The notes below the pieces were generated by a model. That model was given only the letters and a program-made list of their open reading frames with translations, was not told the origin of the DNA and did not search any database. Positions 1 through 64,000 of a stretch of 64,000 bases of DNA are shown piece by piece. Numbering within the stretch: the stretch's first letter is position 1; every line of letters begins with the position of its first letter. The translations under genes and the position numbers were made by a program. Origin of the DNA: the human T2T-CHM13v2.0 reference genome, Homo sapiens; NCBI RefSeq assembly GCF_009914755.1, contig NC_060928.1; one strand, written 5' to 3'.

Positions 1-585
1 ATCCCAACACTTTGTGCTTGTGATTGTGCTATCCGTGTTACAAGCACAAGTTTCCTTTTAGAAACTCATTCTAAATAATGGTGGATTATCGTACACTTTC
101 ATTTCAATGGAAAAAGAAAGTAAAAGAGAAATAAAAGGAAACTTTGACATAGTTTAATAATGAATACAAAAGTCTAGATGGCAAGTTACAGTCCACAGAG
201 TACTTTCCATGGAAGGATGGTGATCTATGGAATGGGAACTGCGAGGACACCTGCCCTTCAGGCTTTTGGAAAGAGAGGTTTGGCTCCTATATTTAAAGTG
301 CTCACAAAGTGCACAGCACAGAGCAAGCCCTGCAAGCAGGTTAGCTAGTATTATTATTCCAATTATGCCCAATGCGGCCCCTAAAGATGATCAGAACTGC
401 AAAGAAGCTATTTGTATACCTGGGTAGCTACTGAAAAAGCAAAAACCAACCAACCAACAAAAAACAAAATAGGAGGAAATCAGCCACAGAATGATTTCAA
501 CTGAGGAGGTCCTCCAATGACAATTTCATTTTCTATTCTCCTGGAAAATCAACCATTCCCTGTTTAACAGGAAAACACTACAGCA

Positions 586-1367
586 TTGTGTTAATCACTA
601 TATTATCACTTGTACTCAGCTTAAGAGAGGAGGAGAAGGCACCCTTAGGTAAGGCAGTGAAGGGACAAGAAGACTGGTGGAGCCGGAAGTGCAGGGTGCT
701 CTAGATTGGAGGTGTTAGCCCTGCTTGAGAATGGGGCCACAGCAGGGCCATGGAAGTTGTCTGTACCTCAGTACTTCACAGTTCGCTGTGCCAGGCCCAC
801 AGAGGTATGGATCTTGCACGCAGGAGGATCAAAGAGCTACGAAGGACCCTGCCTTTCTACGGAGAAAGAAACAGGGCTCTAGCAGAGCCTGGGGTGGGAG
901 AGAGGGCACCCCACAGATTCCTATTTACATTATAATTTTGCATCACAGATTTTCAAAGGCTTGGTCCAGGTTGCTCTTCCTGGGAAGGTTTTCCTCTCAG
1001 TCTGACATGAAAACATTTAGTTTCCTGGTGAGGCCTGGCCTTGCAGTCCTAGGCTAGCGCCTGAGACAAGCACTGGGACTCAGAATAGACTCGCCATTGG
1101 CAGCCAGGAACGCCTGAGGGAGACAACCTGCCCTTCTGTTGGGCCATCCCACCACTGCCTGGCACAGCGAACTGTGAAGTACTGAGGTACAGACAACTTC
1201 CATGGCCCTGCTGTGGCCCCATTCTCAAGCAGGGCTAACACCTCCAATCTAGAGCACCCTGCACTTCCGGCTCCACCAGTCTTCTTGTCCCTTCACTGCC
1301 TTACCTAAGGGTGCCTTCTCCTCCTCTCTTAAGCTGAGTACAAGTGATAATATAGTGATTAACACAA
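586..1367. repeat. Perfect 211-bp inverted repeat (arms 586-796 and 1157-1367, spacer 360 bp)
   Basis: Base-by-base comparison: 1157-1367 is the exact reverse complement of 586-796. Confidence 0.97.
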
Positions 1368-4300
1368 ACATGGGTGCCCAGAGATAGCCATTTACCTAAA
1401 GGATAGTATGTCACTTGCCAAGAAAGAGTCTATATCTCCTAATAAAGTCATTTCTTTCCACAGTCTCACATTTTCCCACCTGTTATTTCCTTATTCCATG
1501 GGGTCACCTTGCAAATTCTCCTGGAAAGTTGGCTTCAGAGAACCTCTGTACAGTTGCTTACCAAAAAGCAACTAATCCCTTTCAGGGACTAGTGCTTAAA
1601 AAAAAAAAAGAGCAAAGAAATTCCTTCACTATGAAATGAGGCAGTTTGTCCCTGGTGGCTCTTTTAAAATACAGGGATGTCAGGGGAGACCAAGTCTTAC
1701 TTCCAAGTGGGAGAAACGGGGGCCTTGTAGTGTTGCTTTACAGATATAAAACAGGTCCAGTCCAGATTATTTTCAAGAAACCACAGGCATGAGGCTCCAG
1801 GGGCTGGAGCTTTCCCACATCTAAGGCTTCACTGGGGGGCTGCGGCTGAAGCTGGGCCAGGCCAGGCGAGCCCCGGCACAGCCCAACCCACCAGTGAAGT
1901 CTGCGCAATCAAAGCCAGCAATTACTGCTCTCCGGCTGCGGCTGGGCTTCAAAGGGAGTGAGGCAAGGCCCATCTTACATATGTTCAGACTTGGGCTCCC
2001 TCCACCAGGAGTCACCACGCATTTGTACTGGGGATGCAAAGGCGGCACAAGACCCCACCCCACCCCATATAACCGAACCCCCCTGATGCTCTCCTGGACC
2101 AAATTCCAATCTTGACAAAATATCCCATCAACCAAATGGAACCATGAACCCAAATGGGTAGAGTTCCTTACTAAAAGCCCAAGCAATAAAGGTGAATCTA
2201 AAGATTTCAAGAGTGGGCCTGTTTCTGGGAGGTCAACAGCACCGACCCTGGGCCAATAGGGCTTTACAGACCCTGACTCAGGAGTGAAGAAAGGGAAAGG
2301 GGGAAACTCCTTCTCTCTAAGCCCAAATAAATGTAAAATCCTACCAAAAGCAGAGCGCTTGGCCAGCTCATGTCCTGGGGGTTCCTCCCCAGGCTGTCCT
2401 CTGGAAGAAAGGGCCAAGGAGACAAGTCTATGGGTGAGCTCTGAGGTGGTGGAGTGGAGGGTCAGGAGCAGGCAAGGGCCAGCCCTGTCAGGGTGCCACT
2501 CAGGGCTCACTGGCCAGTCAGTTTAAGCTGTCCAGGCCAAGGCAAGGGCAGCAAAGCTGGTGTCCAGGAACAAAATGCACCCCTGCCCCATCATGTAATA
2601 TCACTTCCTTATTCAGAATTGGTGAGGATACAAAAAAAGTGAGTTGGAATAAAAGACCCTTTCTTCGTCGTCCTCTTCCTTTTACGCCACTCTCAAATGC
2701 TACTAACAAGAGGCAGGAGCCTTAAACGATGTGCAATTTGAGGGGAGAATATTAGAGATTGGTTTTATGAGAGGTAAACAGATTCACAGATTTTAATTGC
2801 AAAAATGGAATTCCAGCATCACACCACACACCTCATGCCAATTGTCTCCATTTTTACACCTTGGGAAAAACTGACAAAAGCCTGTGATTTGAGGGTGTGA
2901 ACTCTTCTGCTGCACAATGTCATGTGTGTATGAAGGAAGAGAGGTACAGACTTCTACAGCAGGAAGCAAGCGTGACAGAGCTAGTCTAATCCTGTTTTTT
3001 TAGCAGAGACTTAGGAATATGGTCATAAAATGACTGGCCCATGGTGACCCCTAGAGAGTCCCAGTGCTGGGCTGTTCCCCAGGCCTCCTGGCATCATAAA
3101 AGTGACAGTCTTGTTGACTTGAAGGTGGTCTTGTCTGCAAGAAGCTGGTGAGGGGGAAGGAACAAAAACACTGTCCACTACGCACTGATTTGCCAGGCAC
3201 TGAGACATGGACTTTAGAATTTCACATTATCATCATTACAGTTTGCATCTTCCCACCCACTTACAGATAAGGACACTGAGGCTACCTGAAGTTCAGTAAC
3301 TTGCCAAAGGTCACCCAACTAATAGGCAGCAGGATGAGCCTCTGAACTCTCAACATGTGTTCTCTCCACCATACCTTGGAACTAAATTATCATTCACTTT
3401 CTTCTCTCCTTCCTACCTTCCATCATTCTGTCTGTCCATCCCCAGGCAACAACCCCTGTATCCTGGTGGAGGCAGTCTACATCTGTAACAGTGCAGCCAC
3501 CCCCAGGATATCACGCTCTGTTTGAAGAAAGATGATAAAGAGAAACAAACGCATAAGTTAACTTTGAAATTTAAGTCCCTAAGACTGGAAATATAACCTA
3601 CAAAAGCCAGCTTCAGCTCCTTGACAGTAAACATTACCCAACATTTGAGAAAAAAGAAAAATGAAAATGTGTGGTTAGGAAGGTTAACACTGAGTTTTAT
3701 TTCTGCAGCTGAATGACTCCTTAGTCCCAGCATTCAAGACTAGTTAGTTAATCCCCTAACCACAAAGCTCTAAAGCAAAAAGATTCCCAGAAGCTGGAGG
3801 TGGGAGGAAAGGGGTCATTGCCACTCCTGGATTCATGTTCTACCAAGGCAAGGCTTCCTCTCCTGTGGCTATTCAGAGTGAATTACCATCAGCTCAACCA
3901 GACTTTGGCAATGTCAAGATGACTTTGAGACAAGCCTGTGACCGTTAATGAATTACTCCAGGGGAATTTTTCTGTAGCTACTGGTTTCTCTTCCTGATCA
4001 GCCTAGCCCTCTGTGTTTGTCTCCTCTGTGAGGACATGTGTCCTATTGGTAGGCCAGACCTCCTGGTGCAGGTCATGACCGCTAGATCCTTCCTACCACG
4101 GGAAACATGGGAGAAATGGTCTTGAGCAAGTTTTGAAGGAGAGAGCCTCAAAAGCCCATTGTAGTTCTGTCAGCTGAAGTGCTTCCAGAGGGTAATAACT
4201 AGCTAGGTAGACCTCCCTCATCTACTCACCTCCAAACGCTATCCAATCCACATTTCTCTCAACAGACGTTCTCTCACACTAAAGATGTTAAGTTCACCTT

Positions 4301-4429
4301 CTACAAATGAGGTGACAGGATCAGGGCACACTTTGGTCTTTTTTTGTTTTGTTTACCCAAACCAAGCCCTTCCACAGTTATGCCAGCATTTGTGTGTGCA
4401 CCTGTGCATCTGGTTAAGCACAGGGAGGT

Positions 4430-4600
4430 GATAACTTGTATGGGTTAGAGTGTGGGCTCTAAGGACTGACAGTCCTGGGTTGGGTTTGGATCCTGGGTCC
4501 ATCGGTTACCACCTGGAAATCTCGGGCATGCACTCTGAACGTACCAAACCTGTTTCCTCATCTGTAAAGTGAAGATAAGAAGCTGCTCTACCTCATCAGG
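4430..4600 (+). mobile_element. MIR
   Basis: Core CTGTTTCCTCATCTGTAAAGTGAAGATAA. Confidence 0.7.
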
Positions 4601-6309
4601 TGCGCTGCGGGATGTGGGAGACGTATGTGCAGAGCCGGGCGAGTGCAGGGCAGACGCCCTGAAGCAGCGTAGTGAGTGCAGTAACAGCAGAGGATGGAGA
4701 ACTGGGGCTCAGAGCTGATGGTAATTCACTCTGCAGACGCAGCGCTGCTACTCGCCAGCTGCATGGCCCTGGACAAGTGATTATTTTCTCATCCTTCAGA
4801 CAGAACTGAAATCTGTCCCCTCCACCCCACAATGGGGCTGCTACAGAACGAGAGGAGGCAACACATGCAGAAGCATCTGTTAAAGCCTCCGGAATGTGGC
4901 AGGTGGTCCATACAGGTTGGGACCATTTCTGCTGTTCCAACTTCACACGACACATTCGGGGCAGCAAGCAAGATTCATACTATTACAGAACTTCTGGTAG
5001 AAAATTAAGACCAACAGGGTATTCTGCCAATTAATTAAAATATCTCTTATGAAACAGAATGCTTCTAAAAGCATGATGCTAGCTGAGAAAAACTAATCCC
5101 AATACAAAAAAAAAGTTAGATTCACAAAAACGATATATAGGCAGTTAGAAAAATTTAGTGTAGAGATTGATGTAAACCTTATGCCAAAAAGTGAGTTTAA
5201 TTTTTAATGCTTTTAATTTTTCTTTCATTCTGTCAAAAAGAATAAAGTTACTTTGCTAAAGGTCACAGACAGCTATGAGCAGCAGGATTTCCCACTCATC
5301 TGGCTCTCAGTAACATGGTAGCTTCATTTATGAAGAACACTGCTGAGGAAAAACACGTTAAAACTATCTCAAGGTATCACAGTAATGTCATGAAATTTAT
5401 GTGCAAAAATAGCACATTTTAGCCTTTCTTAAAATAGCACATTTTAGCCTTTCTCTATACCCCAAATCAGACCCCATTTACTTTTAATTTACATATTATT
5501 CAATTAAGCTTCATTTTCCTGGTTCCTAAATCCACACAGATCAGAAGAAACATATTATTGTGGGTACAGGGTATAGTCCCAAACAGCAAAGGAAGCCACA
5601 AAAGAATTATTAAAAAGCAGTTTCTTAAAATTCCATGTTATTTGGGGTCATTTAGAATAGTATTATACAAATCACCATACTCCTTGTGGCATATATAATA
5701 TTCACTGTAAAATAATGGCATGAGGTATTCGTATTCAAATCAATTTCAATGTACTCTGCTGAAGAAGACAGAGTTGCATCCAAAAGTGCTTTGAAAAATT
5801 ACATGTTTTGACACTTAAAGATGTAAACCATATAGCTTCTCTGAAAAACTCCATTATCCAGAAGGGCTCATTTCCACACAGTTCCTCACAACTCAGTAAC
5901 AAACAGTTCTATTAAACAAAATTTATCCAAAATACTTCTTTTTTATTCTATATTCTAGTGCATTGATCTTAATTCCATTTGGTAAGTTTTCATGAACAAT
6001 ACTAAACATGAAGCATTTCAAGAGGGTTTTAATGAACCTCATATACTCCTCTCCCTCTGCTATTATTTTTTAATGGCATCAGATCAGTCTTGCTACCTGA
6101 GGGTCTATTTCTCTATTTCTGCTCCCCAAGGCAACTTAAACACAATTCTAGCTCTTCTGATCATTAAGGAGAGAAAAGATAATTGATGGAAGGGATACTG
6201 CCCATTCTTAAAAGCTTTCACTGTACCCATGAACCCAACCCAATTTCTTTATTAACACAGAGCTGTCTAGATAAAACCACCCCAACTATCAGCTTCCTAG
6301 TGAGCTATA

Positions 6310-6810
6310 GCGGACATCTGTCGGGCTGCTGTCCAGCTCTCCTCTCCATTATCCCAACTCCAACACTGTTAGAGCAGTGAGCTCCTGACAGCCATTTTGT
6401 ACAATGTGACCTTCTCCTCTGGCCACAGCTGATTATAGATTGGGGTGGAAGTTTGACCCAAGTTGGGCTAACCAGAGTCGCTTCTACAGAATTTGAAAGA
6501 ATTATTGTCTCTTTGGGAGATGATATTGTAACAACATATAGCTTGAGTGCTCTAAACATAAGGCTCAGAGAACTGAGAGAGTCAATCTGGGAAGGGAAGG
6601 AGGAAGTGATTTTCAGGGAGGGACAGATGGAAGCAGCAGGGAAAGTGTCTGGACAGCTTTCCAATTTCCAGTTTTCTTTTTGGCCCAACTGCTCTACTGT
6701 CCTTGGATTCCACAAGATGCTCCTATATCCTTAAAACACATTTCCCCTTTCTCCTTAAGTGAGCACCATTTGTTTCCGGCACTTGCCATCAAAAGGCTCC
6801 CATGAATGCA
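6310..6810 (+). mobile_element. Old MaLR LTR (MLT1J/K/L-like)
   Basis: CTGGCCACAGCTGATT...TGACCCAAGTTGGGCTAACCAGAGTC and ...CACTTGCCATCAAAAGG end motif. Confidence 0.55.
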
Positions 6811-8190
6811 CCTAGGGATCCTGGAACAATGGCCAGGATGTGAAAACCTGCAGTCCACGCATAACTGAGTCTAACCACACTGTCATTATGCTGCCATTGC
6901 TATTTAAGACAATGAAACCAAGCCTGAGATTATCTGTAGTCAAGTGTCATCACCTTGTGAATCCTGTACACATTTCCTGTTAGTCTGTGACAGGTGTCAC
7001 AGGGATTTCTGAACACAAGCATAAAAAGAAGGAAGACACAGGTAGGCCGTCACCTCAGACTGGAGCATTCCCAGAAACGACACATATGGGAGCCTCTCTG
7101 GGCCACCACAACCTCCACCTCCTATGCAGCGATCTGGCAATCCATGCAAGATAAACAGCACGCCAGCAGTCGCTTCCACAGGACCTCACCACTGTGGTAA
7201 AATGGCAGCACAAGGTACCCCCAACTGGGCTAGGCCACTATTCAAAAAAAAAAAAAAAAAACCACTGCAGGCCAAGTGTGGGACAGTGCTGAGCAGGGTG
7301 CAGAAGTTTTCCCAGGAGGTGCCGACCTGTGGCCAAGGGTAGCTGCGCAGCCACGTGTTGCCCTGGCTGCCGTGCGACACTTGGTTCTCCCCAGTTTGAC
7401 ATCCCCCTTCCCCTCCCTAGATGCAGGCTTCCTTCCCAAGAGTTCTGAACCCCCAGGGGTCTTTTGCTTGTTTGGTAACAATTCTAGCTGAGGTGCTTTC
7501 TAAATATGTTACAAAAGATAAAGAATGGAAAACAGGATGTCATTTTTTCACTTTCTAGTTGTTGAAGCCTTAATTTTTACCCTGAGACTTGGACAAGACT
7601 TAAGAGTTCTTCAGCTGCCTCCAATTTCCTTTCAATTTTATTAATTTTTAAGAATCTGGCTTTGTTTTCTAACTAAACATAACCCAGCAGCTTACTGATA
7701 TTTAATGTTGGTGACTACATTGTGGAACAGAATTTGGAACAAACATTAGGCAAAAGTGTCAAACTTACCAGAGTGAGCTTCAAAAATCATAGGAAATAAA
7801 TATTTTTCTCATTGAGACCACTGAAAATATTTAGAACACTCCCTGGCTGCTCTAAGAGGACAGGGCTAAATGTTGGACACCAGGCACAGCTCCTGGCAGA
7901 CCCTCAGGGTTGCAGTCCTCTCACTGGTGCTTCTATTCCCACTCTGCAACTTGTCAGCTCTGTAGCACAGCTTCACAGGACCCAGGAGCCCCAAGTTCTC
8001 AACCCTTAACCACCTCATCAGGCTCTCGAACATCATCATCAAAGAAAAGCCAGAAACAATCTTCTTAAAAAATGTAAATCCAAGCACTGAACATTAACTA
8101 CTATATTGAGCTTAGCAATTACCTCTCATGCTCATCTCTTGGCCCTAGGGAAATAAAGGCTGAAGTTTTTATTTAGCCAAATGTGTTTAA

Positions 8191-8510
<320 letters not shown>

Positions 8511-9673
8511 TTTTTTTATCTTTTAAAAGTAGCCTGTTCCTTCTTTTAAACTAACTCTCATGTCATACAACTAAAAGAAATAAAGTATCTAAAAATATCT
8601 TTTCAATCTATATAATTTAAAGGTGGTAGGCTTTTTATATTTGTTTTGATAAAGTAAATATTAATAAGCCAATTTTGAAAATTGTTTAATTAGTAAACTC
8701 AGAGTCATAATTCTCTCCAGCACTTCAAACATTATAATTCTTTACTTCTTTAATTTCATATAAATCTTAAGTCAGGAAGAAAGCAAAGTTCAGTATTTGA
8801 TAATAATCTCTAACTTCTGACAAATTTTAAGGTGGTATTCCAAATCAAACATATCCCAAACACCAGAAACTCACATCAATTCTATTACTGTGCTATCAAA
8901 CCCCCAAATTCCGCCACCAACCTGACAGCTCGAGTGCTATCTACCACAGGAAGCCTTCCTTGATTTCACTCCGATTTATATACTTCTTATTCTCTTTATT
9001 TTTATATAAGGCACAGCATGCCACTTCTTCACAGCATAAAACATACTCTTTTATAACTACCCACTTAATATGTCTATATCTTCTTAAACTTGAAGCTCCT
9101 CCAGGAAGGGATAGGATCTCATTTGCAAACACCCCCACCGCCTAACAGGATTCGTGACTTACAGCAGTCCTCACTAAATGTTTGCGTGGTGAGTAAACAA
9201 GTGATTAGTGTTCATGACACCGGTCTTCCAGCTGGACAAAGGACAGTGTGTGCAGTCTTATCCCCTGAGGCCCTGGGCTCCCAGCATTCCCACAAATGAC
9301 TAGTCCGAAAAGCTAAACAGATGAATCTGGCCTCTCCCAAAGATCCTGCAGCTTGGGGACCACCATCTCCAACCTGGAGGAATGGCTTTTAGGGATCTCA
9401 TTTCCAATTATCCTAAAAGTTTCCCCACAGTGTTGAGACCACATTAATGGTAATTTATTTGTTTCAATCTGATTTCACCAGGGTGAAACATTTTTTAATG
9501 CTCAAAAGTAGAAACATACGGGGAGACAGGAACACAACCGGGTGAATAAAGCACTGATTCAGGAGCCAGCCTCTCCGCTGGGCTGCATGCGGCCACTGCA
9601 CTGGCGCTGCCCATCAAAAAATGGGAAGCATTCCATGAAACCCATAGGATCTTTAAAGAAATGAAAATACAAG

Positions 9674-9956
9674 TTTTTTGTTCTTACTTCATCACCTAGG
9701 TTGGAGTGCAGTGGTGCAATCATAGCTCACTGCAGCCTTGAACTCCTAGGTCCAAGCTATTCTCAATCTCAGTTTCCTGAGTAGCTGGGACTACAGGTGT
9801 GTGTCACCATGCCCAGTTAATGCTTTTTATTTTTTATACAGACATAGTTTTGCCATGTTGCCCAGGCTGGTCTCAAACTCCTACCCTCAAGTGATGGTAT
9901 ATACCCTCTGCCTCCCAAAGTGCTGGGATTACCAGCATGAGCCACTGCTTCTAGCC
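9674..9956 (-). mobile_element. AluJ-like
   Basis: Diverged Alu dimer in reverse. Confidence 0.85.
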
Positions 9957-10037
9957 TAGCTTTACCTTTACTCGTCAACTTCCCTTCAGAATTGAAAACC
10001 AGCTGTGTGATATTCCACATCACACTCTGACAGACTG

Positions 10038-10321
10038 GTTTGTTTTTTGCGTTTTTTGAGACAGAGCCATGTTCTGTTGCTCAGGCTGTAGTGCGGTGGT
10101 ATAATCTCAGCTCACTGCAGCCTTGACATCCCGGGCTCAATAGATCCAACCACCTCAGCCTCGCCAGTAGCTGGAACACACCACCGCACGCAGCTAATTT
10201 TTGTAGAGAAGGGATCTTGCCATGTTGCTCAGACTGGTCTCAAATTCCTGGGCTCAAGCAATTCACCCACTTCAACCTCCCAAAGTACTGGAATTACAGG
10301 AATGAGCTACCATACCCAGCC
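10038..10321 (-). mobile_element. AluJ-like
   Basis: Diverged Alu dimer in reverse. Confidence 0.85.
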
Positions 10322-10959
10322 TGGAGGATTGGTTCTAATCAAGTATTTTACTATTTCTAAGGTGAGGTCAGCACTAGTATGACTGTAGTCTGGCAAACAA
10401 GGAACCATATTATTACATTAGTGGAAAATCAAACCCTCAAACTAGAGGCAATGCTTCGAATATCCCAGGACACAAGGTAGCCATCCTGGGGAGGAAGGAG
10501 GGACACAGGGGATGATCTGTACAGGAACTGAAGAACATCCCCATCATGTATAAGCCATTTTCAAGGTCGTGCAGAAGCTTTATAGTTATACAGAGCCACT
10601 CAGACATAAAATGATGACTATAAATTAGGAAATAAAAAAAGAGATCTGAGTCCCTATAATAACACTGGGAGGCAGTGCAGACCACACAAAAGCAAAGCAG
10701 ACCAGAAAGTTGGACTTGAGGGAGAGACAGACAGGGATCTCAGAGGACGCTGGGCACAATCCTTCACTTATACTGAGAAACCAGAGGCTTTAGGTGACCT
10801 GCCCCAGGCCGCACAAATTTATACAAGAGCTAACCTGGGAGACTGGGTGGCCTCATTCCTGGGCTCTGCTCTTTCCATAACGTGACGCTCTGTTCCCTTT
10901 GTCTTTCATTTCTTTGCCAGGGCTCTGTTCCAGAACAGAAGACCCCCTCCATTTTTCTG

Positions 10960-11230
10960 TAATAACGGTGGTTATTTCTAAGTGCCACCTCCTCGGAGGT
11001 GCCTTTCCTGACAATCCAATCTAAAAGCAGACCCCTAAGTTACTCCCTAACTTATTTTTATTATAGTACTTATATTTTCCTGTTTGTTTTTTTTAATCAA
11101 CTACCCTCACAGCAACATAACAAGCACTGTGAGAATAGGGACCTTCTTTGCTCCATCCAACACTCTATTTCCAGGTCACACAAGTCTCCATAGGGCCTAT
11201 CTTAGGTGCTCAATAAATGCTGAATCATGA
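10960..11230 (+). mobile_element. L2 3' end
   Basis: ...TGAGAATAGGGACC...TAGGTGCTCAATAAATGCTGAAT. Confidence 0.65.
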
Positions 11231-13965
11231 CTATAACAAGTCAGCTACTATACAAACAGAATGTTTCTGAATTCCTACAACAAAGGAAGGGGTGGGGGTA
11301 CAACAGAAATAATTATCATGTCTAATTTATGGAAATCTTTATGAAGGTGGATCTGAGCTCCTCTCTACTCTACAATTCTTATCCAATAACTGCCAGTTCT
11401 GGTCTCCAAACTCGGATGGTGTGCAGGGCAGTGACTTCAAAGGCTGCATGACTGATCCGGGAATGAGAGGGAGGGCAACACCAGAGACTCTGATTACAGG
11501 AAGCTCAACCAACTGGAGCCTCACCAGCGGCGGGATGGCCTGAGAATGTTTTAGGGGGGTAGGGTGGAGAGAGAGGGTTATTTTTGTTTTTCTTGCGCAG
11601 GATAGAGAGAACATCTTAACCTTAAGAAAATATAAATAAGTGACAAGAAAGCACAATGACAGCTGTGACTTGCTAGAAAAAGATGTTTGGGATACACTTT
11701 AGGACAAAAATAGCCATCTTTTACATCTAAAATACCATAGGATGCTCATCTTGAAGAACACCAAATCGACTACCAAACTCTGAAATACAGAAATACATTT
11801 TTCCATGCTTTTTAATATAAATAGTTAGCTTTACAGATTTTGGTGCAAACAGAAGTGAGGTAAATCGAGTGCCAGCCCTTGGCACACTGCCATTCTGAGG
11901 GCTTTCTGTTTACAGGCAGAACATGAAAAAACTTTTGGCCATTCCTAAGTGTTCAGTAATTAAAACAATTTTTTTTTTCAAAAAAAAAAAAATTACAAGG
12001 CTTGTGATTTTGACTAGATTTACTTCTATTGTGAAGCCATGAGCTACTGGGGTGGGTGTCATCAGCCATGCTTACATCCTATCTGTGCTTCTAATAATGG
12101 AGCCAGGTGGCTGGCTCAGAAGAGGTTCTCGATTAATAGCCACTGAGTTAAAATGAGTATATTATTTTTTGATCTTATATGAAGGGATGGTCCTCCTTTC
12201 ACCTGGAGGAAAGCTTGCCACTCAGTATTAGTTTAGAAGAATTTTGATATCATAAAACTACAGTGATGGGATTTGGAAAAACCTGGGGAATCTGAATAAA
12301 GATGAAGAAAGTTTCACAGAGGAGAGGGCAATTGACTTAGGTCTCAGTAGGAGGAAGGAGTGAGTCTGAGCTCCAACTGTGTGCTGGCCGCTGGGCAGAT
12401 CCTGCACATCAACCACCACAGGGGGTAGGTATCGATATTCCCCTTTTCCAGGTAAGGAAAATGAAGATTAAAAAGCTGAAGTAGATTGCTCAGGGAATCA
12501 ACTGATTTAAAATTCAGATCTATTTGGTACCAAAATCTCTGCTGGCCCCTTTTGGGCAAGTTGTTTGAAACCTCAGCACCAAAATTAAGTTCTAAAAGTT
12601 TAGGTAAGGGCCACCTGGTTTAGTCAAAAGCCAAATGAGCTGCAGTAAACACTCTTCTCCTAAGAAACACTGCACACGTCTATCCAGTCCTCTGTAGAGG
12701 AAATGGGCTTTCGAAGCCCAGGGACAGCATGTGCGGTGCCCTCTTGCCATGTGGGGAACTGCTAATAATTTTGTTTGGACTGATCATAGGACTCAGAAGG
12801 GCTAGGGTGAAAGTGAGGGGAGGCAGAGAGCAAGAGTGACTGGGGGCAAAGCTACAAGGGCAGGACTGGGCAGACCCACACACTCAGTGGCGGGTGCTTT
12901 ATCTTTTAGCCAACGGGAAGTACTGGCTAAGTTTCCAGGTCGGGAAGTGATGCACAATCTGAGTTGTAGGAAATCCCTCCAGGAGCAACGTGAAGGATGA
13001 ACTGGTAGAAAGAAAGCCTGGAGGCAGAAAAATTATTAACGTGTATTACAGTACTCCAGATGGAAAGTCTGAGCACCTGAACTAGGGCTATGGCAGTGGT
13101 AAGTGTGAGAGAAAAGGCTCAAGACAGACCCCAAAGACAGGGATTGGTGATTGACTGGATGTGGGTTCTTAGAGAGGATAACCAAAGGCAGCTCCTTTGA
13201 GAACTGTTACCAGGAGAAGAGGTACACACCCTGCTAATTTAAAGCTTAATAAAGACCAAGCCTTAATTTACAATGTCAGGTTCCTTGGGCTAGTGGTCAT
13301 GTGGAAATAAATAAAAAATTATAGTAAAAAGAAATAAAATAAATATTACTTATAAATACTAGAGCAAAATCTAGCAATAGTTACCAATAAAGAGAAATAC
13401 TTGATAGAAGAAACACAGTTAAATAAGTGCCCATGCCATATTAAATAATAGAAAAAATATAAAGCATATATAGCTTTCTGACTAGAAACAAATACATTAC
13501 TTTTGAGTGACTACATGTGATTTCAATTGAGAAAAAGTCTCTACTGAGCAAAAGCTTGGGAGTTCTGGGCTAAAATGGTGCTCCTCAAACCCACCCTGGA
13601 TTTGCTGAGTAAGATGGCATTTTGCTTACTGTTTGTTGTTGTTTGTTCTTTTTTTAAGCAGGCCGATTTGCCACTGATCAGTAAGAAATGGTTTAGAAGA
13701 AAGAGTTAGGGGAAAGGAAATGGAGGAAGAATAAATGTGCCAAAGAGGATAGAAGAGAAAAGATAAAAGCATACTATATTGCAAATACATAGCCGGTATA
13801 AAAACCATCAGATTTTTTAAAGCACTAATTTGATTTTGCTGAGTTCTCCTCTTTAAGGAGCAATGTCGAATGAACTCATTATGAGCAAGAAGATTCACAA
13901 GCAAGTGCCTCTTTTTATAACAACTAACGTCAGCAGTAGGACCAGAGAGTCGTTCTTACCATGTT

Positions 13966-14000
13966 TCAGATGTAGGCAGCTGTCATTCTTGGACCTGTAC
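13966..14000 (-). CDS. LEF1: LEF1 exon 11 coding part: (G)TGPRMTAAYI* (exon 13960-14000, 41 bp including 6 nt of 3'UTR)
   Basis: Acceptor TTTTCTGCAG|GT, stop TGA at 13968-13966, donor CATG|GTAAGA after 13960. Confidence 0.96.
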
Positions 14001-14672
14001 CTGCAGAAAATTGTGTCTTTAACAAATTTTTATTGAAGAGGTTTTTGTACATTCCAAATACGTAGTAGCTACAATATCATGTGAACTTGTTTGCTTTACT
14101 TTTCATGGTTCTTATACCAGCCATTTTTATTTGTGCAGTACAAGTAGTGGCCTTATTTTTAATGAAAGAAAAAAGGAAAATAAATGGGACCTCACTGATG
14201 TCTTGAATTAATGTACAAGAAAGACAAACCCTATCATTATGTTTTAAATTTTTAAAAAACCCAAATCACAAAAGAGATTCTCAAGGGAACACCAGGTAAC
14301 ATCATTTAATCAACATAAAATATTGTATCTTTAAGGAGTTATATAACATAGTAAAAAGGCAAGAGTGTTAAAGCAAAGTAAACACAGACAACAGAAGCAA
14401 AAATAAAACAAACAAACAAACAAAATCCCACAGTTTACAACCAGGATTCCAGGTGACAGGGTTTGGGAAACAGTTTTTACATGTACCTTCCCACAGTCAC
14501 ATTTAAAAGAAGGGTCTTTTAAATTTTTAAAAGAATTTCAGGAAGAAAAAGCAGAGTTAAAGCATCATAAGTTACAGTCACAGAAGAAAGCAGTGTGTAG
14601 AGAGATGCAAACTGCCTTAAAAGGTGTTTGTCAGAAGCCTGAGGATTGACTGGAAAGTCTCATGGTGCCTAC

Positions 14673-14721
14673 CTGATGCAGATTCCTGTAGTTTCTCTCT
14701 CTTCCTCTTCTTTTTCTTACC
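14673..14721 (-). CDS. LEF1: LEF1 exon 10 (49 bp), basic tail/NLS: GKKKKRKREKLQESAS(G)
   Basis: Acceptor CTTCCAG|GGT, donor TCAG|GTAGGC. Confidence 0.97.
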
Positions 14722-14971
14722 CTGGAAGAAGAGAGGTATACTGTCATGTCACAGATTGTACCATGAACACACAGATGAATGTGATGTGGAAGTACAGGCA
14801 GGTGGTCAACAAAGAGGTAAAGATGACTCATTCTCTCTCCCTCTTCACCATCTCTATCTAGAAACAAAGTCAGAAAGCAAGAGAACGGGAGAAAATAGTG
14901 ACCTGGTGACCTTTGTCTCTATAGCTTCATATTTAACATCATCAATATTGACACCGTGGGTAGACACTTTG

Positions 14972-14990
14972 TCTCTCTCTCTCTCTCTCA

Positions 14991-15026
<36 letters not shown>

Positions 15027-15120
15027 GATGTCTTAGAGCTGTGGCCATAGAGCCTTCTCTCTCTCTCTCTCTCACACATACACACACACGGATAATGATG
15101 TCCTAGAGCTGTGGCCATAG
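14972..15120. repeat. Duplicated compound (TC)n(CA)n microsatellite plus 27-bp unique block
   Basis: AATGATGTC(T/C)TAGAGCTGTGGCCATAG at 15024-15050 and 15094-15120, each preceded by (TC)n(CA)n. Confidence 0.9.
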
Positions 15121-15535
15121 GACCCTCTTCAAGGAAAGCCAGCTTAATGAGCCATTCCTTTTCTTACTAACCAACATACTTAGAACCCACTTCTGGTAGT
15201 GCTTAAGATAAACCTTACTGTGAATTCCATTGTCTGATTAAAAGTTCCCTGGTGTTAATTGAGTACCCACAGGCCCTGTGGCACAGAAACGACAAAACCA
15301 AGGAGAAAGGGAGAAGAGAGTGAGAGAACCTGAGAAAACTGAAGATATCTCAAAGACTTATTTCTAGCAATTAAGGACCTTGCTTCCCAAAACAGACAAA
15401 ATAACATGGATATGCACACCATTTTAAATACATTTCAAAACATCTCAATGCCAAATTAAAAAGCTTAGATCCCACTTACAGTGGTCTAATTTTCCCTTTT
15501 CCTTCATAACTACTTTGTCCTCAAAAATAATTTTA

Positions 15536-15830
15536 GGCTGGGTGTGGTGGCTCACACCTGTAATCCCGGCACTTCAGGAAGCCGAGGTGAGCAGATCACG
15601 AGGTCAGGAGTTCAAGACTAGCCTGACCAACATGGTGAAACCCTGTCTCTACTAAAGATACAAAAATTAGCCAGGCGTGGTGGCGTGCGCCTGTAATCTC
15701 AGCTACTGGGGAGGCTGAAGCAGGAGAATCACTTGAACCCGGAGGCAGAGGTTGCAGTGAGCCAGGATTGCTCCACTGGGCCACAGAGTGAGCCTGGGCC
15801 ACAGAGTGAGACTCCATCTCAAAAAATAAT
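15536..15830 (+). mobile_element. AluS
   Basis: GGCTGGGTGTGGTGGCTCACACCTGTAATCCC...GAGACTCCATCTCAAAAA. Confidence 0.92.
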
Positions 15831-16229
15831 AACAATCTTGAAAGAAGACTCCATTATTTTTGATGTGCCGTTTCTCAGGGTCACTGATATCTGCTCTTTG
15901 CCTCAGTGTTGGGGAGGATGATTTCAGTCACCCTTCTGAAGCTGTAAAGCCTCAATGGCCAAGTGACATGAAGAACTATCTTGAGGTGCAGAAATATGCA
16001 CTTTTATAGAGCCACAAAATATATATGGTACAATCTTATAGCCTTTAAAAAAATTATTTGTTAATTTGATTATTACAGCAGACATAAGCTAGAGATATTG
16101 GATATGATATGTGTTCCATTTTAGTTATTTGAAAATACCTGATGCAGGTTGGTCATTTACTATAAGCGGACCATGGCTATACGCTATTAAAATAATTATT
16201 ATTTTGAGACAGGGTCTTGCTCTCATAAC

Positions 16230-16483
<254 letters not shown>

Positions 16484-17863
16484 TAAGTGGGGCTTCTTTC
16501 AAGATTATTAAAGGTGCTCTGGGGACAGGGAGTAGAGAGGGAGTGCACGCTTCTTTCAAGTATCCACAACGGTCCTTTCAATGTAATTACTGCAAGGTTC
16601 AGAAGTTGCTACAAGGTTGTTTCATGTGTCTGGAACTTTATTTCACACTTTCTTCTTTCCCAACCCTTCAACCCGTGTCTCAAGTGTTATCTATTCCATG
16701 AACCTTCTCTGCTCCACACCTTGTTGGTCCATCCCTCAGGCAGAGCTGGGGCTCTTCTTCCTCGCTCCCTATGACCCTGAGCTCACTGCATGACTGAATG
16801 CCTCACAGGTGCTATAATGGGCTCTGTCCCCAGAGCACCACCTGGGTCTCAGCACCACGCTCCCCCACTCACACATGTCTAGAACATAGCCAGCACACAG
16901 TGACCAACTGAGCCTGCACCGTTACGCTTCTACCGCTAAATCAAATAACCTGTTACCTTCTAGGATATCAACCAGTTCTTCAAGAGAATCTACATTTATG
17001 ATAGGCAAAGAGAACTAAGTAGTTTGGATGTATTAATGTCAAGTTATACAAAAACCAAAATTCATGTATGGTAAAAACAAAAAATTTTTTTTGTTAAAAT
17101 TATACGGACTGTATAATATTGGAAAGCATTAAAAACTAAATTGAAAAGTTCTAACATTATAAATATTTGGCTAATCTCACCCAAGAAAATTTGTGCACTA
17201 TTAATTAGCCTGTTATTAGCCAAAGTTAAAAAAACAAGTTCAAATTATAAATCTATGTCATGTAATAGGGTATTTTAATACTGAATAATTGAGATATATA
17301 TTTCACACGATCTCACTGAGGATCAGGATACCATTCTGGCACTAAATGCCTTAATTTTACCTTTATTCTATCCCTGTACAGTACTGTTATTTAAAGAACA
17401 GTATCTTTAGATAAAGTACTATCATTGATCAGCTTCTGTTTGCCTCAGTAATTGAATGACTTATTTTGATTATGATGAAAACACTATGAACGAAGCTGGG
17501 CTTTCCCTTCATTCAAGGAATATGCAAAACAATTTCCTTTAAAAGTTGTGCAGAGGGAAATCTTTAAAGATAAATCACATTACAGTAGCTTTCTTTAAAA
17601 CTACTTTCTTCCCACCCATCAACATGGAGAAGAGAGAGCAGATAGAGAAAGAGATAGAATATGTAGGTGTTTGTTTCATGTCTTTTTAAAAGTTAAAACT
17701 CATTACTTAAGAATTAGAAAAACAAATTTAAAGGCATTCAAGAAGCAATGCTGAATAAAATTCACAGCACAATGAAGTTTACAAAGGTCATATGAGGAAG
17801 ATTAGCTCTCCCCCTTTAGACAAACTACACCCAAAAGACACCTAAGGCAGGATTAGAAGATCC

Positions 17864-18160
<297 letters not shown>

Positions 18161-18316
18161 AGAAGACACTTTTGAAACCCTCTGGGTGAACACTGATCTT
18201 CCTACTTACAGGGCATGGCAGGAGCTCTATATAGAGATGGTAATTGCTGCTCAGAAAACAGAAGCCTGGCTCAGGGGTGAAAATTCTTCAACTACAGCAG
18301 TCTTAAGAAGGCACCG

Positions 18317-18633
<317 letters not shown>

Positions 18634-19285
18634 GAAGGTACTGGAAGACTGAGCTAATCCACTCAGGAGGAGGAAAACCACGTAGATTTTGAAGTCAGAG
18701 TGACCTGGGTGAAAACTTCAGCTTAGCCACCTACTACAAGGCCTTGCATAAATTACCTAAACTCTTCAGCCTCTCAATTTCCTCACCTGAAAAATGGAGT
18801 AATAATATTCATGTAATAGTATTCATTCCACCACTGGGTTGCTGTCAAGAATTTAAGACAGTTCCTAACCATCAGCATATGGTAGTTATTAAGGCAACCA
18901 AAATAACTCAGAAGAGCTGACTATGCTGTTTCCCATAAGTAACAGACAGACTCTTACTTCCTGTGTCAAACTTATATCCAATGTCTGAGCTCCAAACCTT
19001 GACCAGTAAAGTGACTTTTTCTGTGGAGCATATTATAGGAAATAAATTGTGCAACCCATTTCCAGAAATAAGTTTCCATGTGTGCATGACCTCAGATATG
19101 CATCCTTGTCATCATCTCTTGTGAGAACTTGAGCCCCACAGCAGCACCTAAAGCAATGGCTACATATTAAATTGTATATTAATTAACGGCTTCACTCTTG
19201 CTCTTTTAAAAAGAAATAATTTCACTTTTATTAAGACTGACCTGGCTGGCATTTCTAATGCTTGTCTCACGTAGACCCTGAGAAT

Positions 19286-19636
19286 TACTATAGACTGAAT
19301 GTTGTGTTCTCCCAAATACATATGCTGAAATTCTAACCCCCAATGTGATGGTATAATGAGGGAGAGTCTTTGGGAGGTGATCATAGCCTAAGCAAGGAGC
19401 TCTCATGAAGGGGATTAATGTCCTTATAAAAGAGACCCCAGAGCACTCTCTTCCCCCTTCTTCTACCTTGCAAAGATACAGCCAGAAGACTGGGACCAGG
19501 CCCTCACCAGACACCAAACCTGCCTGCACCTTAATCCTGGACTTCACAGGCTCCAGAAGTGTGAGAAATAAACCTGTTGTTTATAACTCACCATGTCCAT
19601 GGTATTTTATTATAGCAGGCTGCATGAACTCAGACA
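19286..19636 (+). mobile_element. MaLR solo LTR (MLT1A/MST-like)
   Basis: TATAGACTGAATG...CCTTATAAAAGAGACCCCAGAG...GTGAGAAATAAA...CTCAGACA. Confidence 0.85.
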
Positions 19637-20007
19637 TAATAACTGCAAAATATTAAATTAACTTAAGAGCTTAAATAGTGAAAATTATTCCCCTCTATAA
19701 AATAAAAGTCTTTGCCCTATCAAGACTACATAAGTGAGATGCTCAAATTCTACAGTAATAAAACAATTGGCACTATAAGTGAGGTATTTCCTGCTGATAA
19801 AATTAGTATGACTTAAACATGATATACCTACACTGAATAGAATATGTGATAGATGCTGGGGTACGATAACATGAAAAAAGATTTTTTTACCCAGTTTTAA
19901 GTAGTCTGTGGCAAAACAGTCACCTGAATACACTGTTTATAAGAAGTGTAAAATAATACAGTCCTTTGGAAAGCAATGTGACAATATGTATGAAGAAATT
20001 TAAAATA

Positions 20008-20350
<343 letters not shown>

Positions 20351-20993
20351 CTATTCAACATAAATAATAGCCCTAAATACAGAAAAAAACTGTTATGTAT
20401 AGACATATTCATTGAAGGAATATTTACATTTGTAAGAAAAACAATAGGAAGCAACTTAAATGTCTAAAAGCAGGAAAAAATAAGATTAAATAAATTGTGA
20501 AATTCACTTAATGGAATATTGATAGACATAAACACTGTGCCATAACAGATAAATGCTTTTTATATATAAGATCGAGAAGTATGCAACAAACATGTATATA
20601 TATACACCCACGCACACAAATATACAAGTAAAAAAAAACCACGCATAGAAAAAATATTAGAAAGTAATATAAGTAGTTATTACTAATGTTGCCTTTACAT
20701 AGTAAGATTATGGTCTTTTTTTAATGTTTCTTTTATCAAATTTTAATAATAAGGTATTAGTTTATTTCAAAAATTTTATTTAAAAGCATTCATTAGCACC
20801 CATAGCAAAAAAAAAAAGATAGCTCGAAGCTTTCATAATGCAATATATCCATGAAATCCTTATTACAAAGTTCATTAACTTCCAAAAAATAAGTAGTACC
20901 AGCATTATATACACCTAAAACACATTTCCTTCTTGAACGCAAAAGAGCGAATGAGTGAGAGTGGAGAGCCACTGGTATGGAGGAGGGGCTTAC

Positions 20994-21101
20994 ATAATTG
21001 TCTCTTGCAGACCAGCCTGGATAAAGCTGCATATGTAGCTGTCTTTCTTTCCGTGCTAATTCATAATATTTAGCCTGCTCTTCACGGGAGAGGGCATGCC
21101 A
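20994..21101 (-). CDS. LEF1: LEF1 exon 9 (108 bp), second half of HMG box: [36 protein letters not shown]
   Basis: Acceptor CTGTTTTAG|TGG, donor TTAT|GTAAGC. Confidence 0.98.
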
Positions 21102-21329
21102 CTAAAACAGAGAGGAAGGAAGAAAAAAACAAAAGTAAGCAAAATAGCAATAGCATATTTTATGTTTCAAAAATCAAAAAATGAAAATATTAAGCATTTA
21201 AACTTTGATTTATTTTTAAATTGCAGAAGACCAAGTGCCAAGTGCCGTAGAAATCTCCTTGGAGTCTAGTGGCTACAGTGAAACTCAAACTTTGGTTTCT
21301 CTATCCTGTTCTCTGATATCACATGAAAC

Positions 21330-21357
21330 ACATCAAAGTCAATCAAAGTGTTCAAAG
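21330..21357 (+). promoter_or_regulatory. Three tandem TCF/LEF motifs (candidate)
   Basis: ACATCAAAG-TC-AATCAAAG-TG-TTCAAAG; motif match only. Confidence 0.35.
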
Positions 21358-23227
21358 TAAAATGATCTCTGTCACCCACCCTTTCTCTTTTCCAATATAA
21401 ATTAAAAAGAACTTTCACTGGTGAACCTCAACACCCAACTTCACTGTTTTTCACAGTTACTAGCATATTCTGATATCTGAGCCCAAGTACTTTTTATTTA
21501 TGCAAAACGTGATAATTTCCAGATGTCTTTTAAAACAGATATACCCTCTCCTCATATGAACACTTTCCCATTTTGTCATATGAAGAGCCTGAAACCTTAA
21601 TCATATGATTATCTATAAAGAAGGACATGAAAAGTCAGCCTGTGTATCTCCATCTCTTCATTGTCTCCTCACACTCATATAGACGCTGTCTATAGGGACA
21701 ACACTGATGACACTGTCCAGTCACACAAGCATTTATGGCTATGGCTTTTAGCCTCCTTCTGATGGACAGCACGGGGCATTATTTAAGTTTGTTTTGCCAT
21801 CTAGAATTTGAGACTGTAATTTCTAATATGAAGAATGTAGCTGCTAATATCCTTCAAACTTTTTGTCTCCTTTTTACATAACTGATTATATAGCACATAT
21901 AACAAAGTCATTTATGTAGGAAAGGTATCTGGGATTTTAAGGGGTTTACATTTGCACACTGCTTTGCATACATCTGCACATGACTCACCCCAGTCCCCAG
22001 CAGACAGTGTTCATGTATTTTCCCAACTTCCCCAATGCCAGGATCTGCCAGCAGAACTTTCCAGGGAGAACCATCTGGGATTTGGGAGAACCACTGTCCA
22101 TGAGGGTATGACACAGAGGCGATGGTAGCTATACAAGGATGAGACCAGAGCCCACACTACGCAAACATACATGCTCACCTGAGCACATACACATGCAAAA
22201 CACACACACACCCCACTCACATGCTCACCTGAGCACATATACCCACATCCACATGCATAACACACATGCTCCTCTGTGCACATAAACTATGTGCACACCA
22301 CACACGCTCACTTTTGTACCCGCATGTGCTCACCTGTGTGCACACACAATCTGTCAGCTGGGAGCCTCCCTGCTCCTGCTCTCCCCCAACTCTCAGGTGT
22401 GGAGCTTCCCATTTTGCTTCCTTCCCATTGCAGGCTATGAGATTCTTTCCCATTCATGGCTGCCCTGCATATTAATTTTGATCTCCCTGTTCATGTTTTT
22501 TAAAATGATTTTTAAATAAGAAGGGAATGGGTGGGTTGGAGGAAGGATAGAGTGAGAGAGGTTGATGAGAGAGAAAAACTTCTCCTAGAGGAGGCTATGT
22601 CTAAGTCCTCATCAACTTGGGCTCAGCCCCTAAAGTGTAGCTAAGAAAACAAACACCTGCTGCTCTTGTTTGACAACAGTACATGAAGCTGATTTCATGA
22701 GACATGACAGCACCTTCCGGCCACACCCCACCTCCAGTTCCAACCACCAGTGCGAGAAGCAGCAGTTCCCACCAGAAGGGTAACAGAGTCCGTTTCCTTT
22801 GAAAGCCCCTTAAAAGTCAGGCAGTCTGTGCTGAAGAGGATAGATGATTTATTGTTTAATTGCTTTAGAAGTGCAGAGCGTGAGGTTAAAAAGCATGACA
22901 CACAGCAGGGCTTGCCCTGAGCCTAAAGCAAATCAGGTGATGTGCTTTTGTTTAAAAAAAAAATTAGAGGGAGGTGCCAGGAAAACAAAACAAAACAACC
23001 CTGGAAACAGTTACCTTAAGTACAGTTCTTTGTACTAGTAGAATAAACATTAGACAAATCGAGCCTGAGAAGAATCTGTGTCTGGGGCAGCAGCAGTGGT
23101 TTAAATTGGGATGGAAAAGTCACACTGCTGCTAGCAACTGACAGCTTTTTAAACCTGGAACACTGACCTAGTATTACAGACCTTCACAGGGAGAAAAACC
23201 AAACTGGATACAAAAGGAAACATCATC

Positions 23228-23402
23228 GTTTTTTGTTGTTGTTGTTGTTGTTGTTGTTTTTAAGAGACAGGGTTTCGCTGTGTTGCTGGAGTACAGTGGT
23301 GTGATCATGGCTCACCGCAGCCTCGAACTCCTGGGCTCCAGCAATCTTCCCACCGCAGCACTGAGCTAGGATTACAGGAATACATTACCAGGCCTGGCTA
23401 AT
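23228..23402 (-). mobile_element. Alu right-monomer (FRAM/AluJ-like) with (GTT)n tail
   Basis: Single diverged monomer in reverse. Confidence 0.75.
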
Positions 23403-23433
23403 CCTTGATTTTGTAAAAGAAAAGCAATATTTA

Positions 23434-23739
<306 letters not shown>

Positions 23740-24154
23740 TTACACAATTAGCTTTAGTGCTAAATAAGGATGATTGGCAAGAGGCAAAGTTTTACCAATA
23801 AGGAAAAAAATTAGGGACAAAAAAAATAAAAGAAGACAGGAAGTCTTCCATTTTAAATTTACTATTTGACAACTATCATTCCCCTATATACAACACCTTT
23901 TATTACTGTATCAGTATAGTTTTACGTAACTTACAGTAGCTGAGAAAACCTGGAATCATAAATACAAATTAACTCCCAAAATAGGTATCAAGTTTGGGTC
24001 TTCTACCCAAACAACGAGGTATTTTTCAGTTAAAACAAGAAACAGGTTGACAAAAAGACCCAAGCTAACGAAACTGAATAAAAGGCAAGGAGGCAAAGTA
24101 GGCATAAACTAAACTATTTATTTACATGTTCCATTGCTTTAAGTCCTCTGATAA

Positions 24155-24370
<216 letters not shown>

Positions 24371-26701
24371 AGTTCTCTGATATTTCTAATGTACAAAAAT
24401 GACTCACAAATAGAAGATCACTTACCAAAATGAACAGTAGATAAAATGATGTAATTAAAGTTTTGCATTGAAAACAAAAACAAAGTCTAGTACAGACCTG
24501 AAAGATGGTCTTTCTTTACAGGAATTTCTGAAACACAATTGACTAAAAATGCTTCTCTATCTCTATTTACTGCAAAATAAAGAGTCAAACTTTTTAAAAA
24601 TCAAATCTCATTGTCAAGATTTCACCAAGTTGTGGGGAAAATATCCATTTAATTTGAATAAACTTGTACAGTTCCAAGATAAAACATTCTCATGACAAAT
24701 TTGTGATAAATGGATTTCCTTTAATAGCCAGGAAGGTCTGAAGAGAAAAGGCTTATTTTAAAATAAAATTTGTGATATTATTATTTATAATATGGATTAA
24801 AAATAAAACTTTGATTAATTCATATGAACACTATTTTAGAGATATAGTAAAGATGAATAAAAATCAAAAGATAAAATGTTCTGGGATGGATTTAAGATCC
24901 ACTTTTAAGAACTCAAATTATCCCAGTGTAAAACGTCATGATTTTGATGCCAGAGACTTTAAAGAGCTAGCAAGGGCTGCCCTGCCAGAGGGGAGTTATG
25001 AAAGGATAGAAAACCTGATCTTAATCAAAGATCTCAGAGACCTATAAATAGAAACAGGTGTCTAAATCAGAGACAGACAGAGACCCCAAATAAGAACCAT
25101 CCTTTAGGACACATGCTCGGATCTGGGGATTGTTAAGGGAGCTGAGAAAGTAGCAATTGTTGGAAATGTGCATTAAGAATAGGAAGCATACCTTCATATC
25201 ATATCCTCACTCTCTGTATTCAGCAGGAAAGTAATTCCCACTGGAGGGCCAGGGGGCCCTTAACTCAAAAAAGAAAAAAGAAAAAACTAAGAGTTGCATA
25301 CAAGCTGAAATAAAAACATCAGCCCTTCTTTTCCTCTGATTTCTTCTTTTAAAGAGTCAGGGAAAATGATCATCAGTTTTTAAGGCGGAGTTCTTCCAAG
25401 ATGATGGGAATCACTCATCTGCCATGATCTGGCTTGGGAAAGCATTGTAATTATTGTTATTAAGTGTCTAAGAATCCACAGGGAGATAGGGCATTGTACA
25501 CAGGACACCAAAAAAGCTATAATCTATCACCACATCCTCCCCTGGAAACCCTGGTGACTTGCAGATTGGAAATAGCTGCATTTTGAGGCTATCCAATGGG
25601 AATCGATAATGTAAGAGGGCCTGCTTCCCTCCTGTTCACATGGACTGGAAATCTCCTAAATGTTTTCTGTTATAAATGCTCAAATTTATTAGGTTCAGAA
25701 CAGACCTGGTAAAATTATCATCGACAATAGCTAACACATGATCCTCTATGTTTCACAAGGGTTGTTAGATCCTCCTCAACTGAATGTTCATTTGCCAATC
25801 ATGAATTTCTTGAGAGGTTGCAAAAACAAACACAGGGTCACAAATTAAGAGGCTACCACACAGATATGAAGAGCATCAACAAATTAAGATGAAACATTTC
25901 TAAAATTATAATGATAACGTGACTATGGTGAAAATGTAATTTAAATTAGAGAAACTCAAACTTTTCTTACCACTCTTCAGCCATCTAACTGAAATCACTT
26001 CAATCCCATACAAAGTACTTGGAAGGACTGACTATGTATGTCTTTTGGCTGACAGTTGGATAAACAATCTTAGAGTGTCTATCCTAGTTGTAGCCTGCTG
26101 CCTGGTACATAACAGGGGCTCAGAAAAATATCATAGCATTGGTGAAAGAATGAATGAAAAGAAAAGGGCAACCCAGAAACCTGGCAGGTGTACACTTGGA
26201 GATTTGGAGAACAGTCTTTCTAGAATCAAGACTCCTCAGGATCATATACATTCTTCCATGTAAAGCCTCATGGTAGAACAGCTCTGCTTCTGTCCTGGAA
26301 GGAGTGGCCACCTCTGTTTGCCAGGACGGTCCCCCAAAGGCCTTGCTGTAGCTCCCTAAAGAGCTAAACGCTTTCCTGTTTCAGAGGCGGCACACACATG
26401 CTACTCCATCTGCATGTGGGGGAGTCTACCTCTCCCCATTCGTCTCTACTTACTCTCACATCTCAGCTTAAATACAGTTTCCTCAGAGGGGCCTGCCCAA
26501 GCCCCTACTGTTCTTTCTCACTGAATCTTATTCCCTACATTCACAGTATTTATCATAATTTTTATTACATATTTATTGGCTATTTATTTGTCTAATGTCT
26601 GTATTCTGTCATAAAACTTGAAGCTCCAGAAAGGGGCTGTACCTATTTTGGCTAATAGAGGCCCTAACAATGATTTATAGATCTGTAAATTCTAGGTGGA
26701 T

Positions 26702-27010
26702 ATTTATTTAATTTTTTGAGACAGAGTCTCTTTCTGTTGCCCAGGCTAGAGAGCAGTGGCACAATCTCGGCTCACTGCAACCTCCGCCTCCCAGGTTCAA
26801 GTGATTCTCCTGCCTCCTGCCTCAGCCTCCCGAGTAGCTGAGATTATAGGCATCCACCACCACACACTCAGCTAATTTTTGTATTTTTGGTAGAGATGGG
26901 GTGTCACCATGTCAGCCAGGCTGGTCTTGAACTCCTGACCTCAGGTGATCTGCCTGCCTCGGCCTCTCAAAGTGCTGAGATTACAGGCATGAGCCACCGT
27001 GCCCAGTGGC
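26702..27010 (-). mobile_element. AluS
   Basis: Full dimer in reverse. Confidence 0.9.
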
Positions 27011-27103
27011 TGCATCTACTTTATTCAGCAATTATTACCTAATCTCCAGGCATCATGCCTGACCCAAAAGGATAATAAATATCTGTTTAAAGAATGATAA
27101 TGG

Positions 27104-27375
27104 GGCTTTAGGAGGTCGAGGTGGGTGGATGACTTGAGGTCTGGAGTTCAAGATCAACCTGGCCAACACAGTGAAACCCTGTCTCTACTGAAAAAAAAAA
27201 TACAAAAATTAGCCAGGTGTGGTGGTAGGCAACTATAATTCCAGCTCCTCAGGAAGCGGAGGCAGGAGAATCACTTGAAGCTGGGAGGCAGAGTTTGCAG
27301 TGAGCCAGGATCATGCCACTGTACTCCAACCTGGGTGACAGAGCAAGACTCATCTCAAAAAAAAAAAAAAAAAAA
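27104..27375 (+). mobile_element. AluS, 5'-truncated
   Basis: Alu consensus with long A tail. Confidence 0.88.
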
Positions 27376-27536
27376 GAATGATAACAGGGCCAGAAACGGT
27401 GGCTCCCACTTATTCACCCAGCACTTTGGGAGGCCAAGGTGGGAGGTTTGCTTGAGCCCAGGAGTTTGAGACCAGCCTGGGCAGCATAGCAATACCACAT
27501 CTCTACAAAATTTTTTTTTTTTAATTAGCCAGGCAT

Positions 27537-28219
27537 TGGCCACTGTCCCGTCTAGCAAGTGAGGAGCCCCTCTGCCTGGCTGCCCCATCTGGGAAGTGAG
27601 GAGTGCCTCTGCCTGGCCGCCCAACTGACTGGGAAGTGAGGAACCCTTCTGCCCGGCCACCCAACTGACTGGTAAGAGAGAAGCGCCTCTGCCCGGCTGC
27701 CGCCCTGTCTGGGAGGTGAGGGGCACCTCTGCCCGGCTGCCGCCCCGTCTGGGAAGTGAGGGGCACCTCTGCCCGGCTGCCGCCCAGTCTGGGAAGTGAG
27801 GGGCGCCTCTGCCCGGCTGCCGCCCCGTCTGGGAAGTGAGGGGCGCCTCTGCCCGGCTGCCGCCCCGTCTGGGAAGTGAGGGGCGCCTCTGCCCGGCTGC
27901 CGCCCCGTCTGGGAAGTGAGGGGCGCCTCTGCCCGGCTGCCGCCCCGTCTGGGAAGTGAGGGGCGCCTCTGCCCGGCTGCCGCCCCGTCTGGGAAGTGAG
28001 GGGCGCTTCTGCGCAGCTGCCGCCCCATCTGGGAAGTGAGGGGCGCCTCTGCCCGGCTGCTGCCCCATCTGGGAAGTGAGGGGCGCCTCTGCCCGGCCTC
28101 TGTGCAACCCTCCAAGTGTGAAGTGACAGCCTTGTGTGTGATCTTCCTGCCCTCCCCAAGTTTGCATTTTCAACATTAAAGTTTACTTTTTAATTAAAAG
28201 TTTTAAATTGGAAAAAAAA
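27537..28219 (+). mobile_element. SVA2-like VNTR retroelement (SVA-type 40-bp VNTR + unique 3' end + A tail) inserted in an AluJ
   Basis: Unit GGGCGCCTCTGCCCGGCTGCCGCCCCGTCTGGGAAGTGAG; non-SINE-R 3' end TGTGCAACCCTCCAAGTGTGAAGTGACAGCC...ATTAAA...A-tail; TSD AATTAGCCAGGCAT at 27523-27536 and 28220-28233. Confidence 0.85.
27562..28098 (+). repeat. GC-rich 40-bp VNTR, about 13 units
   Basis: Units start every 40 bp from 27601 to 28081. Five identical copies at 27801-28000. Confidence 0.95.
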
Positions 28220-28550
28220 AATTAGCCAGGCATGGTGGCACAACGACTACAGTCCCAGCTATTCGGGAGGTTGAGGTGGGAGGATCGCCTGAACCCAGGA
28301 GGTCAAGGCTGCAGTGAACTATGATCATACCACTGTACTCCAGTCCAGCTTGGGCAACAGAGTGAGACGCTGTCTCAAAAAAAAAGAATAACAGTAAAAA
28401 CAGTTATCAAAATTCTTTAAAATGCATCATATCATATCTTGAAGTGCAAACACATTCTATGACCACCTGATATGGGATTAAATTGGGGCAGATTTTCATG
28501 AAGCAGTTCCATGGCTACCATGAACATTTACACATGACTCGGCTACTTAC

Positions 28551-28713
28551 CCTTCTGCCAAGAATCTGGTTGATAGCTGCACTTTCTTTTAGAGTACACT
28601 CAGCAACGACATTCGCTCTCATTTCTTTCATGTATAACATAAAAGCATTCAGAGGCTTCTTAATGTGAGGTCTTTTTGGCTCCTGCTCCTTTCTCTGTTC
28701 ATGCTGAGGCTTC
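28551..28713 (-). CDS. LEF1: LEF1 exon 8 (163 bp), first half of HMG box: (V)[54 protein letters not shown]
   Basis: Acceptor CTTTTAG|G, donor AAGG|GTAAGT. Carries the TCF/LEF HMG signature [18 protein letters not shown]. Confidence 0.98.
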
Positions 28714-28793
28714 CTAAAAGGTGGTGGTGGTGGTGGTTAGGGGAAGGGGTTGAAGGAATGAGGAAGGGATGGGGGAGGAGAAAAGCAGAGCAC
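28649..28793 (-). CDS. LEF1: Alternative upstream acceptor of exon 8 (+80 nt), frameshifted HMG-less tail [47 protein letters not shown]
   Basis: TGAGCAG|GTGC acceptor, exon starting at 28793, reading to TGA at 28651-28649. Matches my recollection of the annotated LEF1 '8A' isoform tail. Confidence 0.65.
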
Positions 28794-29112
28794 CTGCTCA
28801 CATGGCTACACTCAGGATGGCGACAACCCTCTCACCCCAGACCACCACCAACTTGGAAGAGCAGTTATTGACTCATTTGACAAAACACTGAGAGGCAAAC
28901 AACCCATCCAATAGGGCTTCCTATCTACTCAGTGACTGAGAATAAAACCCTTTGGTTTGAGAAAGTGGACCTGTCATTATAGAACTATGAACACCAAGTA
29001 GAAATGGACTTGGCATTGTGAAGATGCTCCAGATGGGCTCTGAGGCTGAGGACTTCTCTGGTCCCCTCAGAAGAAGCTGAACACACAGCACAGGTGATCA
29101 TTCCTCTTTCAG

Positions 29113-29292
29113 AATAGAGGTTCTTAACTTTTGCAGGGGGTTAAGGAGCACTTTGAGAAGCTAATAAATCTTTAGACCTTTTCCCCCAAACAAATGCATG
29201 TTGCCTTTGCATACATTCGCAAGGGCTTTATGGACCATCACATGCTGCCTCTCACCCCCACCCTCCCATCCACAAAACCTAGATTAAGAAAC
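29113..29292. mobile_element. hAT-Charlie MITE-like relic
   Basis: AGAGGTTCTTAAC...TTAAGAA terminal inverted similarity. Confidence 0.45.
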
Positions 29293-29822
29293 TAATTACT
29301 CATCTCTTCAGAGTAAATTAATTTAGGCCTGCACTCACAGTCTGAGACAACCCTGGCCCAACAGGGAATCCTGGGCTTTATTTGTTCCTTTCCCTTGAAT
29401 TCTGTGCTGTTGAAGCTTGGAGCCAGGGTAACTGCACTTCCAGAAGAAAGTGCATTAAACCCTCCAATCTACTTCACTCAGGTAGGAACAGGTTCTCCCC
29501 AATAATCTGAACCAAATGAAAATTCAGTGGTAAATGGCTAAACAGCTGAAGAGTCTCGAATGCCTATGTTCTGAAGATTCTTCCATTTTGGTGAGGTTCC
29601 CATGATCTTTTAGGGTCCGTGCTCCTTTGCAACCTCAGAATCAAAATCAGCACAGTAGGAATGAAGCTGCTTAATGTCCTCAGGGACAGAGTTTTCAAGG
29701 CAGAGGTGCATTGAGTTTCACAGCAACACAAAGGGGTGAAGGATCACTGTTGCAAAGGAGCAACAGTGTAGAAATCCTCAGTATCCTAAGGCAATCACAG
29801 CAGAGCCCGGGTGGATACTTAC

Positions 29823-29945
29823 ACGTGCATTAGGTCACTGTCAGTGTGGGGATGTTCCTGTTTGACCTGAGGTGTTACAATAGCTGGATGAGGGATGCCA
29901 GTTGTGTGGGGACCAGGAGGACCGGGAATCATATGATGGGAAAAC
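29823..29945 (-). CDS. LEF1: LEF1 exon 7 (123 bp): (R)[40 protein letters not shown](V)
   Basis: Acceptor CCTTTCAG|G, donor ACGT|GTAAGT. Confidence 0.97.
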
Positions 29946-31916
29946 CTGAAAGGAGGAAAGAGAAGAAAACAATGTACTACTGGCTGTTGCAGCAAAAGCT
30001 AGATGGAATTTCAAAGCAATCCACTAACTGCTACTGGCTAAGAGTAAAAACACATCTTTACGCACAGAAGCATTAACTATAAATTAGAGTGGGCCGATAA
30101 TTATTTTTTTCTTTCTATATTCGGGTGGAAAAAAAAAAGTGAATCATTTTTCTTGCAAAGCAATTTTGAAATAGGAATTTCACGAAAAGTAATTATTGGA
30201 AATATAACACTTTATTTAAGACTTGACTTTTTAAATGATTTTTAAATGAAAGCAAAACACATCATGTTTTAAAATCTCTGCCTATATTCCTAAGCAAACC
30301 ATCACAATGGGAATTTTCTCATATTATTGGCTTCCTCATCCATATTAGGAGGGAACAACTGAGAAAACGGATAGGAATCAGTCTCCCATTTAATAAGGTT
30401 TCCATTAACATCATCCAAAATGATTTTCTGTGCAGAAATACACTAATGTTTCAGAGATCTCATCTTATGGAAAACTGGTAACAGAAATAAGGAGAAGAAT
30501 TTAAAGGAAGGATAAAGTTCTGCATCAAGGTTAAAAACTACACTTGCCAAAGGCTTTTTCCCAAGTACGCTTGAACAGCATTAAAAAAAATCTTAAAATA
30601 TCCACCACCAGCCAACACAAAGGAGGGAAACTGCCAGGCAAGAAAAATAAAATAAAGACAGTATTTTCAATAAGCTCTCTAGATAAATTTGGATATGTTT
30701 TAGAAATTTTTGCTTTTCAAACTTTTTAAAGTAAACATTTAATTCAGCAAGAACAACATTCTCAGGTCTTTCATCACAGCCTACACAATTAATTTCCTTT
30801 TCTTGAAAGGAACTCTGCTAGGATATATATTTTTCAAAAACAAATTTTAAAATATGAAGGAAGCATGGTAAAAATACAAATATTTGACCAAATAATGATG
30901 CTTTGCTAAATGTATTACTTGCAAAAATACATGATGATAGTTATTTGCCTGTGAGAGTTCTATCATCAGATAGTTCTTACAATGTTAAAAAGTATAAAAA
31001 TATGTTTTAAGGGGAAGGATATTAATTCCACCTCCTCCCACAATCAGCTACATTTACAACTCACTGAAAAAAAAAGTTTTTTTAAAGCTGTAATTCACCA
31101 CAGAAACTTTGAATACTATACCCATATAAAAAAGACATATTCACAACCAGTTAATAACCCACCAGTTTGACTTCCGGCACAATAATGCTAGCTCCCTTGA
31201 CAAAGCCACATCGAACACACAGATGATGCACCCCAAATGTGTGTGTACATCAAGCACAGGGCACAGTGCCATCCTCTCCAGAAGCAAAAGCATCACACAC
31301 AGCAGCTTCTCGGTGCGGCGCGGCAGGCCTCCCGAGCTCCGCTGGCATGACCATGTCCACACAGGGCCTGATTCACACACTAGGACGCACACCCTGTATG
31401 GCCTGCCAGCCTGTCCGCACTGTTCTGTCTCTTCTGACAGCCTCCATCCAGGAAGGCTCTAGACTATCTGGGCATTTTCAAACACTGCCGCATCAAACTG
31501 ATACAACTTTCCACAAAGGAAGCAAATTATAGAGCTGAGACCAAACCAGTTTTATCCTCCTCCCTTACCCCACCCCCGGCATATTTTGAATCAAACAAAC
31601 TCTTCTTGTAATGTCCGCTTTCCGGACAGTTCCCATCCCACAGTCAGGCGGCCATGAATTTGTTTGGAGGCAACGCTTTCCAAGGAGGCTGAGTCCATCG
31701 CCCGATGGTGTGGCTGGTCCGGCCGGGGCACAGCGCAGAGCTCCTACCCGGGACTCTCTCTGACACCTAGTGTGGGAGCCAGGCACACTGCACAGACAGA
31801 CACATGGCTGAGGTATGCACCCTCCTAGCCAACCAAAAGGCAAGCAGAGGCGCACAGGATGCAAGCACGAGAAGAGCAACTTGTCCTCGAGCGCCCCAGT
31901 TTCCACCTCCACCTAC

Positions 31917-32000
31917 CTGGACATGGAAGTGTCGACTGACAGTGAGGATGGGTAGGGTTGCCTGAATCCACCCGTGATGGGATATACAGGCTGACCTTGC
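31917..32000 (-). CDS. LEF1: LEF1 exon 6 (84 bp, in-frame cassette exon): (W)QGQPVYPITGGFRQPYPSSLSVDTSMS(R)
   Basis: Acceptor GACCTCAG|G, donor CCAG|GTAGGT. Length is a multiple of 3; skipping of this exon is known for LEF1. Confidence 0.96.
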
Positions 32001-33686
32001 CTGAGGTCACAGAAGAAAGGAACCCATCAATGACAAAACACCAGTTACCAACCAGTAGTAAGAGTTGGATGAGGGGAGAAGAGGGAGATATTCAAACAGA
32101 ATCTTGTGGAAGTATTACAGACCCCGGGATTGTTTCAGAAACGTAACCGTTCCCCTTCCTTACCCTCCACCCAATCAAAGTGTCATTTGCCTTGAAAGAA
32201 ATCTCCCACCCTCAACTTTGAAACAAACCATCCATGAATTACATCTCTTTTATCCCATCCCCTCTCCCAACCCCATTAATGCTTTGAACAAAGTAAGCAC
32301 TTAAATGTTTATTGAATATAACATAACCCTGAGAATAGTGAAATATTCCCTTCAGAGAAGGAGCTGAGTGACTTCTTTATCAGAATCTTTGAGAATTTCA
32401 GGCAAGGGAAGAAAGAAGAAAATAAAACTGTATATTCATATAAAAATAAACATTTTAAAAACACTGTACCATTTCCCCCATATACATGTTAAAGTCAAGA
32501 AATAAAAGATTAATTCACTGGAATTATTTTCTCTCCACCCTGAGAAGTCCATTTTTTCCCTCTGTTCTCTCTACATCTCTCATTTTTCATTTACACAGAC
32601 TTTATTTCCAGCTGCCAGTGGTACGATTCAGCACAGGACTATTGCCCCTAAGTCACTAAGTTCAGACAGAATAATTGATCTAGGTTTGAAAATGTATGCA
32701 TAATCAATTAAGTTCAAGCAGTTACTGACTAAGAGATGTAATGCTAGGGAGAGAGAGAGAGAAAAAGAGAGAAAGCTGGATTGTCCATGGCAGGATGACC
32801 CTTCCTAGCTGAAGAAGGATAATGCAAGGATGTCCAGGTAGGGAGATGGGGTACAATGACATGGGGGCTGTGACATAGAGAGTCAAGTGGAAAAAGGAGA
32901 GAAACAATTGCTTGAGTTGAGAATTATTTCTATGGAGGGAGAATTGGAGAGGGAAGAGTGGAGAGAGCATGGGAGTGGGAGGAGGAAATGTTGTGGGTTA
33001 ATCATAAAATAATAAAAATAGGCTATACCATGTTATTCTTTCTTCCCAAAATATATTTCCTTCACCTTCATAATTGAAAAGATTTTGGAGGCAGCAGTAA
33101 GCATATTTTTAGAAATAAACAACAAAATAAAGAGCACTAGCGTTCATATTCAGAAAAAAAGAAGGCCCCCAAATCAGTTTTTTACTACTCTGAACTCAAA
33201 TTGGATGCTTACTTCATTAACATCCAAAAAATGCTCTTATATTGTTGAATTTCTCTCTAGTTATTTTTGTCATTTACCTCACTTGCCCACTTACAAGTAA
33301 AGGTAGATATTCAATGCGTCTAAATTCATTTTTGAAAAATATAAGTTGTTCATTAAAAAACCTAGAAAAGAAGAACCACACTGAGCACTAACTTTGTACA
33401 GGCATAGCAAATGCCCAAAGCCACAAAGGGAATCCATAAAACTATAAGCTTCAAAGCAAATGCTACAGTCATTTTCTACCCATATTAGCAAACGGATCAA
33501 TCCATTTCAAAGTCTGTATGTTTTTTAATCTTTTAAATTGAAATGAATAAAGTTAGCACCTTGCTTGTTGATGTGAAATTTCTTCAACTCCACAAGTGTT
33601 ACCATTCATAAATCTAATTTCCATGAATGGAAAGTGGAGGAACATGTGTTCAAATGCCTGGCTGAAGGGTGCAGCAAGGTTCTTAC

Positions 33687-33777
33687 CAGCCAAGAGGTGG
33701 GGTGATCTGTCCAACACCACCCGGAGACAAGGGATAAAAAGTAGGGATATCAGGAGCTGGAGGATGTCTGGACATGC
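33687..33777 (-). CDS. LEF1: LEF1 exon 5 (91 bp): (G)MSRHPPAPDIPTFYPLSPGGVGQITPPLG(W)
   Basis: Acceptor TTTAACAG|GC, donor GCTG|GTAAG. Phase matches exons 4 and 6. Confidence 0.97.
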
Positions 33778-35401
33778 CTGTTAAACAGAACAGAGAGGTA
33801 TCATTTACAGATTCACAGGATATTTAACCAGAAATGCAACTACATGTTTTATACCATTCATACTTAAGGTTCAGAATGAAACAATATTTATTCACCAGAT
33901 CCAAGGAACAGGAGTCCATTTGTTAGCTTTTCTCAAGATTTCAACATCTGGGAAAACTGGGCCTTCAGAGAGTATTATCTTAAGGAACTCCTACAGGAGT
34001 AAAGATGCTGCTAGTAATACAATCATCAAAATAGACTTTTAAATTATTTGTTTTGCCCTCAATATTTCACATTATTTAAGAAAATGGTAGACAATTGTTT
34101 TATATAGAATGAGAATGTTTTTTTGTAGAATGGAAAATGACAGCCCTTCGTAAGTAGATGGCTTGCCACAAAGTTCAAGGATTAGGTAAATTGCCATTTT
34201 CATATTTTCATTGGTTCCCTTATGGACATATAGATTTGGGAAATGTGACACCTCAGAGGATCAAAGATTAATTAGGAATCATCTTCAGCCCCATAATGGT
34301 CACATTTGATATGATTCATTTGGTCTCTGTCTAAGCTCTTCATCAAGTTGAGTCCTCTGGGCTGCAAGGTCAAGCTGTTCTGGATTAGCTGAATTCCACA
34401 GAAAATGAAAGTGCCACCAAATTGTTTCTTGAGCTCACAGTCCCTGGAGTACACTGCCCTGTAACTGTGAAAACCACCTAAAGATTATATGTAATCCCAG
34501 TCCCAAGTGACATCCCTTTATACCTTACCCTAGGTACAGAAGAAAAAAATGACAAGACAAATGCATAAAATGTAAAATATAACAACTTAGATTCAATGTG
34601 TTTGGGGGAAAGTGATTCAGAATAGAAAAAAAGCCACAGATGTGTCTTCACATAGCTAATGATGGCTTTAAAAGACCACTTCCATATACAAGCACATATT
34701 CCAAGGTTTAACACCCAGATTATACGTTTAGTGACTGTAAATATTATATACTGGCTAATATGTGGAATTAGATGAGTACATGGAAGATGTTTCTTAAATA
34801 TTCTGCTTTTTACTATTTAAAGTGCCTAGGAATTTCATTTGTATCTTAAAGATACTGAAAGCCTTCACATTGGGAATGACAAGAAGTGCTGTCTTGAAAG
34901 TTGGTGTTAATTCAACTTTGAAGTTAGAACGAACTATTTCTCAATTCTTACAGAAAGTAGGTGGGAAAGAAAAAAGTTCTTTAATTTCTCAACAGAGGGC
35001 TTACCTTAAATCATCTCATGTTTTGCTGTTTTTAAAATAATGGTTTCAAATCTCCTTTATTCAAAAAAATTGTTTTTGTTAGAAATACTGACTCTTTTGG
35101 TTACAGCAGAACATAAATTTTTTACCCTAGGATTTTTTTGGGGTGGGGGAGTTTGCAGTGGTGATTCTTAACATATCAGAATCATTGAGGAGGTTTTTCA
35201 ACTTGCTGCCCCCTTAACTCTGAGATCCAGATACCTCCCCAAATCTCACGGTCTGTAAGGGGATGGCTCAGTCGCGGGGATAAACAAAATAAAATAAAAG
35301 CAATACAATTTGACCAACCCTGAAAAACATCAGAAATGTAGTGAAAATTTCAATGTTTTATTCTATTAACTTGAAAATCGTAGCGGTCACAGACTATCTG
35401 A

Positions 35402-35708
<307 letters not shown>

Positions 35709-36560
35709 TGAATTATCTACTTTAATTCCTCTATTTCACAGGTGTGGAAATTGAGGTCTAGAGGGACCAAGTGACTGTTAAGGCATCTGTTTTCTGTCCT
35801 GAACTTTTGTCACTGGGACATGGAGAGGTAACTTGCTTGCAGTCACATGTCTTTAAGCTTAAACTCTTACTCTCCGTACTACTCCATGTTCTAAGCATGC
35901 TTAGAACACAGCAGTAGTGATACTGTTCAGAAGTGATTCAACAGAACAAAAAATACCAACTAGTTGGATGTCACTCTTCTGCTAGAAGGAAGAAGGAAGG
36001 AACTAGAGGACAGGTCCTATGCTAGGCGTTTGACTCTATAGAAATTCTACTCTTCTTTCAAATGTTCCTCTCATAGGCAATTTTCTCTAACTTACAGCTC
36101 TGAGAAATCTTTCTCCTTTGAATCTACAAGTTTTTTTATTTGTACTTTTAATGCGGTACTTGGGATGCTCTTCATTTTGTTTTATAGTTAGTCTGTGCAA
36201 ATGATTTCCTGCATGAGCTTATATACTGCTTGGAGAAAAAGATCACATTTTACCAATTTATGTATCTAACCATGGTTTTCTGCAGAGGAGCCTCTTAGTT
36301 AATATTTCTGACCAATTGAACAAACAAACAAGTGAAGTCAGAAGTGTTAAAACAGACCCATTCCATATGCTGGGTCAATATTATCAACCACTTGGCATGT
36401 ACATGCAAATACATGATGTGGCTTAGGTCATTATGTGAGCAGAAAGTGGATCTGAGTATTCTAAATAGGTCACTGTCCTTTAAAAATCCTATTTCCAAAG
36501 ATTCTCAGAAGTGTGTGTCTCTCCACCAACTACTATGCCACTGAAGACACATTTCACATC

Positions 36561-36719
36561 ATTTTTTTTTAAGTTTATTTTTTATTTATTTAATTTTTTT
36601 AGAGCTGAGGGGGTCTCACTCTGTTGCCCAGGCTGGCCTCAAACTCGTGGCCTCAAGCGATCCTTGCGTCAGCCTCCTGAGTAGCTGGGATTACAGGCAT
36701 GAACCACATTGTGCCCAGC
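36561..36719 (-). mobile_element. FLAM/Alu monomer
   Basis: Monomer in reverse; TSD CACATTTCACATCATTTT on both sides. Confidence 0.82.
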
Positions 36720-37146
36720 ACATTTCACATCATTTATTCAACTAGTATTTATTGAACACTTACTATGTGCTGGAGGATATACTGAGCGTAGCCTTTAAGA
36801 TTTTTAAACTTGTATAGGTAACTTCTATAGACATAGGTGAAATAATACTGGAGTCAGACTATATGGATATACAGCTCACTAGCTATGCATTTTTGAGGAA
36901 GTTATGTAATTGCTACTGTTTTATAAAATAAGAATAGGACTGTTGTGAAGAATAAATGCATTAATATATGTACTACGGAAAATGCCTGGAGCAAAAGTAT
37001 AAGTATTTGTTGTCATCTGTAAGGATAAAATGGGTAACACATAGATAAAAACAGACATCTAAACCTAGGATTTCCTAAAAGCGCTTTCCTTTTGATATTT
37101 TTACCAGACACATAATGAGAAAATTGACATTAATGTACTGTCCCTT

Positions 37147-37180
37147 ACACACACACACTTACACACACACACACACACAC
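37147..37180. repeat. (CA)n microsatellite
   Basis: Direct reading, one interruption. Confidence 0.9.
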
Positions 37181-39455
37181 GTGAAAACTAATGTGCTCCC
37201 TAATAGGAAATTAACCTGGAGTTGTTTTTCCACAAATGAGAATGAGCTCTGCTGGCAAACATTTTATATTTATGGAATAGTTCTATCTAGGGTTAAAGTG
37301 TGAATATGATGATCTTCGGTTGTTTTTTTCTGGCTGAGGCGGAGGGGTTGGGGGAAGATACAGCTAACTAGTCTATTAGGATCTTTGAAACCAGCAGCTC
37401 TGGCCTCAGTACCATCATGCCCTAAGGCAGGAGAGAAAAAGAATTAAAAGGAAGAGATCTAGTAAGCTTATTTTCTTCGCAACAAAAGTGCCCAACTGGA
37501 ATGATACAAACTCAGTATCATGGAAGTGAGTGCTTTTTTCAAATTGGAGTTTATATATCTCCAGAAGTACACGATGATAAGGAACACAAGGCCTGGGATA
37601 AAACAGGATCTTTTTTTAAAACAAGCACAAATAGTGTCTGGACCAGAATACAAAAATCACATCAATCTTTAGAACAAAATAAAGACCGAAGAAACTGCAA
37701 GCAGACAACTTCTGGTGATGACCATTAGTCCCTTCTCGGTAGTTTTGGAGAGTTTTTTTTTAAAAAAAGTTTGAGAAGCAATGATATAACTTAACAATTA
37801 TGCAAAACAAGGTAGGGTGGCAGTAGGAGATGGAAACAGAAGAGAAACTATAAGCGTAACTGAGAGCCAGTTATAAACTTAACTATTAAAAAATTGAACT
37901 GTCCTATTATTCTTGAGAGAAAAACTACTGAACTATGATTGATTTCTTATTCTTTTTAAAGAGTTAATGTTTCGAAGAGTTTCAAATAGGACCTAGGACA
38001 GGGTAAGCACTATTTAATTGTTAAATAAAGAAATAATTAACAACTAAATAGGTTCCCAGATGTGCACCTCCTGCTCGGATGCTGGTCTGAGATTGTGACC
38101 CACAGGTTTCAGTGGCCTACCTCCTGTCTCCCCTTGGGTATCTCACAGACACTTCAAATTCACCACGACCAAGACTGGTCCTCCCTCTCAAACTCAGCCT
38201 GCTTCCTGAGACCCCTATCTTAATTCCCTTTCTCACTATACAGCCATAGACCTGACTCTTGAACATTCCTAATTTGTTGGAGGCTCTTGATTAAAGGAAG
38301 CAGGGTGGAGGAAGGACAGAGGATTAAAAAATAAAACAGAAGCAAACCTAGAAATGTCTGCATCGGTGATTCTCAACTTTTCAAAGTACTCAGACTCTAT
38401 TCAAGTCTAGTGCACTAGTAACTAAGTCTTTAAATAAGCATTCTGTTTTAACAAGGAAGGGAAATGAAAGCGTTAAGTATTTAACCTAGAAGTGTTCACC
38501 AGTAGTGGAAAGAACACCCAGCCTCTATGCCACTCTTTTTCACACAGTCATTAAATTTTGTTGTCCATTGTAAGTCCCAGAAAGGGATGGACAAAGGGGT
38601 AAAATGTAGGCAGTGGCAAATTTTACCCCTTTACGTTCTCTGCCTTCACATTTTTTAAAATCTTTTATTTTGAACTTTCAAAGACCCTGTTGAAGTCCAA
38701 GTGCGCATGTGCATGCAAAGAGGAACGAGCCACCCTGAGAGCAAATCCATCCTTGAGGTTTGCGCCCTGAGTGATGGGACCAGAAGGCTTGGTGCACCAG
38801 AGCTCTCTGTCCTACTCCCAACTCGTACCCGTACACATCAGGCAGAAACAGGATGTTTTAATTTTTCAGACCTCTTGCACTATATATTTTTTCTATAAAC
38901 AAAGTAGAAGCAAATATTAATGCAGAGGCGTAAAATAAGATTCACGATTCTTGGACTTTAAATAGAGGTTTTATACATCAATGATTATGTAGAATATGTA
39001 ACCTAGTGCTGGTAAATAACAAAAGATGAAACACCATAGGGATATAATGGAATAACCAAAAGAGATTCAAAAGAATAAATCTCCTACTTTCCCCATTCCT
39101 ATTTTAAAATTACCAGCATCAATATCTTGTACATGCTGAAATAAATGAATATTGTAGAGTACTGACTTTTTAGTATATTTGCACAATCTATTGGTTTACA
39201 TTGTGAATGAAAGATTTTCATTCATTGTGGCCCTGCTATGCTTTTCTTCTGCTTTTTAATAATGCATAATAAATGTAACAGATTCTTGTGTGTTTCCAAA
39301 GAATTGCTATCAAATGAATTACTCTTGTCTTGTAAAAACACATTCTGATCCACCCAGTGACATGGAGCACTGGCATCTGGAAGGTCACTCAGGCTGATGA
39401 GATTTGGCTCTTCATTTGGCAAAAAAAAAGGGCCTGGAAAGACAGGGACTCTCAC

Positions 39456-39588
39456 CTTGTTTGGAGTTGACATCTGATGGGATGTGTGACGGGTGTGATC
39501 CTGGAGAAAAGTGCTCGTCACTGTAAGTGATGAGGGGGGTGAGAGGATGGACCGCATGGGATGGCTGCACCACGGGCACTTTATTTGA
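39456..39588 (-). CDS. LEF1: LEF1 exon 4 (133 bp): [44 protein letters not shown](G)
   Basis: Acceptor TTTGCAG|TCA, donor CAAG|GTGAG. Peptide visible in ORF 39412..39603. Confidence 0.97.
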
Positions 39589-40291
39589 CTGCAAAGTAAC
39601 CACAAGGTCAATAGTTAATATGGATGCCCAGCTCCAGTCTTTTCTCCCAAAGAAAAAAATTCACACAGCAGCAGTAACCAGTCATCAACATAACCCAAGA
39701 ATCACCTTCAGACCTGGACAGGTGGAAATGTCTCTTTTAGAATTTTTCTGAATTTTTCCATGGTAAATACTTCTCAAATATATGAATATGTCACTGATAT
39801 TCATGAGTTATCAGTTATTTCACCAGTGACTCTTCAGGGATTTAGGTTGATCACTACTCTTCCATATGGCATGAATTTCTGTACATATATATTTATACTC
39901 TCTTTTAGATTATTTCCTCAGGTTAAGTCAATAAAGAGCGAATTACAGCAAAATTTATGAATGTTTTACAACATTTGTATTCACTACATATGTCTGGCAC
40001 AAAAAGCAAAAAACTGTCCAATGAGCAAATAAATGAATAAATATTGCCAATTCAAAGGATAAATTTTTAAACCCAATAAATATAAATTTCCTATACTGAT
40101 ATCCCCTCAGCTTACAGAGTTCATAACTCTATGTTGTACATCTTTAAGAACCATGGTACACCATTCTTTCGAGTTTTATAGCTTTGTCAATCAAACAAGA
40201 CTAGCCATTATGCTTTGGCCCTCCTCAGTTCATCTTCTGCTTCTCTAGTTTCCATAAACATTAATTGATAAAAAGGAATTTCCAATCTTGA

Positions 40292-40608
<317 letters not shown>

Positions 40609-40885
40609 GAAATACTGCTTTAATAATATTTTTAATTGTTAAAATTGTATATTTTAACACACTTTATATGTCTTATACTTGTTTACAGACATTTTATTAT
40701 TTAATTTGGAAGTCAACAGTCACACTTTTTAATTCAAGTTATCTAATTGGACTTCATCAATTTGAAATCTGTGATTACTTTGGTTACAAAGTTAAGGTTG
40801 TTCCCCCCAACCCAAAAGTGCTTACTAAGTAATTAAAAAATATAAAGAAGACTTAAGTAGGTTTAACCTAATTAGTAAAATCACT

Positions 40886-41160
40886 TATTTATTTATTATT
40901 TATTTTTTATTGATATGGCATAGCTGTAGAAATTTTGTGGTATATGTGATATTCTGATACCTGTATAAAAGGTGGAATGATCAAGTTAGGATAACTGGGA
41001 TATCCATCACCTCAAACATTATCTTTCCTTTGTGTTGTGAACATTAAAATTCTTCCCTTCTAGCTATTAAATAATCTATTGTTAGCTACAGTTTCTCTAC
41101 TGTACATACTACAACTTATTCCTTCTATCTAACCGTATTTTTATACCCATTAACAACTTC
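40886..41160 (-). mobile_element. L1MA-type 3' end fragment
   Basis: GGGATATCCATCACCTCAAACATT...TTCTAGCTATT pattern of L1MA 3'UTR in reverse. Confidence 0.75.
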
Positions 41161-43245
41161 TCTAGGGGAATCATTTTAAAGAGACTCAATAAACCCTTCA
41201 CCAAAGAAAAAGGGACTCAACACAATTATATACCTGTTAAAGGTGTTTGTTTCTGATTTTAAACTAATCTAATAATTAAAGCAGTTGCAGGAAAATCTCT
41301 ACTTAAAAACACTATAGTAATGGGTAACATGAATTTAAGAGAAAATTGAGCATATCATTATGCTCAATTCACTAGTTCAGACATGTCTTCATCATAATTA
41401 GTTTGAATTAGTAAGATCTTACTATATTATTGACTAAAATGCATGTGAAATCAGTTTTCTCCTGAAGCAAATATTCATATTTTTTAAAAATTTGAGGAAG
41501 TGCCTAAAACTGCACAATGTGAACTGCTTAAAATGTAAGTCCATATCTGAATGGTTAAAGAGGGCCCCCAAAACACACTTGTGTATGGTGGCTGTACCTA
41601 CGACATACACTAATTTTGAACTTAATATTTTTTACAAATTAGCCATAAAAAATATGTGGCTCCAATGAGAAGGACTCCCCTTAGAAAAATTAGAATTCTT
41701 ATACCCTATCTTATAAGAAAAATTAGTAATTCTTCTTATACCCTATCATTACAACCTCCATCCAAAAGAAACTTACGGGGGGGGGAAAAAAAAGGAAAAA
41801 AAAATCACACTTTTTTTGGAAAATGATATAATTTCCATACTAGATTTTCCCTATTTTATAATTATCAGCTCTTCTTTAATGGCAAAACTTGCATAGCTCA
41901 TATAGCTTTTTTGGCGTATATTAAATAGAGTGCCATTATCATAGCCACACAATTTTTCTCTACACACCTCAGCACAAACATCTATGCATATAAATGTGTA
42001 AAAGGTTAAACAAATCTTCTAATGCTTTTCGAGTGTTAATGACACAGTTTTCCAAATAACAGAATAAGCTTCTTAAATACATGGAATTTAGAATGCTAGA
42101 AGTGGGGGTGGGTAGATGTGAGGATAGGAGGAGTTTATTATGAACTCTTTTGAAAATGGAAACACAAATCTCAACGCCCAAATGTTAAAATCGATAGATT
42201 TCAAATATACTTTAGAATAATGGCTTTCAGTTTCATTTTAAAAGTCTCATAAATAAGCATAATTGCCAAACAATCTACAAAGATATTTTCTTAGGGTACT
42301 TATAAAGAGTAAACACTGTGGAAATCTTCTGGATATATTCTTTCTTTCCAGAGCACCACCTTAAGGAACTTGCATTAGCAGGCAGCATCTTCTTAATGTC
42401 TGACCTATCCCTCCAGTCATATAGCTCAGAATCTGGTGCCATGAATTTTTGCTAAATTATGCTATCCTTGCTCTCCTCTTAATTTTACGGTTTTCAACAC
42501 AGATTTGCTTTCCTGTGGGAAAGAGATAAGAAGCCGAGGATTTTAATTTAAGCCTGGCCTTGTCTTATATTTTGCAAGATGGATAGCGAAAGCAGTACTA
42601 GTAGGTGTGTTAAAGCCAACAAGGATTATGTCCATTTTTGTGGCCAAATAATAAAAGTAATATGAAATTTCAATAGCATGTGTGAGCAGAATTCCAAGGG
42701 TTATGGTTTGCTTCCTGCCAACCATCTCCACTATGTATATAAACAGAACAAAGTGGATTCCAACTTACACTGCGGATATGTGGCACATCATCATCACAGT
42801 CAAGATTCCTCAGCCCAAAAATCTGCAGGCTTCCTCTGATTTCACAAGTTACTGCCCCTTGACACTATGTGCACACACAAAGTGAGAACCCTGGCACTGC
42901 TACTTTGGTTAAGTTTTAAGACAGCCAGTAAAACCATTCTTAATTCCATTCATTTAATCTCCTAATAAAATGTGGTATATATTTTCTTGTGGGGAGTAGG
43001 TAAGCGGAAGAATAATCAACCAACTATCTAAGTGTTTGTAGACAAATTAAGTGGCTACATCACATGCAGAGTTATACATGCCCGTGTGCATATGTGTGTA
43101 TTTATTAAGCACCTAAAATGTTTCAAGCACTATTCTAGCACCAATGACCAACACACAGATAAGGTCTCTAATTCTCGCAGCTTACTTTCTGGGGCTCTGG
43201 AAGTGGCGTCAGGCAGCAGGGGGTGGGTATTGGAAACAATGAATA

Positions 43246-43281
<36 letters not shown>

Positions 43282-44219
43282 CAAGCAAAATCTGAAAAGG
43301 CAGCATCAAGTACTATGAAGAAAATGAACCTGGTGATAGGAGAAAGTGTGTATCTAAGTATATGCCTTTTTATTATGTTTAAGCTCTAAGAAACCTAAAG
43401 TATATTTAGTAGCTTATTTTAGTTCCTTATTTTAATTTTACAGACTGGAAGCCGAGAAACAGAGGTCACCAGGGAATGGGTAGGTCAAGCCAGGACTACT
43501 GTATAAAATAGTACAGTCCTGCTCACTACACAACTCCAGTAACGCAGGGACACTGAATACAATGGGAATGAACCCCCTGGGCTGCCCAATACAGTGGAAT
43601 CAGCAGTAGAAAAGTTCGATCCTTTTGGCTCTTACTCTGTGCTGGCTACTGTACACATAGTAAGTACCTCACTTAATAGAACCCAAGTCTCCTGATTCCT
43701 ACTCGGGTGCTTTTCCTACTACACATCTCGCTGTAAGGGAGGGAAGGAGGGAGAGAGGGTAAAAATCACCTGCTTTTTGATTCACAGATACAATCAGGTA
43801 AGTCTTAGCTTCCAGTTGAGAATCACCAGGTAGTCCCAATATGTGCTCTGTTTCATTATCCCAGGGTCACAGGATGCACAGTTACTCCAGCTTTACGAGA
43901 TACCTGGCAGCCCTGTCACCCCAAATTCTCCACTTCTGGTCAGAGGTTCAGTGACTTGTTTAAGCTCACAAGGCAGTAAGAGTTAGGCCAAAACCCTTGG
44001 TTTCTGATTCCAACTGCACATTCTTTAATCTCAGGCAGGTGATTGGTGGGTGAGCAAAGGAAAAGACAAAAAGAGTAGATACTTAAAAAAGAAAAAAAAG
44101 AAAGAAAGAAAAGGGAGAAAATATCAAGGATGGCTGTTTAGGGAGAAGCTTGAAACCCTTTCTTAAATTTGCAAATCACCATCAGGCCAACCTACCCACA
44201 TAATACATAGTAATTACAG

Positions 44220-44430
44220 CAATTAACACTTACCAACTGCTTACTGTGTGCTAAGCACTTTATCCTCACAACAGCTTTGAGGCAGGTACTATTATTATCC
44301 CCCTTTTACAGATGAGGAAACAGGCATGGAGAAGAAAATATTCTTGAAGGGTATGTGCTCTAGCAAGCAGCCAAGCCAGGATTCAAATGCAGAAGTCTGG
44401 CTCTAGAGGCCAAGCTCATTACCTGTACAT
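44220..44430 (-). mobile_element. MIR
   Basis: ATTATTATCCCCTTTTACAGATGAGGAAACAGGC core. Confidence 0.8.
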
Positions 44431-46899
44431 CATGTGGCCTTCCTGAAAGCCAAGTTCATAAAATCTTGGACACTGAGGTGACCATTTGGGCCACACCTGA
44501 GAGCATGTGACATCTATGAAATGGCTGTGTGGTCTCTGTCCCAGGCACAGGAATCACTTGAGACAAAGAAGCACCTCAGCAGAAGTGGGTAAAGCTACGG
44601 AGACTCAACTGCAGCCTTTCTCTCCAGGACTGGAAAACATGCCAAGGAAGCTTGGTTGGCTGCCACCCAGGCTGGTCCCTGCAGGTAAGGACCTCTTTGG
44701 CATCACAGCCAATAAAACCCATACCTCCTGTGGACACGAAGTGGGTGCCACTTAGGGATCCTGAGAGCCACCCCCAAAGCAGCATTCCCAGAAATGACCC
44801 ACTCACCACTGGCAGGAATTGAAGGTGTCATGAAAGCTGTTAGCCTCAGAGGATGTGGTTCTGGGAAGAACTAAAAAGGTGGTTCAACTCCCTACTGGCT
44901 AAGGCCTGGGGCCTCCTGGATAGAGGAGTAACTGGGGGAGAAACCTGCTGTCCTGGTAGCTAGTCCTCATTTTCCACATCTCCAGGTTCTAACTAAACTA
45001 AACCCAAAGTGCGGGATCTGGCTGTGCATAAAGGTCTGGAGTTTCAACTGGCTGTGCATTTAATCAATAATCTTCTGGTAATAACTGAATCCAGGGGAAT
45101 TTTAACACTTCATCAACTTATTGAGATGAGGAATTTCATCTGGCCTTGATTGTTATGGTGGCATTTTTGCTTTTCATTAAACACTTCAGAAGTCTGGTAC
45201 TCGTGACATAAAGCCATGTAACTTCATGCTGCGCCTTTCCCTCCTTTTCTGAGAATCTGAGCTTCTCAAGCCTTCCCAGAAAGAGAGGCAGATTTACTCC
45301 AAAAGGATACATTGATTCTTGCATCTAGACCTCAGAAACAAGGTACTGGAAATATTTCCTAAGATCCACCAAAGCCAAACACCTGCTTCAGGTCTGATGT
45401 GGCTTTCAAATGTAAGACCCCCTACTGGTGGTGATGCAGCTGCATTTTTCAGATAAGAACGAGGCCCCAGGATCTTAAGATTCAAACGGTCCATGAGCCC
45501 AACTCTGGAGGAAAAGGGATGGTCTAGAGACCTGCACCATCATCAGACAACTGAAATGTTTTCTTAAGAGGGGAAGGAACATATCACAGGGAAAGGAATT
45601 AACATGGGTTGCACAGTTAGTAAGTACCAGTCATTACAGTAGCGCTTTTATATACTCTGGCACTCGTCCATGTAAGTGGGTATTATTACCCCCATATTTA
45701 TAGATGAGAAGGCTGAGTCTTTTTGAACACAGAGCTAAGTAATAATTAGTGGAGAGAGGATCTGTGCCGGCATTTGTTTGATACCAAAGTCCCTGCTCTT
45801 CCTGCCCCACACTGTTTGGTGCTCAGCTCCTCTCTCCATCTCTATTCCAAACTACCCCCCAACCAAGTGAATGTGGCCTGCTGTGGCCTCAACTGTAATG
45901 AAGCATCTAGAGAGGAACAGTGGACCACTTGGAGAAAACTGATATTACCAGAGGCAATCAGACTACAACAGAATGCTGGAAGGGCTCCCTTTTAAAACGC
46001 ATGGAAAACCCACTATTCTCCAAGTTCTCTGTAAGGTGGTGAATTCCAAACATTACGTCATTTAATCCTAAAGCCATACCTAAGTTAGGTGTTAAGATTT
46101 CTGTTTTATTGAGAAGGAAACAAGGCTCTGGGAATAATTCATTCTGGGAGCCAAAAGGAGACCCATTGTTTTCAGTAACTGGAGCCTGTAAATAGAGGGA
46201 CTGGGGTTAAGGTTAGAGGCTGAGGAAAGATCAGGGTAAAGGAAAAATGACATCTAATTATGTAAAGTTGCAACATCCTATTATTTGATTGATTTCACAA
46301 CACCCTCACCATACCCCTAATCATCTAAGTACTCCATTAATTTTTCATGTTGAAGAAAATACTTTGAAAATTAAGAGAAGGAACTGGAGTCATTCCAGAT
46401 AAATGAGCCAAAAAAACAAACTAAAACATTTGCAACTTACTTACTTGTACTATTTAGTGGTAAAATAGTACAAGTAAGGCATTACAGTGGTTGATTCAGA
46501 GGTCAAATAGAGGGATGGGGCATAAGTAAAAGAAAGGACCACCAGATTCTCACCAGATTCTAAGGAGGCAAGAGGAAGAGGAGGAGAAGGAGAAACAGGA
46601 GGAGGAGGAAGAGCAGCAGCAGTAGCAGCTGCCTGCCTGGACCACTAGCTGTAGTGGTGCAAGGATTCTATGGGGTATGGAAAACTTTGCAGTGGAAGGA
46701 CGTGGGGCAGAGCGAGAATCCAATGGTTCATCTTTTCTGGATCACAGACATGAAAAATAAGATGAAAGCTGTGTTTAAATGTTTTTATACACAAATACAA
46801 TCACACATCAGTGGGTTGGGGCAGAGGAGTTGCAGTATGCACAGGGGAGGACAGGGAAAGAAGTGGCCCATGATCCCTAGATTTAAAGCTGCTGCCTTA

Positions 46900-48078
46900 C
46901 CAAAGCAAATGGACAAATGGGATCACGTTAAGTTAAAAAGCTTCTGGAGAGCAAAGGAAATAGTCAACGATGTGAGGAGACAACCCACAGCATGGGGAAA
47001 AATATTTGCAAACTACCCATCTGACAAGGGATTAATAACTAGAATATGTAAGGAGCTCAAACAACTCTATAGGAAAAAGTGAAATAATCCCTTTGTAAAA
47101 TGGGCAAATGGTGTGAATAGACATTTCTCAAAAGAAGACACACAAATGGCAAACAGGTATATGAAAAGGTGCTCAACATCATTAATCATCAGAGAAATGC
47201 AAATCAAAACTACCACGTGACATCATCTCACCCCAGTTAAAATGGTTTTTATCCAAAGGACAGGTAATAACGAATGGTGGCGTGGGTATAAAGAAAAGGG
47301 AAACTTTGTACACTGCTGGTGGAAATGTAAATTAATATGATGACTATGGAGAACAGTGTGGAGTTGCCTCAAAATCTAAAAATATTATCACCTTATTATC
47401 TAACAATCCCACTGCTCGGTATACTCAAAAGAAAGGAAATCAGTATATTAAAGAGCTATCTGCATTCCCATATTTACTGCAGCACTATTCACAATAGCTA
47501 AGATTTGGAATCAACCTCAGTGTCCATTAATGGATGAATGGATAGAGAAAATGTGGTATATACCCAATGAAATATTATTCAGCCACAAAACAGAGTGACA
47601 TCTTTGCATTTGCAACAACATGGATGGAACTGGATGACATTATGTTATGTGAAATAAGCCAGGCACAGAGAAACAAATAACCACATTCTCACTCATTTGT
47701 GAGAGCTAAAAATTAAAACAGTTGAACTCACGGAGATACAGAGTAGAATGATGGTTACCAGCAGCTTGGAATGGGGGTTGGGTGAGTGGGGATGGTTAAT
47801 GAGTGCAAAAATATAGTTAGGATAAGATCTAGTTTTGATAGCTAGCACAACAGCGTGACTATAGTCAACAATAATTTATCGTAAGTTTTAAAATAACTAA
47901 AAGAGTGGAATTGGAATGTTCCTAACACAATGAAATGATAGATGCTTGAGGAGATGGATACCCCAATTACCTGGACATGATTACTACACCTTGTATGCCT
48001 ATATCAAAACATCACATGTACCCCATAAATATACATACCTATTATGTACCCATAATGATTAAAACCTAGACATTTTTT
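46900..48078 (+). mobile_element. L1MA-type LINE-1 3' fragment (ORF2 end + 3'UTR)
   Basis: ORF2-like DKWDHVKLKSF...KIFANYPSDKGLITRICKELKQLY; L1MA-like 3'UTR; TSD core CTGCTGCCTTA at 46889-46899 and 48084-48094. Confidence 0.9.
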
Positions 48079-49289
48079 AATATCTGCTGCCTTATTCTGA
48101 GAGAAGTATTTTACCAATCCAATCACTGCATAATAACTTATTATGATTAATAAGCTGAAGTGTAGTCAGCTTGATGAAAGTAGTATTTGTGCAGGTCAGT
48201 GGAAAATAATGGAAGGTAAACAAATCAATTAAAGTGAGTGAGAAGTCAGGAGCAAAAGCTTTCTCTGTCTACCATCCAGAGAGCTCAGACCGGAGGCGAC
48301 ATGAGGCAACCCCAGGGACTCCAGAACCAGAGAGGGAGGGCACTGTTTGGGGCGGGTTGGTTCAGGGGGGACAAATTCCAGAAAGATTTCCTCAGAACCT
48401 CATCAGCCATCAATCCTGAATAGGCTCAACAAGGTTTTCTGGTGCTGGTCTGGGGACATGTTGGTTGAAAAGCCTCTCTCCTCCACTGCCCAGGGATGGC
48501 ATATTCAGAGGGAGGGACTTCCCACTGCCACCACAGCCACACCTCTCTATTATGCAGTTTAGAGGGTGGAAGGGCTCTCCTTGGCACTCAGAATGTCCAG
48601 CAGGAAACAATGAATGGTTGGGCCTGAGAAATGGACTCTAGATCTCCTGTGGCGGGGTTGTGGGGGTGGGGTTCGGCAAGCTACAGTCTGCCCAAGGTCA
48701 AGGTCAGAGAAGTCCCACAGTTACCCAGATACGAAGTGCAGATGGTCTGTTTAAATGTTCAGACTGCAAATGGAGGGTGCAAAATTCCATAAGCGAAGCC
48801 AACAGACTTAAATCTAATTATTTCATATTCAAAGGGGGGGCTTTCACACTTAAGTTTCTAGGAAAAGCATTTGCCTTATTTTAGTTTAAGTAAAACTGAT
48901 TCTTTAAGATCAGGTGTGAAGGATTTACAGGACAGTAACAGAAATACTTATGTGTACAATTTTGTCCCACCGAGCCTTCTCTGATTTTAATAAGTGCCAT
49001 ATATATACAGTATTCTCTACTTAAAATTGGGTGTTTTAGTAAGTGAAAAGATAACATTTATGTCTACAGGGGTCCTCATTTTTCTATAGAACTTCTGAAG
49101 TGCCTTTCAGAAATCAAATGGGGAAAATACAACAAGTTACTTGGGTTCAGCTACTATCAGTCAGATTGGGACTAAAAGTATGAATAATTGAGAGGTAAAG
49201 TTATTGGAAAACTCAAATCATTTTCTATGAACATGTAAATTTGATATTTACACTGTAAGATCAGCATTAAAGCTATTCTATAGCGTTGT

Positions 49290-49610
49290 AGAGTTGTGCT
49301 GTCCAATATGGTAGCCATTAGGCATTAGGTCGAGCCCTTGAAAGGTGGCTAGTCCAAGTTGAGACATGCCATAAGTGTAAAATACATACTAGAATTCAAA
49401 TACTGTGTGTGAAAATAATGTAAATGATCTCAGTATGTTTATATTGATTACATGCTCAAATAACATTTTTGACATATTATGTTCAATAAATTTATTACTA
49501 AAATTAATTTTACCTGTCTTTACCTTTTGATGTAGCTTAAGAAAACATAAAATTACATATATGACTTGCATTTGTGATCTGCACTACATTTCTATCAGGC
49601 AGTTCTGCTT
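49290..49610. mobile_element. MER33-like hAT-Charlie DNA transposon relic
   Basis: GTGCTGTCCAATATGGTAGCCA...AAATTAATTTTACCTGT...ATTTCTAT; about 320 bp. Confidence 0.75.
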
Positions 49611-49815
49611 ACAGTTTAAAAATTTGTAGGTGGGACTGCCCCCTTTCTGTCTCGTACTCCAATTTGACTTAAACAAAAAAATTGGCGTTTTTGAAACAAA
49701 GCTTCCTTGTATGGAAAAGAACTCTTATGGGTAAAAAAACTGAAAATCAGAGAAGGTAAGTGGCAGAGCTGGTAATTTAACATTACATTTCAATATCCCA
49801 TACTGAGAGTCAAGT

Positions 49816-49886
49816 CTATACACATGTATGTATATATATATGTGTATGTATATATATATATATATGTGTATATGTGTGTGTGTGTA

Positions 49887-49931
<45 letters not shown>
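49816..49931. repeat. (TA)n/(TG)n compound microsatellite at L1PA tail
   Basis: Direct reading. Confidence 0.92.
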
Positions 49932-49937
<6 letters not shown>

Positions 49938-50060
49938 TACTTGAAATTATGGGGTACGTGTGCAGAACATGCAGGTTTGTTACATAGGTATACACGTGCC
50001 CTGGTGGTTTGCCGCACCCATCAACCTATATCATCTACATTAGGTATTTCTCCAAATGCT
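49932..50060 (-). mobile_element. L1PA 3' end fragment
   Basis: GTGCAGAACATGCAGGTTTGTTACATAGGTATACACGTGCC...GCACCCATCAAC. Confidence 0.85.
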
Positions 50061-50937
50061 AAAGTCAATATATTTAAAACCAAATATTTATATGACAACT
50101 AGTACAGAACTATAACCTTTCATTTTATGGTGTAAAAAAAATTACTAAAAGCAGGGTAGAATGATCCTTATGATTAAATTGTGTGTCTTGAAGCAGTTAT
50201 ATGTAACTTCTTCAACTTGCCAGTCAACTCAGATAACTTTTACAAATACCTAACACACATTTTCAGATTCATTACAAGTTACTGATGAACTCATTCCTTG
50301 ACAAGTAACCATCTTTTCCATTTCACATCATAGCACATTATCTAGGAAGAAAAAGCAGAGCTTATCTTGAGTGAAAAATGATGCTGCAGACAACACTATT
50401 CACAGGATATATTTATATGAGTCAAGAAAAAAATAACCTTTTGTTATAGACTTAAAAACAAAACCTGAAATGAGTTGGAATTGAGTCTGAAAACTTAAAT
50501 GAGAAAGAAAGCAGATTACGTAAACTGGGTTCTATGTAACTTTGCTTCATCTTAAAGCTCTCAAATAAGTCAAGCCAGAAGAGAACATTTTCCCTGAAAA
50601 CATTTATTTCAAAAAAGAGGAAGCAAAATTTAAAGACCTTTTAAAAGACTTTCAATTCTATTAATAAATTATAAAAAGGAAATATTCTATAACCCATGGA
50701 AAACTGTAGTAGCAAAGACAACAGCTATTCTCTGCTAGTGAAAAAGGGCATTTCTGTGAATATAAAATCAAAGATAAACTCCACTTTGTTCCATGTATTA
50801 AAAATAGAAAATTTTCCTCCTGAAGTTTATTTTCATTTCCATCTCTTTTAGGGGAACATGCTGAAGAATTCAAGACAGATACTGAATGCCTAACCTATGT
50901 ATCTTTCCCGAGAGCAATCTACATTACCCTGAATTTA

Positions 50938-51132
50938 CAGTAGTGTCCAGGAGCCGGCTTGTTCTAGCTCAGAGACCTGATGGCTAAATTTTCAGGAATT
51001 TTGAGAGCCTGTTATCATGTTGGTAGCCTGAAATTGGTCATGGTAGGATTATTTATACCATGGAAATTGGCACATGTGAAAAGTCCCCTCTCCCTTGAGC
51101 TAATTGTTTCACATATAACAGCACCCCACTGG
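50938..51132. mobile_element. MER63-like hAT relic
   Basis: GGAGCCGGCT...AAATTTTCAGGAATTTTG...CCATGGAAATTGGC...CAGCACCCCACTG. Confidence 0.65.
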
Positions 51133-52132
51133 CAAACACTGAATCCCTTCCTAAATTACTAGGTGAAAAACTCTTATTTATTTCTTTGACAAACAAGAGG
51201 ATCATAATCTTGATCTCTGTCTGAAACTATTTCAGATGAAAAATTTCAAAGATTATCATTTAACATGGTCTGGGGTGACCTGCTTCATGACCCACTTCCT
51301 GCTAACACTGGAGGGATGTGTAGGCATTTGTCCCTAATTACTCTGTCTGGTTCCTTGCCTTGGGTCTAGACAGCATTGGGTTTGAGTCACTGGATACAAG
51401 GAGGAACTTTACTGCACAGCAATGAGAAGAGATTTGTAGAAGATTCACAGGTATTTCTTCCTTTTACTTCTCAAGGAAAGTGTTAATGTAAGGCATAATG
51501 TAAAACGTTTGATGTGATTATTTTAGAAAGTTATCCATAAGACACAAAAAAAGCAAATAATTGAGACTTTCACAAGTGCATTAAAGAATAATTAATGCAG
51601 CTTTCGACATGAGGCAGTGTATCAGAGCGCAGTTGTCCAGGCCAAATGCACAGAAGCTGACATTGGGCTAAATACAGTATTAAAATAGAGAAAGATGAGA
51701 CACTTTTGTCTTTGCAGCAGGTTCACTCAAGAAACAAATTCTTTCTAGAGAATATGAAAATCAGCTTAGGGATTTCTGAAAACCATTGTGAATCTCAGGA
51801 AGAGGGGTAAAGAAGTAAAAATAATTTAAGGGCTTATTGAAGAATGTTCTCAAGACAGTCTACTCTTGCATGTAGCAAGAATGGTAAACAGAAGTGAGAG
51901 GAGTGGGTAGGCAAGTTCCTGTGTACAACAACTTGGAGTTTGCGACCCATGAGTATTGGATTCCTGCTATCAAGAAATGATAAAGTGTGAGCACTGGATT
52001 CCTGCTATCCACAAATGATAAATGAAATTCTAAAGCTTTGAATTTCAACACTCTAATATTTTGTAGTTCTGACACTATGGCTAAAAGCAGCTATGGAAAA
52101 AAGTCAGGAAAGCAAAAGAAAGAACTGCATAT

Positions 52133-52395
<263 letters not shown>

Positions 52396-54164
52396 AGGAC
52401 GGACTTATTTACTGAACATTTTAAGAATCAGTTTTAAAATGGATCAATGCCACATTGCTGATGGTAGGCACTGGTTTAATGGCAACGTGCACTGGGAATC
52501 TGAAAGAACATAAATGGTAATTTGAAGAACATCAATAAAGCTTACAGAACAGATTTAAGACACAGAGCAGGAGCATTCTGTCATTACATTACTTCAATTC
52601 TCATTAAAATTATTACTAACCTGATTTCTTCCAGCGTAGGGACCTGTAAGGCTGTGCTAATCATTACAACCTACAGATGAGACGTGGTCATCCTGCCAAA
52701 ATTCCACAAAGGGCTATGCCCTTTCTCTTCAGCAAAGGCACCACTCTGTACTCCTGTGCCTTTGACCTGCCTCGAATCTCTACCACTAAATTAACCTTCA
52801 CAGAAAAACTCAGTTGGACAAGTCTGTGATGAGGAAAGTGGCATTCCTCAGTCTCAGAAGAAGGGAAGGAGATAGGAGGCACCTAGAGTCAGTTGCATAG
52901 ACATAAAGTCAGTGCAAAGACTCCAGCTGATACAGGGACATGATGTTCAGTGGTTCTAAGTTCTATGCCTTGTATGATTACAGAGCTAGGGTCTTACATA
53001 CAGCAAATATGGAATAAGAGTCCTGTCTTATTCCAGTGGTCTGGATTCTAAGTCTCCAGTAAGTACTTTATTTCAAAGAGGACACATCTTTGGCAGTGTG
53101 GTATAGCTATGAATGAGCTCCTCCAACAAAAGGGTGATGTCTTGAGGGAGAAAGCTATAATTAAACAATAATGAAAACCATCACATTTACATTAGCTTAC
53201 AAAGTGCTTCCATGACCCTTATCTCATTTGGATCTCATTATCACCCTGCAAGAAAGGTATTAATAAATATCCCATGTTTCAGAGAAGGACAAGAAAGCTC
53301 AGCAAAGTCCAAAAGCAGTAGAACTCAATCCTGTTTTCTTTCACCAAACCATGATGCAGCCCATTTTCTGGTTCTCTAAGAGCACGCAGCTCCCGTCACT
53401 ACGTGGGTCTCAAAAGTTGACCTAGAGTGGGCCACTAGGCCTCAGAGGCAAGAGTGAGAATTGTCAAGCTGCAAACACGCAGCCAAACAACAAAGCATCA
53501 CTATGGAACCTTCGCCTTCCTCCTAAAATGCTGTCATCATCTGTGTTTATGTTTTAGAAATGTTTATGTAATATCATGTGAATGTGCTAATGAACAGTAC
53601 AATCAATCAGTATATTATTCACAAGCCTTGTGATTCCCAGGACAAGCTGATAAATGGGATGTCAAGAAAGAATGTAAGCTATTCTTGCATATTCAGAAAA
53701 ATCCCATCCACAGAACAAAGAAACATCCATTTTAAGGAATGAATTTATGTGCCTATGTTTTTCACCTTCCCCTTAATTTTCCAGTTTACGCTACAAATTT
53801 CTTCACGCTCTCAATTCTTCCAGCTAACTAGAAATGCTCAAGATATCTTCTCTACCTTGTTACATCTAATTCTTGACCATAATTACAACTGATTTCACCG
53901 GAATTTGGATATATCTATTAAAAGATCTGTGGGAATTCATTTTCTCCACACACCCTATTTAATCATTTCAATGTGTAAATGTGGAGACACTGTAAGTCAA
54001 TGTAAATAATGTTTTCTTTTGCTTAACATAACCTGAATTTTTCCTTCTCCTCTTACTACTAATTCAGTTGTTTTCTCTAAAGAAAAGTGTTAATTTAACT
54101 CCCTCTTCCTCTTAAAAAATTCTAAGTAGTTGATGTTTTGAGGTTTAAAGATATTCAAAAGAAA

Positions 54165-54730
54165 TAGAAAACAGTTTTGCAGTTCCTCAAAAAGGTAAAC
54201 ATAGAACTACCATACGACCCAGTGATGCCACTCCTTCTGAAAGAATTGAAATCATATATTCACATGAATACACATATACAAATGTTAACAATGTTAAAAA
54301 CTGAAAACAACTCAAAATGTCCATCAACTGATGAATGGATAAACAAATTGTGGTACATATAATGCAATGTAATATTATTCATCTATGAAAAAGAAGAAAG
54401 TACTGACATTCAATGGATGAACTCTGAAAACATTCTGTTAAGTGAATAAACCATAAACAGAAAGGCCACATATTATATGATATGTATATGTATATGTATA
54501 TGAAATGTCCGGACCAGGCAAAGTCATAGTAACAAAGTAGATGAGGGGTTGCCAGGGGCTAAGTGGAGGCAGTAATTGAGAATGACTGCTAACAGATACC
54601 GGGTTTCTGTTTGGAGTGATGGAATTAGACAGTGGTGATAGTTGTACAACATAGTGAATATACCAAAAACCACTGATTGAAGGCTAATTTTACTTTATAC
54701 AGAAGGCAAATCCAAGTGAAATTTTACCAA
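54165..54730 (+). mobile_element. L1MB-type fragment
   Basis: FLKKVNIELPYDP...KCPSTDEWINKLWYI ORF2 remnant followed by L1MB-like 3'UTR. Confidence 0.8.
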
Positions 54731-54736
54731 GTGAAA

Positions 54737-54832
54737 TTTATATATATATAAAAATACAATAAATATTATATATAAATTATATATATAAAATATATATATA
54801 AATTATTATATAATAATAATATACATATTATA
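54737..54832. repeat. AT-rich (TA)n low-complexity tract
   Basis: Direct reading. Confidence 0.85.
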
Positions 54833-55475
54833 TCTCTGAACATTGTAATTTCACATGTAGTGATGACAGGGGAATTCCAGCAAGCTAAAATTGGGATGCT
54901 ATATAACCAGTGTCCAACCCACAGCAAAGTACGACATATTGTATATGTTTAGGCAGACAGGTGACACCCAAACTATCGTATGAAGGACATACCTATGAAT
55001 GCTCTTTCCCACTCCCCGCCCTCAATTCCTGGGCCTATCTCCCCATGATGGCAAAAGGGCTGTTATTAGTTTTCCTTGCCCCTCCCCTTCCAGGGCTCTC
55101 TCTGGAGTTCCATAAATGGCATCAATCTGACTCTCTGGGGGCATGCCGGTGAACTGACAGCTAGGAGTTGGAGGTGTGCCTTTTCAGGTATCCTCCAAAC
55201 TGCCAGAGGACAATTAGGGAATGTGCAAGCCTCCTGGGAGTCCGCACTGTCTTCTAGGCTTGTTCTCAGCTGCCAGGTGAGAGATAGGCATGTGACACGG
55301 GAGCTGAAGAGAACGTGCAGACTCTAAAATCACAGGCATGAGCAAAAGTCTCTGTCATCAGGCCCAGTTAGTCTTCATCAATAACCTGGAAACGATACAT
55401 ATTTAACCCTCAGAGCTTAATACTATGGGTTTACGTTTTTCCTACATTTAAAAACACTGCTTTTTTTAAACTTAA

Positions 55476-55793
<318 letters not shown>

Positions 55794-57517
55794 TGAACCC
55801 GCTTTTAATATCCACTCCTTAAGAAGACTACTAGGGTTCTAATGAAAAGGTTAAAAGCCACTCTTTGAATTTCAAAAATTGTTTTTACCTCAAACATCTC
55901 CATTTTCCCAAGTGTTTTCAAAATTAATTTTAATAATGTTTCAAATCATGAGTTGTACAGCTATGAATGAAAATTTTAAGTCTTCTATCTCGTTTCTCTA
56001 TAGACCTGGTGAAATTCTTATGATAGAGCAATGGATATGATCCCATCTCTCCCAATTTAAGGTCTCTATCAAAGCTTTCATTAGCCTCCCATCACAGGAT
56101 ATGTGCAAAGTGACTCCTGGGCTTGAGATGAAATATTCATTTACCTTATAAAGAAAGGGGGGAAACTTCCACTTCAAAGTAATCAAGTGCAAAGCAGTTT
56201 ATTAATGTAGAATTCCAGAGCTGAAGGAGCCTAAGCGTTCAATAAATTCTAACCACCCTCAGTCAGTCAATGACGAAAGTGATATTCAGACAAGTCAGGC
56301 AGCTGGGTCTGCAGTCGGGCTCCAAATGTTGCCACCCCGAATCCAGTGCCCCACCTGGGATACAAAGCTACTACCAGACCCAGTCACAAATGCTCAGAGG
56401 TGAGCCCAGATATGGCTCAGGGAGATCAACGGTCTGATCAGTCAATTTCACCTATCCAACTCAAAAAGTACTTAAGTAAATAAATGCCTACCATGTTAAG
56501 GTGCTATCCCAAGGAAGCATGACAAGGAGACAAAGATAAGTAAAATCTCATCACTATTCCCAAGAAACTTAGTATCTACTCAAGGAGGTAAGACATATAT
56601 GCAAACACCTATAATGTGTAATGTTAAGAACAAAACCAGCCATTAGGAGATGAAACTCCAGGCAGGAGGTAATAAGGAAGGGAAGAAGACAGTAACAGCC
56701 TGGGTGTGCCGGGTGAAGGGGAAAGGCCAGGAGAAAGAGGCTTCCAGGTTTTCAAGATTGAGGCTGCCTTTACGGACTAGGATGGGGCAGGCAGGCAGGA
56801 TGAGGAAAGATGATGGGCTTCATTTTCAGTGTCCAGTGGAAGCAAGCCAGCGACAATATGGTGCACTGATGTACACACATTAGGGTACTTTTGTTGTCGT
56901 TTCATGCAACACAAGTTATAAAGTGACTTGTATGAGGTCATCGGGCTGCAAAGTGGTAGAGCCAGCACTAGACTCTAAAGCTCAACTTCTGGTTCCGAGC
57001 CATCCCATAGCTCCAGAAGACTACCTATCCTGGATGAGTTGCAAAGATCAGTGGGAGAAATACAAATTATTTTTCCAAAACCCAGTCAAGTTGGTCAAAA
57101 ATATGCAAGAAAAAGTGACATTACATGGTCATCTAAAAACACTCACCAATGAAGGGGAGTTTACACATATTTACATTCCTTTTCTACTTCTGTGAGTGCA
57201 CAGAGAGAGGAAACCCATCTGCATGGAGGCGGACACAGGTTGAAAAATGGGTAGTGACAGAAGAATGAGAAAAAATCAGACAGCAGGTCAGATACAAGCA
57301 TTGTCACCCAGAGTCCAACAGCTGGCTGGTCACTTGTGCATGATTGGAAAATACAAAAAAACCCCACATCTCACATGCCTCTTAAGATAAAAAGACTCAT
57401 TGATCTTGCTCGAAAGGACTGAGCCTTTAAACAATCCACTCTCTCTGCCCCTCATTATGACTTTTATTGGTTTTATTCTGCACGAATATATGGACCCATG
57501 CCTCGGAAGAAGAGCTG

Positions 57518-57533
57518 AGGTCAATGACCTTTG
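57518..57533. promoter_or_regulatory. Perfect IR1 nuclear-receptor element (candidate FXR/RXR) overlapping an NBRE
   Basis: AGGTCA-A-TGACCT-TTG; motif match only. Confidence 0.4.
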
Positions 57534-59689
57534 CAGGCAAACTTGATAGAATTTATAAGCAGAGAGACAGAGAAAGGTGTTTTTTTTTTTTTTCTTTTTT
57601 TGGTAAAGATCACACAGATCTAGCAGCCTGACTTCTGGGAAAAATATGAAATTTCGTAGAAAGTCTACAAAGAGAAAAAAAGACCAGAAGTATATGCACT
57701 GAAATGTAAACCACAATATTAACTTGTGAGACTATAGGTAATTTTCGTCTCTTATGCTTTCCAAAATTTTTATCTAGAATATTGTGCATAATCCTTACAA
57801 TCAGGGAAAAGGCTTATTTTATTTTTTTTAAAGGGAAATGGTGGTGCTACTTGAGCTGTCTTGTAAAAAAAAAAATTGTATACTTTGAAATTTATTTTGG
57901 ATAGTCACTGAAGTCAGATGCATATAAATTTTCTAGCTTTTCATAAAGTTTCTCCCTATGTTGCTGTCAAGGAAGTAACTATCATCTTTTTGTCACTCTC
58001 TGAGAACATTTTAGCTCTTCTGAAGGACAGTAAAATAGGATGTTATGTCCTTTGACTATCATGGAGTCTAACAGTCCAATTTCACTCTTCACCCCCGCCC
58101 CCCAACATGCTGCTTCTCACTGCCATTTTCCCCGTTACTGATAAGAGAAAGAACAACAGACAGAAAACCTACTACAGGCACATAACTCAAAAGGACAATT
58201 ACCACATGAAGATGCTTATACTGATCTTCTAGATGCTTACAGCTAGGAGATCCCCAGAAAGCACAGCTCTCACAATTCAATTCAGAGTCAGACATCCACA
58301 GTGCTAAAGCGGGCTAGAAAGGGACAGGTCTCCTGGGCAGGGACAGGGAAAAGCAAAGCAAGCTACAAAGTGAGGCTGGTCTTCGCTTTAATTCAAGAGA
58401 GAGATGCAAGTTTCGATGAGACCCAACCATCTATTCAATCACTCTGGAAAGTGTATAGTTACAAAGGACCTCAACCTTGATACACAGCTTTTAACAGTGT
58501 GCTTCGACTTTGAGGTTTCCTTTCCAGTTGCTCAGACTTTCCACATCAACCTTCAGGTGCTTTGCAAGAGATGACTGTTTTGTAACAAGCCTAACATTGT
58601 GCTGGTAATAAAAAAAGGTCTTAGATTATCATCATCTTATCTGCAATCAGTTTGTCATAGCACCTCTTTCTTACTTTCAGCTTCTTCTAGATTTGACTCA
58701 CTCGTAGTATACCCTTTCTCCTTGCAACCTGACCTGGTTAAGAGATGCAGCGCTAATAATATTTTTCTGGACTTGATTTTTCCTATCCAACCTAAAGCAT
58801 GACATAAAGATGCTGTTCTCCTTCTGTATGTATAAAATAAATTATATTAAAATGTGGGAGATGTCCAGTGGTCTTGGAACTGGGGATACTTCCATCAAAA
58901 TAAGAGCAGCCACACTGTCAGGAGAAACATGCAAGTGCTGCAGTCCCACTTGTTCATCTCACCAGACTTTTCCATGTGGTAAACAGGATCACTCAAGAAA
59001 CCAATACAAATCACTAACTTCTCAGTTTCTTTATTTATAAGATACACATGCACTGCGTTAGGATTAGCAGTTAAATATTAGGATAAAAAATAAACAGAAA
59101 ACAAGCAAACGAGCTCTTCCTGTTGAGCTGCAAGTTTCTCTCTCCTCCTTCATACTCTTACCCTCTTAATTACATTAAAAAGATCTGGACTGAAGATCGT
59201 ACAAATAGAGTTGACTTATGTGTGTATTTCATTTTGTATCTGCAACCAGGAATACAGGATTGGAACCAGACCAAGGATCAAATTCAATAGGTCTCTCCAG
59301 TGTCCCCAGCTTAGCATGCAAACTTTGATGTGCAAAAACTTAACATTTCTACCTAGGGATGTAGTTTTGATAACAAAGGAGCTTGGCAGACAAAGGGTAA
59401 TTTGTTAAATCTGCTAGAAGCTACTTATCTGCTGTGGGCATGCAATCTTTAGGCATATTTCAGTTAGCCCCTGTGCAGAACTAATTAAATTGGAGGAAAG
59501 AAGAGAAATCCACTCCTTGTAAGGCCATCAACTATTACGTCTCAGTGTTTTTAGCCTGAGCACTTCCTCGGCGCTCAATTCATTTCAATTATTAACAGAC
59601 AGAAGCTAAACGCTGTTGACTTGCTGGAGGCTGTAATCACCTAGAAAGGCCTCTAAAAATGAAAAAGGGACAAGTTGTTTTCCAGTATG

Positions 59690-59935
59690 GAAGGTGATTA
59701 AGCATGAACTCCAGAGACAGACTGCCTGGGTTTGAATATCACTTCTGTCACTTACCAACTGGGTGATCTTTGGTAAGTCTCTCCATCTCCATGTGCCTAG
59801 TTTTTCCTCATTTGTAAAATGGTATTAAGAACAGAGTGACCCTTGAAGGACTGTATGAGCAGGACATGCATTAATATTTGCAAACCACTTAGAACAGCAT
59901 CTGGCACATAGCAAGTACTATGTAAGTGTTAAAAC
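59690..59935 (+). mobile_element. MIR
   Basis: AGACTGCCTGGGTTTGAAT...TTCCTCATTTGTAAAATGG...CTGGCACATAG. Confidence 0.8.
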
Positions 59936-61943
59936 AAAACATGTGAAGTGCTTAGAATGGTGACCAATAGGCACTAGATATTACCACTCCCATCTAATGT
60001 AAGTTTTAATCTAGAAAACAGAAGGCAAAACATTCAGGGTACTGAATAAGACATTCCCTCAGGTTCTAAACTATGGCCTCTTACTGTATACATAGAGATG
60101 GTTTTTTTAATCCAGAGAAGTTATTTTCCATCATCAAGTGTCCCAGGCTGAGATGGGAGGCTCTTGGGGAAGGGGGGCAGGCACAGCAGGTCTACAAAAT
60201 ACACACCTGCCCAGCCTCATAATTAAAAAGAAGTCACCATTAGAGAACACAGATTTGTTTGAAGTTCACGGGAGCTTTACCAATACAAATTAGTTTCTCC
60301 CAGTATTTCAAGCAATTATCACTTTTAAAGTCTAGTGGGGGAAAGGTGTGAAAGGGAAAGTAATGAGGATTTGTATTAGAACTGTTCTCTTCAGCAAGAG
60401 CACGAAGCCTCCAGTAGGAGGGGAGATGCAGAAGAATGGCAGGTGGCATTGTTGGCAAACAGTTTTCCAAGTAGAAAATTAACATTCTCCAAACAATACT
60501 TAACTGTTAAATGTTTCTGCCTTTCCTATTTTGAGTACAGCAGCAGGGGTCACTAAGTATTATAAACCATTTCCTTATAGAGCATGTTTTCACTTTCTAA
60601 AATTAACAAGTTTCACTATTCTTGTTTCTCTGAAGTCAGAATTTTTCTCAAACATGATACATTGCAGGCATTTACTATCTCTACAACTTAATAGCCTTAC
60701 TACGCCCCTAGTGAAACTACTGCTTGTCTGTTGCCTAGAAGGTTGCTAATAGGATGATTGCAATTGTCTTTGAGATTGAATTTTTATGGATATTTTAAAG
60801 CAAAAAAACACAATGGAGCTTTTTTCCCCACTAAAGAGACAGACATATCAATGTTCTTTCTTTCTTTACTCTCCTAAGAATGGTATCACTGCTTCTCTCA
60901 GGAAATCACCACAGCTGATCTGTGCCCCACCCCCTGCAATGGGCACATCATGCGGGTCTCCTAGGTATGCGACAAGACTGACAGACCTGGCCTCAAACCT
61001 CGACCCTGCTCCCTTCCATCATCCTCGTTGAGTGACTTAACCGCTGCTTCCTCAGCTGTAAAATGAAGATAATATCCACCTTACAGTTTTGTAGTAAGAA
61101 TTACAGAAAATATGCAGAATTCACAGCCCTTCATGGCTGCTTAGTAAGCACACTGCAATCTTTCCTATTATTTCAAACTTTGAGTAGGTCCTAGAACCAT
61201 AATATCTCTGAAATCTGTCCAGACTCTAGGTTACAACTCATTTTATGGCATTTCAATGAAGATGAACACTTACTAAATTGGATGAAAGATAGGTAAACTA
61301 GTATATAGAAAGATGACCTAACAATTGGGTAAAATTGGATCAGTAATTTTCTCTAAGTTCTTCCAAGGCAAAATATAGTGCTAATCAATAACTACCCCCA
61401 ATATTTCCATAGGATACACCAAATGAAAGAACACATAATGAAAAGGAAGAAAGAATTATTCATGTTAATGATGCAAACAGAGCCCCTGTAAGGACAAATG
61501 AAGAAATGCAAGATGTGCCCAGGTGGTTGTGACAGTCTCTGCCTTCCTTCCATTCCCACTGGCTTTTTTCCTGAATGTATCTAAAGCTGTGATGACTGCA
61601 CAAGAGATGCATTATTATCCTGATTCTCAGCACATTGGCCTGTAGCTAATCTTTGAAAGCACCACCTGCTGAGTGTACCTGGGGACCCAGCCAATGAACT
61701 GCATCATTGACTAAGTCACCTTCCAGCAACCAGGCCATCTTGCAGGCCACACAACTCCTGCCTGAAGGGAGGAAAGGAGGGGAAAACAGGAGATGCCTGC
61801 AAAAAGTGATTCTTTATCTTTTGTAGCCACCATATATATTTCCAGCCCTAACTGTCATTTATTACCATTTACCTTATTTAATCAGAGGAGGAAGAGTAAA
61901 GAAAAAATGAGGTAGAGGGAGGCAAGAAAGGTGCTGGCATACA

Positions 61944-62228
61944 GGCCAGGCGTGGTGGCTCACGCCTGTAATCCTAGCACTTTGGGAGGCCAAGGCAGGT
62001 GAATTGCTTGAGCTCAGGAGTTCGAAACCAGCCTGGGCAACATGGCGAAACTCTGTCTCTACAAAAAAATACAAAAAAATTAGCAGGGCATGGTGGTGCA
62101 CCCTTCCAGTCCAGCTACTCAGAAGGTTGAGGTGGGCGATCACCTAAGCTTGGGAGCTCCAGTGAGCTGTGATTGCGCCACTGTACTCTAGCCTGGGTGA
62201 CAGACTGAGAACCTGTCTCAGGTTAAAA
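61944..62228 (+). mobile_element. Alu (J/S-like)
   Basis: Full dimer; TSD-like AAAGGTGCTGGCATACA / AAAAGTACTGACATACA. Confidence 0.9.
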
Positions 62229-62779
62229 AGTAAAAGTACTGACATACAAAAAAAGTGGCAGCAGGATTTAGGTCCTAGTCTTATGGTGGACTATTGACAC
62301 TGTATCTTCTCATCTGTGAAATCGACCCTGCCCTAATTCCCCTACAAGGCTCAGCAGCTAGTGATCTGAGTATGCAAAGAGCTCGGCTGTTGGAAACAGG
62401 CAAAAAACAGTGGTAATGACCTGTTGGGAGTTCAATGGTGCTAGGATGTTGGGAGGTCAGGCATTGATACACACTGTGTGGCTGCTGGGGCATTAGAAGC
62501 TTCCATCTCTGGAACCCTGTCCTATGAGCTTATGATGGTTTTCGTGTGGTCAGATGAAGGCTGTGAGGTCTCTGCTTCTGTAAGCAGAGGTCCAAGGACC
62601 AAAGCCAATACAAATAGCTCCTAGGCTTGAGAGTCAGTTTTTCGCTGCATGCCCCATGCCTGGGGTAGAGTGTTCTGATCCTGGTTTCTCCAGGCAATGA
62701 GAAAAATGTCCCTTGCAATGCCATTCAGGACTGTGTGATGGCCAGTCCCACCCACCCATGGGCACACAGCCATGAGGCA

Positions 62780-63015
62780 GTAAGAGGATGACGCCTGAAG
62801 CCAGACTGCCAGGGGCTGAATCTCAACTCTGACACTTATTGTACAACCTTGGGCATGTTACTTATTCTTTCTGTGCCTTGATTTTTCCTCATTGGAAAAT
62901 AAGGATCATGATGACAGTACCTATTTCATAGGGTTGTTAAGGATTAAGTGAGCTGCTATTAGTTAAGTTCTTAGAATGATTTCTGGCTCGTAATGATATA
63001 TAAGTATGTTTGTTA
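62780..63015 (+). mobile_element. MIR
   Basis: GAAGCCAGACTGCC...CCTTGGGCATGTTACTTA...ACAGTACCTATTTCATAGGGTTGTT. Confidence 0.8.
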
Positions 63016-64000
63016 ACTAGATAAAATGTAAAGATAAATCAGCATCAGCTGCACAGTAAACAAATGTCATTACCTGCAAGTGGGATTAGTACAAATAGTT
63101 TCACATAATTAGTATATGCTCCTGATTTTAATCCTACACCCTTGTAGAGAAACAGCCTTCTCAGAAAAGGCAGAGTCAAACCAGAGTCTAACTCTACAAA
63201 GTAAAATATTATCTGTCTCTAAGACATCCCCCAGCTACCCATTAAGTACACCATTAGACAATGTCATCAAAGCACTGTCAGAAACCACCCTGTTGGAGGA
63301 AAAACAACATTAGAATGGCAGAAGCCCAGGAATGGAAGCCTGATGCTGCCACATCTCTGAGCTGTGGAATGCTATCCGAGGTGAGATGTTCTTATAGTGA
63401 AACAGACAGGGTGTGTTTTTTAATTAATACAATGATGGAAACCATTCTCTTTGTTTAGTGCCATACAGTTCACTAAAGAGGAAGAAATACATTTTGCCAG
63501 TAAATCTATTCAGATTTTTCAATCTGGAAATCAGAAAGAAAGCTACATGGAACCAGATAGCATTTTGAGAACGGCAGAAAAAAGGTAGAAGAGCTCCAGA
63601 GCACTAGTTGCTGCCAGGGGCATGTGTCAGGGAGGAGAGCCAGCTGAGTTTGGGTGGGGGAAGTGCAGATCTCCGCAGCTGTGTTACAGGGGAGAAGGGA
63701 ACACCTACTGAACGACTGTCTTTTGACAAGTCCTGAAACAAACCCACACACAAAGAAATTGTTGTGGGGGTGGGAGGGAAACGGGGACCAAAGTTAGGGA
63801 GTACCCACCCTGCCACAAGCCCACTGCCTGTACAGTCAGGCTCACCTAAAACATCCTGTTTTTGCCGCAGATCACAGCACCCTAAACCCAAGTCTGCATC
63901 TAGTGCTGTCAAAATACCAAAACATACAACAACTACAAATCTGCTCTTCGAAGAATTCAACAGGACCTCCCTGGCACTCCTTCAAATGGGAGGATGGGCA

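What the first reader, a model, noticed from the sequence alone, without database searches (positions are those of the whole stretch)
586..1367. Perfect 211-bp inverted repeat of apparently non-TE sequence in the last LEF1 intron
Seen: 586-796 and 1157-1367 are exact reverse complements (no mismatch found) around a 360-bp spacer, and I recognise no Alu/L1/LTR in the arms. The interspersed repeats in this window are all diverged, so full identity implies a very recent origin, ongoing arm-to-arm gene conversion, or an assembly/engineered artefact. Inference: LEF1 pre-mRNA would fold a 211-bp perfect duplex, a potential ADAR substrate, Dicer hairpin-siRNA source or PKR/MDA5 ligand. In DNA it could extrude a hairpin or let the spacer flip as a polymorphic micro-inversion.
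Basis: partly seen in the sequence, partly recalled or inferred. Interest (0 to 1): 0.9.

Follow-up and report, generated by a model that had tools for sequence, protein, structure and literature searches.

The report
Young inverted duplication in LEF1 intron
A 211-base stretch of unique LEF1 intron sequence is present twice, in opposite orientations 360 bases apart and without one difference, which most likely marks a recent one-step copying error that lets the LEF1 precursor RNA fold into a long hairpin, with no evidence of a function.

Summary
Arms 586-796 and 1157-1367 are exact reverse complements over 211 nt around a 360-nt spacer. Complementarity stops abruptly at all four arm ends. The whole CHM13 genome holds no further copy, so this is not a transposon family. 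There is no target-site duplication, no Rfam match and no plasmid or vector match. Among 89 other nearby inverted-repeat pairs in 264 kb of the same genome, the best is 87% identical.

The best reading is a single, evolutionarily young inverted duplication. It could arise by template switch or snap-back copying, or by a micro-inversion with a staggered break. Zero mismatches in 211 nt put arm divergence below about 1.4% (95%), with a median of 0.33%. That points to the human lineage, with roughly a 1 in 5 chance that it is still polymorphic.

LEF1 sense RNA folds into the full 211-bp stem, a plausible nuclear ADAR substrate. Because the hairpin is intronic, roles as an MDA5, PKR or Dicer substrate are unlikely.

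No ape genome or second human assembly was available. The ancestral state, the fixation status and any RNA editing are therefore untested. The repeat is rare but of a known kind, and of modest interest.

The parts
586..796 (.). Left arm of the inverted repeat (211 nt). In LEF1 sense RNA (minus strand) it is the second arm to be transcribed.
   Evidence: exact reverse complement of 1157-1367. GC 51%, CpG at 684 and 784. No other copy in the genome.
797..1156 (.). Single-copy spacer (360 nt). It forms the loop of the hairpin and is the segment that would invert if the arms recombined.
   Evidence: No internal repeat of 20 nt or more. GC 52.5% and 6 CpG. The two spacer ends are not complementary to each other.
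1157..1367 (.). Right arm of the inverted repeat (211 nt). In LEF1 sense RNA it is the first arm to be transcribed.
   Evidence: exact reverse complement of 586-796. Complementarity ends at 1367/1368.
586..1367 (-). Predicted intronic RNA hairpin in LEF1 pre-mRNA: a 211-bp perfect stem and a 360-nt structured loop.
   Evidence: MFE -588.5 kcal/mol against -283.8 +/- 6.7 for 20 shuffles. The stem holds 53 + 50 adenosines; 46 have a 5' U or A neighbour and 24 have a 5' G; the same stem forms in single-stranded DNA, -344.6 kcal/mol.

Best explanation
This is a single-locus, evolutionarily young inverted duplication with no selected function. One 211-nt stretch of unique LEF1 intron sequence was copied in reverse orientation 360 nt away in one mutational event. 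Two mechanisms fit. In the first, a nascent 3' end switches template or snaps back during replication or break repair, copies 211 nt of the opposite strand, and then returns. In the second, a micro-inversion of about 571 nt occurs whose break at one end was staggered by 211 nt, was filled in and was rejoined by end joining, which leaves the staggered stretch at both ends in opposite orientations. The event most probably happened on the human lineage. It may or may not be fixed.

What is shown: the structure, its uniqueness in the genome, its sharp ends and the predicted folds. What is inferred: the age, the mechanism and neutrality.

The consequence is that every LEF1 pre-mRNA carries a hairpin with a 211-bp perfect stem about 1.5 kb upstream of the last exon. 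That hairpin should form co-transcriptionally, be bound and heavily A-to-I edited by nuclear ADARs, and be degraded with the excised intron.
For: 1. Arm identity is 100% over 211 nt. By contrast, 89 other local inverted pairs in 264 kb of the same genome reach at most 87.3%.
2. A whole-genome search returns only the two arms themselves, so the source of the copy is the neighbouring arm and not a dispersed element.
3. All four arm ends are sharp. Complementarity falls to chance level or below immediately outside the arms, with no graded decay. This is what one discrete recent event would leave.
4. With 0 mismatches in 211 nt, P(0) is 0.075 at 1.23% arm divergence, 0.034 at 1.6% and 0.0008 at 3.4%. 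Under a flat prior the median divergence is 0.33% and the 95% upper limit is 1.42%, or 1.21% if the four CpG positions per arm count tenfold. The ape divergence figures are recalled.
5. Both CpGs of the arm are intact in both copies.
6. Template switching is documented to create perfect nearby inverted repeats in great-ape genomes (PMC7954356, passages). Staggered breaks are documented to leave inverted duplications of non-repetitive sequence at inversion ends (PMC1885836, abstract and passages).
7. There is no Rfam family and no target copy elsewhere in the genome. Nothing therefore points to a selected RNA.
Against: No outgroup or second human assembly could be consulted. It is therefore not shown that an ancestor lacked one arm, which arm is the copy, or which way the spacer lay.

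The documented short-range template switches act over tens to hundreds of nucleotides. A 211-nt copy placed 360 nt away is at the large end of that range.

No terminal microhomology or direct repeat is seen if either arm is treated as a simple insert; all four tests gave 0 nt. This does not favour a microhomology-guided return to the point of departure. It fits blunt end joining, or a return accompanied by a small deletion.

The age estimate assumes no gene conversion between the arms and a flat prior.

Neutrality is assumed and was not tested.
Confidence: 0.62

Rival explanations
1. The inverted repeat is old (pre-hominid), and its arms are kept identical by recurrent arm-to-arm gene conversion or by quasi-palindrome correction through intramolecular template switching.
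For: Perfect identity is what homogenisation produces. Template switching is reported to convert imperfect inverted repeats into perfect ones (PMC8755829, passage; PMC7954356, passage). At 211 nt the arms are near the minimal homology for mammalian recombination. PMC8755829 quotes 50-250 bp for eukaryotes.
Against: At 211 nt, a single new mismatch already shortens the uninterrupted homology, so homogenisation is not self-sustaining (inference). The 360-nt spacer lowers hairpin-mediated correction (recalled). Identity runs to the very last base at all four ends with no edge decay, whereas conversion tracts usually leave diverged edges. No diverged extension of the repeat exists beyond the arms.
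Confidence: 0.12
2. It is a selected RNA element: a regulatory intronic hairpin. It might act as an ADAR or dsRBP docking site affecting LEF1 3' end processing or nuclear retention, or as a source of hairpin-derived small RNAs.
For: The predicted stem is extremely stable in LEF1 sense RNA. The gene is strongly expressed in lymphocytes (recalled). One paper reports that LEF1 editing level correlates with LEF1 expression in adipose tissue, without giving the site (PMC11229675, passage).
Against: Selection on an RNA stem tolerates G-U pairs and mismatches and would not keep 211 of 211 Watson-Crick pairs. There is no Rfam match at E <= 1. No other genomic copy exists that siRNAs could target in trans. 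The hairpin lies about 1.5 kb from the nearest splice site (plus the hub table for exon 11). Long, nearly perfect dsRNAs are reported to be selected against even in pre-mRNAs (PMC7006430, passages). Intronic dsRNAs do not reach cytosolic sensors (PMC12695637, passages).
Confidence: 0.05
3. It is an artefact or a private change: an assembly or polishing error in CHM13, or a mutation that arose in the CHM13 cell line.
For: Only one assembly was seen here. Perfect identity is also what an artefact would show.
Against: The whole 782-nt structure sits between normal unique flanks and is far shorter than a single long read. A mis-join of repeats is therefore not needed to explain it (inference). Read-level fold-back chimeras run to the read end and would not survive consensus (recalled knowledge). 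There is no vector or plasmid match. A new structural mutation in culture is far rarer than inherited variants (recalled).
Confidence: 0.04
4. It is a non-autonomous DNA transposon whose 211-nt terminal inverted repeats are the arms.
For: The architecture fits: terminal inverted repeats around a short core, 782 nt in total.
Against: There is no second copy in 3.1 Gb. There is no target-site duplication at 585/1368 for lengths of 2-8 nt. Human DNA transposons have been extinct for tens of millions of years (recalled), so their ends should differ by several percent rather than 0. A relaxed search of the arm against 264 kb gave no hit at E <= 1, though this test is weak for ancient families. No Dfam or RepeatMasker library was available.
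Confidence: 0.02

Closest known systems
Short-range template-switch mutations (four-point model; Loytynoja & Goldman; Walker et al. 2021, PMC7954356)
   Same: A stretch of nearby sequence is copied in reverse complement in one event, creating a perfect inverted repeat from unique local sequence. Thousands of such events are described in great-ape genomes (passages).
   Different: The described events search 'tens to hundreds of nucleotides' and mostly make short hairpins. Here the copy is 211 nt with a 360-nt spacer. The ancestral state, which defines such an event, was not seen.
Inversions flanked by inverted duplications from staggered breaks (Ranz et al. 2007, PMC1885836)
   Same: An inverted duplication of ancestrally unique, non-repetitive sequence flanks a single-copy segment, with blunt-looking junctions and no microhomology.
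   Different: That model was described for chromosomal inversions in Drosophila with gene-sized duplications. Here the segment would be only about 571 nt, with a stagger at one end only. Whether the spacer is inverted relative to the ancestor is unknown.
Intronic inverted-repeat Alu pairs as ADAR substrates
   Same: Two inverted copies in one intron fold into a duplex of about 200-300 bp in pre-mRNA. Such duplexes are edited in the nucleus and removed by splicing (PMC12695637, PMC11838218, PMC7006430; passages).
   Different: The arms are unique sequence, not Alu, and they pair perfectly. Edited dsRNAs in the dsRNAscan catalogue have a median of 31 contiguous base pairs and about 85% pairing. 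Here there are 211 contiguous pairs at 100%. Editing was not tested here.
Long, nearly perfect dsRNAs catalogued in human pre-mRNAs (Barak et al. 2020; dsRNAscan 2025)
   Same: It belongs to the same rare class. dsRNAscan found 31,017 of 5.13 million predicted dsRNAs to be more than 96% paired, and 2,018 to be also longer than 300 bp. Barak et al. found 197 such structures in human RefSeq pre-mRNAs.
   Different: At 211 bp it falls below the 300-bp cut-off of both lists. Most listed cases are LINE or Alu pairs. LEF1 is not named in the main text of either paper, and the supplements could not be read.
Hairpin-RNA (hpRNA) endo-siRNA loci of Drosophila and mouse oocytes
   Same: Both are long inverted duplications that transcribe into a perfect hairpin.
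   Different: hpRNA arms derive from a target gene elsewhere in the genome, and here no other copy exists. This locus is intronic and nuclear. Efficient processing of long dsRNA by Dicer is not expected in human somatic cells (recalled).

Membership tests
DNA transposon / MITE with terminal inverted repeats | Multiple dispersed copies in the genome | tested here: not met
   the whole-genome search returns only the locus itself (3 matches, all self).
DNA transposon / MITE with terminal inverted repeats | Target-site duplication directly flanking the element | tested here: not met
   the 2-8 nt on each side of 586-1367 do not repeat.
DNA transposon / MITE with terminal inverted repeats | Match to a catalogued family consensus (Dfam/Repbase) | not testable with these tools
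   No repeat library is held. The only proxy is relaxed blastn against 264 kb, which found nothing for the arm and is weak for ancient families.
Template-switch (snap-back) inverted duplication | A perfect inverted copy lies close to its unique local source | tested here: met
Template-switch (snap-back) inverted duplication | The ancestral or outgroup sequence has one copy, with the spacer in the same orientation | not testable with these tools
   No ape or other human assembly is available in any tool.
Template-switch (snap-back) inverted duplication | Microhomology at the switch points | tested here: inconclusive
   0 nt of shared terminal sequence at the outer junctions under either polarity. 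Any priming microhomology at the inner junction would be hidden inside the arms.
Inversion with inverted duplication from a staggered break | An inverted duplication of non-repetitive sequence bounds a single-copy segment | tested here: met
Inversion with inverted duplication from a staggered break | The bounded segment is inverted relative to the ancestor | not testable with these tools
   This needs an outgroup.
Intramolecular dsRNA substrate of ADAR | Both arms lie in one transcript and a stable duplex is predicted | tested here: met
   The hub gene table places both arms in the LEF1 last intron; full 211-bp stem, z -45.
Intramolecular dsRNA substrate of ADAR | Clustered A-to-G mismatches in RNA-seq on both arms | not testable with these tools
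   No RNA-seq or editing database is available. Papers naming LEF1 editing give no site.
hpRNA / endo-siRNA hairpin locus | A homologous target gene exists elsewhere in the genome | tested here: not met
   no other copy.
hpRNA / endo-siRNA hairpin locus | Phased 21-23-nt small RNAs come from the stem | not testable with these tools
   No small-RNA data are available.
Known structured RNA family (Rfam, including miRNA precursors) | Covariance-model match | tested here: not met
   0 matches at E <= 1 in window 1-3000, both strands.
Large palindromes maintained by gene conversion (sex-chromosome type) | Arms of kilobases or more, conserved across primates, with near-identity through conversion | tested here: not met
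   The arms are 211 nt. Conservation is not testable.

The most novel reading that the evidence does not exclude
The hairpin is a human-lineage-specific, fixed innovation that makes LEF1 pre-mRNA one of the very few abundant lymphocyte transcripts carrying a perfect, non-repeat dsRNA longer than 200 bp. It would act in cis. For example, ADAR or dsRBP loading, or hyper-editing-dependent nuclear retention, could tune use of the last exon or LEF1 output in T cells. Under intron retention or ADAR1 loss it could become an unusually potent self-dsRNA. Alternatively, the 360-nt spacer could flip recurrently between the arms as a cryptic micro-inversion polymorphism.
Probability: 0.05. Interest if true: 0.6.

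Novelty: new member of a known kind. Interest (0 to 1): 0.33.

Why it matters
If the reading is right, this is a clean natural example of a mid-sized inverted duplication caught before any decay. It is larger than the usual template-switch hairpins and far smaller than segmental-duplication palindromes. One comparison with ape and pangenome assemblies would show which mechanism made it. It also puts a perfect 211-bp duplex into the precursor RNA of a highly expressed lymphoid transcription factor. That makes it a convenient endogenous, non-Alu test substrate for nuclear ADAR hyper-editing and for the fate of intronic dsRNA. It does not by itself change what is known about LEF1 or about dsRNA sensing.

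Tried and rejected
- **Transposon with terminal inverted repeats.** Rejected on copy number and on the lack of a target-site duplication.
- **Known RNA family or miRNA precursor.** No Rfam match.
- **Vector or engineered hairpin.** No match in 72,556 plasmid records.
- **A larger insertion bounded by the 13-nt direct repeat at 535-547 and 1515-1527.** The repeat is at chance level (E 0.32). It lies at unequal distances from the arms, has no poly(A) and shows no similarity beyond the 13 nt (reading). Dropped.
- **An older, larger repeat with only a homogenised core.** No residual complementarity exists outside the arms.
- **A look-alike of the start of the last LEF1 exon near window -59.** It was seen by eye in a translation. 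It is not supported by blastn, which found no colinear hit. Dropped.
- **Polarising the event from junction microhomology.** Uninformative without an ancestor.
- **Literature on this repeat.** Searches found no paper describing it. LEF1 is absent from the main texts of PMC11838218, PMC7006430, PMC12695637, PMC8755829 and PMC3961182.
- **Supplementary tables.** The dsRNAscan tables, where the locus might be listed, could not be opened.

Full report
**Observation**

Positions 586-796 and 1157-1367 are reverse complements of each other over 211 nt without a mismatch, and 360 nt lie between them. A script confirmed letter-for-letter equality.

The repeat cannot be extended by a single base in either direction. 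Outside the arms, complementarity drops at once to chance level or below. Ungapped matches are 13 of 100 outward and 19 of 100 inward, and local alignment scores are below the mean of 200 shuffles.

One search found 29 inverted pairs within 5 kb in the window and listed the 25 longest. This is the only perfect pair; the 24 others listed are 70-90% complementary and lie in the Alu-rich part of the window.

As a control I took 20 stretches of 10 kb from 20 other places in the same genome. In these 200 kb plus the window, 89 other inverted pairs (arm of 80 nt or more, spacer up to 5 kb) had at most 87.3% identity and a median of 78.9%. These are unmerged BLAST pairs. The repeat is therefore real and a clear outlier.

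**What the arms are not**

- A search of the whole 3.1-Gb assembly with the 782-nt unit returned only the unit itself and its two arms on the opposite strand. The arms therefore do not belong to any young or moderately diverged repeat family.
- A relaxed blastn of the arm and the spacer against the rest of the window gave nothing below E = 1. Against the 200-kb control it gave no arm hit and one 51-nt spacer hit at E 0.01. This test is weak for very old families such as MIR or L2, and no repeat library was available.
- An ancient element could not in any case supply two identical arms.
- There is no target-site duplication at the outer ends.
- Rfam gave no match at E <= 1 on either strand of 1-3000.
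- No plasmid or vector record matched.

**Age**

If the two arms have diverged freely since the copy was made, the chance of seeing no difference in 211 nt depends on the arm divergence:

| Arm divergence | Comparable species distance (recalled) | Chance of 0 differences |
|---|---|---|
| 1.23% | human-chimpanzee | 0.075 |
| 1.6% | human-gorilla | 0.034 |
| 3.4% | human-orang-utan | 0.0008 |

The species distances are recalled values and do not come from a call. Under a flat prior the median divergence is 0.33% and the 95% upper limit is 1.42%. The limit is 1.21% if the four CpG positions of each arm are weighted tenfold.

The repeat therefore probably arose on the human lineage. The posterior is about 0.92 under these assumptions, with about 0.19 that it is young enough (below 0.1%) to be still polymorphic. 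'Very recent' is true only in this relative sense. Perfect identity over 211 nt does not require an origin within the last few thousand generations.

**Mechanism**

The structure is arm, single-copy spacer, then inverted arm. All of it is unique local sequence with sharp ends. Two documented one-step processes leave this structure.

- *Template switching or snap-back copying* during replication or break repair. [quoted passage not shown]
- *An inversion with a staggered break.* The overhang is filled in and ends up at both ends of the inverted segment. This was proposed for 17 of 29 Drosophila inversions that carry inverted duplications of non-repetitive sequence (PMC1885836, abstract and passages).

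Treating either arm as a simple insert, I found no shared terminal bases at the junctions (0 nt in all four tests). That fits blunt end joining somewhat better than a microhomology-guided return. It does not decide the matter, because a priming microhomology at the inner junction would be hidden inside the arms. The two models differ in one testable respect: the orientation of the spacer in the ancestor. No tool here holds an ape or a second human assembly, so this remains open.

**Rival: an old repeat kept identical**

Gene conversion or quasi-palindrome correction can make imperfect repeats perfect. Against this rival:

- The arms are only about as long as the minimal homology for recombination.
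- The spacer is long.
- Identity reaches the last base at all four ends with no edge decay.
- No diverged extension of the repeat exists.

I give this rival about 0.12.

**RNA consequences**

LEF1 lies on the minus strand, and by the hub's table the repeat is in the last intron of the selected transcript. The stop codon of that transcript is in exon 11 (coding ends at 13966), so this is an intron within the 3' untranslated part. From the reading frame and recalled knowledge of the transcript, I place the acceptor of the last exon near window -912, about 1.5 kb downstream of the hairpin in the sense of transcription.

The sense RNA folds into the complete 211-bp stem. The MFE is -588.5 kcal/mol against -283.8 +/- 6.7 for shuffles, z -45. 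The stem contains 103 adenosines, 46 of them with the 5' neighbour that ADARs prefer (the preference itself is recalled). A long perfect duplex in nuclear pre-mRNA is a textbook substrate for promiscuous A-to-I editing (recalled). Whether it is edited was not testable. One paper reports that LEF1 editing level correlates with LEF1 expression in adipose tissue but gives no site (PMC11229675, passage).

- *MDA5 or PKR ligand.* Intronic dsRNAs are removed by splicing and are reported not to act as cytosolic MDA5 ligands (PMC12695637, abstract and passages).
- *Selected dsRNA.* Long, nearly perfect duplexes are reported to be depleted even from pre-mRNAs (PMC7006430, abstract and passages).
- *siRNA source.* There is no second genomic copy that siRNAs could target.

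**DNA consequences**

As single-stranded DNA the unit also folds into the full stem (-344.6 kcal/mol, z -46). With a 360-nt spacer, cruciform extrusion and lagging-strand hairpins are expected to be inefficient (recalled from yeast and human Alu-pair studies, not tested). Recombination between 211-nt arms could invert the spacer at a low rate. Only population long-read data can show this.

**How rare it is**

- The dsRNAscan catalogue predicts 5.13 million human dsRNAs. Of these, 31,017 are more than 96% paired and 2,018 are also longer than 300 bp. Most of the 2,018 are LINE pairs, and 88% of them are intergenic. Edited dsRNAs have a median of 31 contiguous pairs (PMC11838218, passages).
- Barak et al. 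list 197 human pre-mRNA structures above 300 bp and 96% identity.
- A 211-bp, 100% paired, non-repeat duplex in a well-expressed gene falls below both length cut-offs but clearly belongs to this rare class.
- LEF1 is not named in the main text of either paper. Their supplements, which may list the locus, could not be opened.
- Five literature searches found no description of this repeat.

**Verdict**

The structure is best read as a young, probably human-lineage inverted duplication with no evidence of function. It is a new member of known kinds: template-switch or staggered-break inverted duplications, and intronic dsRNA-forming repeats. Interest is modest. It would rise if ape and pangenome comparisons showed a fixed human-specific origin together with strong editing in T cells.

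Noticed in passing
window 535-547 and 1515-1527: An exact 13-nt direct repeat lies 39 nt left of the left arm and 148 nt right of the right arm. It is at chance level in a 3-kb self-comparison (E 0.32), with no poly(A) and no further similarity. It is not a target-site duplication of a larger insert.
   Followed up: partly
window 13966-14000 (hub table) and L004 about 4088 (window about -912): The selected LEF1 transcript ends its coding part in exon 11, so the intron carrying the repeat is a 3'-UTR intron. Translation of the presumed start of exon 12 shows a short open frame closed by a stop after about 25 codons. This fits the alternative C-terminal tail used when exon 11 is skipped (recalled).
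   Followed up: partly
window 15500-28400 and 52100-55800: There are dense clusters of Alu-like inverted pairs at 70-90% complementarity with spacers of 150-4100 nt. These are the ordinary imperfect dsRNA-forming repeats of LEF1 introns and make a useful internal contrast to the perfect repeat.
   Followed up: no
L004 4774-4992 (window -226 to -8): A translated frame there looked by eye like the peptide encoded at the start of the last LEF1 exon. Blastn found no colinear similarity, so it is probably chance.
   Followed up: yes
window 48-60 and 132-144: An exact 13-nt inverted pair at chance level (E 0.32).
   Followed up: no
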